From: a phage
Sequence record: PZ534511.1
Length of the DNA: 64,000 bases
Reading direction: 5' to 3' (one strand)
Shown: positions 1 to 64,000 of the stretch, one piece after another
Numbering within the stretch: position 1 is the first letter of the stretch
How the letters are laid out: every line of letters begins with the position of its first letter
The notes under the pieces: model-generated
What the model was told of the DNA's origin: nothing
Seen by the model: the letters and a program-made list of their open reading frames with translations, nothing else
Databases searched by the model: none
Translations under genes and position numbers: made by a program

Positions 1-632
1 GACCAACACCGTGCATTCAGGCAAACTTCTTGGAGGTGCATCCCAAGGCAGATGTCTTCATAGGTAACCCACCATTTGGCAAGAATTCATCTTTAGCTTG
101 CAAATTCTTCAACCATTGTGCATCATTGCTAGAGCTTGGAGGGGCTATAGCCTTCATCTTGCCACGGACATTTGAAAAAATATTTTTTGCAAACAAACTG
201 GACATGTCGATGCACCTTGTCTACAGCGAAAGGTGCCCTAAGAATTCGTTTTTACTTAATGGCAAACCTTATGACGTGCCATGCGTTTTCCAAATTTGGG
301 AGAAAAAGGAGTGCAATAGGGATCCTGTAGAGATTGGGGAGAATAAGTTATTTTCTTTTAGCACTCCAGATGACTACGACTTCTGTGTAAGACGTGTTGG
401 GTATAATGCTGGAAAAGTATTGGGGGAGGATGACCCAAAATCTGAAGAATCGACATATTTCATAAAATCTTTAGTTGACGGTGTTGACAGAGTGTTTGCT
501 GAATGCTATTCTTCTTTTCAAGAAGAAGCAGGTAAGACTGCTGGAATGAAGAGTATAGGTAAGAAAGAACTACAATATATTTTGGAGACCAGGTATGATC
601 AAAAGCATAGACTTGACCAAAGAACTTACTGA
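1..632 (+). CDS. N6-adenine DNA methyltransferase, C-terminal part (ORF enters window from upstream)
   Basis: FIGNPPFGK = amino-MTase motif IV (NPPF); reading frame open to window start. Confidence 0.6.
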   Translation, partial: PTPCIQANFLEVHPKADVFIGNPPFGKNSSLACKFFNHCASLLELGGAIAFILPRTFEKIFFANKLDMSMHLVYSERCPKNSFLLNGKPYDVPCVFQIWEKKECNRDPVEIGENKLFSFSTPDDYDFCVRRVGYNAGKVLGEDDPKSEESTYFIKSLVDGVDRVFAECYSSFQEEAGKTAGMKSIGKKELQYILETRYDQKHRLDQRTY

Positions 633-1053
633 TGCAAAAGCTTTTGGTGAGACAGCAGTACAAAGGGGGCAGGCGATGGGACTGGCACTACCTTTCGTCT
701 TAAAAGAGCACTTTACAGATTTTCAACTTATCAAGGGTGATAAGGGAATGCTTATCTTGGAGCATAAGTTGAGTAAGAAACGCTATAAAGTCGTTTTTAA
801 TTCTAAAGCTCCAACAAAACTGGGATTTAGAACTTACAATCTTAACCCATCCTACACTAAGGGTGTTGGAAGGGTAGAACAACAGCATTTCAGTGCCAGA
901 GCTTCTTTAGCCCCTTTGATGCTAAATTTCTCAGGGGTGGCTTTAGGATACCTTGATAAGAAAAGAGTTCTTCATGTTCGTTTCACAGACTTTGTAACGC
1001 TTTTAGCTAACAACGAGGTTGATGAAAAGGGACGTGTAAAAACAAACTTCTAA
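595..1053 (+). CDS. hypothetical protein
   Basis: ORF with GGAG RBS; overlaps MTase end by 38 nt; weak D..EHK nuclease-like motif only. Confidence 0.4.
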   Translation: MIKSIDLTKELTDAKAFGETAVQRGQAMGLALPFVLKEHFTDFQLIKGDKGMLILEHKLSKKRYKVVFNSKAPTKLGFRTYNLNPSYTKGVGRVEQQHFSARASLAPLMLNFSGVALGYLDKKRVLHVRFTDFVTLLANNEVDEKGRVKTNF

Positions 1054-1068
1054 TAACGCATAGTATGA

Positions 1069-1272
1069 TTGGAGACCGAAATGACACCAGAGTTAACAAT
1101 TCCAGACAGCTTTTCAGAAAACTTTATCCCAGAAATGATGAGTAAGATGCGATCATTGCTTGATCAGATTGAGGAGGCTGTTTGGGAAGACGATGCTGTA
1201 GTGGCTAACGAGCTGGTAGATAAGTGTAAAAGTATTATTGATGCAGTTGAAGAATACCACGGAGGTTTTTAA
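1069..1272 (+). CDS. hypothetical acidic protein
   Basis: ORF with RBS-like GGAG upstream. Confidence 0.4.
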   Translation: METEMTPELTIPDSFSENFIPEMMSKMRSLLDQIEEAVWEDDAVVANELVDKCKSIIDAVEEYHGGF

Positions 1273-1886
1273 TGGATATTATTGTTCTTAACGCCCCACC
1301 CAGCAGTGGTAAGGATCACATTGCAGGTCTCTTGTTGGAAGCTATTCCTAACTCACACCACCGTGAGGTTAAGGAAATGCTCTTCAGTGTGGCAATTAAG
1401 GCAGCTGGTGTAACTCCTCAACTCTGGAATGCACTTTATGACCGCCACTACAAAGAAGAGCCTTGCCCTTTCTTGATGATAGACGGCAAGCATGTTTCTC
1501 CGCGAGAATGGATGATCCATTGTAGTGAAAATCTGATTAAACCTGTCTTTGGTGAAGATGCTTTCGGTAAAGCCGCAGTCGCATCTTTGAAGAAAGATTT
1601 CCCTGAAGGTAAAGGGGTTATTGTTTACTCCGATGGGGGATTCAAAGAGGAGCTGGCATGCCTTAGCGAGTACGCATACAGCACAGGTGGAGATCTGTTG
1701 TTGTTCCGTATTCACCGTGTAGGATATGACTGGGGAAATGATTCCAGAACCTATCTAAGTCTGGAAAAGAACGGAATAAAAGGGGTTGAGTTTGATGTTG
1801 TAAACCCTGAAGGTGCACCTTGGGAGTGTGCATCTGAGATTGTGTGCAAGTATATTGATGCTAAAGAGGCCCAAGAAGAATGTTAA
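1272..1886 (+). CDS. P-loop nucleotide kinase-like protein (possible dNMP kinase)
   Basis: N-terminal P-loop-like NAPPSSGKD; sits in nucleotide-metabolism cluster. Confidence 0.4.
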   Translation: MDIIVLNAPPSSGKDHIAGLLLEAIPNSHHREVKEMLFSVAIKAAGVTPQLWNALYDRHYKEEPCPFLMIDGKHVSPREWMIHCSENLIKPVFGEDAFGKAAVASLKKDFPEGKGVIVYSDGGFKEELACLSEYAYSTGGDLLLFRIHRVGYDWGNDSRTYLSLEKNGIKGVEFDVVNPEGAPWECASEIVCKYIDAKEAQEEC

Positions 1887-2473
1887 TCGGAATTGATGTA
1901 GATTTGACACTGGTAGATTCAGGAACAGCATGGTGGGAGTGGTTGGAGCGTTTGTATGGTCCAGCCAGTAAGACAGTAGCTAAACCTTCTAATGGGCTAA
2001 TGTATTACGATCTGTCAAAGTATTGGCCTGATCGTCCCAAAGAAAACATCATAGGACCTTTTGATTTCTGGAGTGATCCGTTCCTCTACGACTTCCTTAA
2101 GCCTGAAGAGGGGGCTATTGAGGTTATGAAAGATTTGGTGGCTCGTGGTCACAAGCTTGCATTTATCTCGGTATGCAAGAAAGGTCACCTTGCATCTAAA
2201 TCAAGGTTCTTAAAGCGTTGGACCAGTGATTTTATGGATCTGGACGATCACACCCAGGGCCACGGCTTCTACGCCACACATTTCAAAGGGAATGTGGCTG
2301 TAGATGTTATAATTGACGACAGGCATGAATACCTGAACCAATTCGCTTCACGACCTGAAGTTATTAAAATCCTAAAAGATACGCCTTATGAGCAATTCGA
2401 GGAGTTAAAGGTCAGTGTTGACTATACCGCTAATAGCTGGTATAAAATAGGAAAATTTTTAGAAGGTATTTGA
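1880..2473 (+). CDS. HAD-superfamily phosphatase (putative 5' nucleotidase)
   Basis: HAD motif I GIDVDLTL (DxDxT) at N-terminus. Confidence 0.5.
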   Translation: MLIGIDVDLTLVDSGTAWWEWLERLYGPASKTVAKPSNGLMYYDLSKYWPDRPKENIIGPFDFWSDPFLYDFLKPEEGAIEVMKDLVARGHKLAFISVCKKGHLASKSRFLKRWTSDFMDLDDHTQGHGFYATHFKGNVAVDVIIDDRHEYLNQFASRPEVIKILKDTPYEQFEELKVSVDYTANSWYKIGKFLEGI

Positions 2474-2474
2474 A

Positions 2475-2675
2475 ATGGGCAGATGTTCTAAAGGTGGCGA
2501 TCCTGTAGTCAGATACGGTGACTGGCTAGAGGTGTATGATCTAGGAGGTAAGCTAGTGTATGCCTCTAGGATCACCCAAGATATGTGCTCTGACATGTTC
2601 AACAGATACCTTGCATTTAAGGCCAACATAAACCCAGACGAAATTTCCAAAATTAAAACAAGGAGAGCTAAATAA
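2475..2675 (+). CDS. hypothetical protein
   Basis: ORF packed between neighbours. Confidence 0.35.
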   Translation: MGRCSKGGDPVVRYGDWLEVYDLGGKLVYASRITQDMCSDMFNRYLAFKANINPDEISKIKTRRAK

Positions 2676-3658
2676 TGCTAAAACTGTGCACTGCAAAGAT
2701 TATTGCTGACAGCATTTCCGAGAAAGGTAAGCGTATCACCACTTTTGAACTAGAGTATCCTCGAATTATTCACTCAGAGCTTATGACGCACCGAGTGTTC
2801 AGCCGAAACGCCATGTCTTCCCGTGCAGTACCTGTCGGCAAGATGCTGCAACAGATTGTGGAGAATCCGGCAATGCCAGTTCGCTTCGGTGTAAATAAGC
2901 GAGGAATGGAAGATGGTGGAGAACACGATCAAAAGATCCGTGTAGAGTACACTGACATGGAGCTAACTCCTGAAGAGTTTTGGAAAGAAGCTGCAAAAAA
3001 CGCCGCTTGGCATGCAGAGAAGTTCGCCCTTGCTGGTTACCATAAGCAAGTATGTAACCGCTTAGTGGAGCCGTTCCAGCGCATGAAAACAGTTGTAACA
3101 AGCACCGAGTGGAATAATTTTTTCCACCTCCGTTGCTGGCACGATGCGGATCCTACGATTCAGATGTTAGCTAATTGTATGTGGGAGGCTCTTGAGAATA
3201 GCACTCCTGAAATCCTTAAACCGGGTCAATGGCACACACCATATGTAGAGCACGTTTATTTGGACGGCGAGTTTAACTATGCTGTACGTGACACAGAAGG
3301 AAAGCTTTGCATTCTCGATACTGGAGAAGCTCTGTCTATTAGTGCTAGTTGCTGTGCACAAGTATCTTATCGAAATATTGACAGCACGTTTGAAAAGGCA
3401 GACAGTGTGGCTAAAAAATTGATTGGTGGGGATCGTATTCATGCAAGCCCTTACGAGCACCAGGCAACACCTATGGATCACGATAATGCAATGGAACGTT
3501 TAAACTACTATCTATCTTCATGTGAAATCACACAAGACAGCTGTGTTTGGCAGGAAGGTGTAACCCATCAAGACCGTGATGGTAAATTCTGGTCTGCCAA
3601 CTTTTGTGGGTGGGTTCAGCACAGACAACTGCTTAATAACCACTTCGTGAAAGGTTAA
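2675..3658 (+). CDS. thyX: FAD-dependent thymidylate synthase ThyX-like
   Basis: THRVFSRNAMSSRA aligns to ThyX signature RHRxxSxxxxSxR(Y). Confidence 0.6.
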   Translation: MLKLCTAKIIADSISEKGKRITTFELEYPRIIHSELMTHRVFSRNAMSSRAVPVGKMLQQIVENPAMPVRFGVNKRGMEDGGEHDQKIRVEYTDMELTPEEFWKEAAKNAAWHAEKFALAGYHKQVCNRLVEPFQRMKTVVTSTEWNNFFHLRCWHDADPTIQMLANCMWEALENSTPEILKPGQWHTPYVEHVYLDGEFNYAVRDTEGKLCILDTGEALSISASCCAQVSYRNIDSTFEKADSVAKKLIGGDRIHASPYEHQATPMDHDNAMERLNYYLSSCEITQDSCVWQEGVTHQDRDGKFWSANFCGWVQHRQLLNNHFVKG

Positions 3659-3687
3659 TCCTATCACAGCGATAGGTAACTTTTGTG

Positions 3688-3716
3688 TTGACTAATAGTA
3701 TCAGATAATCTATAAT
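3688..3716 (+). promoter_or_regulatory. sigma70-like promoter (TTGACT-17-TATAAT)
   Basis: near-consensus -35/-10 hexamers with 17 nt spacer. Confidence 0.6.
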
Positions 3717-3756
3717 AATGGCTCACTTTGTTGGTGAGCCAGAAATGGAGACAGAT

Positions 3757-4218
3757 ATGAGTAATGTTATGATTCCTAAAAAGACATTTATTTCAGTTAC
3801 TTTGGATTTCCTATCTACCGTCCCTGGGTTTAACGTTCGCACACGAAACGGTCTCCGAGCTGCACTCTTTGCCGTGGGGTTTGATTTAAAAAATATCGAT
3901 GTTCTTCGTGGAAAAAACGTTCGATGCAAAAATAAGCCAACACATTATCGAAAGGCAGATGTATTTGCTGGTGTCATGCGTGCAGACTTTAGATACCCAC
4001 AAATGTATAACGGTGTAGATATTTTAGATGTAGATAAAGCACCCGGTGAGGCAATGCTTGTTCAAGATCTTCCGTATGATATCCCTGTAGAGGATCGTGT
4101 TAATGTAAGAAAGTATACAAAACAATCTGAAAAGGCTGAAGATATTCATATTGTTGATGAACCTTTCAATTTTGAAGATCTGCATCGCCTGGAAAAATTA
4201 TTCGGTATTGAAAGCTAA
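3757..4218 (+). CDS. hypothetical protein
   Basis: ATG at 3718 lies inside the promoter; first ATG with GGAG RBS is 3757. Confidence 0.45.
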   Translation: MSNVMIPKKTFISVTLDFLSTVPGFNVRTRNGLRAALFAVGFDLKNIDVLRGKNVRCKNKPTHYRKADVFAGVMRADFRYPQMYNGVDILDVDKAPGEAMLVQDLPYDIPVEDRVNVRKYTKQSEKAEDIHIVDEPFNFEDLHRLEKLFGIES

Positions 4219-4228
4219 GGTGGTGAAG

Positions 4229-4459
4229 ATGAGTCATAACTCCAAGTGGAAGGATCTTGGTTTTGCAAGTCGGGCAGAATATGTTGGTTGGCTTTGGTTC
4301 AACGGTCTGACAAACGATATTAAAATGTATGATGATGTTTATTATGACGAGTATACAGGTAAAATTATAAATATCTCTGTAGAAGAGGATACCTTTATCC
4401 AGCAAGATACTGATACCTGCCTTGATAAATACGTTAATGAAGTGGAGGAAGCAAATTGA
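4229..4459 (+). CDS. hypothetical protein
   Basis: ATG with AAGGTGG RBS; upstream part of track ORF overlaps previous gene. Confidence 0.4.
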   Translation: MSHNSKWKDLGFASRAEYVGWLWFNGLTNDIKMYDDVYYDEYTGKIINISVEEDTFIQQDTDTCLDKYVNEVEEAN

Positions 4460-6771
4460 TCACCAAGGTAATTAAAAGTAACGGATGTGAAGTGGCATTC
4501 GATCCAGAACGTTTAAATAAGGCAGCTATTTTCGGTGACGACGGTAACGGCAATTGGTCACATATTGCACTGGATGCATACAAACGACTGTATGATGGAT
4601 GTACAACCAAAGAAGTTAACCAAGCTATTATAGACTCCTGTGTTAGCCGTAAAGACGAAGCACATTCCCGGATGGCTGGTCGTGTTCTTATTGGTCAGAT
4701 TTATAAAGAGGCTTTTGGAGGGTTTACAAAGATCCCTTCCTTACCATCATTTTACAACGACATGGTTGAGAAAGGGTATTGGGAGGATATGGGTTATAGC
4801 TTTACCGAGTTAAACACTTTAGGCACTGTTATTGATCACAGTAAAGATCTCGGTTATGGCTATGCAGTCCTTAAACAGTTTCGCGACAAATACGGGATCA
4901 AGGATACTCTTAAAGACACCTTGTTTGAATCTCCCCAGATGATGTTTATGGGGATAGCAATGGCTGTCATGAAGAATATGCCGAAAGAACGTCGTATCAA
5001 CGATGTTGTAAAATTATACACTTATCTGTCCGACTTAAAGATCAATGCCCCGACACCGTACTTAAACGGGCTGCGCACAGGTAAGACAGGGTATGCATCT
5101 TGTTGTGTAATAAAAGCTGACGATACAGCAAAATCTATTGGTGTGGCACGTGAAGTTGCGTACACAATGACGGTTAACCAGGCAGGTATCGGCTACTACT
5201 TATCCTCAAGATCTGCAGGCGATGGTGTTCGTGGTAACACTATTAAACATATGGGTAAGATTCCGTATTATCGAGGTATTGATGCTGGTGTTAAGGAGAA
5301 CAGACAACAATCACGTGGCGGTTCTGCAACAGTATCATTCCTTGCACTGGACCCGCAGATTGATGAGCTAATCCGTTTGAGAAACCCTATGACTGTTGCT
5401 TCAAAAAGAATCAACACCATGGACTACTCCATCGGTATTAATAGGTCGTTTATCAACCGTGTGGCTAAGAATTTGGATTGGATGCTTGTTTCTTATAAGC
5501 ACGCGCCTCAACTGCATGAGGGTATCTTCACCATGTCTATGGAGGAGTTTGATGCAGAGGTTGATCGTATTGCTAAAGATGACAGTATTCCTAAAACATG
5601 GATCCGGGCCAGAGATCTTGCTGTTGAACTGATCACGCAGCGTACTGAGGTGGGAAGGCTGTATGTATACTGGACAGATGAGATGAATAGACATACACCT
5701 TTTAAAGATGTGATCTATTCAAGTAACCTGTGTGCAGAAATAGCCCTCCCGACAAAAGGCTATTCAGATATGCGTAATATCTTCAAGTACGATGCTGATG
5801 ATGGAGAGGTTGCATTGTGCTTCCTGTCATCTCTTGTAGCTGGGAGGGTTACTCCAGAGGAGTATGAGGATGTTGCATACTATACGGTGCTTATGATTGA
5901 CAATGTTATGGAAATCATGACATATCCGTATGAAAATATGGAAAGCACAGTTAAAAAACGCAGATCCATCGGGGTTGGCCTTACCAATGTTGCACATTTT
6001 ATTGCCAGCCACAAGGTTACTTACGGATCTCCTGAAAGTAAACAGCTCGTTCACGATCTTGCAGAACTTCACAGCTACAGCTTGCATAAGGCAAGTTTAC
6101 GGTTGGCAAAAGAGCGTGGTGTCTGCGAGTGGATGCATAAAACAAAATATCCAGAAGGTTGGTTACCAATCGACACCTATAACAAAGAGGTCGATAGCGT
6201 GGTGAAAGATCCTTCTCTTAAACAGGATTGGGAAGGGTTACGTAAAGAAATCGTTGAAAATGGTGGGCTACGTAATAGCGTTCTTGAAGCATATATGCCT
6301 AATGAAAGCTCTTCGCTGGCAACAAACACCACTAACGGGGTTTATCCTGTCCGTGAGCACATTATCTTTAAAAAGTCGCCACAAGGGCAGGTGCTGTTTA
6401 TCGTTCCTGACTATGATGAGTTGAAAGAGTATTACACTTCGGCTTGGGACGTTGATACTAACGACATGATCGATATGTATGCTGTGATTCAAAAATTCAC
6501 AGGTCAGGCAATCAGCGCGGATTTATACATAGACTACACCAAGTTGAAAGATGGTAAAATTTCAATGAAGGAGCAGCTAGGGTACCTTATCCGTGCCACT
6601 AAATTCGGAATGAAGACATGGTATTATTTAAACTCTAGGGTTGGTGCTGGTGACTCCTTGGCAGAGGAACTTCATGCCAAGAAACAGGCTGAAGATGAAA
6701 CCAGAAAGAACTATCCTTTGATTGCAGATAGTTCAGTTGAAGATCCGTATTGCGAAAGCTGTGCACTATAA
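4456..6771 (+). CDS. nrdA: ribonucleotide reductase class I large subunit
   Basis: 771 aa; ATP-cone-like N-terminus; NLCAEI active-site region; C-terminal CESC cysteine pair; TTG start with GGAGG RBS. Confidence 0.9.
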   Translation: MITKVIKSNGCEVAFDPERLNKAAIFGDDGNGNWSHIALDAYKRLYDGCTTKEVNQAIIDSCVSRKDEAHSRMAGRVLIGQIYKEAFGGFTKIPSLPSFYNDMVEKGYWEDMGYSFTELNTLGTVIDHSKDLGYGYAVLKQFRDKYGIKDTLKDTLFESPQMMFMGIAMAVMKNMPKERRINDVVKLYTYLSDLKINAPTPYLNGLRTGKTGYASCCVIKADDTAKSIGVAREVAYTMTVNQAGIGYYLSSRSAGDGVRGNTIKHMGKIPYYRGIDAGVKENRQQSRGGSATVSFLALDPQIDELIRLRNPMTVASKRINTMDYSIGINRSFINRVAKNLDWMLVSYKHAPQLHEGIFTMSMEEFDAEVDRIAKDDSIPKTWIRARDLAVELITQRTEVGRLYVYWTDEMNRHTPFKDVIYSSNLCAEIALPTKGYSDMRNIFKYDADDGEVALCFLSSLVAGRVTPEEYEDVAYYTVLMIDNVMEIMTYPYENMESTVKKRRSIGVGLTNVAHFIASHKVTYGSPESKQLVHDLAELHSYSLHKASLRLAKERGVCEWMHKTKYPEGWLPIDTYNKEVDSVVKDPSLKQDWEGLRKEIVENGGLRNSVLEAYMPNESSSLATNTTNGVYPVREHIIFKKSPQGQVLFIVPDYDELKEYYTSAWDVDTNDMIDMYAVIQKFTGQAISADLYIDYTKLKDGKISMKEQLGYLIRATKFGMKTWYYLNSRVGAGDSLAEELHAKKQAEDETRKNYPLIADSSVEDPYCESCAL

Positions 6772-6778
6772 TTTTAAA

Positions 6779-6797
6779 GGGGCTTCGGCCCCATTTT
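6779..6797 (+). terminator. hairpin GGGGC-UUCG-GCCCC + AUUUU between nrdA and nrdB (possible attenuator)
   Basis: perfect 5 bp GC stem with UUCG loop followed by T-run. Confidence 0.4.
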
Positions 6798-6809
6798 AGA
6801 GGTAGAATA

Positions 6810-7898
6810 ATGGCTGTATTTAATGCTGAGAACACCGCTCATAAAACTGGTGACTATCCGCTGTTTCTGGGACAGCAAATGGGTATGTACGACTCTATCA
6901 ACAAAAAATATCCGCAACTGTTCGAACTGTACAAAAAACAAAAAGAACAAGACTGGGCAGAGGATGAAGTGGATTTGTCGCAATCTATTTCAGATTTTGT
7001 AACATGCTCCAAGTCAACTTATGATGTAATGGTGCAGACCTTGATGTGGCAATGGGAGGCTGATAGCGTTGCGGCAAGATCGATCATCTGCCTCTTTTCA
7101 CCATTCATCACTAATAGTGAGCTTTTCACTCTATTGATGAAACAGTCAGAGATTGAAGTTCTTCACGCACTAACTTACTCAGAGATTGTTAGACAATGCC
7201 TCCCCAATGCCCGTGAGATTATAGAAGAGATTCAGGAAAACCAAAACGTTCTGAGCAGATCTGGCGTTATTGTCAAATACATGCAAGAGCTTGAGGTTAT
7301 TGGTGCAAAATACCGACTGGATCCTTCTAGTGTTGAAGAAGATATTGTGCGGAAATGCATTCTTAGAGCGCTTTTTGCACTTTTAGCTCTGGAAAGTATT
7401 GAGTTTATTGCAAGTTTTGCATGCACTTTCGCAGTAGCTGAACAGGGTATTTTTGTTCAGGTGGCACAGCTTGTTCAAAAAATCATGCTTGACGAAATGC
7501 TACATTCGAAAGGTGATTTTGCCATCATTGATATCCTGCTTAACGATCCAGCATGGGAGAAAAGCTTCCTGGAGATAAAAGGGGAGTTAAAAGAGATTCT
7601 TGATGAAGTACGAACCAAGGAGTACGGTTGGAGCGACTATATTTTCAGCGAAGGAAGAGCGATTATAGGCCTTAACTCACCGTTGCTTAAAGAATGGGTT
7701 GACTATAACTGCTCACCGATTTATGATTACTACGATATCGACAAAGACTTTGTGCCGCCAACAAAGGACCCGCTACCGTTTATGCAGGTGTGGATGAAAC
7801 CTTCATTGCAACAGACGGCGAACCAAGAAATGTCGAACACTGACTACCGAGTCAACACAACTGTTAACGACGCTGAAGAAGAAATTTGGGAGTTTTAA
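6810..7898 (+). CDS. nrdB: ribonucleotide reductase class I small subunit
   Basis: adjacent to nrdA; ferritin-like helices with E/H-rich motifs; start moved to ATG with GAGG RBS. Confidence 0.85.
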   Translation: MAVFNAENTAHKTGDYPLFLGQQMGMYDSINKKYPQLFELYKKQKEQDWAEDEVDLSQSISDFVTCSKSTYDVMVQTLMWQWEADSVAARSIICLFSPFITNSELFTLLMKQSEIEVLHALTYSEIVRQCLPNAREIIEEIQENQNVLSRSGVIVKYMQELEVIGAKYRLDPSSVEEDIVRKCILRALFALLALESIEFIASFACTFAVAEQGIFVQVAQLVQKIMLDEMLHSKGDFAIIDILLNDPAWEKSFLEIKGELKEILDEVRTKEYGWSDYIFSEGRAIIGLNSPLLKEWVDYNCSPIYDYYDIDKDFVPPTKDPLPFMQVWMKPSLQQTANQEMSNTDYRVNTTVNDAEEEIWEF

Positions 7899-7901
7899 TA
7901 C

Positions 7902-8180
7902 ATGAGCTGTGAAAAATCTTTTTTCTTTATTATTTACGGTAAAGATAACTGCCCACATTGTGTAAGAGCAAAAGAATTTGCAGTCAGTAAAGGTCTGCCT
8001 TTTGTATATAAGACACTTGGCGAGGGTTACACAAAAGAAGAGCTTATTGAGAAGTGCAGTCCAATCGTACCCAGAACGTTGCCGCAGATCTTCTTAGAAA
8101 GTAATCTTGAAAGTGCCCATATAGGCGGTGCCGATGATTTCATCTCTTTTGTTAAGAATGGTTTTGGAGAGAAAAAGTGA
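7902..8180 (+). CDS. glutaredoxin/NrdH-like redoxin
   Basis: 92 aa, CPHC active-site motif, sits between RNR genes. Confidence 0.6.
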   Translation: MSCEKSFFFIIYGKDNCPHCVRAKEFAVSKGLPFVYKTLGEGYTKEELIEKCSPIVPRTLPQIFLESNLESAHIGGADDFISFVKNGFGEKK

Positions 8181-10300
8181 AAGTTGTAAAACGGGACGGT
8201 AGAGAAGAGGTCTATAACGGAATTAAGGTGATCAAGGCGGCAGAGTCCGCCTTACTTGAGTCTGGACATACTGAAGAAGAAGCTTACCGGATCGCCTGCG
8301 CGGTTAATGAAGTTGTTGCTAACAATCTACCAACCGACCAGTGCACGATCTCTGTAAAAAATATCCATATCCTTGTTGAAGACGCTCTTATGGATATGGG
8401 TTTAAAATGTGCAGCCAGAGAATACATCCAGTATAGGCAGACAAGAGATAATAACAGAGAGGCAGGTGGAAAACTGCTTGCAGATATTAGTGGCTTCTTG
8501 GATCGCACTTGTGATGAATTTACAAAAGAAAACGCAAATAAGCCTACCAATCATGTACACACTCATCGTGACCTGCTTGCAGGCATCCTTAGCAAACACC
8601 TTGCATCAACACAGATCCTGCCAGACCGTGTCTCAGAAGAGCACAATAAAGGCTTCATCCATGTGCATGATCTTGACTATTTGATCAGTCCGTTAACAAA
8701 CTGTTGTTTGGTAAATTATCCAGATATGTTGGAAAACGGATTCAACATTGGTAACGCCCATGTCAGTAAGCCGAAGTCAATAGGGGTTGCAACAACAATC
8801 CTTAGCCAAATCTCTAGTGCAGTAGCTAGTGCTCAATATGGAGGTCAGACTATGAGCCATATTGATCATTATCTGGCACAGTATGCTGAAGCGACCTATG
8901 AGAAGAACCTTAAATTTTGCCAGGAACATTGGTTGCCAGATGCTGAGACTGTTGCAATGCAAATGACAGATAAAGACGTATTTGACAGCATGCAGACTTT
9001 ACTCTATCAAATCAATACGTTAACTTCTGTCAACGGGCAAACTCCATTCATCACACTAAGTTTAGGACTGGATACCTCGGTCTTTGGTAGAATGATTACC
9101 AAAAATTACTTGAAAGTCCACAAAATGGGTCTTGGTGAAGAACGGATCACACCTGTGTTCCCTAAAGTGCTGTTCTTCCTAGAAGAGGGTGTCAACATGA
9201 ACCCTGGAGATCCTAACTATGATTTGAAAAGATTGGCCCTGGAATGCTCTGCAGAGCGGATTTATCCTGACTTTGTTTCTGTTCCACTAAATCGTAAAGT
9301 GACAGGCTCGACAGATGGTAAAGTAACAAGCATGGGTTGCCGGAGTTTTCTTAGCAAATACAATGACTTGGAAACAGGCGAGGAGAAATACCTTGGCAGA
9401 TTTAACTTAGGCGTTGTTAGCCTTAACCTGCCAATGATTGCGGCAAAAGCTAAAACGGAAGGTGTTGATTTCTTTGCAGTTCTTGACGAATACCTGGATC
9501 TTGCATACGAGGCTCACCTTGTAAGGGTTAACCGTCTAAAAGGAACAAAGGCAGGGCAGAACCCTATCATGTGGTGTGAAGGCGCTCTTGCTCGCCTGGA
9601 TCCTGAAGAGAGTATTGATAAACTCTTCTATGAAGGGTACGCTTCCATCAGTATTGGGTATATTGGTGTGTATGAAACCTGTCAGATTTTGGGCAGGGAG
9701 GGTGACAAGGCTTTAGCTCTTGGAATACTTCAGCACATGAGAGATGCTTGTGAGCGATACAAGAAGGAAAGTAGACTAGCGTTTAGCTTGTACGGCACCC
9801 CTTCTGAGAGTCTATGCTATAAAGCTGCAACCTGTCTGGATCGTGAATATCCTGAAGTGTTGAAGCACGAGCATGAATATCTCACCAACAGTTTCCATCA
9901 GCCAGTATGGATCAATAGCTCTCCTTTTGATAAGTGGAAGTATGAGGAAGGTTTTGCTATGATCTCCTCTGGTGGAAACATCGGATATGTAGAGACACCA
10001 AATCTGAAAAACAACTTAGATGCTTTAGAAGCTCTTGTTGACTTCGGGTATAAACACATTATGTATTTTGGTATTAACCAACCTGTGGATAAATGTCTTA
10101 AGTGTGGTTTCTCTGGGGAGTTCAGTGCAACAGCTAAAGGCTTTGTATGCCCAGAGTGTGGAAACCATGAAGAGGGAACGATCAGTGTAATTCGACGTGT
10201 GTCCGGATACCTTTCCAGCCCTAACTCCCGTCCTTACAATAAAGGTAAGCAAGCGGAAGTTATCGAGCGAGTTAAGCACTATGGAAGTTGTAGTTGCTGA
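8177..10300 (+). CDS. nrdD: anaerobic ribonucleoside-triphosphate reductase (class III)
   Basis: 707 aa; C-terminal Zn ribbon CLKCG...CPECG and glycyl-radical motif RRVSGYL. Confidence 0.9.
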   Translation: MKVVKRDGREEVYNGIKVIKAAESALLESGHTEEEAYRIACAVNEVVANNLPTDQCTISVKNIHILVEDALMDMGLKCAAREYIQYRQTRDNNREAGGKLLADISGFLDRTCDEFTKENANKPTNHVHTHRDLLAGILSKHLASTQILPDRVSEEHNKGFIHVHDLDYLISPLTNCCLVNYPDMLENGFNIGNAHVSKPKSIGVATTILSQISSAVASAQYGGQTMSHIDHYLAQYAEATYEKNLKFCQEHWLPDAETVAMQMTDKDVFDSMQTLLYQINTLTSVNGQTPFITLSLGLDTSVFGRMITKNYLKVHKMGLGEERITPVFPKVLFFLEEGVNMNPGDPNYDLKRLALECSAERIYPDFVSVPLNRKVTGSTDGKVTSMGCRSFLSKYNDLETGEEKYLGRFNLGVVSLNLPMIAAKAKTEGVDFFAVLDEYLDLAYEAHLVRVNRLKGTKAGQNPIMWCEGALARLDPEESIDKLFYEGYASISIGYIGVYETCQILGREGDKALALGILQHMRDACERYKKESRLAFSLYGTPSESLCYKAATCLDREYPEVLKHEHEYLTNSFHQPVWINSSPFDKWKYEEGFAMISSGGNIGYVETPNLKNNLDALEALVDFGYKHIMYFGINQPVDKCLKCGFSGEFSATAKGFVCPECGNHEEGTISVIRRVSGYLSSPNSRPYNKGKQAEVIERVKHYGSCSC

Positions 10301-10363
10301 TACTTGACAAAAGCCACAAGGATGTGGCATATTATTGACACACAGTGAGCTAGGAGGTACAGT

Positions 10364-10480
10364 ATGTCTACAGGTATTTATAAAATTTGCAAGTGTGGTT
10401 GTCGTTGCAACCTTCGTTGGTGCAAGGCACTGGACGATTTTATTTGGCATTGCCCTAAATGTGATGCGGAGTATCTATGA
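10364..10480 (+). CDS. 38-aa Cys-rich zinc-ribbon micro-protein (below ORF-track size cut-off)
   Basis: AGGAGG RBS 7 nt upstream; CKCGCRC...CPKC; stop overlaps nrdG start (ATGA). Confidence 0.45.
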   Translation: MSTGIYKICKCGCRCNLRWCKALDDFIWHCPKCDAEYL

Positions 10481-10950
10481 ACATTGCCGGATACACAGAA
10501 ATATCTTACACCGAAGGGCCAGGTATTAGAACTGCCTTGTGGGTATCTGGGTGCCCACACGCTTGCCCTGGTTGCTTTAATCAGGCATTTTGGTCAAAAG
10601 ATAAGGGGAGGAAGTTCACTGAAGAAGACTTGCAAAAAATCTTGTCAGATTTAGATAACCCGTCTGTGTGCGGTATCTCTCTACTGGGTGGAGAACCCTT
10701 AGCATACTATAATGAGCCAGATATTATTAGCCTGATGGAGAAAATTAAGGAAAAATTTGGTGACAAGAAAACTATTCTTGTATATACTGGGTTCACATTT
10801 GACCATATCTCTAGTGATGTTCTTAAACTGGCTGATATCATCATTGACGGTAAGTATGTAAAAGATTTACCAACCAAGAAACCGTTCCGAGGCAGTGATA
10901 ACCAAAGAATGTTTAAAAAAGTATCAGACGGTTGGGTTCAGGTAGACTAG
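10477..10950 (+). CDS. nrdG: anaerobic RNR activating protein (radical SAM)
   Basis: CPHACPGC radical-SAM cysteine motif; directly downstream of nrdD. Confidence 0.85.
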   Translation: MNIAGYTEISYTEGPGIRTALWVSGCPHACPGCFNQAFWSKDKGRKFTEEDLQKILSDLDNPSVCGISLLGGEPLAYYNEPDIISLMEKIKEKFGDKKTILVYTGFTFDHISSDVLKLADIIIDGKYVKDLPTKKPFRGSDNQRMFKKVSDGWVQVD

Positions 10951-10953
10951 TTG

Positions 10954-10983
10954 TTGACAAAGCTTTGTTGAGTTGGTTATAAT
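10954..10983 (+). promoter_or_regulatory. sigma70-like promoter (TTGACA-18-TATAAT)
   Basis: consensus -35 and -10 hexamers. Confidence 0.6.
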
Positions 10984-11012
10984 TGCCGTAATGAAAGCAG
11001 AGGAGGTGCCAA

Positions 11013-11126
11013 ATGGCTAAAAAAGCCTTGAAGAAGGCGTACAAGAAAGAGATTGCGCTTGAGCTTAAGAAAAAACACAAGCGTGAAAAGAAACATCATG
11101 AAGATGAAGAGGGGGTGCAACAGTGA
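11013..11126 (+). CDS. 37-aa lysine-rich micro-protein (below ORF-track cut-off)
   Basis: AGGAGGT RBS; MAKKALKKAYKK...; stop overlaps next GTG start. Confidence 0.4.
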   Translation: MAKKALKKAYKKEIALELKKKHKREKKHHEDEEGVQQ

Positions 11127-11473
11127 CACAAGAACGTATCGATTTGGCTAATAAGTTTGTAGATCTCATTTTGCCACGGTTAGTTACTCAACATGCAGAC
11201 GCTATTTCCACTAATCTTGATGGCTTACGCCTAATGCTGAATCGCACAGATGACCCTCGTATTCGGGCTGATTTAGAAGCCTCTGCCAACAAACTGGAAA
11301 AGTTTTTGCAAGTAGACACGCAAGAAGCCTTGCACAAGATTATGGTAGAGGGTCTCTCTAAAGAATTTACCATTAAAGAGCTTAAGGAGCTGATCCACCA
11401 AGAAGAGATGAATATCCGAGTTCAGGCTGTTGCAAGCAGTATGGAAGCGGCTATCGAAAAACTGTTGCAGTAA
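11123..11473 (+). CDS. hypothetical protein
   Basis: ORF, GTG start coupled to upstream micro-ORF. Confidence 0.45.
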   Translation: MTQERIDLANKFVDLILPRLVTQHADAISTNLDGLRLMLNRTDDPRIRADLEASANKLEKFLQVDTQEALHKIMVEGLSKEFTIKELKELIHQEEMNIRVQAVASSMEAAIEKLLQ

Positions 11474-11511
11474 AAGTTCCAGACACATCTCAATCTGAAA
11501 GGAGTCCCAAC

Positions 11512-12306
11512 ATGGGTCGAGCTAAAGAAACAAAACGCATGCGTGATGAAGCTAAAGAGGCTCGCAAATCTGATCGCCTGCGTAAAGCTGCTGAGAAATT
11601 TGCTGACGAAAGAGAGCACACCGCTCCAGCTCTCCGACCGATGAATAAAAAACAAGAGTATTATCTCCACCTTCTTAAAACTAAACAGTTAGTGATCGCA
11701 ACAGGGCTGTTTGGCACAGGCAAGTCGTTTATGGCTGCAGCTTATGCTGCAGACCTGCTTCGTAAGAACGAGATTGATAGAATTATTGTTTGCCGCCCAA
11801 ATGTTGAATGCGGAAGCCATGGCACGGGGTTCAAACCTGGAGGTGTACTACAGAAAAACGAACCTTTCTTAAAATCAATTTTAGAAACTCTCAAAAAACG
11901 ACTCGGACCTGGTGCTTATAGTACGTTATTGGGAGACGGTCAGACTGGGCGCATCGAGGTGCAAGAGGTTGCAACAATCCGAGGTCGAGATTTCTCTGAT
12001 CGTTGCATCCTCCTAGTTGATGAGTTTCAGTTGACAACCTGTGCAGAGGCTTTGGCAATTGCCACACGGCTTGGTGAGCATGCACAAATGATTTGCATGG
12101 GAGACTTACGACAGAACGATCTCAAAGGCACCTCAGGACTTCAGTGGCTGATCGACTTCGTGACGAGGCACGAAATCAACGGTGTTGGTATCGTAGATTT
12201 TGACGAGCCAGGAGATGTGGTTCGCTCAGGTATTGGTAGACTGTTTGCACTAGGCCTTATGACTGACCGTAATAAAGGTGTGTGGACCCCTGAGGCAGGT
12301 TTATAA
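11512..12306 (+). CDS. phoH: PhoH-like ATPase
   Basis: Walker A GLFGTGKS and PhoH-like IVCRPNVECG. Confidence 0.75.
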   Translation: MGRAKETKRMRDEAKEARKSDRLRKAAEKFADEREHTAPALRPMNKKQEYYLHLLKTKQLVIATGLFGTGKSFMAAAYAADLLRKNEIDRIIVCRPNVECGSHGTGFKPGGVLQKNEPFLKSILETLKKRLGPGAYSTLLGDGQTGRIEVQEVATIRGRDFSDRCILLVDEFQLTTCAEALAIATRLGEHAQMICMGDLRQNDLKGTSGLQWLIDFVTRHEINGVGIVDFDEPGDVVRSGIGRLFALGLMTDRNKGVWTPEAGL

Positions 12307-12347
12307 TATATAGGAGAGAGGGTGATATTATTCACCCTCTATTTAAG

Positions 12348-13277
12348 ATGCGTTTAGGAGAACAGTTACCACGAGAAGAAGTGTTTATCAAGAAAGCTAC
12401 TGATAAGCATGGTGACAAGTATAATTACTCCAAAGTTGTATACAAAAACAACACAACACCTGTGAATATAGTGTGCAACAAGTGTGGTACAGTTTTTAGT
12501 AAAACTCCTAAGTCTCACCTTATAGGCGCAGGATGCCCAGATTGTAAGAACAGGGAGTTAAGTGAGAGATTCCGAATGTCCAAGGAGGAGTTTGTAAAAA
12601 GGGCAACAGAACTGCACAAGGGAAAGTATGACTACTCTCTTGTAAAAAGTTTTTCTAACAGGAACGACACTGTTACTATTATTTGCCCCATCCACGGAGA
12701 GTTCAAGCAGACAGTTGCAAATCATTTAGCTGGTGGGTGCTACAAGTGTGGAAAAAGAGCGACAGCTAAAAAGATGAGGAAGTCTAAAGATAGATTCATA
12801 GAGGATGCTACTCAACTACACGGAGACATATATGACTATTCAGAAGTGGAGTATGTGAATACCCACACTCCTGTAACCATTATCTGCAAGTCTTGCGGGT
12901 GTAAGTTTCTTCAACAGCCTGCAAACCACCTGTGCGGTAACGGTTGCCCAGAATGCTCTACTTCAGGATTCAGGCAGAGTACTAAAGAGAGCTGTCTGTA
13001 CCTTCTTGTTGATAATCTTACCATTCCCACGGTTATAAAAGTTGGGGTGACTATCAATCTACAAAGCAGACTATACAACATAAGAAGGAACACAAATTTT
13101 CCTGTTCACGTGCTTAAAGTATTTACTTTCGAACAGGGGTGTGCTACCATGCAGCTTGAAAAATTGGTGCATAAAGTATTTGCAGATCGCAACTGCCACT
13201 TCGAAGGTTTCGACGGGGCAACGGAGTGGTTCTGGTACTCTCATGATATTGTAGAGTTTCTAGAAGACAATTGTTGA
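12348..13277 (+). CDS. protein with three tandem zinc-finger-like repeats and C-terminal T5orf172/GIY-YIG-like domain
   Basis: three ~45 aa repeats (K.GDKY.YS.V.Y...C..CG...H..G.GCP.C) then LYLL..IKVG.T...RL...R......EWF-type domain. Confidence 0.5.
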   Translation: MRLGEQLPREEVFIKKATDKHGDKYNYSKVVYKNNTTPVNIVCNKCGTVFSKTPKSHLIGAGCPDCKNRELSERFRMSKEEFVKRATELHKGKYDYSLVKSFSNRNDTVTIICPIHGEFKQTVANHLAGGCYKCGKRATAKKMRKSKDRFIEDATQLHGDIYDYSEVEYVNTHTPVTIICKSCGCKFLQQPANHLCGNGCPECSTSGFRQSTKESCLYLLVDNLTIPTVIKVGVTINLQSRLYNIRRNTNFPVHVLKVFTFEQGCATMQLEKLVHKVFADRNCHFEGFDGATEWFWYSHDIVEFLEDNC

Positions 13278-13302
13278 CAAACAGATAAGCTTTATGTATT
13301 AT
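13274..13302 (+). promoter_or_regulatory. sigma70-like promoter (TTGACA-17-TATTAT)
   Basis: -35/-10 hexamers; overlaps upstream stop codon. Confidence 0.5.
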
Positions 13303-13332
13303 TACCGGGCAAGACAAGGAGAAGGAGATAGT

Positions 13333-13644
13333 ATGGCTACAATACAAGAGAAACTGAATAAAATATACTGCCTGTTTGTCTATAACGGCGAGACAATTTT
13401 GGCAAATAAAGGATCCAAGAATGTGTGGACCAAGGACAGTGGTGGTAATATAATCAACTTAGCGTTGCTACGTGAGCGCCGACACAGATTCTTTATCGAG
13501 TCTCGAATTATTGAAAGCAGCACCTGCTACAGAACAGGCGATAAAGTAATTGTTGACAATGATACGTGGTATGTGGTAGACTGGCAATCATTGAGCTGTG
13601 ATGCTTCTGACAATCGTAAGTATTCCATAGTGATTGCTAAATAA
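13333..13644 (+). CDS. hypothetical protein
   Basis: ATG with AAGGAG RBS; the 13294 ATG lies inside the promoter. Confidence 0.45.
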   Translation: MATIQEKLNKIYCLFVYNGETILANKGSKNVWTKDSGGNIINLALLRERRHRFFIESRIIESSTCYRTGDKVIVDNDTWYVVDWQSLSCDASDNRKYSIVIAK

Positions 13645-13704
13645 AGGTAAATGTAAATCAGGTTTAAATAAATAGCTTTCAACTTCCAATATTAAGGATT
13701 TCTC

Positions 13705-14754
13705 ATGAATTTAACACCTCGCAGCACCATGGTACACGGCATGAAAGAAAAACAGAACAGTTTCGAACCTATGAGTAATAAAATGTTTGGTATGCCGGGT
13801 GGTATTATGGAAACATACAGCTACCCAACACCTGTTGTTGACCACGTTCTTTATATCGACGATTTGGAAGACCTGCAGGATCATATGTCTCGTCTGCAGA
13901 CGATCCGTATGGCTCAGCCGGAAGAAAGCATTCGGGTGATCATCAATAGCCCTGGGGGGTGCGTGCACATTGCAATGGCTTATCTACAGGCATTCCGCGA
14001 GTCTCAGGCAAGCGTTGTTGCACATGCTGAAGGGATGTGCTGCTCTGCGGGAACAATCTTATGGCTGGGTTGCAAAGAACGCACTGTGGCTCCGGACACA
14101 GAATTTATGTTCCACTACTATCAAGGTGGCACTTATGGTAACGGTGTGAACATGAATACTCAGGTCAGCTACTGGAAAAAACGTTTTGAACGCCTGATTG
14201 AAAAATACTACGGTGGAGTGCTGACAGAAGATGAGATCGCATCCATCACAGCTGGTGGCGAAGTGTGGTTGGACGGAGAAGAGCTGGCAGCACGTACTGG
14301 AGCTATTATTCTGGATGAAGGCAACATACAACGCATCCAGAACGGACAAAAACCTAAAAAGCTTCTGGCAAAAGGTGATGAAGAAGGCGTGTTAGGTGAA
14401 GCAGGTCTTCCGGAGATTCATCAGTGCACATCTTTAGATGAGTTAGTTCATGCTGTTGAATCTGCAAAAGCGGGTGGTTCGAAAGGTGATGTTCACACTG
14501 TGTTCCTGAATCTGCAGATGGAAAGTGGCGAGACCGTCCGAATTGCCCTGGGTGAGATTACTTCAGAAGATCTGCAGAGATTCTCTGTCGTTGAACTTCA
14601 GGATATTCTGTCTCAATTGAAGACTACTCTGAACGGCGGTGAAGAGGTTAAGGTGAAAGATAAGACTCGCAAGCGTCTTGTGGACAATATTATTAAAACA
14701 GCAAAAGAGCTCAATGAAAAAATCCTGGGTGCAGGAATTGTCGAAGAAGCTTAA
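13705..14754 (+). CDS. ClpP-like serine protease (S14 family) with acidic C-terminal extension
   Basis: IINSPGG, GMCCSAGTIL (Ser), FHYYQGG (His) in ClpP-like order. Confidence 0.65.
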   Translation: MNLTPRSTMVHGMKEKQNSFEPMSNKMFGMPGGIMETYSYPTPVVDHVLYIDDLEDLQDHMSRLQTIRMAQPEESIRVIINSPGGCVHIAMAYLQAFRESQASVVAHAEGMCCSAGTILWLGCKERTVAPDTEFMFHYYQGGTYGNGVNMNTQVSYWKKRFERLIEKYYGGVLTEDEIASITAGGEVWLDGEELAARTGAIILDEGNIQRIQNGQKPKKLLAKGDEEGVLGEAGLPEIHQCTSLDELVHAVESAKAGGSKGDVHTVFLNLQMESGETVRIALGEITSEDLQRFSVVELQDILSQLKTTLNGGEEVKVKDKTRKRLVDNIIKTAKELNEKILGAGIVEEA

Positions 14755-14765
14755 ACATTAATTCT

Positions 14766-14790
14766 AAAGCCCTCTTCGGAGGGCTTTTAT
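14766..14790 (+). terminator. rho-independent terminator
   Basis: AAGCCCTC-UUCG-GAGGGCUU hairpin followed by UUUAU. Confidence 0.7.
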
Positions 14791-14805
14791 GATCTGGAGA
14801 TTTGC

Positions 14806-15339
14806 ATGACTTGTGCTAGAAAACCTGATGAACAACGTAACGCCTACGATGAGTATGTGACACCGGAGTGGTGTGCAGAAGGGCTGTATGACCTCATTCC
14901 GTTCCCAGAAGATTGGGCCTATTTGGAGCCTTGCAGAAATAGCGCCTCAGGCGTGTTCTACTCCCGTATGCCGTTAGGATCTGCATGGGGAGAAATCCAA
15001 GAAGGTGTTGACTATCTGAATACAGAATACAACCATGTTGACTGTATTATCACCAACCCACCATACAGCCTGGCTCGTGAGTTTGTAGACAAGGCGTTGA
15101 AAGATGCTGACGTAGTTATTATGCTTTTGCGTCTTAATTTTCTGGAAAGCAAAGCCAGATTTGAATGGTGGCTTGATAATGCACCTACCACTGTGATCAC
15201 AATATCTAAGCGTCCGTCATTCCAATCCAACGGTAGAACGGATGGGCAGGCATATGCCTATTTTGTATGGGACAAGAAAAACCGTCTAGACTTGCCGCCA
15301 TTTATGTGGTTGGCACCACCAGAGGTAGACTTGAAATGA
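14806..15339 (+). CDS. phage Dam-like N6-adenine DNA methyltransferase
   Basis: DEYVTPEW N-terminal motif and ITNPPY catalytic motif. Confidence 0.7.
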   Translation: MTCARKPDEQRNAYDEYVTPEWCAEGLYDLIPFPEDWAYLEPCRNSASGVFYSRMPLGSAWGEIQEGVDYLNTEYNHVDCIITNPPYSLAREFVDKALKDADVVIMLLRLNFLESKARFEWWLDNAPTTVITISKRPSFQSNGRTDGQAYAYFVWDKKNRLDLPPFMWLAPPEVDLK

Positions 15340-15620
15340 AAATGAGTGCTAAGGACAAGTTGCACCAGTTGGCGCTAAAACGTCCTGTAACGCTCCCTGA
15401 CGAGCTTAACTCCATTTATGATGCGATTGTAGGGGAGATACAAAATAAAGCGTTAGCAGGCTTTCTGGGATGCGGATTTTCGATAAATCTACCCTCGCAT
15501 CTCTCAGATTACTTCCCGCATATTGTTGGGGATTTGAGGGCAGGAGGTCTGCAGGTAGATGTTGTTGGCATCTCTCCAGAGAAAAATAACACGGTTGCCT
15601 ACTTGACAGTAACTTGGTAG
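15336..15620 (+). CDS. hypothetical protein
   Basis: start set at ATG overlapping MTase stop. Confidence 0.4.
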   Translation: MKMSAKDKLHQLALKRPVTLPDELNSIYDAIVGEIQNKALAGFLGCGFSINLPSHLSDYFPHIVGDLRAGGLQVDVVGISPEKNNTVAYLTVTW

Positions 15621-15654
15621 TTGTGTATTGTTGTTATCAACAAGGGGGTCATTT

Positions 15655-15894
15655 ATGTACAAGTCATTTTCAATTTACTCAAGACAGGCGAAACACTACA
15701 CAGAGATTCTGATCACTCAGAAAAAATCTGTAGAAGGTGAGTGGGAATATCATCATAAAATGTTGCGTCCAGACTGGGTTTTTGATAGGCTTATTGCTAT
15801 GATCCCTCTTGGAGAAGTATACCCTCTGACAGGTCATAGGGATGCTTGGGATTTAATTGATTACATAGATTCATTTAAGGAGCCTAGTGTATGA
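15655..15894 (+). CDS. hypothetical protein
   Basis: ATG with AAGGGGG RBS. Confidence 0.4.
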   Translation: MYKSFSIYSRQAKHYTEILITQKKSVEGEWEYHHKMLRPDWVFDRLIAMIPLGEVYPLTGHRDAWDLIDYIDSFKEPSV

Positions 15895-16289
15895 AGATTG
15901 AGATCACTAAAGAAGGTAAGAAAGTGTCTGGCGATTATGCAACAGTAATTCGGGATGTAATGTTTGAAGTAACCCAGACTGGTACTTCTAAGGTTGGTCA
16001 AACGGTAAGTGTGCAAGGTAATATTGCCGCAGGTGAAAAGATAATCATCGTGATCAAAGGACAAGACCCTGTGGAAGGAACAGTGGGCCGAGGAGGCTAC
16101 CTGTGCATTTCTGAAGAACCGCGTATGCTGGTTGCTGATAACTTCACAGGTAAAAAGCGGGTATGTAACACGGACGAGGTGATGATTATCTATCCAGTCA
16201 ACCAAGATGATCCGGCAACATGGATTGTGGGAAATGAAATCTTCTCTTTAGAAGAGTTATCCTTCCCAGCTCCGCGCTCTGTTCAGTAA
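15891..16289 (+). CDS. hypothetical protein
   Basis: ORF with AAGGAG RBS. Confidence 0.45.
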   Translation: MKIEITKEGKKVSGDYATVIRDVMFEVTQTGTSKVGQTVSVQGNIAAGEKIIIVIKGQDPVEGTVGRGGYLCISEEPRMLVADNFTGKKRVCNTDEVMIIYPVNQDDPATWIVGNEIFSLEELSFPAPRSVQ

Positions 16290-16328
16290 TAATTTATCTT
16301 ACCAGGGACGGTAGAAGTAGGAGGTAGC

Positions 16329-16562
16329 ATGAAAGTTAAATTTCTTACAGATTTAGGATACCCTTCCTTGGTTGACTGCATCGGTAAAATTGTGGAAGCA
16401 AAACGGCTATCTGCAAACGATAATGTTGTCATGGTTAAGGGAAAAGATTTATTAGCTGCAGGTGCAGAGTCTGGCAGGATCTCTCCTGACTATACGTATT
16501 ACCTGTCTTTAAGCAATCTACCAGAACGAGGCGGCAAAGGCCTTGAAGTTGTGGAGGAGTGA
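16329..16562 (+). CDS. small protein, member of MKVK...VEIVEE paralog family
   Basis: MKVKFL...G.DLLAAGA...GLEVVEE resembles ORFs at 19993-24375. Confidence 0.5.
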   Translation: MKVKFLTDLGYPSLVDCIGKIVEAKRLSANDNVVMVKGKDLLAAGAESGRISPDYTYYLSLSNLPERGGKGLEVVEE

Positions 16563-16567
16563 CAGGT

Positions 16568-17092
16568 ATGCTTCTGATTAACTGGGAAGACCTCTATGGG
16601 GACAAAGACCCTGTTGCGTTTGTTGGTCGTAGGTGGAGGTACACTGAAGAACAACTGGCTGCAAAAAATTTAACTGCAAAACGCAGAAAGATTATCCAAT
16701 GCAAGTACAAATACGCACAGTTTGCTGCAAAAGTGTCTCCACAAATCGAGAGCTTTGTACTTAAATTGTATGACGAGTATCTCAAATTCAAATTGGATTT
16801 TGTGCAGGTATACCGTGCACAGGTACGTCCAGATACCAGCATTTGTAGATGGAAGGTTGTTTGTGACGGTAAAGATTTGCCACTCAGCTTGACAATTGAG
16901 CAGCGTTGGGGGTATCATGAGTGTGGTCTGTATGAGACTTGGGATGTCATTGTAGATCCTGCTAAGTACCTGAACACAGAGGAGCTGGAATATATCAATA
17001 AGGTTATTCTAGATATGTTTTTCAACTACACCCGTGAAAACTCCGAGAAAGAACGAGATAATTTTCTTGACACCATCAGCAACCATCTGTAG
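16568..17092 (+). CDS. hypothetical protein
   Basis: ORF; ATG with GGAGGAG RBS. Confidence 0.45.
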   Translation: MLLINWEDLYGDKDPVAFVGRRWRYTEEQLAAKNLTAKRRKIIQCKYKYAQFAAKVSPQIESFVLKLYDEYLKFKLDFVQVYRAQVRPDTSICRWKVVCDGKDLPLSLTIEQRWGYHECGLYETWDVIVDPAKYLNTEELEYINKVILDMFFNYTRENSEKERDNFLDTISNHL

Positions 17093-17122
17093 TATATAAT
17101 TTAACCTACAAAGGGAGGGCTA

Positions 17123-17359
17123 ATGAGTATAAATGTTGTGCTAATAGGTTACCTGGTAATAGCCGCTATAACAGCGGTATTCTTGACAGGTGTATGCATC
17201 GTGTCCAGACGAAGGGTGAAGTTTGATGATTTTATCACCATCATCACTGCTGCACCTTTTTGGCCTGTTGTTATCTTCATCGTGATAATGTGCCTGGTTG
17301 ATTACTACAAGAATATCCGTAAGGAGAAAAAGGAGGGTAGGGATGGAGACCGCACCTAA
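17123..17359 (+). CDS. small membrane protein (2 predicted TM)
   Basis: two hydrophobic stretches. Confidence 0.45.
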   Translation: MSINVVLIGYLVIAAITAVFLTGVCIVSRRRVKFDDFITIITAAPFWPVVIFIVIMCLVDYYKNIRKEKKEGRDGDRT

Positions 17360-17578
17360 AACTGTTTATACTGTTCTTAAAGAGATTGCGTTCTACGCAG
17401 ATCTTAGCCAGGCACCTTTATGGGAAAAGAGCATGTATTTAAAATGGTGCGTTAATTTAGGGAGACCTTCCAGTGTTTCAAGCCATGTTTATTGAGATGC
17501 TATCTGGGGTATTGTTACTGGTAGCCATCTTAGGTGGTGCAGTTCTGATGTATAACTATCTTGAAAAAGGAGACAGCA

Positions 17579-17764
17579 ATGGCAAAAAATAAATCTTTAG
17601 AGCAGGCTGAAAACCTTCTCCACGAGCTAGTAAAGGAGTGGAAAGTTGAATACTCAGATTTTAATGCACGAGAGGGTGAAGATTATTGGCCTACGGAGCG
17701 CTCAGAGGGCGAATGGTATCAAGATTTTATAGAGTGGTTATATCAGACGTGCGATGAGGGGTGA
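17579..17764 (+). CDS. hypothetical protein
   Basis: ATG with GGAG RBS inside track ORF 17561-17764. Confidence 0.35.
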   Translation: MAKNKSLEQAENLLHELVKEWKVEYSDFNAREGEDYWPTERSEGEWYQDFIEWLYQTCDEG

Positions 17765-18231
17765 CGATGTTTGTTAAATATGTAAAAACGTGCCTCAACA
17801 GTCTTGGCAGAGAGCATTGGTACACTTTGCTTGAAAAAGGGGAAATTTTAACAAAATCTGGAAAGATAACTTTGATACCTCTTGATAGTAAAGGTAAAGA
17901 CCCGTCACGACTTGTTATAGATGATTACGTTACAGGTGTGACGTTCGAGGTCTCTGTGGAGAGGTTAATACGCAGAGCTGGCGGCCCTTATGACCGAAGA
18001 GAGTATGTTTTCGATTCCGTTACAGAGATGGGGGAGCATCCGTCTTTAATGTTCAGGATGGTAATCAGAGATATGAGGTCATCTATAGATAGGATCGTAA
18101 AGGACATTAAGGAACCTTTTAGAGTAAAAGTTAAGAAGTTTTTCGATTCTAAGATTAACATACTTGCCGTTGCACTAGGTGTAGTTCAACTTCTGTTAAT
18201 TTTGCACTATTTTGAACTACTATTTAAGTAG
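17761..18231 (+). CDS. hypothetical protein with C-terminal TM helix
   Basis: ORF; hydrophobic C-terminus. Confidence 0.45.
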   Translation: MTMFVKYVKTCLNSLGREHWYTLLEKGEILTKSGKITLIPLDSKGKDPSRLVIDDYVTGVTFEVSVERLIRRAGGPYDRREYVFDSVTEMGEHPSLMFRMVIRDMRSSIDRIVKDIKEPFRVKVKKFFDSKINILAVALGVVQLLLILHYFELLFK

Positions 18232-18293
18232 TAGTTGAGATATGGCACAAAGGATGTGCCATAGTGAAATAAACTAAGAAAGAGGTAGAGAGA

Positions 18294-18641
18294 ATGCCAA
18301 AGATTAAAACGTTATTACTGTGGGTAGCTGTTTTAGCTTTTATAGGGTACTGGACTTGGGAAACTGAATTAAAAGATATCGGATATACCAGTCTTGAGAG
18401 CAAGGCGTGCATTGGCATAACCGATGCGTTCAGGCAAAATGCTATGGATCACGAATGTGTTGATGCAGATATAGATGAGAAACTGTCTAAGGACAAAGAT
18501 TTTTACCATGGGCATGCTTTACTTGATAGTGGTGACACTGTAGAGTTCTGGTCGTGGTTTCGTGAAGATGGAACAATAAAAACAGCAGTAAAGATCTCTA
18601 ACAAAGAGTTAATGCTGTTGCAGCAAAAGGAGGCTCAATGA
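18294..18641 (+). CDS. hypothetical protein with N-terminal TM/signal segment
   Basis: MPKIKTLLLWVAVLAFIGYW hydrophobic N-terminus. Confidence 0.45.
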   Translation: MPKIKTLLLWVAVLAFIGYWTWETELKDIGYTSLESKACIGITDAFRQNAMDHECVDADIDEKLSKDKDFYHGHALLDSGDTVEFWSWFREDGTIKTAVKISNKELMLLQQKEAQ

Positions 18642-18925
18642 TCTGGATATCCTATGCTGATGGCACCATGCTGTATACTGCAGGTACCAGATATGAAGTT
18701 CAGGAGAACGATAAAAAATTTATCGTAAAAACATTTGACAAGGACGACAACCTTTTGCTAGAATTGACTTACAAAGTTGGAGAGGTATCCAATATCCAGT
18801 TGGATTGTGGTCATAAAGATAATCCACTCAAAAAACCTGGAGTAGGTAAGGCTTCAGAAGAACGTCTGTCTCGTATTGCAGAAAGCGTTTCTCCCCAAAA
18901 ATCTAAGAAGAGGACTAGAAAATGA
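18638..18925 (+). CDS. hypothetical protein
   Basis: ORF overlapping neighbours by 4 nt. Confidence 0.45.
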   Translation: MIWISYADGTMLYTAGTRYEVQENDKKFIVKTFDKDDNLLLELTYKVGEVSNIQLDCGHKDNPLKKPGVGKASEERLSRIAESVSPQKSKKRTRK

Positions 18926-19116
18926 AAAACTTACGTTTTAACACTTATTACTACAACACATTGAATGATTTGTATTATATTGTTCGAAGTAAAAGTCCTG
19001 AAACAGTCCTATTCTGCCGCGAACCTTTCAAAGGGGAGGAAGTAGAGTCTGAGATGAATGTTAGCCAGATCACCTCTTTGTTGCTCTCAGGCGCAATGGA
19101 AGAAGCAATATTCTAA
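18922..19116 (+). CDS. hypothetical protein
   Basis: ORF. Confidence 0.4.
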   Translation: MKNLRFNTYYYNTLNDLYYIVRSKSPETVLFCREPFKGEEVESEMNVSQITSLLLSGAMEEAIF

Positions 19117-19134
19117 ACCAGGCGGGAGGGTTTT

Positions 19135-19320
19135 ATGAAGCACTATTGCCTGTCTGGTAGAATGGGTGCAGATTGTGATTGGGTTTTCTTAAAACTTGTC
19201 AGCATTCGAGAGTTCATCCCAGAGGAAGAGCAAGAAAGCGAGCTGATGTCATGGATCAACCATTACGGTAACACTTTTCGGCATGTTAAGGTAGAAGAGT
19301 TGCCAAGCGAGGCTGATTGA
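19135..19320 (+). CDS. hypothetical protein
   Basis: ORF with GGGAGGG RBS. Confidence 0.4.
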   Translation: MKHYCLSGRMGADCDWVFLKLVSIREFIPEEEQESELMSWINHYGNTFRHVKVEELPSEAD

Positions 19321-19322
19321 CT

Positions 19323-19412
19323 ATGATTGCATCAATATTAACGTTTATGGGTGGCGTGGCATTCGGATTCATTGTTTGCCTGTTTATAGTGATTATGTCT
19401 ATGCGAGGCTGA
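19323..19412 (+). CDS. 29-aa hydrophobic micro-protein (below ORF-track cut-off)
   Basis: single TM-like stretch filling gap between genes. Confidence 0.3.
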   Translation: MIASILTFMGGVAFGFIVCLFIVIMSMRG

Positions 19413-19415
19413 ATT

Positions 19416-19712
19416 ATGAAACTTTTTGAGTGGTTTAAAAAGTTTAAATATAAAGCTGTAGCCATCGTGCCGTGGTCCATTCAGTGGGTTGATGAATGTG
19501 GTCTACCAATACCTGGTGACAAAGATACTGGGTACTGGATTATGATGGAGAACGGGTTTGGAAAGAGAAAGTATACGTGCACAAACTCTACTCGATCTGC
19601 ACTTAATAGAGTGCCTGGTTACAAACTTATGGTTGTGTGGAAAATGTCAGGCGTTCCTCCAGCCAATGCTCAATTTCTTACTGACAATCCAACCACGGTG
19701 GAGGGAGATTGA
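19416..19712 (+). CDS. hypothetical protein
   Basis: ORF. Confidence 0.45.
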   Translation: MKLFEWFKKFKYKAVAIVPWSIQWVDECGLPIPGDKDTGYWIMMENGFGKRKYTCTNSTRSALNRVPGYKLMVVWKMSGVPPANAQFLTDNPTTVEGD

Positions 19713-19714
19713 TA

Positions 19715-19996
19715 ATGAAAAAGGTTAACAGTGGTGAAGTTGAGTTTAAACTTGTCGGGAAAGGCACTTACTGGGAAGTTCGTCAAAAGGTATATTTGTT
19801 CGGTCTTATTCCCTATTGGTCTAAATTCTACTGGGGAGCTAACGAGTTGGGAAGATACGCCACCAAATCAATGGCACTTATTGGTATAGCAGAGTACATT
19901 GCAGCCAGAGATAGGGTTGGAGACACTTATTACTATACTGCGGACGATATTCGTAACAGTGTTTACGTCCCACAACCACCTGATGGAGACCGTTGA
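19715..19996 (+). CDS. hypothetical protein
   Basis: ATG with GGAG RBS. Confidence 0.45.
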   Translation: MKKVNSGEVEFKLVGKGTYWEVRQKVYLFGLIPYWSKFYWGANELGRYATKSMALIGIAEYIAARDRVGDTYYYTADDIRNSVYVPQPPDGDR

Positions 19997-20220
19997 TGAA
20001 AGTTAAAGTTTTAGATTCAAGCTTCTATATTGGTCAAGAGCCTTTGGTTGGAAAAGTGTTTACCGCTGTTCCTAATAAAGATTACCCTGACCTTTTAAAA
20101 ATAAAAGGGTCAGCTCTTATTGCCGCTGGCGCATCTCAGGAATGCTTTGACAGTCAGTGGACCTACAACTTTGCCCTAGGAGAGGATGTGGAGATAGTGG
20201 AGGACGATCATGAAGGTTAA
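19993..20220 (+). CDS. small protein, MKVK...VEIVE paralog family
   Basis: MKVKVLDSSFYIGQ...GSALIAAGA...DVEIVED. Confidence 0.5.
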   Translation: MMKVKVLDSSFYIGQEPLVGKVFTAVPNKDYPDLLKIKGSALIAAGASQECFDSQWTYNFALGEDVEIVEDDHEG

Positions 20221-20464
20221 AATTCTTGACTCTAACGTCTACTTGGGACAATCCTTCCTGAAAGGAAAGGTCGTACCTGCGGCATACTTCGAATGGTTGC
20301 CTGACAACGATCCTGTGCGTCAGAAGCATTCCACTGTATCACACTGTGTGGTATTTATTCGCGGGTCAGATCTGATCAAAGCTGGTGTCCCCAAGTATTA
20401 CTTTGAGGAAGAACATTACTATGCCTTCGGTGTAGGAACAGATGTAGAGATTGTAGAGCGGTAG
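20210..20464 (+). CDS. small protein, MKVK...VEIVE paralog family
   Basis: MKVKILDSNVYLGQ...GSDLIKAG...DVEIVER. Confidence 0.5.
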   Translation: MKVKILDSNVYLGQSFLKGKVVPAAYFEWLPDNDPVRQKHSTVSHCVVFIRGSDLIKAGVPKYYFEEEHYYAFGVGTDVEIVER

Positions 20465-20465
20465 T

Positions 20466-20864
20466 ATGAAGAACAAGCTTTTCAAAGTAACAATGAAAAT
20501 TCGCGGAGCTTGGAGCGTAAAGCAAGGACGTATTCCAGAATTTGAGAAAGACTTCTACGTAGTCTCCACCTCGGAGGAGGCTGCATGCTGGCAGGCTGGC
20601 TATGCCTATGCAAGAACATGGTACGAAGGGTACCAGACTGGTGGCTATGACGGAGAAATTATCAGCAAAGGTGCAGAAGAAATTAATGTGTTGACAAGTG
20701 AAAAAGTTTTTGTTATAGTGCATCCAGATTCCAGAGTGAAGCATTACTGGAATGCCAGAACAAAAACTTGGACACCGTTTGCAGATTCTGCTACACCACT
20801 TTTAAACCAAAAAGCTCTTGACTCTGCCCCGAGCTATGGGGTTGTTGAAGAAAAGCTAAACTGA
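20466..20864 (+). CDS. hypothetical protein (paralog of 22676-23071)
   Basis: shared HP.S...YW......WTP...T.L pattern. Confidence 0.5.
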   Translation: MKNKLFKVTMKIRGAWSVKQGRIPEFEKDFYVVSTSEEAACWQAGYAYARTWYEGYQTGGYDGEIISKGAEEINVLTSEKVFVIVHPDSRVKHYWNARTKTWTPFADSATPLLNQKALDSAPSYGVVEEKLN

Positions 20865-20881
20865 AACAGTGAGGTGCCACT

Positions 20882-21172
20882 ATGATGGATTTAGTTCTGA
20901 ATATTGATAACGCAGGAGAGGTTAAAGACGATGGTGTAACAAGCATGTACCAACCATGCCCTGCCAAGATTGACTCAAAATGGACCTATAAGTTTGACGG
21001 AGAGATCTTTGCAAATGATGAAAAGGTTGTAGATGCTGCAGCCATTTTGAACGCTCTAGGGTACGACCCTGTGAATTCTTTGATCAAGGATCCTGTTGAG
21101 TTTGCAGAGTATGTTCGAAAAATGGCAGATCTTGCTGTAGATATTTTAGATACTATCGACAACAAGCTGTAA
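20882..21172 (+). CDS. hypothetical protein
   Basis: ORF with GAGGTG RBS. Confidence 0.45.
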   Translation: MMDLVLNIDNAGEVKDDGVTSMYQPCPAKIDSKWTYKFDGEIFANDEKVVDAAAILNALGYDPVNSLIKDPVEFAEYVRKMADLAVDILDTIDNKL

Positions 21173-21178
21173 AAACTG

Positions 21179-21207
21179 TTGACACAACGCTTCAGCTATA
21201 GTATTAT
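21179..21207 (+). promoter_or_regulatory. sigma70-like promoter (TTGACA-17-TATTAT) upstream of hpf
   Basis: -35/-10 hexamers. Confidence 0.55.
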
Positions 21208-21259
21208 TGTTTTCAAAGAGAGATGGTTGTTATTCTCCCTTCCTTGAGAGGAGCACGTT

Positions 21260-21577
21260 ATGCAAATTGAGATCACTGGCAACGTAGAAATCACCGAAGG
21301 TATGGTGTCTTTCATTTCCCACAAAATGTCAAAACTGGAGCGTCTACATCCTTCTGTAAATCATGCACGTGTAAGTGTAAAAGTTGAAAATGATCACCAG
21401 GAAGTTATGGCGTTCATTTTTGACACTTCTGGAAAAGAAGTTATTGCCAAAGCTAAAGGCAGTGATGCTTACGAGGCAACTGACCGTATGGTAGATGTTG
21501 CAGCACGTCAGCTGGCTAAATGTGGTGGAAAGAAAGGTAAAGGGAAAGGAAAAGTAAAGATTGACTTTGGAGAATGA
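21260..21577 (+). CDS. hpf: ribosome hibernation promoting factor / RaiA family protein
   Basis: MQIEITGNVEITEG...KLE...VSVKVEN...GSDAYEATDRMVDVAARQLAK closely parallels E. coli HPF (MQLNITGNNVEITEA...DMYAAIDGLIDKLARQLTK), recalled from memory. Confidence 0.8.
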   Translation: MQIEITGNVEITEGMVSFISHKMSKLERLHPSVNHARVSVKVENDHQEVMAFIFDTSGKEVIAKAKGSDAYEATDRMVDVAARQLAKCGGKKGKGKGKVKIDFGE

Positions 21578-21586
21578 GGTGCTACA

Positions 21587-21688
21587 ATGGGCGTGATTAA
21601 GAAATTAGTCCCAAGTGTAGAGATTGCATGCTTTGAAATTATGTTTGCAATCGCAGTTGTAGTTAATGTGTTAGGTTACGGCTATTGA
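21587..21688 (+). CDS. 33-aa hydrophobic micro-protein (below ORF-track cut-off)
   Basis: GAGGTG RBS; single TM-like stretch. Confidence 0.3.
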   Translation: MGVIKKLVPSVEIACFEIMFAIAVVVNVLGYGY

Positions 21689-21714
21689 TATCAAATAATT
21701 GAGGAGACCTCTAA

Positions 21715-21984
21715 ATGAAAATTAAATTATTCAAAACTGAGCTGGCAGACAAAAACTGTGGACTGGTTGAAGGCATGATTGTTGAAGCACAACCAGTGGA
21801 CTACATGAAGGTGGTTCGTGATGCCTTGGGTGAAGGTTTTGATCTGATGGAGCCAGCTCTGCGAGAAGATGTCATCGAGATGGCTAAAAAGCACACACCT
21901 GAAGGTCTGGTGGTGTTTGTTGCACCGGGTAACGGAGAAGAGTTGATTGTAACTCCGGATGTGTATGAGATTGTAGAGGAATAA
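21715..21984 (+). CDS. small protein, MKVK...VEIVE paralog family
   Basis: MKIKLFK...ends VYEIVEE. Confidence 0.5.
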   Translation: MKIKLFKTELADKNCGLVEGMIVEAQPVDYMKVVRDALGEGFDLMEPALREDVIEMAKKHTPEGLVVFVAPGNGEELIVTPDVYEIVEE

Positions 21985-22075
21985 TCCTGCTTGGATTAGC
22001 ATACTTCCTCGATAAGGAAGGTTTGTAATTATTTGTGGGAAAGGAATCCCAATCTCTTACCAGAGGTGATACTAT

Positions 22076-22339
22076 ATGATTGTTTATTTTAAAACTTCAG
22101 GTGGATACCCTGATTCTCAAAGCTTGATCGGAAAAACGTGCACAGCATACTCACCTCTTGATGAGGAGGTAGGCGATATTCTACGGAATATGTATCGGAT
22201 TGATCCTCAAGAAGCTTTTGATCAAAACCTTGTATTTGTCAAGGGCTCAGACATGAAGTCTTTGGGAGCATTCCCTGAAGCAGATGATGATGCCGTTTAT
22301 TCGTTCATGACCCCTTTTGAAGCTATGGTTGTTGGGTGA
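22076..22339 (+). CDS. small protein, probable divergent family member
   Basis: similar size, ...VFVKGSDMKSLGA... core. Confidence 0.45.
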   Translation: MIVYFKTSGGYPDSQSLIGKTCTAYSPLDEEVGDILRNMYRIDPQEAFDQNLVFVKGSDMKSLGAFPEADDDAVYSFMTPFEAMVVG

Positions 22340-22346
22340 TAATATG

Positions 22347-22676
22347 AAAGTACGCTTTATTGGTGAAACAATTCCTGTGCATCTCCGGTCGCCTGAGGAT
22401 TCTGCAGATCTTGCATCTCAAAAGGCGAGAGGTTATGATAAGAAAGTAACCTCAACTGATGTAGTGCTTGAGGCTACTAGTCTACCTGACCCTGCTGCAT
22501 TCTTTAATCATTATGGGTACTATTTCAGCAATCTGATGAATATCGGTGAGCTTGTGTTTATTAGTGGTGGAGAGATTGTTAGCAAGCTTGGCGGCGATCC
22601 GGATGTCTTTCATGAAACCTGTCCTTTTGCATTTGTGGTAGGTTCAGATGTGGAAGTTATTGAGGAGGTGCGGTAA
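22347..22676 (+). CDS. small protein, MKVK...VEIVE paralog family
   Basis: MKVRFIGE...ends DVEVIEEVR. Confidence 0.5.
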   Translation, partial: KVRFIGETIPVHLRSPEDSADLASQKARGYDKKVTSTDVVLEATSLPDPAAFFNHYGYYFSNLMNIGELVFISGGEIVSKLGGDPDVFHETCPFAFVVGSDVEVIEEVR

Positions 22677-23071
22677 TGGTAAGCCTATACCGTGTTGAGT
22701 ATAGCTCAGATACTGTATACAACGTAAGAAGCAAAGATCGCAGCGACAGAGTGCAAGAAATGTATGTTCTTGCCGACAGTCCGTTATCTGCAGCGTTCAA
22801 GGCAGGGGCTCTTGCATCTCGTTGGAAATTTGAAGGCGGATCTTTCTATGAAGAAACCCTTGAAGATTCTGTTGTTATTTCTTCTGTAGAGGTTTCAGAT
22901 GACTACGAAGGGAAAAAGTTCGTAATGCGGCACCCACACAGCAACATTGCGTACTACTGGGATGTTCTGAACAACGAGTGGACCCCAGATCTTCAGAAGG
23001 CTACTGTGCTAACACCGTTTTTGGCAGATAAGTTCCCACCAGAAGGTAATTTATCCGCACTGTTTCAGTAA
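22676..23071 (+). CDS. hypothetical protein (paralog of 20466-20864)
   Basis: shared RHPHS..AYYWD....EWTP...ATVLTPF pattern. Confidence 0.5.
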   Translation: MVSLYRVEYSSDTVYNVRSKDRSDRVQEMYVLADSPLSAAFKAGALASRWKFEGGSFYEETLEDSVVISSVEVSDDYEGKKFVMRHPHSNIAYYWDVLNNEWTPDLQKATVLTPFLADKFPPEGNLSALFQ

Positions 23072-23089
23072 TTTTCTTGCACACAGGTG

Positions 23090-23118
23090 TTGACAACGCC
23101 AACCCTGTGTGAAATAAT
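23090..23118 (+). promoter_or_regulatory. sigma70-like promoter (TTGACA + AATAAT-type -10)
   Basis: consensus -35; A/T-rich -10 at about 17 nt. Confidence 0.45.
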
Positions 23119-23150
23119 ACCTTCATCTTAACAAGACAGGAGACCGATTG

Positions 23151-23408
23151 ATGAAGATTAAATTGAAAAACCTTGAAACGGCAGAGATTCAGGACGGTGT
23201 TGATTTCCGTTCTAAAGATGGTGACATCTTAGAGGTAAATATTCCAACCTACGAGCTGATTAAAGGTTTTGGCAACGTTCCGGAAGAGGATATTACAGAA
23301 ATTCTTATGATGTTGATTCTTGACGGAACTGTGTTTGTAGGTGAAGGTGAGAACGCTATTGCAATCCCAGGCCATTTTTATGAAGTAGTTGACGAAGAGG
23401 TGCTGTAA
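23151..23408 (+). CDS. small protein, MKVK...VEIVE paralog family
   Basis: MKIKLKNL...ends YEVVDEEVL. Confidence 0.5.
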   Translation: MKIKLKNLETAEIQDGVDFRSKDGDILEVNIPTYELIKGFGNVPEEDITEILMMLILDGTVFVGEGENAIAIPGHFYEVVDEEVL

Positions 23409-23759
23409 ATGAAAGTAGAAATTACCGGTTTTGATGTGAATGTGGTTCCGGAAGATATTTTAGCTAAACTTCCAGAAGGTTTTGGTAACGGCGTTGTGGT
23501 GGATGCTGTTCCTCCTACCAAAGACATTCTGCTGCAGTATGGTGTAGCAGAGGAAGATGTCGATAAAGTTCTTACAATGATGGCAATCGATCGTGTTGTC
23601 GTTGTTAAAGGTCTCGATAATTTTGAGAGTGATCCCCTGATTATTCGTGGAGATGACTACAAAATCATCGATAATGAAGGCCAAGAGTTCTATGAACCTT
23701 GTGCAGAAGATATTCTTAACTTATTACTGGAAGCAGGCACCGAAGAGGAGGACGAATAA
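23409..23759 (+). CDS. small acidic protein, family-like
   Basis: MKVEITG... acidic C-terminus. Confidence 0.5.
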   Translation: MKVEITGFDVNVVPEDILAKLPEGFGNGVVVDAVPPTKDILLQYGVAEEDVDKVLTMMAIDRVVVVKGLDNFESDPLIIRGDDYKIIDNEGQEFYEPCAEDILNLLLEAGTEEEDE

Positions 23760-24088
23760 TGAAGATTGACCCGTTACTGAAGGCTCGTGCAGAAAAAGCG
23801 TACACTATTAAGCTGACTAATCTGGTTCCTACTTGTCATCCGGATGTAGGTTGGCCCGAAGGTTTGGTGGAGGGAACTGTAACAGCTGCATACCTTCCTA
23901 ACATCAAATACCTCATGGAGATCTTAGAGATGGATGAGGAAACTGCAGAACAGTTCCAGTTGGATATGAAACAAAGTGGGACTCTGGTTATTCACGGGTG
24001 GTACAATACTAAAGATGCAGAAGACCCTCTGGTAACTTCTAATCTAGCATATGAAATCTTAGGACCTTTGAACCTGGAGAAAGACTAA
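23759..24088 (+). CDS. hypothetical small protein
   Basis: ORF translationally coupled to neighbours. Confidence 0.45.
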   Translation: MKIDPLLKARAEKAYTIKLTNLVPTCHPDVGWPEGLVEGTVTAAYLPNIKYLMEILEMDEETAEQFQLDMKQSGTLVIHGWYNTKDAEDPLVTSNLAYEILGPLNLEKD

Positions 24089-24375
24089 TGAAAGATCTGG
24101 TTAAGATTAAGATTAAAGATACCAATGGAGAACTCAGTCATTTTGGAATTAATGATGGTGACGAGCTGATCGCACACCTGCCTACCAAGGAAGTTGTAAG
24201 CAAAGCAGTTGCCGGAGAAGAAGATGCAATGCAGGCTGCAGGTGTGGATGAAAACTATGTAGCCATGTGCATGTGCCGAGATCAGGTTGTTCTGTATAAA
24301 GCGTATCGACCAAACGGAGCCACGGAGTGGCTTGTATTTCGACCTGAAGGATATGAAATCTTAGAGGCACTATGA
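24088..24375 (+). CDS. hypothetical small protein
   Basis: ORF; ends GYEILEAL. Confidence 0.45.
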   Translation: MKDLVKIKIKDTNGELSHFGINDGDELIAHLPTKEVVSKAVAGEEDAMQAAGVDENYVAMCMCRDQVVLYKAYRPNGATEWLVFRPEGYEILEAL

Positions 24376-24464
24376 TAAATCTTGCCAAGGTTGCAATGGT
24401 CCTGCTAATTATTTGCTGGTCAGTAACCTTAACACTGTGTCTTGTATTTCAGTGAGGTGCTTGT

Positions 24465-24728
24465 ATGAACATCCTGATGTGGGTTATAGCAGTGGCGTTT
24501 GTTGCATGTTTTTGCTGCTGGGTTGCGGTGAGGATTTCTGTAGCTACCCTTCGGAAGTTGGGGTTCTCAGAATGGGATATTAATATCCTTTCTTTTCGCA
24601 ATGAAACAATCTCAGCCGCCCTGCTTTGTAAGAAATTCAAGTGGGAACCTTGTGAGGTCATGAGCTATCTAAGAACAGGCGATATCCCTGAAAGATTTAA
24701 AAAAGTTCTTGACGGCAAGGATAAATGA
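24465..24728 (+). CDS. small membrane protein
   Basis: hydrophobic N-terminus MNILMWVIAVAFVACFCCWVAV. Confidence 0.45.
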   Translation: MNILMWVIAVAFVACFCCWVAVRISVATLRKLGFSEWDINILSFRNETISAALLCKKFKWEPCEVMSYLRTGDIPERFKKVLDGKDK

Positions 24729-24883
24729 CAGTATAGTGACTAACAAGAGGTGAGGAGTGACTGATTTTACTGAAGCTTTAATGATGGCCTTGTCTGTTTT
24801 AGCGCTATCGGTGTGTTTTGGGGCGTTATTCACATCTCTGGTTAAAGTTTTACATACAGTATTATTACCCAAGGAGCGCAGTA

Positions 24884-25135
24884 ATGACGAAGATTGACTT
24901 GAATGCTGGCGACCATGTTGTTGTCAAATGCATCGGAGATTATCTTGGATTCACAATCGGCAATACTTACGAGGCGGTAGTGGCGAAGGTTTATCATGAT
25001 AAAGTCCTCAGTCTTGTATTTGACTGCGATGATGATGGAGATGACCGATACGTCTGTGAGGTGCTGGCACGAGACGACAGTGAAGACCAGAAATTCCTGG
25101 TTATTGAACTAAACGGTATTTTTGTAGAACGTTAA
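24884..25135 (+). CDS. hypothetical protein
   Basis: ATG with AAGGAG RBS. Confidence 0.4.
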   Translation: MTKIDLNAGDHVVVKCIGDYLGFTIGNTYEAVVAKVYHDKVLSLVFDCDDDGDDRYVCEVLARDDSEDQKFLVIELNGIFVER

Positions 25136-25163
25136 TTTAAAACAACATAAGGAGACTCTTACT

Positions 25164-25469
25164 ATGGCTAAATCTAAAGTTGAACTGTTCACCTCTCTTC
25201 CTTCTGACACTGCAGAGCGTGATCGCCTTCGCAAAACAATCGAAGAACTGGTGGAACTCCAACTTCAGATTAAAGATCTGAAAGATGCCATCAAGGATAT
25301 CATTCTCGTTGAGAAGCAGGATCACCTGTATTCTCCTAAATTCATCAAATCTCTGGTGGCTACCGAGTTCGATATTCGCTATGAGGCTGAAAAACGTCGA
25401 GCTAAAATCGAAGAAGAGGTTGAGCACATGTCCGAGGCAGACATTCTGTTCAAACGCTCTGTAGAATAA
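25164..25469 (+). CDS. hypothetical protein
   Basis: ORF with AAGGAG RBS. Confidence 0.45.
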   Translation: MAKSKVELFTSLPSDTAERDRLRKTIEELVELQLQIKDLKDAIKDIILVEKQDHLYSPKFIKSLVATEFDIRYEAEKRRAKIEEEVEHMSEADILFKRSVE

Positions 25470-25478
25470 TGACAAAAA

Positions 25479-25501
25479 GAGGGGCTTGGACCCCTCTTTT
25501 T
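25479..25501 (+). terminator. rho-independent terminator
   Basis: GAGGGGC-uugga-CCCCUC hairpin followed by UUUUU. Confidence 0.7.
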
Positions 25502-25524
25502 ACTATCTATGAAGGAGATTTGAG

Positions 25525-25851
25525 ATGGGTATACCTATCACTGTAAAAGAATTGAATGAACGTGATGCAGGTGGTCTATGGCCTGCACGAAAAATCCGCT
25601 GCGTCTATATGAAAGAGAATCTTGAACATCTTGATCAACAGATAAAGGTCGGCGATATTTTCGAGGTCTTCTATTCCAATCGGCGCAACTGGGAAACCAT
25701 TCAACCCTCCGGTTTTGTTCTTGCTAAGCTCGACACTGGAGAAGTGATTATCCCAGGGTTGGATATTGTCTTCGAAATTATCCAGGAGTGGGATCCGGAT
25801 AAGATTAGATACGAAGAGTTATTCGGTAAAGGTATTATCAAACCTGTGTGA
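25525..25851 (+). CDS. hypothetical protein
   Basis: ORF with AAGGAG RBS. Confidence 0.45.
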   Translation: MGIPITVKELNERDAGGLWPARKIRCVYMKENLEHLDQQIKVGDIFEVFYSNRRNWETIQPSGFVLAKLDTGEVIIPGLDIVFEIIQEWDPDKIRYEELFGKGIIKPV

Positions 25852-26159
25852 GGTGGATTATGTCTACAAAGGCGGCTAAATACTCTTACATGCCATCAAC
25901 CTCTGCAGAGGTAGACTTTAGTTTCGATGTGTTTCCACTGTTTGAGGTGGTTCTGGCATACCCAACAATACTATCTACTCCTGAATCACTTGTGCCTGTT
26001 AAGTTGCAGAACGCTATGCATTCTATGCACTACAACAATAAATGTAGGCACAGATGGTGTCAGGACGAGGAAAAAGATTTGGATAGTTTGAGAGATTTTG
26101 ACAGTCACCTTTTGACACCTTTCAGCTACTCCAACCTTGATAAGCCCTCATGGGTATAG
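25848..26159 (+). CDS. hypothetical protein
   Basis: ORF. Confidence 0.4.
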   Translation: MRWIMSTKAAKYSYMPSTSAEVDFSFDVFPLFEVVLAYPTILSTPESLVPVKLQNAMHSMHYNNKCRHRWCQDEEKDLDSLRDFDSHLLTPFSYSNLDKPSWV

Positions 26160-26183
26160 CAAAATATCAAATTTAAGACACCT

Positions 26184-26210
26184 AGGACGCTCTGTGGCGT
26201 CCTTTTCTTT
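26184..26210 (+). terminator. rho-independent terminator
   Basis: AGGACGC-ucugu-GGCGUCCU hairpin followed by UUUCUUU. Confidence 0.65.
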
Positions 26211-26372
26211 ATCTGGTGCACGATTGCATACCTTGGACAGATAATCTCGTTACAGAGCGTTTAAGAGCTTCCTACAAACAAATCTCTCTTTCGAGCGTAG
26301 CGAGAACGCACGTCCGTTTTGACCCAAATCACCATACGCTCGGATTTTAACCAAACCCTCGCGGCGTTTCTG

Positions 26373-26401
26373 TTGACACATTACCGATCCAGTGATAGTA
26401 T
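26373..26401 (+). promoter_or_regulatory. sigma70-like promoter (TTGACA-17-TAGTAT)
   Basis: -35/-10 hexamers. Confidence 0.5.
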
Positions 26402-26421
26402 CCACACATAGTTTGTAGAAT

Positions 26422-26523
26422 ATGGAGTACACAATGAGAACATTGTCCGAAGTTTTAGTGGTGATCCTGATGATCATTACGTCCATAGCGGCTGTTGCCG
26501 GAATACTCACGGGTGGAACATGA
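26422..26523 (+). CDS. 33-aa hydrophobic micro-protein (below ORF-track cut-off)
   Basis: single TM-like stretch; stop overlaps next ATG. Confidence 0.3.
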   Translation: MEYTMRTLSEVLVVILMIITSIAAVAGILTGGT

Positions 26524-26732
26524 TCAACACACATGCATCTGAAGAGACATCCGAAGGAGTGACCATATGTCCCTTGGATGAGCCAGTTAAAGAGGAAAAC
26601 TTAGATTCTGAGGACTCTTCATCTTCGTCCCAGACAGATCCTGAGGCTGATGACCTGACGTGGGAGGACATCGTAGATATCTGGTTCTCTATTATGCCTG
26701 AGCACGAAGAGTTCAGAGGTGGTAGACTATGA
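26520..26732 (+). CDS. hypothetical acidic protein
   Basis: ORF; Ser/Asp/Glu-rich. Confidence 0.4.
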   Translation: MINTHASEETSEGVTICPLDEPVKEENLDSEDSSSSSQTDPEADDLTWEDIVDIWFSIMPEHEEFRGGRL

Positions 26733-26771
26733 AGCACCGAGCCCACACAGGTTCCTCATGCTAAAGCATGG

Positions 26772-27982
26772 CCTGAAGAGGCAAACGTGTATAATTCTTG
26801 TGCATTGGAACGTATAAAACCCTGTTCACACTCTCATTCCCAGAGGAGATTTTATGAAGATAGAAATATTTGGTGGGGCTGACAACACTCGTGGCCTGAT
26901 TTACCTTGAATTCGATGAATCATACCTGCCAGAGGTGTTAAATATAGACTCTGTTGCTGAGGCTTTGGGAGTAAACCCTAAAGAACTCCACTCTTGTGCT
27001 GAGATCGATGGTTGGGAAGAGACCATGAATATTGATTTCAGTGAAGTAGAGGATGAACCGCTGGACTGACACACAATTAGCTGCCCGGCTAAAGTGCTGG
27101 AAGCACCTATAACACATCTTTCAACTAAATTTCCTACCACCACAATCACTTACCTCCCACACATGACTGTTTGCTTGTTTAGTGAGCAGTCATGCCTTGA
27201 CATTCTTGCCTATCCTGATAAAATTAAGTTCTTCTCTTTTCTTTTACCGAGTAATTCGGGTTTTCTGTTCTCTTCGGTTTGAAGGGGTATGGAGATACAC
27301 CTGAGTGAACAGGGTGAACAACCGAACCATTGGCTATGGCATTAGCATGGCGAAGCGGACGGGTGACGAAAGAGTGGCCGGAGGACACCAGTCACTGCCA
27401 TATGATATATGGGTGATAACCTGAAGAGTCTGAATAAGTGTTTAAGTACCAGTCAGAGGAAAAGGTGAATGGTAGCCGAAGGGGGAGGGGGGTTTCTTGT
27501 ATCTTTAATTTGTATATTATGTATACACTTGTAAACCAATCTCATCTGAATCTGTTTACCACACAAGGCGGATAGAGACAAATATTACCTATTAAACTTG
27601 AATTATTTATAGAAAATACCACAACACCACTTAAGTCTTTGATTTTACACACAAATCTTACAGATATTCAGCCTCCCTATTTAACATACCTGTAACATAT
27701 TCCATACTCTACCTGTCTGATCAATTTACTCCCACCACATCCCCACATTTTCCTTGTCTGTACTACCCCTGCCCCGCCGGGAGTCCCGTCATATCTGGCT
27801 TTCCAGCAAATATCACACCCACAAATATCATTGCCTGAAGAGGGTTTCATCCCATAACACATGCCTTACCTGAAGAGCGCTTCATACACCACGTAAATTT
27901 TTTAATTGACCTCCCCTTCCCCGCCGGAGAGGTTGGCTTTTCCCACACAGACCTGAAGAGTCAGCCAGAAATATCTGAAGAG
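26772..27982. repeat. six dispersed copies of 9-mer CCTGAAGAG (one TCTGAAGAG)
   Basis: copies at 26772, 27420, 27834, 27869, 27952, 27974 on the same strand. Confidence 0.6.
26854..27069 (+). CDS. hypothetical acidic protein
   Basis: ORF with GGAG RBS. Confidence 0.45.
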   Translation: MKIEIFGGADNTRGLIYLEFDESYLPEVLNIDSVAEALGVNPKELHSCAEIDGWEETMNIDFSEVEDEPLD

Positions 27983-28610
27983 GGTCTAGTTCTGCCCTGT
28001 CATGAGCGGTAGCGACTGGAGTGCTGCCAGGCGGACGAAATGGGAATACTTCTCATTCTTATAATAATTCTCAAATATCGAGGCAGTGAGGCAAATTAAT
28101 AGGTGAGGCCGTTCACACAGTGGCACAACATTTGCAACCTATCTTGTGGGGGTGAATGAGAATACCTATCATTGTGAGAATAGTTATCATTACGGGCAAT
28201 TTAACATAATACCCATTATGCGCACCACTGGCGATACATACAGGGATTGATAACATGAGTTACAGTTTACGCATATAACAATCATATTTCTTACTATTTG
28301 TGTGGGATATAGTTAGCAGCCAATAGATTAGATATTGACCTGCAGACTTCCAACCGTCTAGACGTCTAAACGCCCACACAACAAGGATTATACATACATC
28401 GCTGAATGTAAACAGGGCCGCAAAAATGCTACCATACCAGTTTGTAAATTTTTCATGCAGCACTTGACAAAGAGGAGAAAAACTTGTCTGACACACCGGA
28501 CACAATATGGCACAATAACGACTGTTATTATTTCATGTTTCACTGTTCACGTATAGATTGTTCCCGCATAGACTGTTTACACCTTGACAGTTTACACAGA
28601 TATGATAAGC

Positions 28611-28860
28611 CATGACATTCGTTTGCATGAAAACAATTAGCAAGTTAACAATTAACAAGTTAATAATATATGACATAATATAAAAGCAGGGCAACTATTA
28701 GCAGATCTATAGTTGCCTTGCTTGTTATGTCATGATTAACTAAATACAAGGCAACTATGATCTGATTAATAGTTTGCAGACAAACTATCACGGGGGTGAT
28801 GGTTACTGCTTTTATATTATGTCGCGACTCCGTCGCGCCATGCCATTCGTTTGCATAGTT
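28611..28860. repeat. cluster of inverted and direct repeats (candidate origin or regulatory site)
   Basis: 18-mer CATGMCATTCGTTTGCAT x2; 21-bp inverted pair at 28668/28807; AAGGCAACTAT and its complement x4. Confidence 0.55.
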
Positions 28861-29470
28861 GCCTTATTGTTACAGGTAAAACAATTACATTATTAATTAT
28901 TTCTTATCTTTCTGTTAGTCATCTAATGATTCCAGTTAGTATAGTAACGTACAGTAAACATTAGACGACTAAAGATTTCTCTGCTTATGATAACTTGCCG
29001 TGACAATTTCGGACTGTTTACGAAAAATGTTGACACCTGAGCTGATTTATGTTATGCAATTTAAACGAATAATTATTTTATGCAGGTATTGACTATTCCG
29101 TTATTCTATGGTTGGAATAAATACTTAGCAAGCTATAGAATGGTGAGCGTACGTAAATTCTGAAATCTGGCGGCTATAGTTATACTCGATTTTTCGCATA
29201 GGACACGCTTTCGATGTTGTGTAAGTGTATGACTTATAAGAATTTTTATTTGTTGACAAGATATTGAAGATATGCATCAGGTTAAAATTTATGCAATAGC
29301 GGCATTACGTGCAATTTTGGGAGAGAAAACGGGCAAAAATGGCCTTGCTACCACACAATGAAAAATTATGCAATAGTTATTTTCCATGTATATTTGTACA
29401 GTGTGTGGGATTAATAGCTAGTCAATTATTCCACTTGCCAGGTAGGGCCGTTTATGGTAGGAGAAGAGCA

Positions 29471-29498
29471 GACAAAAAGAAAGGGGCCTAAGCCCCTT
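29471..29498 (-). terminator. rho-independent terminator for the minus-strand gene block
   Basis: GGGGC-uuag-GCCCC hairpin followed by U-run on minus strand, just after stop of 29517 gene. Confidence 0.55.
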
Positions 29499-29516
29499 GA
29501 TAATTCAGTTAAAAAA

Positions 29517-29936
29517 TTATAATGATTCGTATATTTCAAAAATCCGATTTGCCAGGTCGTTACGGTAGCGGAATTTTTCCTCACGTTTGATCATAAGATC
29601 TTTATAACCGTACTCTTTAAGCACTTCATTAACTTTATGGCGGCATACTTTCATATTATCCTGCGCGTCACCAATAAATCTGTTGCTATGGTGCATGGCT
29701 TTAATTTCTTCTTCCAGGACCAGGGCAACTATGCGGACCGGATCAAGCTGATAGGCGGTAACATCCATGCGGCATTGTAGACGGCTTTTAACGTCCGCCA
29801 CCGGATATACTGCAACCTCTTCCCCGTCAACATTGACAATAATTAGTTTACCATCGATTTCGAATCCTTTCGCCGCCGGACCGTGACAAAAAGCGTTATC
29901 AAAGCTATATGCCGGATTATCAGATTTAATGTTCAT
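29517..29936 (-). CDS. hypothetical protein
   Basis: ORF with GAGG RBS. Confidence 0.5.
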   Translation of the reverse strand: MNIKSDNPAYSFDNAFCHGPAAKGFEIDGKLIIVNVDGEEVAVYPVADVKSRLQCRMDVTAYQLDPVRIVALVLEEEIKAMHHSNRFIGDAQDNMKVCRHKVNEVLKEYGYKDLMIKREEKFRYRNDLANRIFEIYESL

Positions 29937-30081
29937 GGTGTTTTTTACCTCTCAGTTAATTTTCTTACAACTTCCCTTCAAAAAAGAATATAGCAAAACT
30001 GCCGATCCCTGTCAACCAAGGATAGCATAATTTTTATGTGATCAAGGGGCTTTATTGCCCCTGACCATGTAACTTGTTGTA

Positions 30082-30347
30082 TTATTTGTTGCTCATCCAG
30101 TTTTCCCAAGCTGCCTGATAATCTGCCTCACTACGGCGGATCTCTTCTTGCTCTTCAAGCCGGATCTCTTCTTCCAGGTACCCCAGGATATCGGATTTTT
30201 TGGTCTGGCGTAGCATCCAGTCATCTTTTTTGCGAGTAAAGATCTTATAAGCTTTCTCGCAAACCTCTTTTTTGCTACCTTTTTGGACTTCAAGAATTCT
30301 GTAGGCCATGTACTGAACTAATTTAAGCTGATCCAGACGTTTCATGA
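30082..30347 (-). CDS. hypothetical protein
   Basis: ATG preceded by AAAGAGGAAAACATC cassette. Confidence 0.45.
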
Positions 30348-30423
30348 TGTTTTCCTCTTTATGTGGTTCGTTTTGATTAGTTGATAATACAGCAGTTCGC
30401 AGATCAGTTTTTAGCAATTCATG

Positions 30424-30642
30424 CTATTTACTCACAAGGGTGTCGAAAACAAATTTTTCTTTATTGTCTAAACTCACGTATCCGATTCGACCACGCAAGC
30501 CGCAAGTAGTGCCGTACTCGTAACCATTAAGGCCTTTAACCTTCCAATCCGTACCCATTAAAACCGCATTATATTCCTGACCAACTACAAAAGCGCCCCC
30601 AGTCGATTCAATGCAAACAACTTTAATTTTACGGGTTGTCAT
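30424..30642 (-). CDS. hypothetical protein
   Basis: ORF with GGGAGAAAG RBS and upstream hairpin. Confidence 0.45.
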   Translation of the reverse strand: MTTRKIKVVCIESTGGAFVVGQEYNAVLMGTDWKVKGLNGYEYGTTCGLRGRIGYVSLDNKEKFVFDTLVSK

Positions 30643-30702
30643 TTTCTTTCTCCCTTTGTGTGGTTCTGATTAGTGGGCCTTTTGGCCCGTGTCATTATCT
30701 TA

Positions 30703-30978
30703 TTACTTACGGCGGCAGAATTCAAGCGTTTTTAATTGATAATCTTCCTCAGCCTGGAGTACAACCGCCTCGATCATTTCGTTGGCATTGTTGAAGCCAT
30801 ATCCTTTAGCGAATTCATCCGCACCACCTTCGTGATCATGTTCTGCGTTCATCGCTTCCACGAAATGGAATTCAAGATTATTGAGATAAGGGCTTGATGT
30901 TCCGTCCTCTTTTTCGATGAGATCCCAAATAGCATTAAAACGTGATTCAACTTCTTGGTTAATCCAGCTTAACATGGC
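30703..30978 (-). CDS. hypothetical protein
   Basis: ATG with GGAAGAGAGG RBS. Confidence 0.45.
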   Translation of the reverse strand, partial: AMLSWINQEVESRFNAIWDLIEKEDGTSSPYLNNLEFHFVEAMNAEHDHEGGADEFAKGYGFNNANEMIEAVVLQAEEDYQLKTLEFCRRK

Positions 30979-31187
30979 GTTTTCCTCTCTTCCGGTTGTT
31001 GTGTGGGCGCTTTTGCCCCCTTCGAGATAAATGCTACCCCACCACCTGGCAGATGTCAACGGTTTTTATAGTTTTTATATAGCAGGCACACCCGGTGATT
31101 GTCTCCCCCTGTCGCCAGGTGCCTGCCGTGAAACAAGTATAACAAAAAACAGGACCATTGCAAGCCCTGTTTTGTAGTTTATAAATA

Positions 31188-31379
31188 TTATATTTTTTCG
31201 CCTATGTAGTCCGGTCGGTTTTTCTCTGTCATGCGCTTTAGCAATTCTTGCATGTTGCTTATGGCTTGCAGTGTATCCCCTTCCAGACTTGAATCAACAT
31301 AATCAGGATCGTCTATAACCTTTCTATGATTATGATAACGCAGTACCGCCAATACCTTTCTAACTTGTTCGATATTCAT
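31188..31379 (-). CDS. hypothetical protein
   Basis: ORF. Confidence 0.4.
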   Translation of the reverse strand: MNIEQVRKVLAVLRYHNHRKVIDDPDYVDSSLEGDTLQAISNMQELLKRMTEKNRPDYIGEKI

Positions 31380-31391
31380 TTTTACCGCTCT

Positions 31392-31526
31392 TTAAAACAA
31401 GGTGCCAACCGTTTCCAATAGATCACTGACTACCAGGACAATACCGATCAGCACATACCTAACCATAAGGGGAAAGAGCGCCAATATTGCCACCACAATC
31501 CCCAAGGTGATGATTATCTTTCTCAT
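31392..31526 (-). CDS. 44-aa hydrophobic micro-protein (below ORF-track cut-off)
   Basis: MRKIIITLGIVVAILALFPL... TM-like. Confidence 0.3.
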   Translation of the reverse strand: MRKIIITLGIVVAILALFPLMVRYVLIGIVLVVSDLLETVGTLF

Positions 31527-31528
31527 GG

Positions 31529-31813
31529 TTAACGGTTTACGTAAGCTTTACCGTTTACGGTGATGGGCAGATCTTCCAGGTCTGGATCTTCCTTAAGGTC
31601 GCGAGCAAGCTCACCGCACCGGACACCCTCGAATCCGTAGTACTCTGTTGTGCCGTCCTTAAAAGTTTTAGTGGCAAGGCATAAGCGATAAGTAACCCCG
31701 ATTCGATTGACGGCATGAATATCCGTTAGATTAACCTCTTTTGCCAGCTCTTTGGCCATTACAGGCGCATTAAGTCCAACAACTAGGGCAACCACTGCGA
31801 TCATCTTTTTCAT
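31529..31813 (-). CDS. putative secreted protein (signal peptide)
   Basis: MKKMIAVVALVVGLNAPVMA signal-peptide-like N-terminus. Confidence 0.5.
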   Translation of the reverse strand: MKKMIAVVALVVGLNAPVMAKELAKEVNLTDIHAVNRIGVTYRLCLATKTFKDGTTEYYGFEGVRCGELARDLKEDPDLEDLPITVNGKAYVNR

Positions 31814-31904
31814 TGTGTCTATCCTCTTTCTGCTACGTTTAAGGCGGCGGTAACCGCCTGTTTATGCTTTGTTGGTTAATTTTCGGGTATCGGTATAAAT
31901 TAAA

Positions 31905-32120
31905 CTATGCTGTACGCTCAACTATAACAACGGTTTGGGGGATCTCACCTTCCACCACTAATAAGGCCTTTTTCTGCGTGATGGATATCTTTACCCGTTG
32001 CAGCGTGGCGGTGAAGTCTTTCATTTCGTCACGTGGTGTTTTAGTGCAATACCAGATCTCAGGCTTGCCGATCTGTAAGTTGCGTAAAAATTCTGTTTTG
32101 CCTGTTTTGTTAGTGATCAT
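31905..32120 (-). CDS. hypothetical protein
   Basis: ORF. Confidence 0.4.
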   Translation of the reverse strand: MITNKTGKTEFLRNLQIGKPEIWYCTKTPRDEMKDFTATLQRVKISITQKKALLVVEGEIPQTVVIVERTA

Positions 32121-32129
32121 TTGCCAACC

Positions 32130-32234
32130 TCACCCGATACCGTTGGAAGACAAGATCATATTAGACATGGTTGCAATCAGGCCAATACCCAGGGCAATAG
32201 CTAGGATCACCGCATCAATTAATTTCTGTTTCAT
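32130..32234 (-). CDS. 34-aa hydrophobic micro-protein (below ORF-track cut-off)
   Basis: MKQKLIDAVILAIALGIGLIA... TM-like. Confidence 0.3.
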   Translation of the reverse strand: MKQKLIDAVILAIALGIGLIATMSNMILSSNGIG

Positions 32235-32324
32235 CTTGTTTTCCTCTTCTTGTTCCAGGTGGCGGACCATTCCACCGCCTTATGTATTATGCTTTGTAAG
32301 ATGGTTGTTTGTTTTCAAACTATT

Positions 32325-32504
32325 TTAACGATAATCATCGTACGCTTTATTAACCTGGCGAATATAACATTCAAAAGCCAGATCAATAGATTTATATTCA
32401 CGGATATACTCACCATAGGAAACCACATACATTTCTATAGCTTCCTCATATGCGAGGAGAATAGAATCCAAGCCTACGATCTCAGTCTTTGCAATAATAG
32501 CCAT
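32325..32504 (-). CDS. 59-aa hypothetical protein (below ORF-track cut-off)
   Basis: ATG preceded by promoter-hairpin-RBS cassette. Confidence 0.35.
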   Translation of the reverse strand: MAIIAKTEIVGLDSILLAYEEAIEMYVVSYGEYIREYKSIDLAFECYIRQVNKAYDDYR

Positions 32505-32551
32505 GATTTTTATCCTCTTTGTGGTTGGTGGGGCTTGCCCCTTTGATTTAT

Positions 32552-32579
32552 ATACTACAGTCTTATATGGTCATGTCAA
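32552..32579 (-). promoter_or_regulatory. sigma70-like promoter (minus strand TTGACA-16-TAGTAT)
   Basis: hexamers read on minus strand, followed by GC hairpin and RBS. Confidence 0.5.
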
Positions 32580-32689
32580 CTATTTTCAAAAAATTTTTCT
32601 GCTGTGATATTTTTCCCGGTAGGGTTCGCTACTTTCAAAATTCTATCATGCACCGGACGCCCAAAAGAATAAGCGCCGTACACAGTAAA

Positions 32690-32809
32690 CTAATAATCGC
32701 CGTCAGGTTGTACTATTACCGCCGCATAGGGTACGCCTTTTTCGTTATTGCTGACAAAATAGATCACGTTGCCATTAATAGCCTCGGTGCGTTTAATTTG
32801 TTCCATCAT
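32690..32809 (-). CDS. hypothetical small protein
   Basis: ATG with AAAGAGAGG RBS. Confidence 0.35.
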   Translation of the reverse strand: MMEQIKRTEAINGNVIYFVSNNEKGVPYAAVIVQPDGDY

Positions 32810-32864
32810 GATGATTTGCCTCTCTTTATTTTCATAATTGGGGGCCTTTTCGGCCCCGCCAGGT

Positions 32865-33149
32865 TTATTTGTTGATAGCATGCAGCGGGAAAGGTACGCC
32901 AGGTTGATAGATAACTTTTACAACCTCATCAGGACAAAAGAAGTTGCAGAACTCACCGCAATAGGCCTCATCCTCTTTTAGCTCTTCATCGACATACTCA
33001 AAAAAGTAGTCGATGCTTGGATAATCCTGACCGGGATTATAGTCAACCATTGTCAGGACTAGTTCAAGATCGTTGCGTAGGATATGCATACCCGCTTTTA
33101 AGTATTTTGCTTCCATTTCTACTACATCGCCAACGGTAACAATAGCCAT
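32865..33149 (-). CDS. hypothetical protein
   Basis: ORF with GGAG RBS. Confidence 0.45.
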   Translation of the reverse strand: MAIVTVGDVVEMEAKYLKAGMHILRNDLELVLTMVDYNPGQDYPSIDYFFEYVDEELKEDEAYCGEFCNFFCPDEVVKVIYQPGVPFPLHAINK

Positions 33150-33374
33150 GGTTTTAACTCCTATCTATCCGGTTAATGATTGGGGGCCGCCCCCCTGACA
33201 CGTCCTATTATCCATATTGTAGGGCTTGATGCAAGTACTTCTTTAAAAATTTTTTAAGCGCCTTGGGGGCCGCTGTAGCGCCAAAATAATAAAGGCCATG
33301 CAACCGCATAGCCTTTATGTGATTATATCGCTGCAGGCCCTGCCATGGGCCTTATTTTGCATCATTTGCTGGAA

Positions 33375-33674
33375 TTATTCAGAGAAAACATCGTTCACAA
33401 TAGCGATCACAATGCCGCCCACCTTGTCACGGTCAACAATGCACAAATCACCATAGATCATGTGGTAGTCTGGATGATCTTTCACGGAATAGTCAATGAG
33501 TGTCTTCTTATCGTCCAGCTTTTTGACTTCCATGGTCATTGTAATGAATTGATCGTTAAATGCACTATTGCGGAAGATCATTACCTGGCCGCCTTGACAT
33601 CCAGTGATCTCAACTTCCACGCCGTCTACGATCTGACCATCAAAGAAATAAAGATTATTGGCGGGTATAAACAT
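33375..33674 (-). CDS. hypothetical protein
   Basis: ATG with AGGAG RBS. Confidence 0.45.
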   Translation of the reverse strand: MFIPANNLYFFDGQIVDGVEVEITGCQGGQVMIFRNSAFNDQFITMTMEVKKLDDKKTLIDYSVKDHPDYHMIYGDLCIVDRDKVGGIVIAIVNDVFSE

Positions 33675-33718
33675 GATCATTGCTCCTTTTTGCACTGATT
33701 ATTTTAACAGGGTTTAAA

Positions 33719-33763
33719 TTTACTTTATTGATGGTCCTGGAGTCAAGACCATCTAAAAATAAA
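33719..33763. repeat. 45-bp palindromic element, copy 1 of 3
   Basis: TTTACTTTATTGATGGTCCTGGAGTCAAGACCATCTAAAAATAAA. Confidence 0.7.
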
Positions 33764-33765
33764 TT

Positions 33766-33966
33766 TTACAGGCCTACAATCTCTTTGATTCGTTTAACTG
33801 CTGCCTCAGCGCCTTGGGGGTAGAAATTATGATAACCAATCACGCGGGTAATACTGATCGCCACCTGATGATCTTCATAATACCCCTTGAATATTTCTTG
33901 ACCATCAACCAGCACAGCAATTTTTTCTTCTTTTTTGAAGTTAATAACGCGGATATTGTTGCTCAT
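33766..33966 (-). CDS. hypothetical protein
   Basis: ATG with AAAGGAGAAAC RBS. Confidence 0.4.
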   Translation of the reverse strand: MSNNIRVINFKKEEKIAVLVDGQEIFKGYYEDHQVAISITRVIGYHNFYPQGAEAAVKRIKEIVGL

Positions 33967-34110
33967 TTTGTTTCTCCTTTTGGAACTTTGTCTATGTGGT
34001 GGGGGAGTGTCTCCCCGTTGATTGTTATTATCCATATTCTGGACCGGATTGCAACACCCCGGAAGAAAAATTTTTTGAAAAGTTAGGCCCCCAGGGATCG
34101 GGGGCCGTTA

Positions 34111-34230
34111 TCAGGTGCGTACAGCGATAAAATACATCCCTACGCCTAACAATATTTCAAGGGCGATGATCTCCAGCCATACCATAACACGGCGCGCCTT
34201 ATCGGTGCGGGGCTTATCCTTGGGTGTCAT
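34111..34230 (-). CDS. 39-aa hydrophobic micro-protein (below ORF-track cut-off)
   Basis: AGGAGGAAAGGGGGG RBS; TM-like C-terminus. Confidence 0.35.
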   Translation of the reverse strand: MTPKDKPRTDKARRVMVWLEIIALEILLGVGMYFIAVRT

Positions 34231-34250
34231 CGTCTCCCCCTTTCCTCCTG

Positions 34251-34472
34251 TTAGTAGTGACGTGGTTTGCAATGGCCCCCAGGAGTATTATCACCACGCA
34301 CATTACAAGAAAAATTATCTCTGTCGTTGTTCGATCCATTGTTATAAAATTCCTTAAGATCAGGCCTGAAAATAAAGCTTTCATTATTGAATCCATCCCG
34401 CCAGGCGGCTGGCCTCAAATCTTCACTAAATGGATTAATTAACGTGGTATTATTTAAACGGCTGGCCCACAT
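34251..34472 (-). CDS. hypothetical protein (frame ambiguous with overlapping 34214-34339 TM peptide ORF)
   Basis: two overlapping ORFs in different frames; cannot decide by eye. Confidence 0.25.
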   Translation of the reverse strand: MWASRLNNTTLINPFSEDLRPAAWRDGFNNESFIFRPDLKEFYNNGSNNDRDNFSCNVRGDNTPGGHCKPRHY

Positions 34473-34821
34473 ATTTTCTATTCCTCTCAAATAAGCGATC
34501 CGCCTCAGTTAAACAAATCTCATGGGCGTGATCTCTGGTTTTAGCTTCATCGAAAACCTGTTGTGCAAGGCTGCAACGTAGGGAGACTGGAAGATCACTA
34601 TAATAGGCGTTGACAAACGTTTGAGCGTCGTACAGGTCTGAAAATACTTTACCCTTTCTATTATTCCCCTTGTCAACAATTGCAAGGATAACCAATACAA
34701 TAGTTGCAACCACCCCCAGGAAAATAGATATAATAAACCATAAAAAGGCGGATCTTCCCATCTTGCCAGCGATCCAGGCGTTAAACAAGGCAACCAATAC
34801 AGCCAAAATAATAAATTCCAT
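34450..34821 (-). CDS. membrane protein
   Basis: two hydrophobic helices; ATG with AAGAGG RBS. Confidence 0.45.
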   Translation of the reverse strand: MEFIILAVLVALFNAWIAGKMGRSAFLWFIISIFLGVVATIVLVILAIVDKGNNRKGKVFSDLYDAQTFVNAYYSDLPVSLRCSLAQQVFDEAKTRDHAHEICLTEADRLFERNRKYVGQPFK

Positions 34822-34885
34822 TCTATGTACCTCTTTTACAGTTCTGATTAACAATAAGGCGGCAAATATGCCGCCTGTTACCTGA

Positions 34886-35266
34886 TTAAAAATTATCGCC
34901 GTAAATCTTTCCGCTTTCTACCCATACCACCACGCGAGGCATACTATCCCACACGTCTTGTTTTAGATTGAGCGCGTGCAATTCTTCGGTGGTGCTCATA
35001 CCGGGCACGGGCTGATTGTATACTGCAAAACGACCACCCGCATAATCATAGGCTAGAGTTAAATCACACTGGATCATCTTTTTGATCATGGCATTAAGCA
35101 TGGCGTTAGCCGCATACTGATCACGTTTTAAAGGCAACTCTTTGATTAGTTTGCGATAGTTTTCGATATGGTCGCACACTGTTTCACGCGGAAGATCTTT
35201 CATATCCTCGCGAAAGGTAACCAGGTTAAACATAACGGTGTCAATAGCTTTAGTAGTGTTTTTCAT
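34886..35266 (-). CDS. hypothetical protein
   Basis: ATG preceded by promoter-hairpin-RBS cassette. Confidence 0.45.
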   Translation of the reverse strand: MKNTTKAIDTVMFNLVTFREDMKDLPRETVCDHIENYRKLIKELPLKRDQYAANAMLNAMIKKMIQCDLTLAYDYAGGRFAVYNQPVPGMSTTEELHALNLKQDVWDSMPRVVVWVESGKIYGDNF

Positions 35267-35320
35267 GATGTTTTCCTCTTTGTTTTGTGTGGGGGCAAAC
35301 GTCTTGCCCCCTTGAGTTTT

Positions 35321-35348
35321 AATATAGCAGGTTTTTAGGTTATTGCAA
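35321..35348 (-). promoter_or_regulatory. sigma70-like promoter (minus strand TTGCAA-16-TATATT)
   Basis: hexamers on minus strand followed by GGGGGCAAG...TTGCCCCC hairpin. Confidence 0.5.
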
Positions 35349-35356
35349 CACTTTAT

Positions 35357-35980
35357 TTATGAAAAAGTCATCTCGCCATCTTCATCCACATCAAACCGCC
35401 AATCATTGGCCTCGATAAGGCCGATCAGGTTTTCGGTAGTGAATTGTTCAAGATAGGCCCCCTCCAGGTCTACGTAAACCTTGCGGGATAGCTCCCGTAC
35501 CGTCTCGGTGATCAGCTCTTCCAGGTCTTCCACTTTGTTTTCTTGTTTGGCGGTCAGATCTAGCCAGGTGGTATCAATGTATCCGCTTACAGTGTTTTCA
35601 TGGCTGTAATGGCTGTACTTGTCGCGTTCAACACTGGCTGATAACTCGCCATCGTGCATTGTGCCGAACAAGTGACGAATTGATCGGAACTTGGTCAGGG
35701 CCTTTACTTTACGCAAAAATTTTTCTAAATCCACGTTTTCAGCACTGATTGAAGCGCCGTCACCCTGGCACCAAAAGCCGGACCAATGTACTTCGGTATC
35801 TTCAAGGCCGTACTCTGGAAAGATATATTCTTTGTAGTGTTCAATTACACTTTCTGCAAAAAAGTCATCCCCGCTGTGTTCTTCTCTTTCGCGTACCATT
35901 TCAATGGCTTTTTCTTTTTGTTCGTCGGTCAGCACGTCGAAAGATAAATTGTAACCTGTGGTAATGTTAACGGTGGTCAT
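35357..35980 (-). CDS. hypothetical acidic protein
   Basis: 207-aa ORF; no confidently recognised motif. Confidence 0.5.
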   Translation of the reverse strand: MTTVNITTGYNLSFDVLTDEQKEKAIEMVREREEHSGDDFFAESVIEHYKEYIFPEYGLEDTEVHWSGFWCQGDGASISAENVDLEKFLRKVKALTKFRSIRHLFGTMHDGELSASVERDKYSHYSHENTVSGYIDTTWLDLTAKQENKVEDLEELITETVRELSRKVYVDLEGAYLEQFTTENLIGLIEANDWRFDVDEDGEMTFS

Positions 35981-36037
35981 GATATTTTCTCCTGTTTTCT
36001 TTGTTAGTGGCGGGAAGTTTTCCCGTTTACGTGTTTA

Positions 36038-36065
36038 AGTATACTTATCAAGATTTACTTGTCAA
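36038..36065 (-). promoter_or_regulatory. sigma70-like promoter (minus strand TTGACA-16-TATACT)
   Basis: hexamers on minus strand followed by CGGGAAAACUUCCCG hairpin and RBS. Confidence 0.55.
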
Positions 36066-36315
36066 CACTATTTTTTAAATTATTGTGGCGCAAAATGTTT
36101 AAAATCTCCTCAACGTCATCAACACGGCGGCAATTTTTAAACGCTACCAATTGCCCCATGATTTTAATCACTGGGCGGCCTTGCCAGTGCCCCTGGAGAA
36201 AGCGCGCCTTGACTTTATCGGTGGAACTATCACGCCACCAAATAGCCTTGTTGTTGCAGTAGTAAAAATTATTCAGGACAACATCAACTTTATCAAAATT
36301 TTTTAATTTACGCAT
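36055..36315 (-). CDS. hypothetical protein
   Basis: ORF with AAAGGAG RBS. Confidence 0.4.
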   Translation of the reverse strand: MRKLKNFDKVDVVLNNFYYCNNKAIWWRDSSTDKVKARFLQGHWQGRPVIKIMGQLVAFKNCRRVDDVEEILNILRHNNLKNSVDK

Positions 36316-36496
36316 GGCGTTTACTCCTTTCTCTCTTTGATGTGGTTAGTATAGCTAACCTGTTGACGATGTCAATGATATTTTTAACGCCATAAAACGG
36401 CCTTGGGCGATGTTTTCAGGTTAAAGGGGGCGATTGCATAGGTGGGGGCCTTTTTGGCGCTTACAGGGCCAACCAGGGGCGCTATTCGTAGGATAG

Positions 36497-36525
36497 AAAT
36501 AAAAAGCCCCGCACAATGGCGGGGC
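36497..36525 (-). terminator. rho-independent terminator (minus strand)
   Basis: GCCCCGC-cauugu-GCGGGGC hairpin followed by UUUUUAUUU on minus strand. Confidence 0.55.
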
Positions 36526-36533
36526 GTTGGTTG

Positions 36534-36734
36534 TTATTTGTCTTTATGGCGGTATCGTTCTGCCTGTCGTTCACGTTCCAAAAGTAGGCCGGGCAATTTA
36601 CGATCATAATGATTACGCCAGATCTTCCCAAACCTTTTTGGCTTATTCAGTTTATTGTTACGCTGGCGGCGTTCTGGCAGCTCTTCGGAATCATGAGGGC
36701 GCTTTACAATTTTCTCGAAATTAATTTTCATATA
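36534..36734 (-). CDS. small highly basic protein
   Basis: Arg/Lys-rich; ATG with AAGGGGGG RBS. Confidence 0.4.
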   Translation of the reverse strand, partial: YMKINFEKIVKRPHDSEELPERRQRNNKLNKPKRFGKIWRNHYDRKLPGLLLERERQAERYRHKDK

Positions 36735-37077
36735 TTCCCCCCTTGCTAACTTCAATATTGGCCTGAATAGCCCGGATACGGCGCTTTATAACTTCCTGAT
36801 CTGTGTGATCGTATCCCCAAAAGTCTACAATTTTTGCGCCCCCAGCCTTTAGGCGGTATAGTGTTTCCTGCATTTTGTAAGCCGGGATCGGTCGCGGTGT
36901 TACCTGGTCGCCCTTCTCATTCTTGTACTTGATAATGTAGTCTTCATTGTCGTTGAATACCCAAAATGGGTATTCTGTGAGCGCGTTGCTCTCTTTTTCG
37001 TTTTTAGATTGGATCTTGTTTACAATTAAAGCCGTAGCAATAGCGCCAATAATAAAACTTGCCCCGCTGATCATGTA
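36721..37077 (-). CDS. membrane-anchored protein
   Basis: N-terminal TM helix; AAAGGAGA RBS. Confidence 0.45.
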   Translation of the reverse strand, partial: YMISGASFIIGAIATALIVNKIQSKNEKESNALTEYPFWVFNDNEDYIIKYKNEKGDQVTPRPIPAYKMQETLYRLKAGGAKIVDFWGYDHTDQEVIKRRIRAIQANIEVSKGGIYEN

Positions 37078-37149
37078 CTTTCTCCTTTCATTGTGTTGAT
37101 AAACTGTCTTTATAGATGGCCCTGCTACCAGGACCACCGAAAAAACAGC

Positions 37150-37395
37150 TTATTTGACGATACCGACAAAACAGATCCCGCCTTCCCCTATATAGGCAAT
37201 ATCGGTAATTTTATAATTTGTCAAGATCCGCGTGTTCAGATCATTAATAAAATCGGTCATCGCGTTGGTGTAGTTGTCTTCCGTGTCTAAGGCATAATCC
37301 CAGGTGTAAACCTTTTTACGTCCGAAGCCTTTTACCATGATACGGGCGCTTTTGGTGTTGGTGGGCGCATAATATTTTGTGATTAGTGCTGCCAT
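37150..37395 (-). CDS. hypothetical protein
   Basis: ORF with GAGGAG RBS. Confidence 0.45.
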   Translation of the reverse strand: MAALITKYYAPTNTKSARIMVKGFGRKKVYTWDYALDTEDNYTNAMTDFINDLNTRILTNYKITDIAYIGEGGICFVGIVK

Positions 37396-37435
37396 GGTTT
37401 TAACTCCTCATTAGTTCAGTGTTAACAGTGTAAAG

Positions 37436-37480
37436 TTTACTTTATTGATGGCCCTGGAGTCAAGGCCATCTAAAAATAAA
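37436..37480. repeat. 45-bp palindromic element, copy 2 of 3
   Basis: TTTACTTTATTGATGGCCCTGGAGTCAAGGCCATCTAAAAATAAA. Confidence 0.7.
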
Positions 37481-37482
37481 TT

Positions 37483-37824
37483 TTACTCGTTTTCTTCCAG
37501 CTCTGAAAGCTCTTCTTTCATTTCTTCCAGCTCTGTCTGCAATTCCTGGTATTCTTCATCGTCCTCAATATCCAGGCTGTCGATGTAGTCGCTAAATCCG
37601 CAGCGGTAAGCGATAGGATCTAACTCCTTGAGGATACGCGACGGAAGAAAAGAAATGTTTCCGATCATAATTTCGCCGTAGATCTCGTCTAACCATTCAT
37701 CATAGTTTTCGTCGTACTTGTCCTCGTCGATTTCAAAGTTATCGATCTTATTCTCAAGGTCTGCGATCTGTTTTTTCAGTTCAGCGATCTGCATAGCTTT
37801 TTCTGCGGCGGTCATAGTAGTCAT
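37483..37824 (-). CDS. acidic coiled-coil protein
   Basis: Glu/Asp-rich heptad-like sequence. Confidence 0.45.
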   Translation of the reverse strand: MTTMTAAEKAMQIAELKKQIADLENKIDNFEIDEDKYDENYDEWLDEIYGEIMIGNISFLPSRILKELDPIAYRCGFSDYIDSLDIEDDEEYQELQTELEEMKEELSELEENE

Positions 37825-37875
37825 GGTGTTTTTCTCCTTTTGTGTATTCTGGGAAGTTTTCCCGTTTATGTGCTT

Positions 37876-37903
37876 ATTATATCGATTTAAGTTAGCTTGT
37901 CAA
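37876..37903 (-). promoter_or_regulatory. sigma70-like promoter (minus strand TTGACA-16-TATAAT)
   Basis: consensus hexamers followed by GGGAAAACUUCCC hairpin and AAAAGGAG RBS. Confidence 0.6.
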
Positions 37904-38023
37904 TTAAAAGTTTAAGAAAAATTTTGCGACACCGTTGGCGCTACCCATCAACATTTGCGCCAGGATGTACCCAATGATGCAAACGATAATAGTTACCTTT
38001 GTGTGCTGGCGTGTAGTACTCAT
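37904..38023 (-). CDS. 39-aa hydrophobic micro-protein (below ORF-track cut-off)
   Basis: GAAAGGGGGG RBS; TM-like. Confidence 0.35.
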   Translation of the reverse strand: MSTTRQHTKVTIIVCIIGYILAQMLMGSANGVAKFFLNF

Positions 38024-38057
38024 CTTTAAGCCCCCCTTTCCGCTCAACTGTGGTTAG

Positions 38058-38102
38058 TTTACTTTATTGATGGCCCTGGAGTCAAGGCCATCTAAAAATA
38101 AA
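38058..38102. repeat. 45-bp palindromic element, copy 3 of 3
   Basis: TTTACTTTATTGATGGCCCTGGAGTCAAGGCCATCTAAAAATAAA. Confidence 0.7.
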
Positions 38103-38103
38103 C

Positions 38104-38499
38104 TCAGTAAGTTTTCAGTACTTTCCCGTCCAACCTGTCTAACTGAATCTCAATAGCTGCAGAAAACCTATTGTAAACCACATCGCCCAGGGAGTCCAGC
38201 CAATCTATGACGTTATACACCTGCTCTTTATTCTTGCAAGTCCGGATCCGTTTCATTACGTAAGACGGATCAATATTAGCGCTCTCGTTGTTGTGGTCAT
38301 GCGCCTGGCCTGCTGCGCTAGTTATAGATTTTACAACCACCTGAAAGGGCTTTAAGGTGCCTTTTGCGTTCATCTCACGCGCTTTCGCGGCGCGGTTGTT
38401 GTATGTTACACAACGGTGGCAAATGTTGACCAAATGCATATCAATAATTTTTTCATCGTTTGCCAGTTCGTTCATGATGCGGCGTACGTTCTTATTCAT
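38104..38499 (-). CDS. hypothetical protein
   Basis: ORF preceded by hairpin and AAAGGAAAAAAG RBS. Confidence 0.45.
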   Translation of the reverse strand: MNKNVRRIMNELANDEKIIDMHLVNICHRCVTYNNRAAKAREMNAKGTLKPFQVVVKSITSAAGQAHDHNNESANIDPSYVMKRIRTCKNKEQVYNVIDWLDSLGDVVYNRFSAAIEIQLDRLDGKVLKTY

Positions 38500-38583
38500 G
38501 ATCTTTTTTCCTTTGTGTTGGCGGGAAACATTCCCGCCTTTTGTGTATAGTTTACTTGAATTTTGCAGCGTGTCAATAATTTT

Positions 38584-38982
38584 TTATTCGTGGGCACATG
38601 TTACAATGTGTTTTTTATAGCCCAGGTGGTCAGCAAGTGCCGACAAAAACTCTTCTTCGTAGATCCAGCCGTCGGCAGTGATCCCCATAGCATTTAATGC
38701 GCCCTCAAGTGCTGCGTTAGCTTTATCGTAACCGTGACCGCTCGCCTTGCCGCCAGTATAACCGTACTTATTGTTCTTGTTGTCGTGAATCCAAAACACG
38801 CAGTAGTGAGTGTTCCCGCTGGCGGCGGCATAATACCGGATCTCAGCTACTTCGTGCAAATTATTGTCATCGTCCAGGCCCACCAGATTATAAGCCTTGT
38901 AAAATCCACGATCACGGCGGCAGTTCTTGACATCAGAAAAAGAAAAGTCCGCATTATCAAAATTAAAGGTAGTGGTTTTCAT
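38584..38982 (-). CDS. hypothetical protein
   Basis: ORF with AAGAGGA RBS. Confidence 0.45.
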   Translation of the reverse strand: MKTTTFNFDNADFSFSDVKNCRRDRGFYKAYNLVGLDDDNNLHEVAEIRYYAAASGNTHYCVFWIHDNKNNKYGYTGGKASGHGYDKANAALEGALNAMGITADGWIYEEEFLSALADHLGYKKHIVTCAHE

Positions 38983-39046
38983 GATTTTATCCTCTTAGTG
39001 TCTTTTGTGCTTTTAGTGTATTTGGTGTCGGACTATATGTCAATAC

Positions 39047-39244
39047 TTATTTTTTATTAAACCAGTGGTTGATCTGTCCTTTTGTCAGGGCGCAACGATC
39101 AAGCTGTTGCAGGGTATAGCTATGACCGCGACGAAATTTATAAAGGCCTTGCCCGTTGTTAATGGTTACATCCACCCGGCAAATCACTTGATTGGTGACC
39201 ACCTGGCGAGTGTTGCGACGTACTTTGATCCCGTATGCGTTCAT
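39047..39244 (-). CDS. hypothetical small protein
   Basis: internal ATG with AAAGAGGA RBS. Confidence 0.35.
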   Translation of the reverse strand: MNAYGIKVRRNTRQVVTNQVICRVDVTINNGQGLYKFRRGHSYTLQQLDRCALTKGQINHWFNKK

Positions 39245-39325
39245 AAATTTATCCTCTTTACTGGTTAGTGCGGTGTTGTTCACCTTGTAGGGTAATAATA
39301 CCATGATTAACCTTGTTGTCAACGA

Positions 39326-39502
39326 CTATTTTAAATTATTTTTATGATAGAATCCACCTGCCGCCCCCCGCCAGGTTAACCACCATTTTTTTTCGTACTC
39401 TTCTTTATGTTCCAACGCTCCCGCCATAACCTTTTCAACCAGGGCGATAGCTTCCGTATCATTAATCACTACATTTCCCAGGCGAGTAGCATTACCTTTC
39501 AT
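39326..39502 (-). CDS. hypothetical small protein
   Basis: internal ATG with AGAAGAGG RBS. Confidence 0.35.
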   Translation of the reverse strand: MKGNATRLGNVVINDTEAIALVEKVMAGALEHKEEYEKKWWLTWRGAAGGFYHKNNLK

Positions 39503-39610
39503 TTTTGTACCTCTTCTGTAGCTGTTTACTTTATAGTGCGGACCTGCCAGGCTGGCCCCGCCAGGTTGCAACGGTTAGCGCATCAGGTTAGAAAAATTTT
39601 TTGAAAAGTG

Positions 39611-39639
39611 TTGACAGCGGCCCCGCCAGGCGGCATAAT
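39611..39639 (+). promoter_or_regulatory. plus-strand sigma70-like promoter (TTGACA-17-CATAAT) inside the minus-strand block
   Basis: hexamers preceded by A/T-rich tract; points into noncoding repeat region. Confidence 0.5.
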
Positions 39640-39959
39640 ATACCTATCGAAAGGACGGCAGGCACCGGTGACGGGGGAGACAACCACCGGGGATGGGCGC
39701 TTCATAAAATGAGAACGGTTATCATTATCATTTAAAAATTTATGCAAAAAATCCTTGCCTTCTTTGTCCTGTGTGATACTATAATAACAAGCCGGGGCAG
39801 CAGGGGCCGGGAGACAATCACCGGGCCTGCCCGTTATTCTGCAAACGAGAATAATTATCATTCAAAATTCTAAATAAGAATCCCTCGCATTTAATAAATT
39901 TAATTAGCATGCTAATTACCCTCCGTAACAATTTCCTATAAAACAGTGCCCCATAAAAT

Positions 39960-40440
39960 ATTCCCATATAGAAATTTTAAAAATCCATTTCTGAAAACGA
40001 AAAATAGATTTCGTCCCCAAAAATTTCAGGTCGAGATCCGGAACGATTTCCAGAAAATCCGATTCAGAAAACGAAAAACAGATCGAGTACTGAGAAATTT
40101 ATCGAGAAAAATTTTCAGAAAATCCAAGCCCTGGAATGAAAAGTAGATCGAGTACCTGGAAAGCTGCACCGCAACTTCAAGATAGTGGTTAGATTGTTAC
40201 CATAGAAGGTCAAGGGTAAGTGGAGGAAGTTCTAGTAGAGGGAGGTTAGCATGTGTGGGAAATCTATAATGGTGGTCTGGAATATGGTGCAAACGATAGG
40301 ATGAGCTATTCAGCTTGTCGCGCCTACTCTGAAAAATCCATTTTAGTTTTCGATCCATTTTCTGATTTTCTAAGAATTTTAAAATATCCAGCCCGGTGAA
40401 ATATCAAAAGGAGGAAATCCATTTTAGAAATCCCCCTTAT
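39960..40440. repeat. degenerate tandem and dispersed repeats in noncoding DNA
   Basis: recurring TTTCAGAAAATCC, GAAAACGAAAAA, AGATCGAGTAC and AAATCCATTTT words. Confidence 0.55.
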
Positions 40441-40467
40441 ACTTGATATGCCAGGAATTTTCAAGTA

Positions 40468-40797
40468 TCAGTTGTCTTTGTTTTTAGGTTTGTACATGCG
40501 CAGAGGTATGGTCTTTGTAACATTCCATTTCCTCAACCCTTCCCAGCTCCAGTTGTGGGCGTGGTATCCGGTTATGCATGCACTACTGGAGTGATCGTAA
40601 GCATAAGAGAACGCTAAGCGCACCAGGTGGGGCCAGTCCTTCCATGGTTGTGGACCGTAAGCTTTTCTCCAACACCGACACAAACTAAATGTCTCAAGAA
40701 TAGGAAGGATAACAAATCCATACACCGCCACCAGAATAGCCAGCGCAATGATTGTCAGGAATACATACCCTGCAGTTGAAATGATGATCTCTGTCAT
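40468..40797 (-). CDS. membrane protein
   Basis: N-terminal hydrophobic helices. Confidence 0.45.
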   Translation of the reverse strand: MTEIIISTAGYVFLTIIALAILVAVYGFVILPILETFSLCRCWRKAYGPQPWKDWPHLVRLAFSYAYDHSSSACITGYHAHNWSWEGLRKWNVTKTIPLRMYKPKNKDN

Positions 40798-40991
40798 TTG
40801 TCCTCCCCTTTCTTACGAATATAGATGTGAGAGCCTGCCTGTATATAAATTTCTCGACCATCTTCTGCAAAGATATGAAATACACGATCACCTTCGTACT
40901 CGATACGAGATATTTTCATAATGGTCTTTCCACCTGGGATACGGATCTCGTCCCCCACAGCGATGTTCCATGCAGATTTAAGCTTAAACAT
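40794..40991 (-). CDS. hypothetical small protein
   Basis: internal ATG with AAGGAAGGTG RBS. Confidence 0.4.
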   Translation of the reverse strand: MFKLKSAWNIAVGDEIRIPGGKTIMKISRIEYEGDRVFHIFAEDGREIYIQAGSHIYIRKKGEDK

Positions 40992-41229
40992 CTGCACCTT
41001 CCTTTGGGAGCTCGAACTCTGGCATAGCCATATACGCCACAACAGGGTTGTAATCAAAGTAGAAATGACCGTTAATTATCCCAGTTTTGTGAGCATAGTC
41101 ACCAGATCCTGCAAGAACAACCTCGCAAACTCCGAAATCAACCTTGCCATTCTCATCTGCCATGGCTACAATATACTTTCCTAGAGGCATGTTTTTAACG
41201 CCGTCTACAAATGTCCACCCTTTGTTCAT
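40984..41229 (-). CDS. hypothetical protein
   Basis: ORF. Confidence 0.4.
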   Translation of the reverse strand: MNKGWTFVDGVKNMPLGKYIVAMADENGKVDFGVCEVVLAGSGDYAHKTGIINGHFYFDYNPVVAYMAMPEFELPKEGADV

Positions 41230-41250
41230 AACTTTATCTCCTGGACTTTC

Positions 41251-41583
41251 TTAAGGTAACCAGTAAACAATTTCGCCTTTCAGTTCCATGTCGTTACCGA
41301 CATAGATTTTCCAGCCATCCATTTTAGCCACTGCAGGAGTGAAGTCCGAAGAACCACTAACCTCTTTCCAAGTCCCGTAGTCAGGTTGCCAGATATAGAA
41401 TCCACCTTCCTTGTCCCATGCTCCATATACCACATCGAGCAGGTTGCCCATTGCAACAATAGTAGGCCGTGGGAATAATACATCTACAGATGCGCCACAA
41501 TTTCGGGTATCTTTTAAGTTGCAATCCCAAAAGATGTCTGCCAGTGTGGCGGCGATAGCTTTACGTCTTTCCAATGTTACCAT
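41251..41583 (-). CDS. hypothetical protein
   Basis: ORF. Confidence 0.45.
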   Translation of the reverse strand: MVTLERRKAIAATLADIFWDCNLKDTRNCGASVDVLFPRPTIVAMGNLLDVVYGAWDKEGGFYIWQPDYGTWKEVSGSSDFTPAVAKMDGWKIYVGNDMELKGEIVYWLP

Positions 41584-41593
41584 GGCACGATAC

Positions 41594-41785
41594 TCACTTG
41601 TTGTTAATAAGTTCTAAAACTTTCTGTCTTACTTTGTCAAGGTCTGTGGATTCAAAAACTGCACGATATCCCCAACTTTGCCCATAGGAGTGACTGCAAT
41701 CCCCGTAGCACCATTGCTCAATTTGATAGTATTCAAGGAACGGGTGCTGTCTAACTATGATACCATCCCGGTTAAAAATTACCAT
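41594..41785 (-). CDS. hypothetical protein
   Basis: ORF with GAGGGTG RBS. Confidence 0.4.
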   Translation of the reverse strand: MVIFNRDGIIVRQHPFLEYYQIEQWCYGDCSHSYGQSWGYRAVFESTDLDKVRQKVLELINNK

Positions 41786-41848
41786 AATACATCACCCTCT
41801 GTTAGTTTATGCGTATATTATACACTGCAGTTTTCAGATGTCAACCTC

Positions 41849-42043
41849 TTACAGATTGCTCCAGTACAATCGGCATTTACATTTTGGGCAATGAGGTTCT
41901 TTTATGTAGTAACCGTCAGTCTTTGGAACACTTTTTGGTGCAGTTTTAAGATTGTACCTGGTAAAACATCGGAAGCAGGTTACCTCTCCCACCTGTTGAT
42001 CGTTGATCCACTCACCGGAGTAAAGTTCTTTCTTGTTTCTCAT
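41849..42043 (-). CDS. small Cys-rich (zinc-ribbon-like) protein
   Basis: CFRC...CPKCKC; internal ATG with GGGAGAG RBS. Confidence 0.4.
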   Translation of the reverse strand: MRNKKELYSGEWINDQQVGEVTCFRCFTRYNLKTAPKSVPKTDGYYIKEPHCPKCKCRLYWSNL

Positions 42044-42294
42044 AATTCTCTCCCAAATCCTCTGCAATCTTATACCAAAATCTCCAGCCAGAAAGCACAC
42101 GGGAACACTTTGAGGATTGAATCTTTACTTGGCTCGGAAGTTCTTTTTCCGTATGGTAGGTAGAAATACCCTCCTGCAGATTCGAATATAGCTCCTTCGG
42201 TTGTATCTACCACAGCAAGAATTAAGATTTTAGTCTCCACAGTGCTCTCCTCTCTTAGTTGTCGTGGAAACTATATCACCTCAGAAGATGGTCG

Positions 42295-42753
42295 TCAACA
42301 CTTTTTGTACTCCACCACGACAATATCTATGTCGAAAGTGGCAAGGTTAATAACGTCCTCTACGTGTTCCAACTTCAAACCGCCTATGCCGCACCCGATC
42401 TTAGGGATGTAGAATGGTAAAGTCGATCCGCTGAATACTTCATTGACTAGCTCAAAGCCTTTCAGGATTGAGAAATACTCAGCATTAGGTCCTGGGTAGA
42501 ACTGGGTATATAGATTGATTCCGTAGACAATACCTATCGGAGATAAGTGCTCCCATCGGGAGAACGCACCCAGTTTACTTAGGCAACCGTATCTAGTCTC
42601 TTTGTCGGCTGACAGTGCTTGAGGAAACTCACGGGCAATCTGTTTTGCTATACCCTTGCCCATTGTGTGGAAGCAGTTACAACCGTGGATCAGGTGACCA
42701 GCACCACTCTTAAAAAGGGAGATTAAATCTCCCTCTACAGTATCAATAATCAC
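42295..42753 (-). CDS. macro-domain protein (TARG1/DarG-like ADP-ribose processing fold)
   Basis: EGDLISLFKSGAGHLIHGCNCFHTMGKGIAKQIAREFP parallels TARG1 GDLF...HCIS.D..MGAGIA core; later GCGIGGL; start placed at GTG with AAGAGGAG RBS. Confidence 0.6.
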   Translation of the reverse strand: MIIDTVEGDLISLFKSGAGHLIHGCNCFHTMGKGIAKQIAREFPQALSADKETRYGCLSKLGAFSRWEHLSPIGIVYGINLYTQFYPGPNAEYFSILKGFELVNEVFSGSTLPFYIPKIGCGIGGLKLEHVEDVINLATFDIDIVVVEYKKC

Positions 42754-43168
42754 GGTAAGCCAGCTCCTCTTCCGCAATTTCAAAAAACTCAGTCCAGCAC
42801 TGTGGCATATTGGAGTTACCGAAGTGGCTTTCATAGTAAAGGTTCTTACCGCTAGGAAGGTAGAAATCTGTTACCTCATAAAATCCACAATCGTCGCACT
42901 CACCTTCTTCAAACTTGGCCTTAACCTTAATACCGAGGAAGGTGAAAAGTTTATGGACATCTTCAGTTTCGAACTCCCAGGGAATGTTGTTTTCCGCATC
43001 GGTGTAGAACTGGATCAGCAGACCATTGTCCAGTTTACCAAAATACTCTGTGAAGTAACTTCCTTCCCAGAAATCTTTATGACAAATAATATCCATGCGT
43101 TTGCCCATAATAATGGTGTGAGCGTTTTGGGCATCGTCACGAATCAGTTTTGGCATTTCATAGATCAT
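42743..43168 (-). CDS. hypothetical protein
   Basis: ORF. Confidence 0.45.
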   Translation of the reverse strand: MIYEMPKLIRDDAQNAHTIIMGKRMDIICHKDFWEGSYFTEYFGKLDNGLLIQFYTDAENNIPWEFETEDVHKLFTFLGIKVKAKFEEGECDDCGFYEVTDFYLPSGKNLYYESHFGNSNMPQCWTEFFEIAEEELAYRDY

Positions 43169-43236
43169 CTTAGTTCTCCGGGTTCAACAGGTGGTGGTGC
43201 TACAGGAAGATCATAAAACATGGCTATCACAGTCTC

Positions 43237-43434
43237 TTACACAGGAATTGCTTCAAATAGACCGTTATCTATACCGTCCTTCAGATAGAGATTATATTCT
43301 ATGTCGGTATCTGTATAAAGGGCAGCATCCAGCATTCTATCTGTGAGTCCATCCATCGGGTGGAGAAACCACCACCCACGCCAGTCAAAGTAACAGCCTG
43401 GTGCATCTTCTCTTACACGGATTCGATAAATCAT
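43237..43434 (-). CDS. hypothetical protein
   Basis: ORF with AGGAGG RBS. Confidence 0.4.
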   Translation of the reverse strand: MIYRIRVREDAPGCYFDWRGWWFLHPMDGLTDRMLDAALYTDTDIEYNLYLKDGIDNGLFEAIPV

Positions 43435-43530
43435 GGGCAGTGGCCTCCTGTTAGTTATACATCCCAGTTTTCTTCGTTCATCACGTCCTCCCGTTCTATG
43501 AAGTTATAATTACACACCTTTCAACTTGTG

Positions 43531-43947
43531 TCAACAGAAAACTTCAACAAATTCTTCCACAGTTTTAATGTCGTGGGAAAAAGGTTTACGGCTATAACGG
43601 GCAATAGCACTATCAACCACCGCCCGGTACTCCAAATCTTCAGAATATTTCATGAAGCATTGCAGCGTCTCTGGGCAGATAGCTAAATAGCTCCACCACC
43701 CCTCTTCAGATTGGTAGTCGAATCCCATACTCTCCAACCATGAAGCATATACGCCTGCACCTTCAAGCCAGTGAGTATTTTCATCCAGAAACTTGTTAAT
43801 AGACATGTGAGCTTCTAAGCATTTATCCAGCTCTTTTCCGTTAACCAGCCATGCACTGACTGTGGCGCATCCAAGGTCTACAGATTGAGTTGACAGGTTG
43901 TATTGGTCATAGTTCTCAGGTTTAACAATGATATCTTCTAATGTCAT
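43531..43947 (-). CDS. hypothetical protein
   Basis: ORF with GGAG RBS. Confidence 0.45.
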   Translation of the reverse strand: MTLEDIIVKPENYDQYNLSTQSVDLGCATVSAWLVNGKELDKCLEAHMSINKFLDENTHWLEGAGVYASWLESMGFDYQSEEGWWSYLAICPETLQCFMKYSEDLEYRAVVDSAIARYSRKPFSHDIKTVEEFVEVFC

Positions 43948-44009
43948 TTTTCAGATCTCCTTATACAAAAATGCCCCACCATTTCGGGCAGGGCTATGTT
44001 AACTAGATG

Positions 44010-44588
44010 TTAGAAGTATTCATAGAGGTATCCATCGGGAGCTGGAATTTTTTCATGAATGTAGTAACCAACATATATTCCGGTTTCTCTGCTGCAAGAG
44101 TTGTGGGATACCCACTCTTTAAGAACGTTGCCATTCATGTCCAACCTCCTTACATTTTTGCACCGTCTACCGCTGGTGCTTCTATGTAACAAAATATCCT
44201 CTGTCTGCTTGTCTTTATTTTCTCCCCAGGTCGTTAAACGGATATTATCAAAAGAGTACCCTTTGAAATCATCTATCCTGTCACAAGAAGGCTTTTTCCT
44301 TTTGTCGTATCCGCTGGCTACCCACTGATCATACAACTCTTTGTAACCGTTCAGGTATAGCCACTCCTTAAACTCTTTTTTGGTGTAAGTCGGAGGAGGG
44401 TGACCTCTTTGCTTGCTGTTGCACTTTTGAGTCTTGTACAACACACGTATTACACCTTTTTCTGAAGAGTCTTTAGCAAATTGGTCAGCCTCCCTGCTGG
44501 CCTTCTTACAGCACTCTTTGCACGTTGATTTGTTGCTGGTATAGAAGTCGGAGGCCTCCTTGTCCTCCCCACAACGTTTGCATTTCAT
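44010..44588 (-). CDS. zinc-finger protein with degenerate HNH_3-like segment
   Basis: N-terminal CKRCG...CKECC; RIDDFKGYSFDNIRLTTWGEN resembles HNH_3 core but lacks the first His. Confidence 0.35.
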   Translation of the reverse strand: MKCKRCGEDKEASDFYTSNKSTCKECCKKASREADQFAKDSSEKGVIRVLYKTQKCNSKQRGHPPPTYTKKEFKEWLYLNGYKELYDQWVASGYDKRKKPSCDRIDDFKGYSFDNIRLTTWGENKDKQTEDILLHRSTSGRRCKNVRRLDMNGNVLKEWVSHNSCSRETGIYVGYYIHEKIPAPDGYLYEYF

Positions 44589-44596
44589 AACTGACC

Positions 44597-45823
44597 TTAG
44601 AAAGGGATCGAGTCATCGAACTCATACTGCGCCGGATTCTGATCCATCGGGTCATCTTCCTCATCATTTACAGGAGGAGCGTCTATAGTGTTTTGCTGTG
44701 GAGCAGCTTCCTGCTTGGCAGCTTGAGGTTCTTGATGGTCAGTGGACCCAGCACCGTTCTTGATCCAATCGTACAACGGCTCAGCCAGATTAGTCAAGAC
44801 ATCTTTTGCTTCTGCAGTAATTGCCGCTGCAAAATCCTCAACTTTCGTTTTCTTGTCAATACGGCGACAAGCGTTCAACACCGCATTACCGACACTGGCA
44901 CCTACTTCATCTTCGGTTCGGTTGGTGGCTTGAGCATACTCTTTCTTAAGCTCAATGGTGACTACGTGCAGTGTTTTAGCCACACCTAGTGGGTCGTCTA
45001 CCTTAAACCCGCGATCCAGGATGATTTGCAACGCGTTGATGCTATGTCCCGTCTCCACACCAATAGGGTCGTAAGAGGATTTACGCTTGCCACCAGAGCC
45101 TTGAGTGCCGTTCTCTGCCTTAGGGGGATAGGCTTTGAAACCACTGATAATGTTTCCGGTGTCTTTGTCAACAATGGCTGCAACACGACCACCTACCACC
45201 AGGTCTTTAAGCTGCTCATCAGTTACAACCATAGCACCTTCGCCAATCTTGTGGTCATTAACAGTAACCACGTTGCCAACAATCTGAGTCACATCGCCAT
45301 AGATGCGTAAAACGTCCTGATTGGCATTCTGCTGAGGTTTCTGCTTCTGGCCTTGTGATTGTGCACCTTGTTGCTGTTTTTGCTGCTGAGTCGCTGCTGG
45401 AGCCTCTCCTGCACCCAGCTTGACCATCTTAGCCAGTGAGCCTTTGTAATAGGTCTTACCGTTATGCTCGTTTGCCTTCAAAGGGATATTTACGATCCAT
45501 CCCGGCGTTACGGTTTCCCACTTGTCATCAATTTTAACAGAGACAGAGTCTTGATGACCAGGTTTAAGCAGCTTATCACCCATGCTGATCCAAACTTCTT
45601 CACCACCTTGAAGCAGGTTATCAGAGGAATCCAGTTCAGAAATCAGTAAAGAGATGGTGTGGCTGGATTCAATTTTCTTACCTTGCCACACAGTGGTTTT
45701 AATACCTGTTGTAGGATCAGCACCTTTGATAGGCTTGATGCTGACACGTTTAATCATGCCGTGAGCCAGTAAAACAGTTTCACGCGGATTCATCGGGTTA
45801 GCGAATTGTTGAATAACGCTCAT
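44597..45823 (-). CDS. putative single-stranded DNA-binding protein
   Basis: Gln-rich linker and acidic C-terminal tail ending DDSIPF (bacterial SSB tip DDDIPF); in replication module. Confidence 0.5.
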   Translation of the reverse strand: MSVIQQFANPMNPRETVLLAHGMIKRVSIKPIKGADPTTGIKTTVWQGKKIESSHTISLLISELDSSDNLLQGGEEVWISMGDKLLKPGHQDSVSVKIDDKWETVTPGWIVNIPLKANEHNGKTYYKGSLAKMVKLGAGEAPAATQQQKQQQGAQSQGQKQKPQQNANQDVLRIYGDVTQIVGNVVTVNDHKIGEGAMVVTDEQLKDLVVGGRVAAIVDKDTGNIISGFKAYPPKAENGTQGSGGKRKSSYDPIGVETGHSINALQIILDRGFKVDDPLGVAKTLHVVTIELKKEYAQATNRTEDEVGASVGNAVLNACRRIDKKTKVEDFAAAITAEAKDVLTNLAEPLYDWIKNGAGSTDHQEPQAAKQEAAPQQNTIDAPPVNDEEDDPMDQNPAQYEFDDSIPF

Positions 45824-46188
45824 TATTTGTCTCCTTGTTCTTCGTTAGTGTTTGCCGTATGTGCAAACCCTGCTTGAATTAATTTGTCCTGAACTTGAGC
45901 CAACAGCCCCATTGCAAAACTTGTAGTCCCAGAGAGGGCCATTAGCATATCTCGTTGTTGAGCTACCCAACCTAAGGCATAGTCCAAACGACGATATTTT
46001 TCTTCTTCACGCAGAGCCTGAAATAATTGTTCAGCCTCCGGTTGTTGTGTGAGCTCCTGAAGTCTTCCCATGAAAGAAGAAAGCACTAGCAAAAGAGACA
46101 CTTGATCTTTACTTAACCCTAAGAAAAATTCTTGAGGTTGTTCTTGCTCGTTCATTGCAACCGACGTTTGATCGTTCATTTGTTCCAT
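45823..46188 (-). CDS. hypothetical acidic protein
   Basis: ORF with GGAG RBS. Confidence 0.45.
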   Translation of the reverse strand: MEQMNDQTSVAMNEQEQPQEFFLGLSKDQVSLLLVLSSFMGRLQELTQQPEAEQLFQALREEEKYRRLDYALGWVAQQRDMLMALSGTTSFAMGLLAQVQDKLIQAGFAHTANTNEEQGDK

Positions 46189-46271
46189 TATGGAATCTCC
46201 GATTTTATTTGAACAACATAGAAGGAGACACTATTTTAGCATCCCCTTCTGCAAATTACAATAGGTATTTG

Positions 46272-46517
46272 TTAGCCAATCACTTCAAAAGTTCCCCAAT
46301 TCCCGTCTAGCAGGCAGGTGATCGGATCCCCATCGTCGTCAAAGATTTCAAAGTTTTCAGCATCCAGGATGTGGTCCTCGAACACAATACTCTCGTCGCC
46401 ACCACCAGAAATAACAGCGTATTCCTTACCTTGAGTCAAGTTTTGACACCCTTTGCCACCAAAACCTACTTCCACACAACGTACTTTCTGTCCTGCGCGA
46501 GCAACTGCTTCAGCCAT
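46272..46517 (-). CDS. hypothetical small protein
   Basis: ORF with AGGAG RBS. Confidence 0.45.
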   Translation of the reverse strand: MAEAVARAGQKVRCVEVGFGGKGCQNLTQGKEYAVISGGGDESIVFEDHILDAENFEIFDDDGDPITCLLDGNWGTFEVIG

Positions 46518-46534
46518 CTTAAGGTCTCCTGATA

Positions 46535-46837
46535 TTAATCGTCAAGTTCAAAATAGATTTTAACAGCTTCATCAAAGATTGGAATCCCGATGTTGTTGAT
46601 AAGCTGCCAAACTACCATATCTTTACCTGGGTCTGGGAGAATGTCAACCTTTCTCCATGCGCTGTATATCCAGTTTGGACCACCTTCTGCACTAACTGGC
46701 AGATTTTCACCAGCCTCCTGCAGATACTTATACAGCAAAAGATATTCTGGATACTCTAGAACACTGTCCTCTGTAGTATATAGCAGTTCACGGTATACTT
46801 TTAAAAACCCTGCTGGGGTGATGTTTTCAGTCTTCAT
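46535..46837 (-). CDS. hypothetical protein
   Basis: internal ATG with AGGAG RBS. Confidence 0.4.
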   Translation of the reverse strand: MKTENITPAGFLKVYRELLYTTEDSVLEYPEYLLLYKYLQEAGENLPVSAEGGPNWIYSAWRKVDILPDPGKDMVVWQLINNIGIPIFDEAVKIYFELDD

Positions 46838-47219
46838 TTGCTGCTTCTCCTGCATTCATCAGATCTGCCATAGCGTCACCCACGAAGAGAACAACCACAT
46901 CGTTGACAGCGTCAGCATCATCTTTATTGACGTTGCTGAATTTAGGACACACAGCAATGATCATATAGACACCGTTACCAACCTGAACTGTCCGTGTGGT
47001 GCACATCATGGCGGTATTTGTGCCTTCTTTGAAGGCGAAGCCTTGAAGACGCTCCTCTAAAGTGTTACCGGTAGATTTCAGAAGCGCCAGCTCGTCCAAG
47101 TCATAGATGATATCTCCGGAAGTTAGTGTTGCCTTGCCATCAGACACCATAATAACTCCATCAGCACCGTCAAGCTTAGAGGCTTCAAAGATATCAATAT
47201 CCCAAATATTTTTCATCAC
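46827..47219 (-). CDS. hypothetical protein
   Basis: ORF. Confidence 0.45.
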   Translation of the reverse strand: MMKNIWDIDIFEASKLDGADGVIMVSDGKATLTSGDIIYDLDELALLKSTGNTLEERLQGFAFKEGTNTAMMCTTRTVQVGNGVYMIIAVCPKFSNVNKDDADAVNDVVVLFVGDAMADLMNAGEAANED

Positions 47220-47476
47220 GCTTCCTCGTCGTCTAAGGAGTTGAAGATTTCACCGAAGTATTCTAAGACTTCTAGCTCCCGTGTGGTGCAGAAAACACAG
47301 TCACCGTTGTCATCCTCGATAACGGCCTCTTTACCCAGCACATCTACTTCAAGTTTATCGTTCAACAGGACGGCCCCTGTGTAAACTTTGTCAGCTGTGC
47401 AGTCCCGAAAAGCGGAGTCCTTCTCCAGATAGTCTGGCTTAACCTTGGCTTTAATTCGTTGATATTGTTTGGTCAT
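47216..47476 (-). CDS. hypothetical small protein
   Basis: internal ATG with AAGGAG RBS. Confidence 0.4.
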   Translation of the reverse strand: MTKQYQRIKAKVKPDYLEKDSAFRDCTADKVYTGAVLLNDKLEVDVLGKEAVIEDDNGDCVFCTTRELEVLEYFGEIFNSLDDEEA

Positions 47477-47539
47477 TGCTATGGTCTCCTTTTTCTTAGA
47501 TGGGGCCATTATATCTGGCCCCATCTTTCTTGTCAAGTA

Positions 47540-47794
47540 TTAATGTTCAGGTTTTACAAAAACCACTTCGTTAACGGTGCACCAGACAGAATCTCCTTCA
47601 TCATCTTTAAAGGTAAGGCACTGGGCTGAGTTTTCCAGCTCATCAATCTCTTCTTGTGATAAAGGAGCCCCTTCTTCCAAAAGGGCTTTTACTAAAGGGT
47701 TCTCACAAAACTCTGCTTCATAAATAGCACCAAGCGTGCAATCTTTAAAAGCTCGGTCATTTGCAACGCATGCTGGTTTCAACATGATTTTCAT
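47540..47794 (-). CDS. hypothetical small protein
   Basis: ORF with GAGGAG RBS. Confidence 0.45.
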   Translation of the reverse strand: MKIMLKPACVANDRAFKDCTLGAIYEAEFCENPLVKALLEEGAPLSQEEIDELENSAQCLTFKDDEGDSVWCTVNEVVFVKPEH

Positions 47795-47870
47795 TTTAGC
47801 AGTCTCCTCAATTATTTAAAAATCAACTCTCTGTTTGTGTGAAGCATCTTATATCTAATCTTACTTCTTG

Positions 47871-48242
47871 TCAATGACTATTTTCAATCAGCCACACAGG
47901 GTCGAGGTAAATTTGTTGGCGTGTTGCCCAATGACAAACTTCATTGTACGTCTGAACCTCTTTGTCTGTCAATTCACGAATAGGCTCATCTATACCCTCA
48001 TTTTTGTGGTAATCCCATTCTGCGTCTATCTCCCACAGCCATGACTTGTTGTCACCACGCTTACGCACACAGAAGTCACCAGGGCGGCCTGCCAGTGCAT
48101 TTAAGAACTCGTTCTCCACTCGCTCCTGGAGAATACTGAGGAGCAAAACGTTGGAGCATGATCGTAAAATATGCTTCAGCTCACAGTCATCGATCTCAAC
48201 TTCGATACGTTGTTTGACTGTGTGGGTACCTTTTACTAACAT
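47871..48242 (-). CDS. hypothetical protein
   Basis: ATG with GAGGAGG RBS (track ORF used TTG). Confidence 0.45.
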   Translation of the reverse strand: MLVKGTHTVKQRIEVEIDDCELKHILRSCSNVLLLSILQERVENEFLNALAGRPGDFCVRKRGDNKSWLWEIDAEWDYHKNEGIDEPIRELTDKEVQTYNEVCHWATRQQIYLDPVWLIENSH

Positions 48243-48252
48243 TCTACCTCCT

Positions 48253-48447
48253 CTAAACGAACTCTGCAAGGGTTGTGTTGTTCACTGCACCACAGTAAAT
48301 GGAGTATCCCAGCCCATTAGAGTGCAGAAACCACGGAGTGCCGAAATTATCTTTCACGTAGACATCGCCGTTGCTTGTAAAGGGCCAATATTCTTCACCA
48401 AGGGTGAAATACCTACTCATACCCTCAGCCAGATACTTTACTTTCAT
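48253..48447 (-). CDS. hypothetical small protein
   Basis: ORF with AAGAGGA RBS. Confidence 0.4.
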   Translation of the reverse strand: MKVKYLAEGMSRYFTLGEEYWPFTSNGDVYVKDNFGTPWFLHSNGLGYSIYCGAVNNTTLAEFV

Positions 48448-48671
48448 AGGTCCTCTTCAACAGCTACAAACTTGGCAAGCAGGGTGGTTCCGTAGATATG
48501 ATACTCACCGTTTGCCAGATGGGAGATAAACCAGGCAATCCCTTCCTCGTCTTTAATCATCTTGTTTGCACGATCTTTATCGTAATAAACCTCGTAGGTC
48601 TTTCCTTCTTTAAAGAAGGACAGGTCTGTCATCTTTTCTTCTACAAAAGTAGCTTTAACCAAAGTTGTCAT
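48444..48671 (-). CDS. hypothetical small protein
   Basis: ORF with AAGGAG RBS. Confidence 0.4.
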   Translation of the reverse strand: MTTLVKATFVEEKMTDLSFFKEGKTYEVYYDKDRANKMIKDEEGIAWFISHLANGEYHIYGTTLLAKFVAVEEDL

Positions 48672-48952
48672 TGATCGGTCTCCTTCTTGTTAAGTCTGAA
48701 TACTGCAATAATAGCATTCCCAAGGTGCAGTGTCAAATCATTTCCAAGATACCACAACATTCCACGGTCATCTTTAATGAAAGGGTAACAATCTGGTGCC
48801 TTCCAGACATTGTACACTTTCCCAACCTGAAAGAAATCAGGCCCTGTTGGGATTTTGGTGCCAGGCCACACTTGAGATACCTGAACACACTCCACCTGCA
48901 TAATAACAGGAATAGTCATGGATGTAAATGTTTTTGTTGGTTCTACTACCAT
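48668..48952 (-). CDS. hypothetical protein
   Basis: internal ATG with AAAGAGGAG RBS; avoids overlap with polymerase exon 2. Confidence 0.4.
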   Translation of the reverse strand: MVVEPTKTFTSMTIPVIMQVECVQVSQVWPGTKIPTGPDFFQVGKVYNVWKAPDCYPFIKDDRGMLWYLGNDLTLHLGNAIIAVFRLNKKETDQ

Positions 48953-49001
48953 AAAAGTCTCCTCTTTGCTCAACAACACTTCCATGTGTTGATAGTTTAC
49001 A

Positions 49002-49355
49002 TTAGTGACAATCACCCCAATTACGACCACACAAGTATTCACCTGTGATCTGGAACGGGACTCCCATCATTTTAGAAGCTTGCCAGAAGCAATGCACCAC
49101 CATTTCACCCACAGGGCTCCAGATAAGTTCAAGCTTTCCGTCATCGTTCAGGATAGGATCGTACACCGTGTTTCCGTCTCTGTCAACCACTTCGTTTCCG
49201 TCCTCATCCTTGCGTGCCTTTTTGTACTTATGACCGTCGAACACATGAAGTTTGGCTTCCTGCTCTGCCTTAAATGCTTCCAATTCTTCAATTGTGTCGA
49301 AGGTGTACACAGTCTTATACTTAGGCGTGTCAGGGACCTGAAGTTGGTACTCATC
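49002..49355 (-). CDS. DNA polymerase (family A), C-terminal segment / exon 2
   Basis: begins DEYQLQV (completes motif C HDE) and ends GRNWGDCH-stop, matching family A C-terminus (Pol I ...NWDQAH); preceding ATG has no RBS. Confidence 0.6.
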   Translation of the reverse strand, partial: DEYQLQVPDTPKYKTVYTFDTIEELEAFKAEQEAKLHVFDGHKYKKARKDEDGNEVVDRDGNTVYDPILNDDGKLELIWSPVGEMVVHCFWQASKMMGVPFQITGEYLCGRNWGDCH

Positions 49356-50198
49356 CATCTGTTCAGGTAGGTCGTTAAGCTACCCCGCACCATTACGTGC
49401 ATAGCCATACAGTTTCCTGTATGGATCGGACTACCTCACTGCCTTGGTAACAAGGCACCTCCCATTTCGACCGCACTTGCTGGCCTACTCTACTCGCTTC
49501 TTCACACCAACCTGTGTTGGAGCTATGCTTTCGATAGTCTCTGAACGTTACTACCAGGTGTAGTTTTTAGAGATATGTTTCCACTGTCTTCTTTGCTTTA
49601 TAGCCCTGACGGTCTCATAAGGATATCCAAGATCCCTAATCTCGCATTGTCGTAGACCACTCTGCAACAGTTCGCAAATCTCTATTACCTCATCTTCTGT
49701 CAGCACAGCGTTGGCATTATACTCACCAACTGGCCTTACTCTGAGGTCATTATCATAGGCGTGCTTGATATTTCCACCAGGGGTGGTCCATTCCAGGTTC
49801 CAGTATGCATTGTTGTACTTATTCCCATCCTTATGGTTCACCCATGTGAGCCTTTCAGGATCCGGGTTTGATACAAAGCATTCAGCAACCAGGTGGTGGA
49901 CACCTTTTGTGCACTGCTTCCCCTCGATTAGCATGGTTACGCAAAGGTAACCTCTACCATTATCAAAACAAAACATTGTTGTATGATCACGTTTCGATAA
50001 AGGTATTGTTCCATCATCAAACACGGTATACCCGTGATAATCAGCTGTTCTAGCCATTTTAACTACACCCCTTTAGTCTTCGCTGCGGATTAGCATATTG
50101 AGCTTTTACCATACTCAGGTGTAAAAGTCAACTTAGCTTTCCCGTCAATTAAAGAGGTTATTCGACATAGATCACTCTATGAAGCCACAATGTTATTT
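49356..50198 (-). mobile_element. putative group I intron carrying an HNH homing endonuclease ORF
   Basis: interrupts polymerase exactly within motif C; exon ends in U, insertion ends in G; HNH ORF with own RBS; GC-rich structured 3' segment. Confidence 0.5.
49551..50057 (-). CDS. HNH homing endonuclease (HNH_3 type)
   Basis: LTWVNHKDGNKYNNAYWNLEW HNH_3 core; located inside polymerase insertion. Confidence 0.75.
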   Translation of the reverse strand: MARTADYHGYTVFDDGTIPLSKRDHTTMFCFDNGRGYLCVTMLIEGKQCTKGVHHLVAECFVSNPDPERLTWVNHKDGNKYNNAYWNLEWTTPGGNIKHAYDNDLRVRPVGEYNANAVLTEDEVIEICELLQSGLRQCEIRDLGYPYETVRAIKQRRQWKHISKNYTW

Positions 50199-52622
50199 AT
50201 GGTAATAGATAATACGACGGACACCTTCATCGTACCACCCACGCTTCACCATTTGGTGGTGCATGAGTATCCCAACTAAGTCACACAGCGATGCACCACC
50301 ATTCTGTTGGTATGCATTAAGTAAAGAGTGTTTAGATCGGGTCCAGATAGCATGACCATCAAAAGAGTAGATAAACTTCTTACCCGTTGCTTCCCAGAAT
50401 TTCTCCAGATCCTCTTTACGCCCCTTAAGACCAGGGTTGGCATCCCAAAGTGCATCGATTACCCTTTGTCCCAACTCTGGAGAGATGTCCAGCATATCTG
50501 CAACTTTATCTTTTTGTGCCCCGTACATAACCCCATACGTGATAGGTTTACCGTCGTTACGAGACACCTCTCTGCCTGCTACTTTTGTATATGCCTCAGC
50601 ATTGTTTTGGTGTGCGTCCCCGTTACTTACAACATCATAATACAAGCCGTTGTCGAACTCAAAGGCACCCCAAGCCCCGATAAGCTGCTCTAAGTTGGAC
50701 CCGTCAATACCGATCTGAAAGTATCCAGGAGGAACACCCCACAGACTACGCATCTCTTTACCCATAACCACTTTAGGAGATGGTTTAGGCATGTTTGCAC
50801 AAATACTGTGTTTCTGTCGTGAAGTGTTTGTTAACCCAGAACTTTTAGCAGGAAGCTTATGGTCAATCTTCAAACGTGGGTGATTAAGAAGACCAGTATC
50901 AACCTTATCCTCCTTGATTGGATCAAGGACCGATCTGCGGTTTCGCAATGATAACCACAAGACGATATCTTTAGCCATCTCTCCGTTCAATTTTTCAAGA
51001 TTCGGGCATAGGTGTCCAAACGTATCTTTCAGTTGCGGAGAAGTAATAAGTGCCCTAGCTTTTCTACGTATTTTCCCGAATACTTCCTTTTTAATCCTTT
51101 CGGAGTTAGGAAAGCTTCGGAACTTGTGCACGGTTGTCTGGAACTTAGCATCAGTTTTGTTCCAGAAGTTGATAATCAGGTCACAATACTCTGACTCTAA
51201 AAGCTCGTCCATATATGCATATACTCGTGCATCAACATCTGCATCAGGTAGAGCTTTCTTCTTGCTGTCTTTAGTTACATCCTTAGTTCTCCACATTGTC
51301 GGAAGCCAACCAGCACTGATCAGGTATCGCTTAATGTCGTCCTGGTTGCTGATTTTCATAGGTATCTTGCAGTCCGGCATTCGCTTCTGCTGTAGATCAC
51401 TTATTGCCTGATCCATTAGCTCTTTAGGTAAAGGTTGTGGTGTGGAGGTGCCCTTAATATAGCCTCTCAAGAAATCAGCCATCTTATCGGGGTCTTTGCA
51501 GCCCATCTCTTCACACCATTTTATCCCTATCTTACTGACATCTCCTGTAGAGGTAAATGCTCGCTTAGGTGGGGCTTTGAACTCTAAAGCGCTCATGTCT
51601 ACAGGGTAGCCAAGCTTATCTTTTAACCATTTCCAGCCATTATTGGAAATTGTCCCATCTTGGTTGAACGGCTTTTCAGGGAATTTAGGCCGCTGAGATA
51701 TTGATAACTCTTTTAAAGGAAGTTGAGGTTCAACACGATCAGCGATCTCTTTCATCCACGCATCACAGCGGTCACGTAAAGCAATAGCCCCGTCTATGTC
51801 GAAATACACACCCTGACGGGCCTGCAGCTCCATCAGGAAGTGCTGCAGCATGCCTCGGCGTAATGCGTTCTTCCAGGTGATCTTCTTGAACCCTTTCGGC
51901 TTCTCTTTGGCAGGATCGTACATAAAGTTCTGCATGTCAGATTTGCCGTAGAATACACCTTTTGATTCCGCTACCAGCTCTTTCCAGAGCAGCTCCTGGA
52001 TGATAACGTCCTCGAATACACGATCCACATACTTCCACAACGGAAGATCGCGCCAGTCATCAATTTGAACTTTCTGGTTACCAAGGGCGTAGCCCCATGC
52101 CATAAGGCCGTGAGGACCAACAGGCTGCATTTTCTTAGTAACCGGGTTGAATACAGAGTCCGGACAACCTTTTGGTAAAGGGCGATCAGGCCACAAAATT
52201 CGACTCATCGCCAACGTATCAAACAGGTTAACCTGGTGGTCGTTGATAGTCCCCATGCATTTAGGATCACGGAACATATCAAAATGAATACCGGATAATC
52301 TTTCCATCAGCATAAAGTCATAACTGTAGCAGTTATGGCAGTTCAAAGCTGTTGGTGACCAGTCGGAATTGCCTGTAAGCCAACCTTCCAACTCCGAAAA
52401 ATCTGCTATGCGAACTTCAAAATCTTTATAAAGAGTTTTCTTTGCCAGAATGAAGTTCTTGGCCTTTTCTATATCCTCCTCGGAGTAGTGTGTGCGGTCA
52501 TTTAGAGGAAGGAACAGCATAAAACGGTTCTTATTCAGCTCTTTAAACAGACCGCAGTGATAATAAAGATCTGGGTCTTCCAAAAGCCCAGAGGCCTCCA
52601 GATCGAAGCACCAATTACTCAT
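50199..52622 (-). CDS. DNA polymerase (family A), N-terminal segment / exon 1
   Basis: Exo I FDLEASGL; motif A-like GIDGSNLEQL; motif B-like RNDGKPITYGVMYG; ends ...RRIIYYH just before expected HDE. Confidence 0.8.
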
Positions 52623-53353
52623 ACTGTCCCCTCCTGTTTCTTCTCAGCATTCTTTCTTGCAGCTATTGCATCGTCCCTATTCTTGAAATACCCAAGGCAT
52701 TTCCTTTTACCATCTACATAAATTCTGGCTACCCATCTTTCATGGGTTTTATCCCAATTCACCCCTGAGCAACCGCTGGTATTATTATACTGCACGGCTC
52801 TTCCACTCTTGTGCGAAAAACCATTATCTTCGAAGAACTTTCTTGCCCACTCTGCCTCTTCAAAAGTTCTGTACTGGCCTAGCCAGACCCTTTCCCCTAC
52901 AGAGTCTGTGCCTTGAGCTATCCATGCATCTCTTTCTTCAGAATAGTGCACCCCGACCCTGCCAGATTTGTTGTTGCTACGAGGTATCTTGCAACTTTTC
53001 TTTTTGTTATCTGTGGGCTCGAGTAGTTGCAAATTTTGAATACTGTTATCAGCCACACCACCTGTTTCCCTTATCTCCTTGATGTGGTCAACCTCATACC
53101 CTTCCGGTACAGGGCCGTTAAACATTTCCCAGATTATGACGTGGGCACCTTTAGTGCAATGCTTTCCTAGACTAACTACAGGCCTGCCATCAGCATCTTG
53201 CCCCTTGTCAGCTCTGGAGCCTGCTGAAGTTTTAACATATCCTACACCGCTACCTGCCAGAATGTCTATCTTCCAAAAAAGATTTTGACCGTCATACTCC
53301 AGTATCTCTGACCACAGGTGGTTGGCTACACAGTGGTCTCTGAACTCGTTCAT
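52619..53353 (-). CDS. free-standing HNH endonuclease with two AP2-like DNA-binding domains
   Basis: EVDHIKE...NSIQNLQLL HNH core; two RVGVHY/SGVNWD...W.A.I...G AP2-like repeats. Confidence 0.7.
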   Translation of the reverse strand: MNEFRDHCVANHLWSEILEYDGQNLFWKIDILAGSGVGYVKTSAGSRADKGQDADGRPVVSLGKHCTKGAHVIIWEMFNGPVPEGYEVDHIKEIRETGGVADNSIQNLQLLEPTDNKKKSCKIPRSNNKSGRVGVHYSEERDAWIAQGTDSVGERVWLGQYRTFEEAEWARKFFEDNGFSHKSGRAVQYNNTSGCSGVNWDKTHERWVARIYVDGKRKCLGYFKNRDDAIAARKNAEKKQEGTV

Positions 53354-53411
53354 AAAGTGTTCTCCTTAAAGGGGAGGCGGTTGTACTACCCCTCCCACTC
53401 TTTGTTAAACA

Positions 53412-55490
53412 TTAAAAAGGTGTTTCATCATCTTCAAAACCGGGGACCGGATCAGAAGATGGATCATCGTACTGGAGGTCTTCCTGCGTGTCAACAGGCT
53501 TAATAGTAGGAGTTACAACCTTATCAGCTACAACCTTGCCCATAGGTGTTTCTACAACTGCATGCTCTTGGTCCTCAAACATGGCCTGAGGTCTCCAAAC
53601 AACCTCCCCACCTTCTCCGTCTGTAAACATCTGCATTTCTTTGTCCCAGTACCAATTACTGGCATCATGGAACTTACCTGTATGTGGGTCCATAACCAAA
53701 GTATCCGCAATACCCAATGTTTTTGCTGGACGGTTTTTAAGACCTACTAAACGGACACGACCACGAGAACGATCTACCATTTCTTCAGCCTCAACACCTA
53801 TGACTACCCAACTCAACTGTTCAAGCCCAGCCGATCCTCGCAAATTCTCTTTTCGCACAGGATACCAGAAAGGTAACGGGTTACCATCCTTGTCCTTAGG
53901 AGGCACAATCTCTGTACGTTTGAGGTGAGCGATCACTAGGATAAACACGTTAAACTGCTTACAAAACGCAGCCAGTTGGGTCATAGCCATGTCCAGCTCT
54001 TTTCGCTCATCCTTAACATTAAGCCCTGAAATTACCATGGACAGGTGATCCAGCACAATATAACGGCAATGGTACAGGCAAACCATTTGCTTAAGCTTGG
54101 TAATCAACTCGTCCACCGGAATAGATCCGAAATGTTTGAACACTTTGATTTTTCCAGCTTTTGCCCATGATTGGTGAATCTCTGCGTGTTCTTGATCAGT
54201 TAAAAACTGGCTAGGATCTTCAACAAACTCTTTAACATCAAACCCTAACTGGTTTGCATACAAGGAGTTAATTGCTTCCTCTGGGTCCTCCTCAAGATGA
54301 ATCATGCATAGACGATCATCCTCTTCGTAATCATCAGCCTTTGGACATGTCGGGTCCATTAGGTATCTTGCAATACAGTGTTCCAGTTTTTTAGCTACAG
54401 TTGTTTTACCGCCTCCTGATGGACCTGTAAGCATTACAAGTGTCCCTTTGTGCAAGCCTTTCAGCATTTTTTGCAGTTTTGGGAACTCTGCGCTGATATC
54501 TACCCCGTTGGAAGTCTTTTTCCGCAAAGATTCGATAGAGAAGTCTTCTAAATCCGACACAGCATCCGGCACATACTTAACAGGATGCCGGAACATGTTT
54601 ACAATATCTTCCAGCTTTTTAGCCTTCAGCATGTCACGGATATCTTTTACACCATCAGGGTCGTTTACCTCGCCAGGATATTCCACGTGGTAAACGTTAT
54701 CAGCCATCAAAAATGCTGCGATATTATGTGTGGCTTCAACACCTTTGATAACGTGTTTTTGCTTCTCTATCTCGTTAGCTGCATCGTTGTCCATTGCAAG
54801 GACCACTGTTCCGTAGCTACGGATAAATTTCTCATTGTTTGCAAAAGTATCTACTGCGTTTGCACATCCACAGTTAATTCCAACAAAAGGTAGGCAGGGT
54901 TTTCCTGCCAGATCACCACCGTTGATAACTGCGTCGATCCCGTCCTGGACCTCTTTAGCCCACTGCTTCACTTTTGCCGGGGCTTTAGCGTTGGTGAGAA
55001 TCCCTTTTACTTGTATCTGATATGCAGCCTGCCATGCTGCAATAACATCACCTTCTCCCTCACAAACGTTAATCTGCTTACGGTTGTTGGAAGATGCACA
55101 CAGCTTTTGACCAAACATCTGGGAGTTAGCCTTCACTATGCCTACTACAGACCAGTGCCCTTTCTGCTCTTTCGGCTTAGTCCAGTCACGCTTTTTGAAA
55201 CCGGACAGATTTCCGTAGCGGTCGTAATATGGGAAATATGTTGCAGTGACTGTCACACCATCTTCTTGGGACAATGCTGATCGCACACCAAAATATTGTG
55301 CAGCCATCAGACCGATATTTTGTTGTGGGACAGGGACAATTTTAGTATTTTCTAAAACAGTCTCTACAGTTTCAACCTCTTTTTCATCACGATAGTCTCG
55401 TTTCATACTACCCCCACTTTTGTATCTTGTTGCAACCGGGTTTGGCTCACCGAAACGGTTGTATGCAGATGCCATAAATTTACTTCCCAT
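53412..55490 (-). CDS. primase-helicase (T7 gp4-like: TOPRIM primase + DnaB-family helicase)
   Basis: TOPRIM VCEGEGD and MDNDAANE; Walker A GPSGGGKTT; acidic C-terminal tail ending ETPF. Confidence 0.8.
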   Translation of the reverse strand: MGSKFMASAYNRFGEPNPVATRYKSGGSMKRDYRDEKEVETVETVLENTKIVPVPQQNIGLMAAQYFGVRSALSQEDGVTVTATYFPYYDRYGNLSGFKKRDWTKPKEQKGHWSVVGIVKANSQMFGQKLCASSNNRKQINVCEGEGDVIAAWQAAYQIQVKGILTNAKAPAKVKQWAKEVQDGIDAVINGGDLAGKPCLPFVGINCGCANAVDTFANNEKFIRSYGTVVLAMDNDAANEIEKQKHVIKGVEATHNIAAFLMADNVYHVEYPGEVNDPDGVKDIRDMLKAKKLEDIVNMFRHPVKYVPDAVSDLEDFSIESLRKKTSNGVDISAEFPKLQKMLKGLHKGTLVMLTGPSGGGKTTVAKKLEHCIARYLMDPTCPKADDYEEDDRLCMIHLEEDPEEAINSLYANQLGFDVKEFVEDPSQFLTDQEHAEIHQSWAKAGKIKVFKHFGSIPVDELITKLKQMVCLYHCRYIVLDHLSMVISGLNVKDERKELDMAMTQLAAFCKQFNVFILVIAHLKRTEIVPPKDKDGNPLPFWYPVRKENLRGSAGLEQLSWVVIGVEAEEMVDRSRGRVRLVGLKNRPAKTLGIADTLVMDPHTGKFHDASNWYWDKEMQMFTDGEGGEVVWRPQAMFEDQEHAVVETPMGKVVADKVVTPTIKPVDTQEDLQYDDPSSDPVPGFEDDETPF

Positions 55491-56274
55491 TAATTCTGCT
55501 CCTTACTACAGGCTCGTTTGCTAAGAATACGGCTTTTGCCCAGCCACGTGGTGTGAGGCTTCGAATCATCTTCGTTCTTGCACTCTTTCCACCCAGCTTG
55601 GCGTGTTGCATGGAATACCCGCTAACCACGTCAACTATTTGCGGGACAGGTTTTGTGGCTGGGATTATAAATCCATTACCTATCCAGCCGCAAGTTATTT
55701 TTGGATAGGCATCACGTGGAGCTATAAATTCAGGAAACCATGGATTTACATCATCTTCCGGTAAATACCCGCCATAATCCGAAGGGTGAAAACGGTAATC
55801 AGGTTTGCGCCACAGTGTGGACATAACACCTACAGGATTCTCTACATGCCACGGGCAATCGTAAATCTCTCCCAACTCTTCCGCAACCCGAGCATCCTTT
55901 ACAGCATTAATTTGGATCAGTGGGTCCTTAGCCAGCTTTTTCTTAAAGTGTGCAGCTCCTGATACCGCTAAATGCGTGCACGGAGGAAATGCAAGAATAA
56001 AGTCTGGAGCTGGATACATGCAAAAAGTTTCTTGAGGGAACCATGGGTCAATCCAATAATCCACATAGTGAATGTTAGGATGATCGGTTATCACCTCTGC
56101 ATAACTGCCGTGGTCAGCACCTTCTGCATTAAAGCACAGGCACAGGTACCCAGCTTTTGCCCAGTCAATAACTGCACCACCAGACCCGTCAAATAGACTC
56201 CACACAACACCTTTGTGGTAGTGTTCTTTGTAGATGAATTTCAATTTGCTGTCTCCTAATGCAAAAAGCCCCAC
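55480..56274 (-). CDS. putative DNA cytosine-5 methyltransferase
   Basis: motif I-like FDGSGG, PC-like FPPCTHL, ENV motif HVENPVG. Confidence 0.5.
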   Translation of the reverse strand: MGLFALGDSKLKFIYKEHYHKGVVWSLFDGSGGAVIDWAKAGYLCLCFNAEGADHGSYAEVITDHPNIHYVDYWIDPWFPQETFCMYPAPDFILAFPPCTHLAVSGAAHFKKKLAKDPLIQINAVKDARVAEELGEIYDCPWHVENPVGVMSTLWRKPDYRFHPSDYGGYLPEDDVNPWFPEFIAPRDAYPKITCGWIGNGFIIPATKPVPQIVDVVSGYSMQHAKLGGKSARTKMIRSLTPRGWAKAVFLANEPVVRSRINGK

Positions 56275-56295
56275 CCTTTCGGGCAGGGCCTAGTG

Positions 56296-56778
56296 TTAAA
56301 CCCGGATACCTATTGTATACTCGGTGGATACCAATGTCAAATCTAAATTTAAAATTTCTTGCATCTCATAGTATGCGTCCAGGGTGAGATACATTTCCCC
56401 ATCCTTTTCTACATACTTGTCCAAGTGCTTGAGGCATTTCGGATAACTATCGAGTGCAGCTTTCAGACACTCAAATTCTGTGCTGTTGATGAATCCTTCC
56501 ATCTTGGCTACCCGTTCTGGAGTAACGATAGCACTGTAGTGAGATTTAGCTTCCTGGATGCAATGGGTCCAAGCATCAACTTTCTCTTCGAAAAGTCCGA
56601 AGAACTTCTTTTTAGTGAGCTTCAGATTCTTTAAGTGCTTAAGCACTCGGTTGCCGATCACAGCCACATCACGAAACTTAAGGATCACTTTGTCGATATC
56701 CTCGCGGCCTATTTTCACAAAGCAAGCCTCACACATTTCAGGAGCTGCGTAACCTACTTTCCACATAAAATCTGACAT
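56296..56778 (-). CDS. hypothetical protein
   Basis: ORF with AAGGAG RBS. Confidence 0.45.
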   Translation of the reverse strand: MSDFMWKVGYAAPEMCEACFVKIGREDIDKVILKFRDVAVIGNRVLKHLKNLKLTKKKFFGLFEEKVDAWTHCIQEAKSHYSAIVTPERVAKMEGFINSTEFECLKAALDSYPKCLKHLDKYVEKDGEMYLTLDAYYEMQEILNLDLTLVSTEYTIGIRV

Positions 56779-56790
56779 AACACTATCTCC

Positions 56791-57189
56791 TTATTCTTCC
56801 TGAAAAGCTATGATATCATATGAACTTGCAGATGATCCTGGTGAAGAATGACTCCAATCCAGGTCATCAGAGTAGTCAGCGTACTGTGCACCGCTACGTA
56901 GTTTGTATTTTACCCACTTACCTGGTGCAGGGTTTTCACCACCTTCCCATACTTCCCAGCCTTCTGGCAGGCCGTCCTGAGCATAGTCATCCACCTCACT
57001 AATGATCTTAGGGTTTGGCACCAAGATCCCCGCAGGCTCTTCCTTCCGGATAAGTGTCCACACAGCGTAGGTATCTGAGCAGGCGCATGATAGCAAAGTA
57101 TATCCACTATTCAGAACTTCTGCAAGCTCTTTTTCAGCATCTTCCAATTTAGTTAAGTGGTATTGGATAATCTTCACACCTGTAATCAT
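56791..57189 (-). CDS. hypothetical protein
   Basis: ORF. Confidence 0.45.
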   Translation of the reverse strand: MITGVKIIQYHLTKLEDAEKELAEVLNSGYTLLSCACSDTYAVWTLIRKEEPAGILVPNPKIISEVDDYAQDGLPEGWEVWEGGENPAPGKWVKYKLRSGAQYADYSDDLDWSHSSPGSSASSYDIIAFQEE

Positions 57190-57533
57190 CAGAAACCTCC
57201 CACTTCTTCAGCAAATGCAGCTGCTGTCGTCGCTGCATCCAGATAGGACTCTAGTTCACGGGCTGCACGTTTGTAAATTGAGTGTCGCAAATCGTTTGGC
57301 AGTTGGTGGAAGTCCACCTCTTCACCGTTGTGGTAAACATGCACATCGGTAATTTGTCTAAATCCGTAATAGTCAACATCAGAATCACGGCACTCCGGGT
57401 CTGGCAACTGGACAACTGCCTGAGCTTCTACAGTAAACATATCGTCAAGTTCGAAATCGATTTCAAAAGTGTATGGTTTATAACGTTTCATCATTTGATT
57501 GTACTCTTTATTGATCAGACATATCTTTCGCAA
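57189..57533 (-). CDS. hypothetical protein
   Basis: ORF. Confidence 0.45.
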   Translation of the reverse strand: MRKICLINKEYNQMMKRYKPYTFEIDFELDDMFTVEAQAVVQLPDPECRDSDVDYYGFRQITDVHVYHNGEEVDFHQLPNDLRHSIYKRAARELESYLDAATTAAAFAEEVGGF

Positions 57534-58833
57534 TTAAGGCCGGGGTAAGTTTGTAATAACGGAAGCCACCACCACCTTGCCAGTTTACAGACTTAGAAAT
57601 ACCACCTTGATCTTCGCCATCGATCACTTTTTCCAAGCGCGGAATAATATGGGTATGACAATGATCACCCAGTTCGATCAAGATCCAACGTCTTTTCATT
57701 TTGTGAGCTACAGCAGCAGTAGTTCCCGAACCACCGAATGAATCCAATACCAAATCGCCTTCTCGCGTACACATCTCGAAAATCCGCTTCAAAAGCGCTT
57801 CTGGTTTTTTACCATTTTTGAAACTAACGCCACCTTCATTTGCTATTCCATTCCAACTAATATCTGTCCAAACATCAGTTATTAGTTCCGCAGGCTGCAT
57901 CTCACCGTCAATTTCCAAAAGCCTGTTGGAGTAAAAGACCATTTGCCTACCATTTGCGATATAAAATCCTTCAACATCCTCATTTGGATGTACATAAACC
58001 TTATCCCTGTCTTTCTTTGACTTCTCGATAGTTTCTTTTCTCTTTATTTTAGCACCACCACCAATTGCAACAGATTGAAATACACGTTCTGCATTATCAA
58101 TTGCGAATTGTGCTAATTCATCATCGAATGTGTCAGGCAGTTTTTTCTTGGCTTCTTTTGCATCTTTATAGCCATTGGCCTTTGCAAACGCATCGGCAAT
58201 ACCACACCACGTCCAATTTTTATAATGGTCATCCGGGTTTAATAGGTATTTGTTATATCCTGTATCATACCCTTTAGGTATATAGATTTTGTTAAGCGGT
58301 TTCTGGTTGCGATCTTTTGCATATACAAGCAAAAAGTTTGCTGTGGAGAAAACTGTGGCTCCTGTTGCCTTAAATCCTGAAGGGGAATTTGTGGTCATCG
58401 AGATGGTATTTAACTGATTTGCACGACCAAAAATCTCGTCCATCAAAACTTTTAAATACGCCATTTCGCAACCATCTAAGTGAACGAATATTACCCCATC
58501 ATCACTCAGAAGATTACGAATTATTTCTAACCTATCCCTCATTAAGCCCAGCCAAATGGAATGCTCCAGGCTATCATCGTAGTGCTCAAAAGCCCTCCCG
58601 GTATTGAATGGTGGGTCTATGTAAACACACTTCACTTTGCATGCATACTCTTGCTCTAGCGCCTTCAATGCTAATAAGTTATCTCCAAAAATCAGTTTAT
58701 TATCAAAAATATCGTTTTCGGTCACCTTCTGGCTGTGGTAAGATTTGCTAGAATCTTCTAACAAAATGTGCGGCTCTAACTTTTTGCGCTCGTTTTTACC
58801 TATCCAGGTAAGTTCTAATTTGGTTTTACTCAT
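57508..58833 (-). CDS. DNA methyltransferase (beta-class N6-adenine or N4-cytosine)
   Basis: motif IV IDPPF before motif I FGGSGTT (beta-class order). Confidence 0.7.
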   Translation of the reverse strand: MSKTKLELTWIGKNERKKLEPHILLEDSSKSYHSQKVTENDIFDNKLIFGDNLLALKALEQEYACKVKCVYIDPPFNTGRAFEHYDDSLEHSIWLGLMRDRLEIIRNLLSDDGVIFVHLDGCEMAYLKVLMDEIFGRANQLNTISMTTNSPSGFKATGATVFSTANFLLVYAKDRNQKPLNKIYIPKGYDTGYNKYLLNPDDHYKNWTWCGIADAFAKANGYKDAKEAKKKLPDTFDDELAQFAIDNAERVFQSVAIGGGAKIKRKETIEKSKKDRDKVYVHPNEDVEGFYIANGRQMVFYSNRLLEIDGEMQPAELITDVWTDISWNGIANEGGVSFKNGKKPEALLKRIFEMCTREGDLVLDSFGGSGTTAAVAHKMKRRWILIELGDHCHTHIIPRLEKVIDGEDQGGISKSVNWQGGGGFRYYKLTPALIAKDMSDQ

Positions 58834-58894
58834 CGTTTGGTGCTCTCCTTAGTTTTTGTGGGGAGGAGTGCCTCCCCTTTATACTCACACCTTA

Positions 58895-59236
58895 CTACTC
58901 AAGGTCTTCAGAGTCAAGCTCAAAAAGAATCAAACTGTGCATGCCTGCAGAGAGATTAACACACCCTGCAACAATAAGGGTTTGATAGTAAGGTCCAGCA
59001 CCCTCAATGTCTTCGTTAAAATCTACAACAAGGTAGTCACCTTTGTTAAAGGTGTATTTGTCCGATGTAAACGCAAAACCTGCCCAGTCTCCTACTGCAG
59101 GATCTTTATCAGTCACCTTTGTTAGCAGTAGATCTTTTTCACGAGATCTTTTAGTAAAATCGTGAATCACAACATTCTTCTCTTCAGGAGTCGGATTGCC
59201 ACACACGTAGTTAACGATATTTCTCCACAAACTCAT
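58895..59236 (-). CDS. hypothetical protein
   Basis: ORF with AGAGGGG RBS. Confidence 0.45.
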   Translation of the reverse strand: MSLWRNIVNYVCGNPTPEEKNVVIHDFTKRSREKDLLLTKVTDKDPAVGDWAGFAFTSDKYTFNKGDYLVVDFNEDIEGAGPYYQTLIVAGCVNLSAGMHSLILFELDSEDLE

Positions 59237-60603
59237 ACGTCCCCCTCTTCTGCTCTGGTTTCAAAATCTTTCCTGACAATTTTGTCTAAGTCAGGGAATG
59301 TTGTATTGTAAAACTCTACGACTCGCGGGTCAACAATAATGTCAACTTCTCTTAGTGGACGCAACAAGTTTATTCCTTGTATTGTCTTAACCCGACTCAA
59401 AGCAACATACGTCATCCCAGGAGAGAAAGCTCCGTTCTTTCCAAGGTCCAGGTTGTAACAATCTAGCGTAAGTCCTTGACTTTTATGAGATGTTACGGCG
59501 TACCCAGATTTCAGAGGAAGTTGCTTGTATGACCCAATCACTACCCTCTCTATAAACTTCTCCATCTTCCTTTCTGCAATGTTGTATCTCTGAGAGGGCT
59601 TATACTCGTTATTCTCCCACAACCTCTGCTCTATGTCAACCTGTGTTCCATCTTCAAGCTCTACCACCACCGCCTTGTTCTTAAATTTAACAATTGTGGC
59701 ACGTGTTCCGTTAACATAATAAGGTACCTTGTGCGTCGGGTCAACATCGTTGGCGGTTATCATAACTTTCATGCCAATTTTCAACTTCATCTCCTGCTCA
59801 ACTGGCAGGGTGGAGGGAAACTTACCCTTCATTTCACCAGTGTATACCTTCTCTGGGGCGTTGATGGCATCATAGAACCTTCTGTTCACTTCCTCTGCTT
59901 GTTTGTTGGTGGCGCAAATTGTGAGAGCGTCTGTTGGTACACCGCCTTTGTAACAGCGAGCATTAAGTTCTGCTACAACCTCTTTTATGCGACGACCCTC
60001 ACGAACACAGTTGAGCATTGTGGCAAATCGAATAGACTCCTGTCGGAACTGATCTACTAAGGCTATGTTGTGGAGGTCAAGCTCTTTCCAAGATTCGGTA
60101 TAGCAACACAGGTCCGTATGGTAGAAGTTGAAGTAGGCTTCCTTCTCCATAGAAGAGACAACAGGAGGTGCCTGGTAAAAATCGCCAAACAATATGACCT
60201 GTATGCCTCCGAAAGGTTTGTCATTTTTTCGAAGGAAGCGGAGTTTCCTATCCATCTCTATAAACTTATCAGCACGGATCATAGAGATTTCATCGATAAT
60301 CAGGATGGTAAATGCCTTGCTTTTCAAAGGCTTTGCTGTTTTTGCCCTTATTGCGGTCCAGTCTGACTCCATGCTCACACCTGCTGCAAGATCGAAGGTT
60401 CGGTGTGCTGTTGCTCCATTAACGTTTAAAGCGGCTACCCCTGTCGGGGCAACCGTTATGCAAGAGTCTCCATACATTGACTGGATCATGTTGATGAGAT
60501 ACGTCTTCCCACAACCTGCAGGTCCTGAAACGAAGACATTCTCACCACTCATGATTGCAACGAGGGCAGCATCTGTGCCTACATCATACTGCCCTTTTTC
60601 CAT
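59233..60603 (-). CDS. Dda/Pif1/RecD-like SF1 DNA helicase
   Basis: Walker A VSGPAGCGKT followed by VAPTGVAA. Confidence 0.75.
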   Translation of the reverse strand: MEKGQYDVGTDAALVAIMSGENVFVSGPAGCGKTYLINMIQSMYGDSCITVAPTGVAALNVNGATAHRTFDLAAGVSMESDWTAIRAKTAKPLKSKAFTILIIDEISMIRADKFIEMDRKLRFLRKNDKPFGGIQVILFGDFYQAPPVVSSMEKEAYFNFYHTDLCCYTESWKELDLHNIALVDQFRQESIRFATMLNCVREGRRIKEVVAELNARCYKGGVPTDALTICATNKQAEEVNRRFYDAINAPEKVYTGEMKGKFPSTLPVEQEMKLKIGMKVMITANDVDPTHKVPYYVNGTRATIVKFKNKAVVVELEDGTQVDIEQRLWENNEYKPSQRYNIAERKMEKFIERVVIGSYKQLPLKSGYAVTSHKSQGLTLDCYNLDLGKNGAFSPGMTYVALSRVKTIQGINLLRPLREVDIIVDPRVVEFYNTTFPDLDKIVRKDFETRAEEGDV

Positions 60604-61808
60604 TACGCCTCCTCGTAAAGAATGTCGATAGTGTTACCGTCACGATCAACTACATATTCAATAGGGTCTCCATCTTTGCGTGCTTCCGGAGCTACCACAA
60701 TCTCATAGCGGCATGCACGGCACTTAGCGCTATTGTGTTGGTATGGCACACTAACCACATCTGCAGGGTCAACCATAACAGTCATTACAGTGCCGTAGCT
60801 CTTTGCATACTCTTTGCTGGCGCAGTGTAAGCCATAAGAGCACGCAGCTTCCGGATCATCCTCTACAAAGTTACGAGGCATGGATACAAAAGCCCCCTGG
60901 TATTGTGGAACTTTACCACTGTGCCAATCCACCCACTTGCTGCCGTTAAACTGAACCCCTTTGTAGCAAATGATTCGACCATCTTCTGCAATCTGGATAT
61001 CGTTGGCCTGCATAAAATCGTAGAGCATGTTTACAGATTTTGCAGAAGGATTGCGCAGCAGGCGAACGAGGAATTTCACATAGCGGTCATCCAGTGTTCC
61101 GTCTGCATAATCTTTCTCAATTTTCTTTGCAATGGTGGATCGCATCTCTACACCGTAGTAGTAGAGCTTACCATCTTTCATGACCAGGTTGTCTGCAAGT
61201 GTGGTGAACTCATTCTTGCGTTCCAGCCAGACAAGGATTTCACCAATTGCCTCATCATATTCCTGAACAGAGATATGGTCGAAGACTTTCTGGTAAACTT
61301 CCTCACTTTCGCTGCGGCGAATTTCAAAAATGCCTTCGTTGCAGGTGATCTGGAGGAGTTCCCCACAAATAACTACCAAAGGCTCAATACTTCGAGTCTG
61401 TTGCTGAGATACGCTGCTCACCACCTCCAGCACCGGATCTTTGACTTCTACTAAAGGTTCTTCTGACTTGATTGCTACCCCAGTGAACCCCACACCATGA
61501 ACAACACACAGTGGGTATACCACGCCCCAACGTTTAACGGACCCTTCGCCTAAATCTAAGATCATGGCGTACTTACCGTTATCTTCCAGACCGTATCGAA
61601 ATAAACGGGCCTCTTCGCGGGTTTCAAAATCCTCACGGGTGTAGCAGACGCTGTCACGGTCAGGATCGAACAACTCTGGGGCACCAACTGCCAGTGTCCA
61701 GGTTGTGTCGCCTTTCTCAATGGCACATGTGAAACCCTTCTTCTCAAGTTCTGCACGGCGGTCTCGTGCTTCTTTACGGGTTTTGAAATGTTCGTAGATG
61801 AAAATCAT
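60603..61808 (-). CDS. rIIB: rIIB-like protein
   Basis: C-terminal CSYGLHCASKEY...VDPADVVSVPYQHNSAKCRACRYEIV resembles recalled T4 rIIB C-terminus; immediately downstream of rIIA-like gene. Confidence 0.55.
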   Translation of the reverse strand: MIFIYEHFKTRKEARDRRAELEKKGFTCAIEKGDTTWTLAVGAPELFDPDRDSVCYTREDFETREEARLFRYGLEDNGKYAMILDLGEGSVKRWGVVYPLCVVHGVGFTGVAIKSEEPLVEVKDPVLEVVSSVSQQQTRSIEPLVVICGELLQITCNEGIFEIRRSESEEVYQKVFDHISVQEYDEAIGEILVWLERKNEFTTLADNLVMKDGKLYYYGVEMRSTIAKKIEKDYADGTLDDRYVKFLVRLLRNPSAKSVNMLYDFMQANDIQIAEDGRIICYKGVQFNGSKWVDWHSGKVPQYQGAFVSMPRNFVEDDPEAACSYGLHCASKEYAKSYGTVMTVMVDPADVVSVPYQHNSAKCRACRYEIVVAPEARKDGDPIEYVVDRDGNTIDILYEEA

Positions 61809-61818
61809 CTTGGTCTCC

Positions 61819-63801
61819 TTATTTGATGTTATTCTTTGTATCGATCAGTTCACGGTATTCAATCATAGCAGGAGTGTCCCAATATTTCAAGCCTACATGC
61901 TTCAAAAGTGGGTATTTCTTTTCCAATCTTGCAATATAGGCCTTCCCGCATTTAACTCGGTTGGCGATTAAGATTTTGGCACGATGATTTAGCTCACTGT
62001 GCTTCCACGCGGTGTTACCTTCCCACTTGTGGAAATGTGGCCGATAATTTCCAAAATCTTGCATGGGAATAATTTTCCCTAATTGTCTATACAGGCTGTC
62101 ATATGAAGTTTCATTTGCTGCGCGAGTCAGTAAGAATTTCCAAGCATCCTCTTTCAACAAATGTTCCACATTTTTCTCTGTAACATACTGGCAATCAGGA
62201 TCAGTCCAAAGCAGACGGGATTCTGATACCAGGTACAGGTCTTCCCCTTCAGGAATCTGGAGTGCCGCACGCACACGGTCATAATTTTGCTGGTAGATGT
62301 TACTCAGCTGTCCCAGCCAACAACTTCCACGTTGGATATCACCTTCATAAGGAATGCAGTGCTTAATCTTCTTGAACTCTGCCTTAGTAATACGTTCACG
62401 ACGGAAGTAACCATCCTTCTCAAGCTTTTTAACCCAATAACCTGGCTCGTAATGAGTTTTTGTTTCACCTTTCTTCGCAGGTCGGCGAGGGAGCTCTGAT
62501 AACAATTTGACAGTATCTGCAAAGAACGGATGGTGTGCCGCCTCTTTAAACTCTTTCACTAGATCCGTATTCCGGCAATAGAAAACGTTGCGTCCGGTGA
62601 TTTCGCTTAAATAGTTACACTTATTTCGGTTATATTTGCCATCTCCGTCGTTAAATACAAGGTATACACCTCGTAAGAACTCCGACTTTCCGTAACGAGC
62701 ATAGCCTATGCGGCCTTTATTTAAGCCTCCAGCGAAAATTTCACAATCGCCTAAGTCGCCAAGCCCTGTTTCTTCCCATCTGTCCCACATAAAATTCTTA
62801 CCGAAGATGTGCCCGAACACTCCACTGTTCTTCATCATCTCACGTGCTTCTGAGGATGTTTTTGCTGTCTCCAATTCCGCAACAACTTCTGCCCCACGAA
62901 GACGGATACCCTCTTTGACAAAAGCCTCCAGACGCTCTTGGAATCCACCATCGTCGTGCCCCTCTATGGTCCATTCGCGCCCAGGGTTAATATTGCAATC
63001 CCCGATAGGGATCTCTACACAGATTGCAGGGTAGTCTGTCAATGTTTCCAGAAACTTAGAGCGGTAAGGTTGGTGTCCCATCACCACACGGCTCTCATCA
63101 GAGCTGGTATAACCTTTCAGGATGGTCATTTTCCAACCATCCTTCTCGTAGTGATACTGCGCCTCAACCTTATCACCTTCCAGCATCTTACTGGTCATAG
63201 GGTCGGTAACGGTAAACGGAAACTTTGCATAGCGTAGGCATGACGCAATAGCAGTGCGATATTTCAGGACATGCTCTTTCTTAACATGGAACTGAACTTT
63301 TACCCCGTTGTGCTCTTCAGTCTTCCGCTCACGGATCTTGGTAACGTTTGGGATACCCTGATCCAAGAACAATAGATATGTGCTTTCAACACCATTGTGC
63401 ACACTGATAACATCGAAAGTGTCCACCATACTGAACGGAGCCTTTGAACCAACACCTTTATTACCTACCAGAGCGTTGCTGTTGCGCTTGGTTGACTCCC
63501 CGAGATTCATGAAAGTGTTGCGGACCATCTCTTCTGACATGCCCAATCCAACGTCCTGCACAAAGAAGTATGGTTCAAGGTCTGTAGGAGAGTGAATAAT
63601 GATCGGTACATCACCCCGTCCAGACTCAACATGGGAGTCCACGGCATTGAAGATTGGTTCACGGCAGCTTGCCAGCACCTTATCTTCGTAAATCCCTTTA
63701 ATGATTAGCCCAAAAGTCTCTTTGTTCAGAGAAATTGAGCCCCTGGTGACCTCCATATTCCCGGTTAGTACCGCTTTAGTTTCATTACTGTTTACAATCA
63801 T
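61819..63801 (-). CDS. rIIA: rIIA-like protein (GHKL-type ATPase fold)
   Basis: N-box-like EPIFNAVDSH, G1 VQDVGLGMS, G2 GNKGVGSKAPFSMVDTF, matching recalled T4 rIIA GLGSKSPFSYTDTF. Confidence 0.8.
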   Translation of the reverse strand: MIVNSNETKAVLTGNMEVTRGSISLNKETFGLIIKGIYEDKVLASCREPIFNAVDSHVESGRGDVPIIIHSPTDLEPYFFVQDVGLGMSEEMVRNTFMNLGESTKRNSNALVGNKGVGSKAPFSMVDTFDVISVHNGVESTYLLFLDQGIPNVTKIRERKTEEHNGVKVQFHVKKEHVLKYRTAIASCLRYAKFPFTVTDPMTSKMLEGDKVEAQYHYEKDGWKMTILKGYTSSDESRVVMGHQPYRSKFLETLTDYPAICVEIPIGDCNINPGREWTIEGHDDGGFQERLEAFVKEGIRLRGAEVVAELETAKTSSEAREMMKNSGVFGHIFGKNFMWDRWEETGLGDLGDCEIFAGGLNKGRIGYARYGKSEFLRGVYLVFNDGDGKYNRNKCNYLSEITGRNVFYCRNTDLVKEFKEAAHHPFFADTVKLLSELPRRPAKKGETKTHYEPGYWVKKLEKDGYFRRERITKAEFKKIKHCIPYEGDIQRGSCWLGQLSNIYQQNYDRVRAALQIPEGEDLYLVSESRLLWTDPDCQYVTEKNVEHLLKEDAWKFLLTRAANETSYDSLYRQLGKIIPMQDFGNYRPHFHKWEGNTAWKHSELNHRAKILIANRVKCGKAYIARLEKKYPLLKHVGLKYWDTPAMIEYRELIDTKNNIK

Positions 63802-64000
63802 TTATTGCGCTCCTTGTAGTAGATATGGCTCCCGAATTGAGCTGTCCTCTGCATCTTTTTTGCCCATTTCGGTCGTACTTTGGTTGTATGGTAGTGTGTT
63901 GCTCCACCTGTTATGTCCATAGCCATGTATGCAACATGGTTGTTATTATAGACCTTTAGAAGCATCTTTGCAAGACTTTTAGCGTGATCCCATGAATCTT
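63798..64000 (-). CDS. hypothetical protein, C-terminal part (ORF enters from beyond window end)
   Basis: minus-strand frame open from window end to TGA overlapping rIIA ATG. Confidence 0.4.
   Translation of the reverse strand, partial: DSWDHAKSLAKMLLKVYNNNHVAYMAMDITGGATHYHTTKVRPKWAKKMQRTAQFGSHIYYKERNK

Follow-up and report, generated by a model that had tools for sequence, protein, structure and literature searches.

The ORF at 12348..13277 of a 64,000-nt stretch of phage DNA (PZ534511.1; the whole stretch is hereafter the window) is likely a free-standing gene for a homing-endonuclease-like protein from the T5orf172 branch of the GIY-YIG superfamily, carried on a cassette and predicted to home by the route set out below. 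The gene is a precise, sporadic insertion between the hairpin that follows phoH and the promoter of the next gene, and the 1.6-kb cassette to which it belongs is distributed independently of the genomic backbone. What is new here is the base-resolved structure of this cassette and a phoH-downstream hot spot in rV5-like phages; by itself, the assignment of the ORF is a routine annotation upgrade.

Intactness and family of the ORF

12348..13277, + strand: putative free-standing T5orf172/GIY-YIG homing endonuclease ORF (ATG start, 309 aa, TGA stop)

The reverse strand of this interval contains stop codons throughout. This 930-bp ORF is also unbroken in 4 other phage genomes and is annotated as a CDS in relatives, including a near-identical GenBank copy, SophiaRose gp123, labelled “putative GIY-YIG nuclease family protein”. 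Among the 4 carriers examined, the ORF differs by 5 synonymous and 4-5 non-synonymous codons, with ligand and motif residues unchanged. No paralog of it was found within the 64-kb window. Using tblastn, homologs were retrieved from 992 phage records, with at least 80% of the protein covered in 517; the hosts of these phages include Vibrio, Salmonella, Klebsiella, Escherichia, Aeromonas and others, and the matches include T5-like phages and the ICP1 gene annotated “tcgB: putative homing endonuclease”. A large protein collection yielded 4,080 relatives at E ≤ 1e-5. The architecture is also encoded by bacterial plasmids, where PGAP names it “GIY-YIG nuclease family protein”. PHROG 681 (“endonuclease”) spans nearly the entire 309-aa protein (E 4e-66), and an NCBIfam search of the protein gave no match. 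The HNH endonuclease annotation of PHROG 559 was rejected, as its match is restricted to the finger array (aa 10-227) and zero HNH families were detected with Pfam. Copies named “hypothetical protein” in GenBank can be relabelled as homing-endonuclease-like genes of the T5orf172/GIY-YIG type whose products have a DNA-binding array of three zinc-finger units.

Zinc-finger array and nuclease domain

12375..12572, + strand: zinc-finger unit 1 (aa 10-75), candidate ligands C43, C46, C63 and C66
12573..12776, + strand: zinc-finger unit 2 (aa 76-143), candidate ligands C113, H116, C131 and C134, with DUF723 at aa 99-134
12777..12992, + strand: zinc-finger unit 3 (aa 144-215), candidate ligands C180, C183, C200 and C203
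12993..13274, + strand: T5orf172 (GIY-YIG superfamily) nuclease domain (aa 216-309), with Y218, K231-V-G233, R241, E271, H275 and GFDG-TEWF (E293)

The three tandem repeats and the motif strings quoted in the initial annotation are present in 12348..13277: the repeat motif KHGDKYNYSKVVYKNNTTPVNIVCNKCGTVFSKTPKSHLIGAGCPDC is found together with its two repeats, and inter-repeat local BLOSUM62 scores of 101-168 compare with 23-25 ± 4-5 for shuffled sequences (z = 16-30). Repeat pairs share 25/63 to 33/66 identical residues. The repeat length of ~45 aa given there is right for the conserved core and wrong for the period, which is 66-70 aa once the leading helix and linker of each unit (helix pattern FI..A...HGDKYDYS.V.Y) are counted. 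Likewise, the CxxC...CxxC pattern ascribed to each repeat applies to units 1 and 3; in unit 2 the ligands read C113-x2-H116...C131-x2-C134, and with a CxxH first pair its fourth ligand would therefore be His. C180, C200 and C203 are almost invariant across the family alignment.

The module was expected to be of a zinc-binding type, and two Pfam families exceed their cut-offs over it, each in 2 stretches: DUF4379, “probable treble clef zinc finger” (E 1.4e-9, 38.4 bits, cut-off 24.5), and DUF723 (E 6e-6, 26.5 bits, cut-off 20.9). The CapR homology domain (PF21817) stayed below threshold (10.8 bits against a cut-off of 24.2, E 0.57); judged by sequence, the fingers are related to the CapR type yet lie outside the CapR family. 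We built an AlphaFold2 model from a 12-sequence alignment of full-length homologs, with a mean pLDDT of 81, values of 85-95 in the fingers and C-terminal core, and low values mainly at inter-domain linkers and in one loop (aa 289-291). In modelled unit 1 (pLDDT about 90), the first ligand pair sits at a beta-hairpin knuckle (39-52) and the second at the N-terminus of a helix (64-74); the ligand pairs of units 2 and 3 occupy equivalent positions. The predicted zinc ligands, on a beta-hairpin knuckle and a helix N-terminus, are thus modelled in a treble-clef arrangement, and the top Foldseek match in the PDB is a DUF4379 protein (6yxx_E2, E 6.7e-4). The same finger module is joined to DUF559 (Vsr-like) nuclease domains in P0102 and P0116 and also occurs in HNH-annotated proteins; its fusion to several nuclease types fits a portable DNA-targeting array.

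The C-terminal strings CLYLLVDN..IKVGVT..RLYNIRRN..EWFWYSH, from which a T5orf172 likeness had been proposed, are present in the ORF, and the likeness is confirmed by Pfam T5orf172 (PF10544; GIY-YIG clan; E 2.3e-9, 38.1 bits, cut-off 20, aa 225-302), by the sister model MUG113 (E 4e-8, 34 bits, cut-off 22.3) and by GIY-YIG nucleases being the best structural matches of the modelled domain. This domain follows the order beta-beta-alpha-beta-alpha-beta-alpha, an alpha/beta fold with a three-stranded antiparallel sheet and helices on its flanks, as in the GIY-YIG superfamily, and the positions of the Tyr of “GIY”, Lys-x-Gly, Arg and Glu are all kept. Y218, K231, G233, R241, E271, H275 and G287-F-D-G..T-E293-W-F are (nearly) invariant in homologs down to 35% identity. 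Residue equivalence with characterised GIY-YIG enzymes is tentatively suggested by motif conservation and a weak hhalign match (probability 4%) that places Y218, K231-V-G233 and R241 on I-TevI Y6, Y17-V-G19 and R27, using an I-TevI sequence confirmed against PDB entries 1mk0 and 1ln0; from motif order, we infer that E293 corresponds to I-TevI E75 and Odn E180 (PMC8263062). Plain sequence and profile searches of the PDB did not reach GIY-YIG structures, and a search with the C-terminal 105 aa as query returned just 3 matches, the word-indexed method being too insensitive for such a short domain.

All four Pfam models (DUF4379, DUF723, T5orf172 and MUG113) thus scored above their curated cut-offs in the domain search that the initial annotation had suggested, and the description “DNA-binding nuclease-like” is borne out by Pfam and the modelled fold. 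The domain reading is upheld because sequence matches and predicted fold agree.

Cassette structure and junctions

The window comes from an rV5-like coliphage (genus Vequintavirus) and is 95-99% identical to about 120 records. Locally, the genes run in the order nrdD, nrdG, two small ORFs, phoH, the 309-aa ORF, a 103-aa ORF, a ClpP-like protease and a methyltransferase. Boundaries were drawn against the gene-less reference genomes JohannBauhin (L002) and rV5_ev147 (L003), giving the following features around the ORF.

11512..12306, + strand: phoH, mosaic gene (264 aa), first ~137 nt resident Vequintavirus backbone, remainder cassette
11650..12306, + strand: left-hand portion of the mobile cassette, a PhoH ATPase-domain segment (aa 47-264) of foreign origin
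12317..12340, + strand: GC-rich hairpin after the phoH stop, 7 nt before the ATG of the ORF, without a T-tract
13264..13277, + strand: right junction of the cassette, where gene-less homology resumes within the last codons of the ORF
13274..13302, + strand: Sigma-70-like promoter of the downstream gene (TTGACA-17-TATTAT, 11/12 matches)
13333..13644, + strand: downstream 103-aa ORF, resident backbone and right-flank marker, 99% aa identical in gene-less relatives

Identity to gene-less relatives is about 98% up to ~11648 (137 nt into phoH) and then 56% over 11650-12306; the ORF is absent from these genomes, and homology is back at 13264 at about 97%. Both junctions define a mobile unit of about 1.6 kb (11650-13263) that comprises the nuclease gene and a foreign PhoH ATPase domain in complete form. 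The foreign domain is 51% identical in amino acids to the usual allele, has intact Walker A (GLFGTGKS) and Walker B (LLVDE) motifs, and was always paired with the nuclease gene (7/7 records, never without it). It has zero relatives between 99% and 53% identity (phage collection; 5.8e9 proteins), so its donor is unsampled. The foreign PhoH segment matches PF02562 only, and the usual alleles also match AAA_30, AAA_19 and AAA_22.

The hairpin at 12317-12340 (RNA fold -17.9 kcal/mol, z -3.0) has an equivalent after phoH in gene-less relatives and so occurs with both phoH allele types. Neither a Shine-Dalgarno sequence nor a promoter was recognisable between the hairpin and the ATG, and a promoter search upstream of the ORF found none. 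Given this, and the hairpin just before the ATG, expression of the nuclease gene is probably low and achieved by read-through from phoH. At the other end, the -35 hexamer of the 13274-13302 promoter includes the TGA stop (13275-13277); this promoter is conserved in gene-less relatives. The mechanical start of the downstream ORF (13294) falls inside this promoter; translation probably begins at the ATG at 13333, which follows GGAGAAGGAG and is the start annotated in relatives. The gene-less intergenic sequence AACAGTTGTTGACA (L002 3436-3451) resembles window 13264-13279, GACAATTGTTGACA, which contains the last codons and stop of the ORF (Asp-Asn-Cys-stop); this gene-less sequence may be what is left of a nuclease gene since lost, or just the conserved -35 region.

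An Rfam search at the site gave no match at E ≤ 0.1, and this result together with the intergenic position of the gene speaks against an intron or structured RNA there. ARAGORN detected zero tRNA genes in the 64-kb window. Over the stretch that corresponds to window 13300-25300, annotations of relatives include a ribosome hibernation promotion factor-like gene (sigma-54 modulation protein) and, in rV5_ev146, Gotham and A51.2, an HNH homing endonuclease.

Distribution of the cassette among Vequintavirus genomes

Carriers make up 7 of about 123 related records (navn, phiWec191, SophiaRose, “Campylobacter” phages C2 and C5, the fragment ECO121 2-1-1 and YP-6), all with identical junctions, and all other relatives are without the gene. 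The cassette is 99.0% identical among carriers (15-16 mismatches over 1,614 nt), as against 96.6-97.3% between their flanks and those of the window (Fisher p 5e-7). The nearest relatives by left flank are BP9 (98.7%), YN3 (98.5%) and slur16 (98.1%), and those by right flank are 241Ecol014PP (96.8%) and naswa (96.6%). Since all of these are non-carriers, the distribution of the cassette disagrees with the backbone. The locus therefore has the genomic signatures of a homing endonuclease gene, which the initial annotation had overlooked: a presence/absence polymorphism at a fixed site in otherwise collinear genomes, and a cassette more conserved than its flanks whose distribution is discordant with the backbone.

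The same contrast between cassette and flanks could also arise by ordinary recombination, and the cassette might have been spread among mosaic Vequintaviruses by homologous recombination alone, with the nuclease gene as an inert passenger. Flank identities differ from segment to segment among relatives, in line with pervasive Vequintavirus mosaicism, so that ordinary recombination could spread the cassette without help from the nuclease. Taken alone, the left-flank contrast between carriers and non-carriers was not significant (p 0.14), and only two distinguishable carrier backgrounds occur among the sequenced genomes. However, an inert passenger of 930 bp would be expected to gain frameshifts, and the ORF is unbroken in all carriers examined. 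At least five different alleles with a conserved nuclease domain occur at the same site (see below), which points to recurrent, nuclease-associated turnover. We consider spread as a mere passenger very improbable.

Records titled “Campylobacter phage” and marked UNVERIFIED (MG065655, MG065659 and about 19 more) share about 97% identity with rV5-like phages of E. coli across the region. Their host label seems doubtful, perhaps through contamination or mislabelling.

Alleles at the same site in a second rV5-like lineage

P0094 and P0100 (about 53% identity) are, together with P0121, the closest of the diverged homologs. All three have phoH on one side and, on the other, a 105-aa ORF that precedes a ClpP-like gene; they come from metagenomic contigs of a more distant rV5-like lineage whose downstream ORF is 35% identical to that of the window. 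A scan of viral contigs added three further loci at the same site (L010-L012) and restricted the phoH linkage to this sub-clade, with 3/80 T5orf172 loci showing it. Nuclease domains of the alleles at this site are 64-96% identical, as against 27-47% for their finger arrays, except for the L009/L012 pair (94%), and the arrays contain 3, 3, 3, 4 or 1 units. The one-finger allele L009 seems to have arisen from the L012 type by an in-frame deletion between repeats. Both L009 and L012 have a third PhoH allele, whose ATPase domain is about 43% identical to those of the others. Between L009 and L007, homology breaks 103 nt into phoH and returns inside the T5orf172 domain, a left breakpoint that almost matches that of the window. 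Strict co-variation of finger array and phoH allele, as in a specificity-plus-immunity unit, was considered and rejected: L007, L010 and L011 combine the standard phoH with three unrelated arrays.

From these alleles we suggest, with considerable doubt, that in rV5-like phages the site downstream of phoH has long been an arena for T5orf172 nuclease genes, in which a conserved nuclease domain has been re-armed with at least five unrelated arrays and the PhoH ATPase domain replaced at least twice, by alleles that occur nowhere else among 5.8 billion proteins.

The ORF might also be a domesticated or decaying relative of homing endonucleases that now acts mainly as a regulator with sequence-specific DNA binding, perhaps repressing the promoter over its own stop codon, its nuclease activity being lost or irrelevant. 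I-TevI autorepresses, and the stop codon of the ORF lies inside a strong -35/-10 promoter. CapR, a protein with this kind of finger, is a repressor of transcription that binds the -35 element of a promoter (PMC8096241), domestication is not excludable by sequence alone according to Barth et al. (PMC10448857), and L009 provides a one-finger deletion derivative at this very site. CapR-type regulators, however, are wholly without a nuclease domain. Here Y218, K231/G233, R241 and E293 are (nearly) invariant across homologs that are 35-53% identical, which argues for selection on catalysis, and an essential regulatory role is opposed by the lack of the gene in most relatives. A regulator of this kind is unlikely in our view, and a homing-endonuclease-like gene remains the preferred reading.

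Comparison with characterised nucleases and finger proteins

The zinc-finger module was initially described as unusual, which does not stand: the architecture is a published, widespread class and among the commonest designs of phage nuclease genes, of which this ORF is an uncharacterised member. Barth, Dunham and Seed described this design as T5orf172 putative homing endonucleases (NAR Genom Bioinform, 2023; PMC10448857). In their set, 200/229 have fingers of the CapR, DUF723 or DUF4379 type, often repeated (the paper prints DUF4397 in several places, and 4379 in a figure legend). The genes cluster near essential genes such as ribonucleotide reductases and at genetic-exchange boundaries, and vary through repeat deletions and domain swaps; homing is experimentally unverified according to the same authors (PMC10448857). 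The ORF shares with this set (ICP1 gp165, gp174 and tcgB; T5-like, Plateaulakevirus and VpaJT-like phages) the order of N-terminal repeated fingers and C-terminal T5orf172 domain, variable presence, proximity to conserved and ribonucleotide-reductase genes, location at exchange boundaries, in-frame repeat-number deletions and shuffled binding domains. Identity to ICP1 tcgB is about 25%. It differs in belonging to Vequintavirinae, a lineage outside PMC10448857, in having fingers of the DUF4379/DUF723 rather than the CapR type, in its neighbour phoH, which is not among their scored marker genes, and in a linked exchange unit that is defined here to the base. Homing endonucleases in Vequintavirinae are also covered in a Certrevirus paper, which has no mention of the T5orf172 finger-array class.

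In T4 SegA-G and I-TevI the catalytic domain is N-terminal, and it is combined with helix-turn-helix/NUMOD modules and a single structural zinc finger. In the ORF it is C-terminal and follows three tandem fingers predicted to be treble clefs. HMMER detects zero sequence similarity between them, and the ORF has Lys in place of the second GIY-YIG Tyr. Slx1, UvrC and Eco29kI serve cellular repair or restriction with other partner domains, at 8-20% sequence identity. CapR of PLE has a related Cys4 finger unit derived from T5orf172 homing-endonuclease genes, in which four cysteines are needed for sequence-specific DNA binding; it is a satellite-encoded transcriptional repressor without a nuclease domain (PMC8096241).

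Our literature search found one member of the T5orf172 branch with in vitro cleavage and a catalytic Glu mutant: Odn (ICP1 gp88), which cleaves DNA in vitro and is inactive as the conserved-Glu mutant E180A (PMC8263062). Odn and the ORF both have a C-terminal T5orf172 catalytic domain with conserved Arg and Glu; Odn has a RepA_N binding domain from its satellite target and serves in phage defence, in contrast to the three-finger array of the ORF. Because Odn is a T5orf172 nuclease in exactly such a role (PMC8263062), we weighed whether the nuclease here is retained to destroy a competitor (a satellite, plasmid or co-infecting phage) and not to copy itself. Predicted odn analogues exist in some coliphages (PMC10448857), accessory defence genes are also expected to be sporadic, and PADLOC gave a weak match of the nuclease domain to a candidate system (PDC-S57, E 4e-5). 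An assignment to a defence system was not supported, as PADLOC returned just weak candidate-family matches over the nuclease domain. Odn-type proteins take their binding domain from the target, whereas the array here is of a generic homing-endonuclease kind. A search of 5,426 E. coli genomes, made to see whether the binding domain came from a host or satellite, gave no match to the DNA encoding the array. Tight linkage to a replaced neighbour gene and diverged alleles at the same site typify homing, not defence. A role as a weapon of this sort is quite unlikely. Cutting the rival phoH allele of a co-infecting phage would amount to marker exclusion and overlap the homing explanation.

Proposed homing mechanism

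Under the favoured homing explanation, in a mixed infection the finger array would read an extended, asymmetric DNA site in the gene-less allele, with the 3' part of phoH or the phoH-downstream intergenic region as candidate targets. Carriers of the second lineage retain the standard phoH, so the target may be the intergenic junction and not phoH. The tethered GIY-YIG domain would cut near the finger-bound site, and recombinational repair would copy the nuclease gene from the co-infecting carrier. As the alleles of the PhoH domain are only about 56% identical in DNA, the repair tract would extend leftward until good homology is first reached, about 137 nt into phoH, and the whole PhoH domain would be converted too. 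The carrier is presumed immune because its own target site is disrupted or diverged. The array could embody a modular DNA-recognition code, with a few base pairs per treble-clef unit.

Should the nuclease cut inside competing phoH alleles, the result would be a cut-and-replace system of natural origin, in which a selfish nuclease would drive allelic exclusion and the deep diversification of phoH, a widespread but functionally obscure phage gene. The cassette offers a clean, base-resolved case of the published idea that nuclease genes sit at phage genetic-exchange boundaries, in therapeutic-candidate coliphages (Vequintavirus) for which such a nuclease cassette had not been described. It is also a tractable system: carriers (navn, SophiaRose and phiWec191) and gene-less phages (BASEL phages and rV5) are in collections, one 1.6-kb cassette apart, and such a pair could settle whether T5orf172 genes home. 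Tandem treble-clef fingers with a monomeric nuclease domain may interest engineers of programmable nucleases, if the units are modular.

Nuclease genes in the ribonucleotide-reductase region

The nrdD-nrdG intergenic region of the window (10301-10476) contains no insertion. The phoH-cassette carriers examined tend to have a second gene there, between nrdD and the small ORF upstream of nrdG: SophiaRose (L001 228..1388), navn (L004 480..1412) and phiWec191 (L005 415..1401). In SophiaRose this second gene encodes a T5orf172 paralog of 386 aa that has four finger units and 37% identity to the ORF. Of the contigs from the second lineage, L009 has nrdD and nrdG separated by an HNH_3 gene (1570..2079), and L007 180..1663 has just a 154-aa Gly_radical nrdD fragment beside a gene with a faint NUMOD1 match. 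In general, the ribonucleotide-reductase region is a nuclease-gene hot spot.

Follow-up and report, generated by a model that had tools for sequence, protein, structure and literature searches.

The gene at positions 13705-14754 of a 64,000-nucleotide phage DNA (PZ534511.1; this whole stretch is referred to below as the window) most probably encodes a non-structural, accessory serine peptidase with the ClpP fold, belonging to a stand-alone phage family which would work independently of the host unfoldases and whose C-terminal domain would here serve in recognition. We put the probability of this reading, with unfoldase independence and the recognition role included, at roughly 70%. That the ClpP-like protein is not the enzyme which matures the phage head is well supported. 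Two common assumptions are corrected by this analysis, namely that the ClpP homologs of phages serve as prohead proteases, and that they are "ATP-dependent" partners of ClpX/ClpA.

Identity and setting of the gene

The plus-strand open reading frame comprises 349 aa and a stop codon and was judged to be a real gene (Table 1). Since its product equals rV5 gp122, entered in the rV5 gene table as "ClpP (ATP-dependent) protease subunit" with 349 aa, and is identical at 347/349 residues to bas54_0171 ("ClpP-like protease") of Bas54 (phage MaxBurger), we assign the window to Vequintavirus. A megablast search with 13000-15500 returned 122 phage records, and in 116 of these the match was near full length, with 90-99% identity. 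Nearly all of the records belong to rV5-type Vequintavirus coliphages (navn, JES2013, FFH2, MaxBurger/Bas54 and others). The gene is already known, with annotations in more than 100 genomes that are nearly identical, and the window protein is not distinguishable from its Vequintavirus orthologs.

The window carries a nucleotide-metabolism/replication arm together with a block of small early genes, and no head or tail module is present among its genes. Upstream of the protease lie genes for an anaerobic RNR with its radical-SAM activase (NrdD/G), followed by PhoH; between PhoH and the protease there are two further ORFs, one of them T5orf172-type endonuclease-like, the other small and conserved, and a DNA methyltransferase gene lies immediately downstream. 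A preliminary description of this DNA, made by reading the sequence, had reported nucleotide-metabolism and methyltransferase genes as flanks with no capsid genes nearby, as well as the motifs IINSPGG, GMCCSAGTIL and FHYYQGG in ClpP order within this frame; both observations were confirmed, with the nucleotide-metabolism genes upstream, the methyltransferase downstream and no capsid genes in the window.

Table 1. Features of the ClpP-like protease gene and its neighbors (positions in the window).
Feature	Positions	Strand	Basis or remark
PhoH-like ATPase gene	11512..12306	+	PF02562 at 1.7e-42; phrog_170; synteny
Second sigma-70-like promoter match, TTGACA-17-TATTAT	13274-13302		Consensus match
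Small conserved gene, no assigned function	13333..13644	+	phrog_5456; = rV5 gp121, bas54_0172
Sigma-70-like promoter match, TTGACA-18-TAGACT with TG	13553..13582	+	Consensus only; ~120 nt upstream
Shine-Dalgarno AAGGA	13694..13698	+	6-nt spacing to ATG; sequence inspection
ClpP-like serine protease gene (= rV5 gp122 / bas54_0171)	13705..14754	+	ORF; PF00574; PHROG 5410
N-terminal residues 1-43	13705..13833	+	Predicted disordered, pLDDT <50
ClpP-fold catalytic core, residues 44-215 (handle helix 147-169)	13834..14349	+	AF2 pLDDT ~90; Foldseek; phmmer
IINSPGG, residues 79-85	13939-13959	+	Sequence
NSPGG oxyanion-hole motif, residues 81-85	13945..13959	+	Invariant in alignments of relatives
Catalytic Ser114 codon (GMCCSAGTIL from residue 110)	14044..14046	+	Aligns with E. 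coli ClpP Ser97; 28/28 and 16/16 sequences
Catalytic His137 codon (FHYYQGG from residue 136)	14113..14115	+	Aligns with E. coli ClpP His122; 28/28 and 16/16 sequences
Glu186 codon, at ClpP Asp171 position; possible third triad residue	14260..14262	+	Alignment
Variable linker, residues 216-243	14350..14433	+	Residues 223-237 pLDDT <50; poorly conserved
C-terminal domain, residues 244-343	14434..14733	+	Helix, beta-hairpin, helix-extended-helix-like pair of long helices
DNA N6-adenine methyltransferase-like gene	14806..15339	+	phrog_799 at 7.7e-66; weak Dam/EcoRI_methylase Pfam matches

Fold, active site and family scores

Pfam CLP_protease (PF00574) matched the protein at E = 2.1e-12 with 47.7 bits against a gathering cutoff of 20.2, and residues 24-345 aligned with positions 4-322 of the 323 positions of PHROG 5410, "ATP-dependent protease" (E = 4.9e-155), with a further match to PHROG 1827 at 2.6e-40. 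Phmmer against the PDB returned ClpP chains only, P. aeruginosa ClpP2 being among the best matches. An AlphaFold2 model was built from 25 homologs and, when submitted to Foldseek, retrieved ClpP of many species (E of ~1e-9, target-normalised TM 0.65-0.74 over ~170 columns); on this model the protein is confidently predicted to have the complete ClpP alpha/beta fold, including the handle helix. Taken together, these matches exceed by far what chance would produce.

The oxyanion hole corresponds to NSPGG and Ala115, and Gly85 aligns with Gly68 of E. coli ClpP. At the third position of the triad the window protein has E, as do the head-maturation enzymes, while E, D or Q occurs in the stand-alone family and D in cellular ClpP; this distribution makes a Ser-His-Glu triad plausible. 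The same variability could speak for an inactive, ClpR-like protein with a structural or regulatory function, for example a decoy that poisons host ClpP rings. However, even very divergent members, with ~20-30% identity, all retain the Ser, the His and the Gly of the oxyanion hole, which is the typical pattern of selection for catalysis, and we regard an inactive protein as extremely improbable. A separate reading, that the third catalytic residue has been lost (Q in 21 of 28 sequences), was rejected; that count is biased by Seunavirus-like sequences, and the window protein itself carries Glu.

All curated NCBIfam cutoffs were missed by the window protein. Its scores with the ClpP equivalog and subfamily models were 33-39 bits against cutoffs of 228-308, with NF045542 (ClpP-related head-maturation) 60.4 bits (2e-16) against 120, and with the MCP-fusion model 52 bits against 475. 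Among the S49 models, TIGR00706 (SppA) gave 14.4 bits against 155 and the SDH-type models gave 15.7-23.9 bits, below cutoff. Since the S49 scores fall below cutoff and His137 is invariant as in S14, we classify the protease from its sequence as S14-like with Ser-His chemistry and not as S49. In the comparison of S14 with the S49 and prohead protease families, which the preliminary description had proposed as a check, the cutoff of PF00574 was exceeded, and TIGR00706, NF045542 and the NCBIfam ClpP models all stayed below theirs. By HMM, the domain is slightly closer to the head-maturation enzymes (60 bits) than to the cellular ClpP models (33-39 bits), an observation that counts against our main model.

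A stand-alone family outside the head module

Relatives of the protein were found by tblastn in 1114 phage records. When ten proteins of the stand-alone group, four ClpP-like head proteases encoded next to portal and two cellular ClpPs were compared all-vs-all by BLAST, they fell into three clean blocks, the stand-alone proteins scoring 46-285 bits among themselves, 17-57 bits against the head proteases and 21-54 bits against cellular ClpP. These results indicate that the stand-alone phage ClpP-like family is distinct at the sequence level from both. The family extends over rV5, T5.042, ICP1 gp211, and Pakpuna-, Otago-, Barba-, KVP40-like and N4-like phages, and its PHROG 5410/1827 members (rV5 gp122, bas54_0171, PVP-SE1 gp151, ICP1 gp211 and T5.042/BF23 ORF45) share with the window protein the genomic niche, an early or nucleotide-metabolism region and often a place behind PhoH, as well as the Ser, His and NSPGG and the presence of a separate head protease. 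Cellular ClpP (S14; PF00574, TIGR00493) has in common with the window protein the fold, the oxyanion-Ser-His order and the handle helix, but the two are only ~20% identical, and the window protein differs in having Glu for Asp171, in the loss of the unfoldase pocket and of the axial-loop motif, and in its extra C-terminal domain.

Fifteen loci from about ten lineages of myo-, sipho- and podoviruses were sampled by hand, and in none of the 15 does the ClpP-like gene lie between portal and MCP, whereas the bona fide ClpP-like head proteases keep the order portal-protease-(scaffold)-MCP in 4/4 loci. PhoH is situated just upstream on the same strand in approximately 9 of the 15 and is thus a recurrent neighbor of the stand-alone genes; in Otagovirus the two genes overlap at the start of the protease, and in Barbavirus they are 54 nt apart. 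The remaining loci place the gene beside RNR, dNMP kinase, DHFR, dCMP deaminase, ligase or lysis genes, and RNR, dNMP kinase, DHFR or ligase genes accompany it in nearly all of the 15. A DNA methyltransferase follows the protease in Vequintavirinae and Barbavirus, and holds the same downstream position in ABPH49 and PVP-SE1. In many large lytic phages a member of the stand-alone family is found in the replication/nucleotide-metabolism region, frequently beside PhoH. Among the phage genes without an assigned role, PhoH and the ClpP-like protease are two of the most widespread. The literature searched yielded no functional study of a stand-alone phage ClpP, of T5.042 or of timing in Pakpunavirus; the gene is not mentioned in the CRISPRi-ART paper or in a further transposon paper, nor does the phi92 structure paper mention a protease. 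The linkage to PhoH may in part reflect the shared ancestry of these large lytic phages.

The protease gene is located on the strand opposite to the late morphogenesis unit, and in relatives ~35 kb separate it from the head module, which lies on the other strand. In rV5, a transcription unit of genes 82-163 is separate from the late unit of genes 27-81, and in ICP1 the nucleotide-metabolism block gp176-gp211 peaks at 12 min, while the capsid operon, to which the predicted protease gp125 belongs, is expressed late. Early or middle expression of the ClpP-like gene, along with its neighbors, is therefore probable by analogy, because the ICP1 block that ends at gp211 peaks mid-infection and because placement in unit 82-163 fits; two sigma-70-like promoter matches are also present upstream (Table 1). 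Upstream of the gene, the sole match to the late-promoter motif TggTAaAAtA of the rV5 paper carries one mismatch and lies inside the preceding ORF at 13443, and is uninformative.

A separate enzyme for head maturation

The suggestion in the preliminary description that the protein acts elsewhere than as a prohead protease held up on four counts: a separate, essential XkdF-type protease, an ortholog that tolerates transposons, the failure to be listed in rV5 and CB7 virions, and the coexistence of homologs with head proteases. The head module of navn, a 97%-identical relative, encodes TerL, portal, a 138-aa protein, a 325-aa protein, decoration and the major capsid protein. The 138-aa protein matched Peptidase_S78_2 (PF14550, XkdF-type) with 62.9 bits against a cutoff of 24, as well as "head maturation protease" PHROGs; the XkdF-type protein (bas54_0006, CB7_5; rV5 gp63) is annotated as prohead protease in Bas54 and CB7, and mass spectrometry of the CB7 virion detects it. 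This XkdF-type enzyme, whose gene stands between those of portal and scaffold, is thus the actual candidate for head maturation. Like the ClpP-like protein it is a phage serine protease of the same genome, but in fold and family it is unrelated to it.

HIDEN-SEQ transposon data for Bas54 (preprint 10.1101/2025.11.20.689424) distinguish the two enzymes. The portal, bas54_0006, scaffold, decoration and MCP genes have 0-4.5% TA-site saturation and are classed as "Essential", while PhoH (94%), the small ORF and the methyltransferase, with 93-97% saturation, are "Non-essential" (10.1101/2025.11.20.689424). For bas54_0171, 28 of 44 TA sites (64%) carried insertions, with mean counts of 127-149, and the gene is classed as "Intermediate", which by the authors' definition means viable but not fully tolerated, insertions confined to one half of a gene leading instead to "essential" (10.1101/2025.11.20.689424). 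The Bas54 ortholog can thus be disrupted without abolishing plaque formation, although its loss is not entirely neutral, as 64% saturation compares with 93-97% for its neighbors. Because such mutants are viable, Bas54 is a tractable system in which the question of substrate can be tested directly.

These data bear on the alternative that the protein, although its gene lies apart from the head module, is a prohead protease whose C-terminal extension would be a scaffold-like or capsid-targeting domain. Its homology to head proteases is distant (NF045542 at 2e-16; PHROG 1684/94/2976/133 at 1e-14 to 1e-22), and many head proteases do carry C-terminal scaffold or targeting domains, as in cdtI orf5 and JuJu gp4. 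Yet the head module of close relatives contains an essential protease of its own beside portal and scaffold, disruption of the ClpP-like gene is tolerated, the NF045542 score is 60 against a cutoff of 120, and the C-terminal domain resembles neither the scaffold candidate nor the XkdF-like protein. In addition, rV5 gp122 has no "MS evidence" flag in the rV5 gene table, and CB7_184 is missing from the CB7 virion table. Homologs furthermore coexist with dedicated head enzymes: T5-like phages have a proven prohead protease plus the T5.042 homolog, the latter beside a dNMP kinase gene; a KVP40-like, T4-type phage has its ClpP-like gene between frd and uvsX in addition to a T4-type gp21; and in ICP1 the predicted head protease gp125 sits in the late capsid operon, whereas the ClpP-like gp211 closes the nucleotide-metabolism block, which peaks in mid-infection and not late. 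A prohead function off the head module is largely refuted and must be considered highly improbable. The preliminary description had named two things that would overturn its suggestion, clear homology to prohead proteases or their scaffold fusions and a part in virion processing; the first was found at a distance (60.4 bits with NF045542) and the second was not.

The ClpP-like head-maturation enzymes (NF045542; PHROG 1684/94/133; D3 orf5, cdtI orf5, JuJu gp4) nevertheless share with the window protein the fold, the Ser and His, a Glu at the third position ("ExW"), the lack of a ClpX pocket and, often, a C-terminal extension. The window protein differs from them in its BLAST block, its sub-cutoff score, its location outside the portal-MCP interval, its non-essentiality, its absence from the virion lists, and an extension unrelated to the scaffold candidate.

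A further alternative is a low-copy protease packaged in the virion, which would be injected with the DNA or process internal proteins, and would act at the start of the next infection. BF23 ORF45 was indeed detected at trace level in purified virions by three peptides, at 2.8e7 compared with 6.9e8 for the prohead protease, and its function is given as "currently unknown" in the BF23 paper. The same preparation contained dihydrofolate reductase, however, which suggests that abundant proteins of the cytoplasm were carried over, and the result may not transfer to the window protein, since the BF23 protein is without its C-terminal domain; nor was the protein reported in rV5 or CB7 virions. We consider packaging of this protease to be quite improbable.

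Docking of host unfoldases

The comparison with E. coli ClpP was extended to the hydrophobic residues which we take to form its pocket for the IGF/IGL loops of ClpX/ClpA. In the sequence alignment these positions correspond to R77, I79, E99, H107, E109, T127 and A129 of the window protein, the replacements being Y60R, F82E, I90H, M92E and F112T, and the family as a whole has R, I/V, E, H, E, T and S/A there. Helix B has a 5-residue deletion relative to E. coli ClpP. The axial-loop gating motif of the ClpP N-terminus is absent from the same alignment, in which the N-terminus of the window protein is unrelated; residues ~25-43 hold a conserved F-G-x-P-G...Y-P motif which differs from the ClpP axial loop. 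The pocket is likewise lost in the head-maturation enzymes, whose function does not require unfoldases. Because charged or polar residues replace the hydrophobic ones, canonical docking of host ClpX/ClpA is not expected, and the "ATP-dependent" label attached to this family in databases appears doubtful and is not supported.

The canonical alternative, implied by the database name "ATP-dependent Clp protease proteolytic subunit", is that the protein is a ClpP subunit which works with host ClpX/ClpA, either as its own tetradecamer or as a phage heptamer stacked on a host ClpP heptamer in the manner of ClpP1/ClpP2 hetero-complexes, redirecting the ATP-dependent proteolysis of the host. The full fold with a handle helix, the element that mediates ring-ring contact, is compatible with this, as are the above-threshold match to Pfam CLP_protease and the similarity to ClpP2 of P. 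aeruginosa, which depends on forming a hetero-complex; in a hetero-tetradecamer, the host ring could bind ClpX despite the loss of the pocket in the phage ring. The docking positions are nonetheless charged or polar family-wide and the N-terminal gating motif is missing, while NCBIfam ClpP scores of 33-39 bits stand against cutoffs of 228-308 and the family lies equally far from cellular ClpP and from the head proteases. Partnership with the host unfoldases is thus unlikely, although not far-fetched.

Under the preferred reading of an accessory, unfoldase-independent peptidase, the protein may assemble into a ClpP-like ring, since the handle helix is retained, and would form a self-compartmentalised peptidase on which host unfoldases do not dock canonically. 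Without ClpX/ClpA docking it would cleave cytoplasmic proteins or peptides, either those of the host or short-lived ones of the phage; the regulatory proteins of host or phage which the preliminary description had proposed remain hypothetical targets. The benefit to the phage would be conditional or quantitative and not essential.

The C-terminal domain

Beyond the ClpP core, the protein is extended over approximately residues 216-349, as a linker and a folded domain (Table 1). The preliminary description had called this extension acidic and possibly scaffold-like. An extension is present, but it is not notably acidic, its pI of 5.06 (26 D+E, 19 K+R) comparing with 4.78 for the core. The scaffold-like interpretation was not supported: BLASTP and hhalign comparisons of the C-terminal domain with the head scaffold candidate and the XkdF-like protein detected no similarity (probability <0.1%), and the domain is predicted to be compact alpha/beta and not a long coiled coil.

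The domain, which bears the signature TL..DF..F(N/S)..EL..IL ... R..L, is conserved across the Vequintavirinae, including Acinetobacter and Pectobacterium phages. Members of the family from T5-, Pakpuna-, Otago-, Barba- and KVP40-type phages lack it, and ICP1 has a different extension. These ~100 aa are therefore private to the lineage. An exhaustive profile search with the C-terminal domain recovered the same family only (5 representatives) and gave no other domain context, so there is no function to borrow for it. Carried on a flexible linker, the Vequintavirinae domain may serve as a module, possibly nucleic-acid-associated, for the recognition of substrates or partners.

Association with PhoH

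A more far-reaching reading treats the PhoH, ClpP-like protease and, in some phages, methyltransferase string as a functional module, in which the ring would be served by the PhoH ATPase or by its own C-terminal domain and would degrade host proteins. In the second case, the helix-extended-helix-like domain of the Vequintavirinae would act on proteins bound to nucleic acid, and the targets during takeover would be, for example, nucleoid, RNA-metabolism or defence proteins. If true, this would be a new kind of virus-encoded regulated protease; we hold it to be decidedly unlikely. An obligate partnership of PhoH and the protease is weakly disfavored by the Bas54 saturation values, which are 94% for PhoH and 64% for the protease.

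Genes bordering the protease region

The string of genes encoding PhoH, the ClpP-like protease and a methyltransferase (MTase) is bordered on both sides by small genes, phrog_7650 and phrog_12158. Transposon data for the related phage Bas54 gave insertion read counts of 7.2/16.1 and 1.8/0.5 for the respective orthologs, bas54_0174 and bas54_0169, whereas counts for the Bas54 protease, PhoH and methyltransferase were far higher, at 127-290 (10.1101/2025.11.20.689424). The two small genes may weigh more in fitness than the annotated enzymes.

Within the string, PhoH and the small phrog_5456 gene are separated by a 309-aa ORF with DUF4379 and T5orf172 domains. Because the gap between these two genes is only ~100 nt in rV5 and Bas54, the ORF appears to be a free-standing homing-endonuclease insertion, polymorphic among Vequintaviruses.

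Coordinates of features in the window and in the relative navn
Feature	Location	Strand	Details
Sigma-70 promoter, perfect consensus match	10954-10983	+	TTGACA-18-TATAAT; upstream of phrog_7650/PhoH string
phrog_7650 gene	11123-11473	+	116 aa; unknown function; ortholog bas54_0174
Endonuclease-like ORF	12348-13277	+	309 aa; DUF4379 zinc-finger repeats and T5orf172 domain; PHROG 681 'endonuclease'
Sigma-70 promoter match	13274-13302		11/12
phrog_12158 gene	15336-15620	+	94 aa; unknown function; ortholog bas54_0169
ORF-poor low-GC zone	~27100-29500, especially 28609-28872		GC 0.378
Nested inverted repeat	28672-28689 / 28806-28823		18-nt perfect arms
Nested inverted repeat	28741-28759 / 28854-28872		19-nt arms
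'Head scaffold' candidate	navn 33338-34318		325 aa; rV5 gp62, CB7_6, bas54_0007; outside window
XkdF-type head protease	navn 34318-34737		Outside window

An ORF-poor zone at the orientation switch

The ORF-poor zone coincides with the switch of GC skew and gene orientation and contains, besides the nested inverted repeats, a 20-nt direct repeat; an Rfam search of the zone (E<=0.1) returned no matches, and no tRNAs were found there. Bas54 has a ~2-kb intergenic region without any accepted transposon insertion (10.1101/2025.11.20.689424), of which this zone is probably the counterpart; the zone might act as an origin or have a regulatory function.

Head-module genes in relatives

The XkdF-type head protease is named differently among relatives: in rV5 it is a 190-aa 'conserved hypothetical protein' that overlaps the portal gene, in navn it is a 139-aa 'hypothetical protein', and Bas54 and CB7 both annotate it as 'prohead protease'. 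The top PHROG match of this enzyme, phrog_1530, is labelled 'DNA methyltransferase' and is probably a mislabelled fusion family.

Mass spectrometry of rV5 and of CB7 in each case detected the 'head scaffold' candidate in the mature virion. Since a scaffold is expected to be expelled or degraded, such a presence is unusual; some of the protein may therefore stay in the particle, or it may serve a second structural purpose.

Finally, 19 unannotated GenBank records labelled 'Campylobacter phage' (host C. jejuni; within MG065646-MG065682) share ~97% identity with rV5-like phages of E. coli across the ClpP-like gene region, and either their host labels or their sample purity seem doubtful.

Follow-up and report, generated by a model that had tools for sequence, protein, structure and literature searches.

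Gene content of the array

The stretch of phage DNA that we analysed (64,000 nt; hereafter the window) comes from an rV5-like Escherichia phage (Vequintavirus) and carries, between positions 16,329 and 24,375 of its + strand, ten small genes that we name here by their start positions. An earlier note, made from the letters of the window, had described a tandem array of small paralogs at this locus, and our searches bear this out: all ten ORFs are real, conserved genes, each with a Shine-Dalgarno-like sequence upstream and each annotated as a CDS in related phages, with two start codons corrected (ATG at 19996, not 19993, and ATG at 22344, not 22347). The products are small (74-116 aa) and acidic (pI 4.0-6.3, net charge -1 to -21), and they form two sequence groups, A (16329, 19996, 20210, 22076 and 22344) and B (21715, 23151, 23409, 23759 and 24088), each robust in profile searches. 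The all-against-all and profile HMM comparisons that the note had proposed gave significant similarity inside each group, and a duplicated family of small proteins is supported. Several minus-strand ORFs at 46272-48671, suggested as possible homologs, proved unrelated to A or B.

The first group A gene (16329..16562; 77 aa, pI 5.4; orthologs rV5 ORF127 and bas54_0166) stands apart from the main array, 3.4 kb further upstream; its product was found with the group A profile and matched phrog_5009 at E=6e-36, and its dN/dS is 0.11. We noted that the order A-A-C, i.e., two A genes and then a gene of a third type, occurs twice in the array. Block 1 opens with 19996..20220 (orthologs rV5 ORF140 and bas54_0159), whose 74-aa product represents the minimal domain (phrog_5009, E=1e-36), followed with an 11-nt overlap by 20210..20464 (84 aa, short insertion between predicted strands 2 and 3; ortholog bas54_0158). 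The 20210 product matched phrog_5009 (E=6e-27) and, by BLASTP, the 22344 product (E=5e-4) and the 19996 product (E=2.6e-13, the strongest pair within group A); this gene is the most variable of the A orthologs (pN 0.063; 78% identity to its Bas54 ortholog). One nt past it begins the first C gene (C1, 20466..20864; 132 aa; ortholog bas54_0157). Block 2 (22076-23071) consists of 22076..22339 (87 aa, insertion between strands 2 and 3; ortholog bas54_0152, 99% identical), 22344..22676 (110 aa, with the longest insertions; ortholog bas54_0151) and the second C gene (C2, 22676..23071; 131 aa; ortholog bas54_0150). With a 4-nt gap and then a TAATG overlap between the 22344 stop and the C2 start, the three genes are translationally coupled. 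C1 and C2 are paralogous (E=5.7e-9) and both belong to phrog_7379; C2 shows at least 95% amino-acid identity across 119 phage records.

The earlier note had listed 22076, 23759 and 24088 as likely divergent members. All three do belong to the family, but 22076 is, judged by its sequence, a solid group A member and no doubtful case: its product scored E=1.9e-6 against a profile built from four A members, for which no decoy among 2724 shuffled or reversed sequences did better than E=0.029. It matched phrog_13920 and, weakly, phrog_5009 (E=1e-4). The 22344 product, itself a seed of the A profile (E=1.8e-34), had no match to phrog_5009 itself and is tied to group A by our own profile.

The first B gene, 21715..21984 (89 aa, ending in YEIVEE; ortholog bas54_0153; dN/dS 0.03), follows a gene for an HPF/RaiA homolog that lies amid the array (21260-21577; PF02482, E=4e-13). 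Its product scored E=2.3e-4 with the B profile and ranked first when 85 small non-A proteins were scored with the A profile. The other four B genes adjoin one another: 23151..23408 (85 aa; ortholog bas54_0149), 23409..23759 (116 aa, net charge -21 with an acidic C-terminal tail; ortholog bas54_0148), 23759..24088 (109 aa, N-terminal extension; ortholog bas54_0147) and 24088..24375 (95 aa; ortholog bas54_0146), the last being frameshifted and split in the rV5 reference. By phmmer the 23409 product found the 23151 product (E=1.3e-4) and the 24088 product (about 1e-3), and the 24088 product matched the 23409 product at E=9e-4. The most divergent member, 23759, was recruited solely by the four-member B profile (E=1.2e-3), and its ortholog in a divergent lineage (L014) also matched that profile. 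Group B was assembled stepwise with its own profile (E=1e-4 to 1e-3), which drew in none of the other ORFs among 454.

Strong promoters of the sigma70 type precede the four-gene B run (23090..23118, + strand; 11/12 consensus with extended -10; P150 in the rV5 record) and the HPF gene (21179..21207, + strand; 11/12 consensus; P144 in the rV5 record), the latter being context rather than part of the family; a sigma70-like promoter lies upstream of 21715 (21561-21588). The rV5 genome paper places the array genes in the ORF82-163 unit, alongside replication and nucleotide-metabolism genes.

Shared motifs and predicted fold

Motifs reported for the whole family were upheld at the protein ends and narrowed in the middle. 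Among the 136 coding-strand genes of the window, an N-terminal MK[VI][KRE] occurs in ten (seven of them family members), a C-terminal [VYLF][EK][VI][VIL][EDG] tail in nine (eight of them family members), and the two together in six, every one a family member, which is far above chance. The central segment, G.(D/E)L..AG, is limited to the five A members.

Structure prediction, another check that had been proposed, gave AlphaFold models of one A and one B member with pLDDT values of 92 and 90, both showing the same SH3-like five-strand barrel, with identical strand order and the same insertion site between strands 2 and 3; the models superpose on the five-stranded barrels of SH3, KOW or PsaE. 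In the SH3 topology the first and last strands adjoin. Since MKVK... and ...(V/Y)E(I/V)(V/I)EE form these adjacent first and last strands in the models, the shared motifs probably hold the fold together. The likeness to SH3 domains, PsaE, Spt5/NusG KOW domains and the PhnA-like C-terminal domain is one of predicted fold only: identities are 4-25% with no sequence relationship, no member matched the Pfam SH3 or KOW families, and we saw none of the residues with which SH3-like domains bind proline peptides or nucleic acids.

The placing of all ten genes in one family is firm within A and within B, whereas the groups are linked weakly in sequence and share the predicted fold. HMM searches never linked A with B, hhalign probabilities were only 2-16% over all A-B comparisons, and the ELI.AGA segment that defines A is missing in B. 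Small SH3-like proteins are plentiful in phages, so A and B could be two unrelated families that converged on this very common barrel, with an MK(V/I)K start and a hydrophobic-acidic end being generic to small beta proteins. However, the hhalign score of A against B (22.3; P=0.0018 local, 0.0003 global; probability 15-16%) exceeded all 100 column shuffles (maximum 15.6) and reversed B (12.2), in an alignment collinear along the whole barrel. When 85 small proteins were ranked (non-A proteins in the case of the A profile), B members came 1st and 3rd with the A profile and A members 2nd and 4th with the B profile. Given also the agreement of the models in strand order and insertion site, and the interleaving of A and B genes in a single array that is kept in the divergent lineage, we consider convergence unlikely, if still the strongest competitor, and a single superfamily likely.

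Relatives in other phages and databases

An exhaustive library search gave 42 matches at E<=1e-3, and from it we defined a wider family, MKVKLLNDGGY...ELI.AGA...EVVEE, a relative being a full-length match of ~65-85 aa with conserved Y11, G38, L41 and G45 and the terminal strands. The five A members matched this wider-family profile at E=1e-14 to 1e-28, and the five B members did not match it (best E=0.95). The array had been called lineage-specific; this did not hold for group A, relatives of which occur as single genes in the early regions of Proteus phages (of roughly 42 kb, in the replication module) and of lambdoid prophages (Morganella and related prophages). In the prophages their place is the early-left operon, with RecT/Erf on one side, integrase on the other and NinX as a neighbour.

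The statement that this is no named family stands. Isolated noise aside, Pfam gave no match at E<=1 for the ten window proteins or for 26 wider-family members, NCBIfam held no relative of the array proteins, and a PDB profile search gave a best E of 0.67 for A and nothing at E<=10 for B. The window proteins did match PHROGs of "unknown function" (phrog_5009, 13920, 13661, 11868, 12359, 12155, 12457 and 12794) at E=1e-27 to 1e-76. Three A paralogs are already grouped in phrog_5009, but the ten genes are split over eight clusters with no relationship, fold or function recorded; the paralogy, the A-A-C order and the wider family are described neither in PHROGs nor in the rV5 genome paper.

Conservation and selection

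The array is fixed: about 120 genomes with 90-97% nucleotide identity carry it in intact reading frames, and all ten paralogs have one-to-one orthologs in L014 that are 29-74% identical. Diversifying selection had been proposed, and the data do not support it: ortholog dN/dS values of the array genes among seven phages are 0.03-0.21, much like those of neighbouring genes (0.01-0.36). Because ten one-to-one orthologs exist in a far more divergent lineage, the divergence of the paralogs is ancient rather than ongoing; purifying selection and the retention of ten orthologs at such low identity further indicate that the genes are functional and individually maintained.

Insertion phenotypes on two hosts

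The Bas54 Tn-seq preprint (10.1101/2025.11.20.689424, supplementary file 9) reports insertions in the array orthologs on K-12 and on the uropathogenic isolate CFE311; its text does not discuss these genes. On K-12, seven of the ten members (the 16329 and 23409 orthologs among them), both C genes and HPF were classed as "Non-essential" and three members (bas54_0151 to 0153) as "Intermediate" (10.1101/2025.11.20.689424). On CFE311, all three genes of block 2 fell to zero insertions with an adjusted p of 0: bas54_0152 (log2FC -7.16), bas54_0151 (-6.17) and bas54_0150, the C2 gene (-6.77), whose proteins are ~99% identical to those of the window. The C1 gene, bas54_0157, was also depleted (-2.14, adjusted p 0), and bas54_0159 and 0158 directly upstream of it were unaffected by insertion (10.1101/2025.11.20.689424). 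On this one clinical strain eight of the ten paralogs had no significant phenotype, including the 23409 ortholog and bas54_0153 (-2.78, not significant) (10.1101/2025.11.20.689424).

The zero counts for bas54_0152 and 0151 could be polar effects on 0150. In that case the requirement on CFE311 would be due to the C protein alone, and the SH3-like paralogs would either be passengers that the phage can do without or act as chaperone-like helpers that lack targets themselves. The translational coupling of block 2, the much stronger conservation of C (at least 95% identity in 119 genomes) and the depletion on CFE311 of the other C gene but not of the two A genes before it all fit silencing of C by upstream insertions. 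The last observation also cuts the other way: since insertions in 0159 and 0158 had no effect despite lying upstream of 0157, they fail to mimic the phenotype of the downstream C gene, which argues against simple polarity as a general effect. [quoted passage not shown] A role for C alone is thus, in our judgement, distinctly improbable, and we regard the two A copies and their partner gene together as good, if unproven, candidates for host-specific counter-defence. The CFE311 requirement could also be a difference in host physiology rather than immunity.

A proven anti-defence gene, bas54_0140 (anti-DS-28; HIDEN-SEQ preprint), belongs to the same early accessory block, 1.5 kb further downstream. 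It resembles the block 2 genes in encoding a small protein and in being non-essential in K-12 and conditionally essential on CFE311, but A, B and C are no homologs of it (no HMM match; it belongs to a separate cluster, phrog_12072), and, unlike the proposed target of 22076-23071, its target was identified by experiment.

Proposed function

A host-takeover or anti-defence role, as the earlier note had suggested, is the best-supported reading, given the early-region context, the K-12 non-essentiality and the CFE311 loss in two members and their partner gene. We give roughly even odds that the ten paralogs are early host-interaction or counter-defence binders. They would be expressed, as small acidic single-domain SH3-like barrels, in the early/accessory arm from promoters of the host (sigma70) type, with specificity residing in the variable loops and in the insertion that separates strands 2 and 3; most likely each would bind a different host protein, a defence component or host factor, with no catalysis, and the expansion to ten copies would widen the host range for phage growth. 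The two A paralogs and the 131-aa C protein of 22076-23071 would then act as one module, dispensable in K-12 and required in CFE311.

An HPF/RaiA homolog mid-array and a weak profile match to ribosomal protein S10e (E=0.67) raise a different role, in which the barrels would be akin to KOW or ribosomal-protein SH3-like domains and, together with HPF, would reprogram host ribosomes. We think this improbable to a high degree, as every member is acidic, a property seldom seen in RNA or ribosome binders, the Pfam KOW match is absent, relatives in other phages are not beside HPF genes, and HPF insertions, unlike those in 22076-23071, had no phenotype in K-12 or on CFE311 (10.1101/2025.11.20.689424). 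That the ORFs are non-functional or mis-called, neutral leftovers of tandem duplication, might be read from the absence of known domains and from the lack of any "Essential" member in K-12, but is effectively refuted by the conservation described above (low dN/dS, intact frames even at 29-74% identity), the confident fold predictions and the conditional phenotype on CFE311.

Returning to host-interaction binders, we raise more tentatively a broader possibility: minimal SH3-like barrels of this family may form a common but so far unrecognised class of phage proteins that act by binding in counter-defence or host adaptation. Many enterobacterial phages, temperate and virulent, would encode a single copy and rV5-like phages ten specialised ones, and 22076-23071 would be a three-protein module neutralising an immunity determinant of CFE311. 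Phages of the rV5 type are widely used in E. coli biocontrol and therapy, and to our knowledge their early genes are mostly uncharacterised. The analysis merges eight unannotated PHROG clusters into one probable family that is structurally defined, by prediction, and reaches beyond the genus, and it connects two members and a partner gene with a requirement for infection of one particular strain, visible but undiscussed in public data; following this up could bring to light a new anti-defence module together with the host system that it counters. Were the array irrelevant to host range, it would still be a clean case of a minimal fold multiplied tenfold long ago and kept under purifying selection.

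Like anti-CRISPR and other anti-defence clusters, the array is a run of small acidic proteins, presumably early-expressed, that are dispensable in permissive hosts. Those clusters are as a rule patchworks of unrelated genes, differing among close relatives, whereas the genes here, for which an anti-defence role is a candidate only, are paralogs fixed across the genus under purifying selection. A second comparison is with the early-left (PL) operon of lambdoid and P22-like phages and its accessory genes (ea/nin-type, by NinX): the family has no match among characterised ea or nin proteins, but distant A relatives sit at exactly this position and are likewise small, non-structural and presumably dispensable. 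There they are single-copy genes of temperate phages, whereas the virulent myovirus studied here, of 137 kb, has ten copies.

Ten small-protein genes in two paralogous groups

The earlier note described a tandem array of small proteins with common N- and C-terminal motifs, and both motif counts and homology tests show that this array is real. All ten ORFs, which we name by start coordinate, correspond to genes annotated as 'hypothetical protein' in CarlMeissner/Bas48, rV5, FV3, ECP32, S127 BCL3, MiataMamis, and MaxBurger/Bas54 (the rV5 counterparts are ORF127, ORF140-141, ORF146-148, and ORF150-153), and GGAG/GAGG-type ribosome-binding sites were found at 10/10. The original calls thus stand as genes, with two starts corrected, from 19993 to the ATG at 19996 and from 22347 to the ATG at 22344. 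Among the 136 coding-strand genes of the window, an N-terminal MK[VI][KRE] occurs in ten, seven of which are family members, and nine (eight family members) end in a hydrophobic-E-[VI]-[VIL]-acidic tail; the six genes combining both motifs all belong to the family.

Homology tests separated the ten ORFs into two groups of five, group A (16329, 19996, 20210, 22076, and 22344) and group B (23151, 23409, 24088, 21715, and 23759). The central G.(D/E)L..AG segment of the earlier note was present in group A only. BlastP connected the A pairs 19996/20210 (E=2.6e-13), 16329/19996 (6e-5), and 20210/22344 (5e-4), and a four-member A profile matched 22076 at E=1.9e-6 and no further ORF among the 454 obtained by six-frame translation. 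Decoys, 2724 in all and either reversed or shuffled, scored E=0.029 at best. Three A members are already united in PHROGs as phrog_5009. Group B was built stepwise, from 23151 to 23409 (E=1.3e-4) and from 23409 to 24088 (~1e-3), after which a three-member profile found 21715 (2.3e-4) and a four-member profile found 23759 (1.2e-3); no other of the 454 six-frame ORFs joined it. The profile-HMM check suggested at the outset therefore gave significant similarity within each group (1.9e-6 for A; 1e-4 to ~1e-3 for B).

Several minus-strand ORFs at 46272-48671 had also been suspected of homology to the array. These were ruled out as family members, having zero HMM matches to A or B, and instead form paralog pairs of their own (47216-47536/47540-47794, E=5e-6; 48444-48671/48668-49042, E=9e-5, all on the - strand), while the ORF at 48253 has only its MKVKYL start in common with the family. 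As these are two more small paralog pairs unrelated to A/B, small-gene duplication is common in this phage genome.

Relationship between groups A and B

Sequence-profile searches alone found no crossing between A and B, and the two groups being convergent, not homologous, is a rather unlikely alternative that we weighed separately. With five sequences on each side, profile-profile comparison returned P=0.034; this fell to 0.003-0.006 when database homologs were added, and to 0.0018 (local) and 0.0003 (global) with the widest alignments. The A-B alignment was collinear every time (MKVK strand, G-x-V-V-x-A strand, insertion, V-V-I-x-G strand, Y/F...YEIVEE), and its score of 22.3 compared with 12.2 for reversed B and a maximum of 15.6 in 100 column-shuffled controls. 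When all 90 window proteins of 55-150 aa were scored against both profiles, B members ranked 1st and 3rd of 85 non-A small proteins with the A profile, and A members ranked 2nd and 4th among the window small proteins with the B profile.

In predicted structures the barrel opens with the conserved N-terminal motif as its first strand and closes with the conserved C-terminal motif as its last. These two strands are adjacent in SH3 topology, so the conserved ends would determine the fold, and the loops and the insertion between strands 2 and 3, which make up the variable middle, would be free to diverge; this would explain the pattern of conserved ends and divergent middle that was first noticed in these proteins.

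Selection and retention of the paralogs

The array is carried by ~120 Vequintavirus genomes, with nucleotide identities of 90-97%. An 8.5-kb region around it has 96-97% identity to many Vequintavirus Escherichia phages (rV5-like, ~137-kb myoviruses), and at least 80% of this region is covered in 115 records. Eighteen GenBank 'Campylobacter phage' records (MG0656xx, host Campylobacter jejuni) have ~95% identity to the array region; probably these host labels are wrong or the preparations were contaminated.

Diversifying selection, proposed in the earlier note, did not hold up: across seven phages, the ten members had Nei-Gojobori dN/dS values between orthologs of 0.03-0.21, and the two C genes described below had values of 0.04-0.07, within the range of the other sixteen neighboring genes (0.01-0.36, including 0.05 for a ribosome hibernation factor, HPF). 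Paralog-versus-paralog dN/dS was unusable because of identities of 21-46% and saturation at synonymous sites. L014, a 128-kb metagenomic contig from a far more divergent relative, carries ten one-to-one orthologs in the same order with 29-74% amino-acid identity, from which it follows that the duplications are ancient, as is most of the divergence, and that every copy has been kept since. Median identity to L014 was ~52% for the family versus ~63% for neighbors, a difference that was not significant (Mann-Whitney p=0.08). This retention pattern is the signature of sub- or neo-functionalized paralogs and not of ongoing diversifying selection. Two proteins from metagenomic rV5-like contigs (P0017 and P0023) have an N-half of the 19996 type followed by a C-half of the 20210 type, and in a third (P0028) a 19996-type C-half is joined to another N-half; these chimeric alleles point to some exchange among the copies, by recombination or deletion involving neighboring A paralogs.

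Wider distribution and classification

Word-indexed searches with groups A and B gave matches confined to rV5-like contigs of ~135 kb. When the group A profile was run exhaustively against 1.84 billion representative proteins, 42 scored E<=1e-3; most have 63-87 aa and match over their whole length, the consensus being MKVKLLNDGGY.GM..VGKVV.A...V.G.ELI.AGA...F...Y.F..G.E.E(V/I)(V/I)EE. Three metagenomic members of this wider family (P0099, P0103, and P0124) have the ~70-aa domain in two or three tandem copies per polypeptide. In prophages of Morganella morganii and a related host the A-family gene is single-copy in an early-left operon, flanked by recombination genes (RecT/YqaJ or Erf/SSB) on one side and NinX, an MT-A70 methylase, and integrase on the other; in Proteus phages (~42 kb) it lies between a primase-polymerase gene and AAA_24/DUF669 genes, with a second copy within a cluster transcribed leftward. 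The description of the family as lineage-specific consequently fails for group A, and it is the tenfold expansion itself that is lineage-specific.

No sequence relatives were found in Pfam, NCBIfam, or PDB, in agreement with the earlier view that this is no named family; the nearest entities with a name are PHROG clusters that carry no annotation. We rejected functional prediction from structural neighbors, as the PDB matches are generic SH3-like folds; the neighbors among the viral models of BFVD are all uncharacterized small phage proteins. At the level of fold the family is SH3-like, whereas every test of SH3 or KOW sequence membership was negative. In type of function it resembles the accessory/anti-defense genes of early operons, but it differs from typical anti-defense islands in being paralogous, fixed genus-wide, and under purifying selection. 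The protein family is new and uncurated, yet it belongs to a kind of phage gene that is already known and does not amount to a new kind of system.

Gene blocks and promoters

Four A genes lie in two A-A-C blocks, [19996 A][20210 A][20466 C] and [22076 A][22344 A][22676 C], each ending in a + strand gene assigned to phrog_7379 without a Pfam domain. C gene 1 (20466-20864, 132 aa) is 3' of 20210 and C gene 2 (22676-23071, 131 aa) is 3' of 22344; their products are mutually paralogous (E=5.7e-9). The genes of block 1 are separated by an 11-nt overlap and then a 1-nt gap, and those of block 2 by a 4-nt gap and then a TAATG overlap. Across 119 genomes the 22676 product has at least 95% identity, and in L014 only the second block has a C gene. 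Because tblastn found no C homologs outside the genus, and distant A relatives adjoin NinX and AAA_24, the A-C linkage is genus-specific.

The HPF gene (RaiA/HPF, 21260-21577, + strand; PF02482, E=4e-13) lies between the two blocks and has its own sigma70 promoter. In some GenBank records (e.g., MK883718, OQ626344, MN8505xx/MN8506xx), the ortholog of 21715-21984 carries the label 'sigma 54 modulation factor', apparently spilled over from the neighboring HPF gene, as the protein has no PF02482 match. Strong sigma70-type promoters were found at 21179, 21561, and 23090, two of which are P144 and P150 in the rV5 annotation. The rV5 genome paper places these genes in the ORF82-163 transcription unit alongside replication and nucleotide-metabolism genes and makes no mention of paralogs or duplications; our literature search found no infection transcriptome for any rV5-like phage. 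In the rV5 reference the ortholog of 24088-24375 is split into overlapping gp148 and gp149, with a product truncated at 70 aa; since the gene is intact in six other compared phages, the split is either a frameshift or a sequencing error. The + strand is transcribed throughout from window position 1 to ~26,000, and a strand-switch region follows at ~26200-29500, where the GC skew flips sign and GC is down to 0.378 at 28001-30000; this region may be a replication origin or other essential cis element.

Strain-specific loss of insertions and proposed function

A 2025 preprint (10.1101/2025.11.20.689424) maps gene essentiality by transposon sequencing in Bas54, i.e., phage MaxBurger, whose proteins are 78-100% identical to those of the window (~99% for the 22076-23071 block). 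In K-12, seven of the ten family members, both C genes, and the HPF gene were classed 'Non-essential' and bas54_0151, 0152, and 0153 (22344, 22076, and 21715) 'Intermediate' (10.1101/2025.11.20.689424, supplement). Between K-12 and the uropathogenic isolate CFE311, 27 genes differed significantly, and on CFE311 insertions in bas54_0152, 0151, and 0150 (the last being C gene 2) were all gone (log2FC -7.16, -6.17, and -6.77, adjusted p 0), with a log2FC of -2.14 (adjusted p 0) for the paralogous C gene 0157, a non-significant -2.78 for 0153, and -0.3 to +1.0 for the other, unaltered family members (10.1101/2025.11.20.689424). The authors do not mention 0150-0152; the genes they followed up, 0063 and 0140, both act against the predicted defense system DS-28 and were similarly depleted (10.1101/2025.11.20.689424). 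The 0140 ortholog (25860-26159, + strand, 99% identical) shares an early accessory block with the array, 1.5 kb farther downstream, and has no kinship with the A/B family.

We propose, with a probability of about 0.5, that the family proteins are binders of host proteins and that certain hosts require the 22076-23071 block, most plausibly for counter-defense, given that the neighboring gene 0140 plays such a part on CFE311. These small, acidic proteins (pI 4.0-6.3) lack catalytic signatures and are individually conserved, and their genes lie behind sigma70-type promoters among small uncharacterized genes that are mostly disruptable in the laboratory host. Stoichiometric binding would be the most economical mechanism, with each paralog perhaps tuned to its own host target. 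As the three genes of the block are co-directional, polarity is a caveat for their depletion, and it is improbable, if conceivable, that the C protein alone matters and the A-gene phenotype is a polar effect; however, in block 1 insertions in the two upstream A genes did not mimic the phenotype of the downstream C gene on CFE311. It is very unlikely that these are ribosome- or translation-related proteins working together with HPF, whose gene lies amid the array and was non-essential both in K-12 and on CFE311 (10.1101/2025.11.20.689424). That these are junk genes, dispensable as most are in K-12, is barely credible for proteins conserved one by one. The family is of value for three reasons: ten genes are unified by structure, they connect to a more widespread family, and public data conceal a strain-specific phenotype that can be tested directly.

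An Aionostat evolution study of Bas54 reported no changes in the array region, and the daunorubicin/BASEL paper has nothing on the array genes. Although titled K-12 vs CFE303, 'Data S6' of the preprint (supplementary file 9, 10.1101/2025.11.20.689424) holds the CFE311 run: B54_2_311 is named in its console line, and its numbers all match those of sheet S7. The deposit lacks the genuine CFE303 table. Bas54 also naturally lacks ~2 kb with six or seven small genes relative to window ~17767-19712, a gap that falls between the orthologs of 17579-17764 and 19715-19996, and this stretch is therefore dispensable.

Follow-up and report, generated by a model that had tools for sequence, protein, structure and literature searches.

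The window analysed here is a stretch of 64,000 nucleotides of phage DNA (record PZ534511.1), in which a long run of small genes on the + strand lies downstream of the nrd genes, PhoH and a ClpP-like protease. Two genes of this run are considered here. Paralog A, at 20466..20864 on the + strand, encodes a protein of 132 aa with a pI of 7.8, and paralog B, at 22676..23071 on the same strand, encodes an acidic protein of 131 aa with a pI of 4.7; both open reading frames are present at exactly the coordinates and lengths given in the original prediction. A is the ortholog of gp137 (ORF142) and B the ortholog of gp144 (ORF149) of phage rV5, both of which are annotated there as ‘hypothetical protein’, and the window proteins are 96–100% identical to the rV5-group orthologs (YP_002003639 for gp137 and YP_002003646 for gp144). 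Both belong to phrog_7379, A as an A-type and B as a B-type member. The window belongs to a Vequintavirus, and from 19900 to 23500 it is 95–96.5% identical at the nucleotide level to >100 deposited Vequintavirus genomes (rV5-like Escherichia coli myoviruses), and A and B are annotated CDS in every annotated relative.

By profile comparison, the small genes of the array form two superfamilies, an MKVK group (the genes at 16329, 19993, 20210, 22076 and 22344) and an MKIK group (21715, 23148, 23409, 23759 and 24088). Immediately upstream of A is an MKVK-family gene at 20210..20464 (+ strand, 84 aa, phrog_5009), the stop codon of which lies 1 nt before the ATG of A, and this gene is in turn preceded by a second one at 19993..20220 (+ strand, 75 aa, phrog_5009). 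Upstream of B, a gene at 22344..22676 (+ strand, 110 aa, beginning MKVR, phrog_13661) ends in a stop codon that overlaps the ATG of B (TAATG), and a strong Shine–Dalgarno sequence, GAGGAGGT, precedes this ATG. The start of the 22344..22676 gene is the ATG annotated in relatives, and its longest open reading frame begins at 22317. It is preceded by an MKVK-like gene at 22076..22339 (+ strand, 87 aa, phrog_13920, with a weak match to phrog_5009). Between the two paralogs lies the gene for an HPF/RaiA-like ribosome hibernation factor (21260..21577, + strand), which is annotated in relatives and is outside phrog_7379. There are no tRNA genes in the window.

Two sigma-70-type promoters on the + strand are found next to these genes. 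The first, at 21179..21207 (TTGACA-17-TATTAT), corresponds to the annotated P144 of rV5 and closes the transcription stretch that includes A, and the second, at 23090..23118 (TTGACA-17-AATAAT, with TG), corresponds to the annotated P150 and lies directly after B. A scan gave 39 sigma-70-like sites where 26.9 ± 5.1 were expected, and several of these have a perfect TTGACA on the + strand in intergenic gaps. The rV5 genome paper reported 33 sigma-70-type promoters and treated genes 82–163 as one transcriptional unit (PMC3606486). Judged from these promoter sequences, it is plausible that the region of A and B is read by host RNAP in early or mid infection.

Both genes are kept under strong purifying selection. 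In comparisons of the window with its most divergent close relative (IMG/VR contig L006, ∼90% nucleotide identity), 34 of the differences in A are synonymous and 7 non-synonymous (dN/dS 0.04–0.05), the corresponding numbers for B being 32.5 and 6.5 (dN/dS ∼0.04).

Relationship of the two proteins

Residues 5–116 of A align with residues 4–119 of B by BLASTP with 27% identity and 46% positives over 119 columns (E 7e-10). The Smith–Waterman score of the pair is 111, compared with 27.9 ± 4.7 and a maximum of 63 for 2000 shuffles of B (z 17.5), so that 0/2000 shuffles matched the score of the pair. Within the window's own proteome, A and B find each other reciprocally by phmmer (E 9e-11 and 3e-10), and the phrog_7379 profile takes in both proteins over their full length, residues 2–132 of A on profile positions 1–131 (E 1e-73) and residues 1–131 of B on the same positions (E 2.1e-66). 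Hence, by pairwise alignment and by profile search alike, the likeness that had been noticed from the sequence is significant and in register.

The original prediction had drawn this likeness from a C-terminal pattern and from a similar N-terminal layout. The C-terminal pattern is common to both proteins and in register, reading VFVIVHPDSRVKHYWNARTKTWTPFADSATPLL in A and KFVMRHPHSNIAYYWDVLNNEWTPDLQKATVLT in B; its spacing as first given is one residue too long, as six residues and not seven separate YW from WTP, and WTP itself follows a T in A and an E in B. The N-terminal halves align as well, with conserved Y31, A40, G45 and R50 (A numbering). In a seven-sequence alignment (A3) of A-type and B-type members from three lineages, the invariant positions are (B numbering) Y30, A39, G44, R49, F82, H86 and P87, together with W95, W102, A109, T110, P121 and G124. 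The two types differ in charge, with A-type members near neutral (pI 7.8 and 7.0) and B-type members acidic (4.7 and 5.1).

A low pairwise identity of 27% is the only point in favour of a chance similarity, or of reading frames that do not code at all. Against this stand the z of 17.5 over shuffled sequences, the full-length match of each protein to the same PHROG, the dN/dS of 0.04 in both genes and their annotation as CDS in all annotated relatives, and we regard this explanation as refuted. A and B are true paralogs of phrog_7379, for which local duplication is the natural origin.

The A3 alignment was also compared with the profile of every gene of the array by hhalign. All genes other than A and B gave a probability of ≤1.3%; thus phrog_7379 is separate from the MKVK family, and no third paralog was found among the array genes. 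The proposal of a second duplicated family interleaved with the MKVK-type small genes is therefore borne out by BLASTP, phmmer, PHROG and hhalign. That both proteins fall in one PHROG means that the pair was already implicit in that resource, and the feature as such is ordinary; what is added here is the dating of the duplication, its block structure, the differential loss of the copies and a natural deletion showing that A is dispensable.

Distribution, probable duplicated block and age of the duplication

A tblastn search with B (E up to 1) of 50,697 phage records found 119 matching records, all Vequintavirus-like, with 234 matching places, and in this search each complete genome carries two copies, B and A. 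Homologs in related phages are thus also multi-copy, with exactly two per genome in ∼119 deposited genomes. B is kept in 119/119 records with at least 95% amino acid identity; A occurs in 117 phage records, at full length in 116, with 96–99% amino acid identity. The matches include 18 ‘Campylobacter phage’ records, which are UNVERIFIED entries classified as Vequintavirus.

Wider searches covered 5.8 billion proteins with a word-indexed method and 1.84 billion cluster representatives with an exhaustive HMMER profile search. These yielded rV5-type proteins, a few of them truncated or fused, and only three divergent full-length members, two of B-type (P0007 and P0015, 38–40% identical to B) and one of A-type (P0008, 38% identical to A). 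Further HMMER matches with E values of 1e-5 to 6e-4 (P0010–P0014) were rejected as spurious, since these are long repetitive proteins with 5–6 matched stretches in low-complexity repeats. The exhaustive HMMER search found no phrog_7379 member outside rV5-like phages. In the region downstream of ClpP of Seunavirus GAP31, hmmsearch --max found no member either (best E 0.17). The seven members have no match in Pfam and match 0 families of PADLOC-DB (both at E up to 10), and a sequence-profile search of the PDB with the family returned no match and no ribosomal protein. On these sequence searches, phrog_7379 is an orphan family restricted to rV5-like phages.

The genes directly upstream of the two paralogs are related to each other. 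The 20210–20464 and 22344–22676 genes are each other's best match across the blocks (hhalign 95%, E 3.7e-8), with 41% BLASTP identity over the C-terminal 39 residues, and each block has a second MKVK-group gene further upstream, 19993 in the A block and 22076 in the B block. Given these related upstream genes, the MKVK genes preceding them, the tight junctions and a lineage that lacks the 22076-22344-B unit as a whole (see below), duplication of a block is the most economical account. This account is well supported, and we are moderately confident that two or three genes, in the order [MKVK, MKVK, phrog_7379], were copied together; as MKVK genes are common in the array, the adjacency could also have arisen by chance.

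The contigs bearing the divergent members are collinear with the window throughout the array. In one set (L002/L003/L004 and L017, from Logan contigs and from one contig of 124 kb in an E. coli assembly; neighbouring proteins 45–87% identical to those of the window) only the B-type gene is present. The order there is the 19993 and 20210 orthologs, gene X, the 20882 ortholog, HPF, the 21715, 22076 and 22344 orthologs and the B-type gene; gene X, an unrelated gene of 96–104 aa, fills the position of A, and no A-type gene occurs within ±10 kb. The HPF ortholog in L002/L017 matches PF02482. In another set (L005/L007–L010, JGI and IMG/VR contigs; neighbouring proteins 28–73% identical to those of the window) only the A-type gene is present. 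It lies at the syntenic A position. Missing from this lineage are HPF and the entire unit 22076-22344-B, on either side of which the 21715 and 23148 orthologs are kept.

Cross-type identity is 26–30% and within-type identity 38–40%. On the simplest view, the duplication is older than the divergence of the lineages compared here and was followed by differential loss; a possible alternative would be that duplication took place after the L005 lineage had split off and that B evolved faster. The duplication is old on both views. The paralogs of one genome are 27% identical and their orthologs 95–100% identical in about 119 genomes. Together with the dN/dS of ∼0.04 and the occurrence of single types in distant lineages, this indicates an ancient duplication and not an ongoing one, and we are highly confident of both the paralogy of A and B and its ancient origin. 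The original prediction had further suggested repeated local duplication in this region, of which we saw no sign for phrog_7379: there is no third copy in the array or per genome.

A natural deletion bears on the need for A. In the BASEL phage Bas59 (EduardKellenberger), the sequence corresponding to window positions 16965–20778 is deleted, so that the N-terminus of the 16559–17092 gene is fused to what remains of A, its final 33 codons. The two MKVK genes of the A block are lost as well, and B is intact. As E. coli K-12 served for both the isolation and the propagation of Bas59, which is without most of A, A is dispensable on this host.

Predicted structure and possible function

AlphaFold2 models were made for both proteins. 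The model of A, from four sequences, reached a pLDDT of 53.7 and was left out of the fold search; that of B, from seven sequences, reached a pLDDT of 76.1 and a pTM of 0.68. In the model of B, the N-terminal domain is predicted to be beta-beta-alpha-beta (hairpin 3–16/21–33, helix 36–53, strands 59–72), and it would be followed by a small three-stranded sheet (81–85, 94–96 and 101–103), which has the highest confidence of the model (83–91) and would bear the invariant F82, H86-P87, W95 and W102. The YYW(D/N)x5W(T)P segment, with these three short strands, was also considered as a WW-like domain; this was dropped, as no WW match was found in Pfam at E up to 10 and the spacing of the segment differs from the WW consensus.

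Foldseek against BFVD gave paralog A of phage V18 as the sole significant match. Next came gp194 of phage 4MG (V5KSY8, 185 aa; Seunavirus, Vequintavirinae), with a probability of 1.0, E 0.015 and TMq 0.55, and after it many phage proteins of 60–80 aa that match the N-terminal domain only. The gene for gp194 lies in an equivalent small-gene array, and hhalign pairs ...YILAENKESVIFRAG... with ...YVLADSPLSAAFKAG... of the two (probability 14%, E 0.002 in a single comparison); the aligned part of gp194 is without the C-terminal HP..YW..WTP motif. Due to the hhalign probability of only 14%, gp194 was not accepted as a relative; it is an orphan found in 4MG alone, so that no profile of it can be built. 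Against the PDB, chains of eL20 ranked first for the B model, with E values of 0.19 or worse and TM scores of 0.38–0.44. The structural matches, which concern a predicted model, are resemblances at the level of the fold and not family membership.

The eL20-like predicted fold, taken with the adjacency and co-occurrence of HPF, would suit a reading of A and B as ribosome or translation factors, in which an eL20/LX-like fold binds rRNA or the ribosome and B in particular, together with the phage HPF/RaiA, reprograms or hibernates host ribosomes. However, at E 0.19 or worse and TM below 0.45 the resemblance stays at fold level, beta-beta-alpha-beta is a widespread fold (with similar scores for PurS, PaaB and Gp2), and none of the seven members matches the Pfam model of eL20/L18a/LX (PF01775) at E up to 10. 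eL20 is a basic protein that binds the rRNA of archaeal and eukaryotic ribosomes; neither the neutral A nor the acidic B (pI 4.7) suits an rRNA binder, and the phage infects a bacterium. eL20 is not known to have a counterpart or a binding site in bacteria, nor is a counterpart of the HP.S..YW..WTP segment known in eL20. Moreover, HPF and B are absent from the L005 lineage through two distinct indels on either side of a retained 21715 ortholog. We rate a role in translation as improbable, and its fullest version, in which phrog_7379 proteins are ribosome-binding factors that, early in infection, join HPF in remodelling or silencing the ribosomes of the host, B and HPF being gained and lost together and A having diverged in specificity, is more improbable still.

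A further reading starts from the predicted likeness of the N-terminal domain to Gp2 and takes A and B as modulators of host RNAP, which would help a phage without an RNAP of its own to pass from one transcription class to another. T7 Gp2 and the Gram-positive epsilon subunit YkzG bind RNAP, and Gp2 binds the beta-prime jaw through an acidic surface. A and B differ from T7 Gp2 in being twice as long and in having an extra conserved C-terminal module, and they have no sequence relation to it. We rate this reading as about equally improbable as a role in translation, or slightly more so.

Another possibility is that A and B are counter-defence inhibitors of E. coli anti-phage systems, with two specificities, and that they are dispensable on the defence-poor K-12. 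The loss of A in Bas59, a K-12 isolate, is consistent with this, as are the loss of A-type and B-type genes in different lineages and the nature of the genes, which are small, genus-restricted, located in the early region and without a known domain. The annotators of rV5 also noted, in the GenBank record, that gp137 is ‘similar’ to gp30 of Listeria phage A118 (NP_463491), now AcrIIA3, which at 125 aa is near gp137 in length. This similarity does not hold: BLASTP gives a local match of 38% over 42 residues (E 0.039 in a single comparison) and hhalign a profile probability of 0.4%, so that AcrIIA3 was rejected as a relative. In addition, near-invariance in >100 phages, with B 99–100% identical, and a dN/dS of 0.04 do not resemble the arms-race pattern that anti-defence genes often show. 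We consider specific counter-defence inhibition unlikely, and still well ahead of a role in translation or at RNAP.

The reading we prefer is a broader one. A short block of one or more MKVK-type genes and a phrog_7379 gene would have been copied within the array, giving rise to A and B, and the copies would then have diverged, A-type members towards near neutral and B-type members towards acidic proteins, before both came under strong constraint. A and B, both small and soluble, may be made from sigma-70 promoters and act as non-enzymatic accessory proteins, binding a macromolecule of the host in the service of take-over or counter-defence. In such a protein, the N-terminal beta-beta-alpha-beta domain could serve as a scaffold and the mini-sheet with the invariant F..HP.S...YW.....W(T/V)(P/S)D...AT could form a conserved interaction surface, and the two paralogs might address different or differently charged partners. 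We put forward the explanation as a whole, from paralogy and block duplication to host-binding accessory proteins, as one that falls a little short of being probable; the non-enzymatic binding of a host partner by A and B, in which both the binding and the target are deduced, is somewhat more tentative. In the literature on Vequintavirus and anti-defence, phrog_7379, phage HPF and the rV5 genome, we found no functional data on these genes.

Meaning for the small-gene array

A and B of the window are the phrog_7379 family itself, which includes gp137 and gp144 of rV5, and show no difference from it. The family is a tightly conserved orphan with no relatives among 1.84 billion representative proteins, and the finding, of modest significance, leaves the current understanding as it was. 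As a case of array growth, the pair shows how small-gene arrays of large lytic phages grow: short blocks duplicate, the duplicates become very different in sequence, and which of them is then lost varies from lineage to lineage. Bas59 provides a natural deletion of A among the genetically tractable BASEL phages, and gp137 and gp144 are reasonable candidates for screens in which early genes of Vequintavirus are examined for a part in counter-defence or in take-over of the host.

Gene content around the paralogs

Between the paralogs A and B (orthologs of rV5 gp137 and gp144), the window encodes a homolog of the ribosome hibernation factor HPF/RaiA (PF02482; 21260-21577, + strand), preceded by its own sigma-70 promoter at 21179-21207. 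This homolog is found in the rV5-like lineage and in the B-only lineages L002 and L017 and is missing from the loci of the A-only lineage (L005, L007-L010); its distribution among lineages equals that of B. Directly 3' of the B-type gene, both B-only lineages carry a PF27050 (Phage_P22_Y8K6) gene (L002 10467-10763; L017 10466-10762), of which the window has no counterpart. The position of A is taken in L002 and L017 by gene X, of 96-104 aa (L002 8068-8358), which has a homolog in L005 at 9367-9642, and the array of small genes in this A-only metagenomic lineage has an insertion of an IS605 OrfB/TnpB (Cas12f-like) gene (L005 13532-14644).

Labels of the related records

L002 is a 124-kb contig (ABPOLI010000013.1) within the E. 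coli genome assembly GCA_034560175.1, and NCBI labels a protein of this contig as E. coli. Over the 20 kb that were read, the contig is collinear with the small-gene array of the window, and it looks like an rV5-like phage genome; no homolog of its lineage was found in the INPHARED phage collection. Eighteen UNVERIFIED 'Campylobacter phage' records in GenBank (MG0656xx, e.g. MG065655.1) are classified as Vequintavirus and show about 95% identity to vequintaviruses of E. coli; the hosts given for these records are probably mistaken. The GenBank note on rV5 gp137 (1009-1407 of L021, the rV5 record) connects this protein to NP_463491 of Listeria phage A118 (gp30, 22812-23189 of L022), which RefSeq now names anti-CRISPR AcrIIA3. 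Homology of gp137 to AcrIIA3 was unsupported by pairwise and profile comparisons.

Deletion and transcription signals in the array

The BASEL phage Bas59 (EduardKellenberger, MZ501061.1; L018) has a natural 3.8-kb deletion corresponding to window 16965-20778, through which ~14 small genes are gone, and at which an in-frame fusion ORF (L018 4135-4602), annotated as 'putative glycosidase', joins the ortholog of 16559-17092 to the last 33 codons of A. An overlap of ~15 nt at the junction suggests microhomology. The coding sequence of A also contains a strong sigma-70-like site (20691-20719, + strand; TTGACA-17-TATAGT with TG, 11/12), which could be an internal promoter of the 20882-21172 gene or a match by chance. 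Downstream, there is a hairpin resembling a bidirectional terminator at 25472-25503, and near 27-28 kb GC skew changes sign and gene orientation turns from + to -; the region at about 26000-28000 is probably the border of rV5 transcription units (genes 163/164).

Superfamilies of the MKVK/MKIK genes

By profile-profile comparison, the small genes starting with MKVK/MKIK in window 16329-24375 (+ strand) fall into two remote superfamilies, the first comprising the genes starting at 16329, 19993, 20210, 22076 and 22344, and the second those at 21715, 23148, 23409, 23759 and 24088. Ten or more of the array's genes therefore go back to two ancestors.
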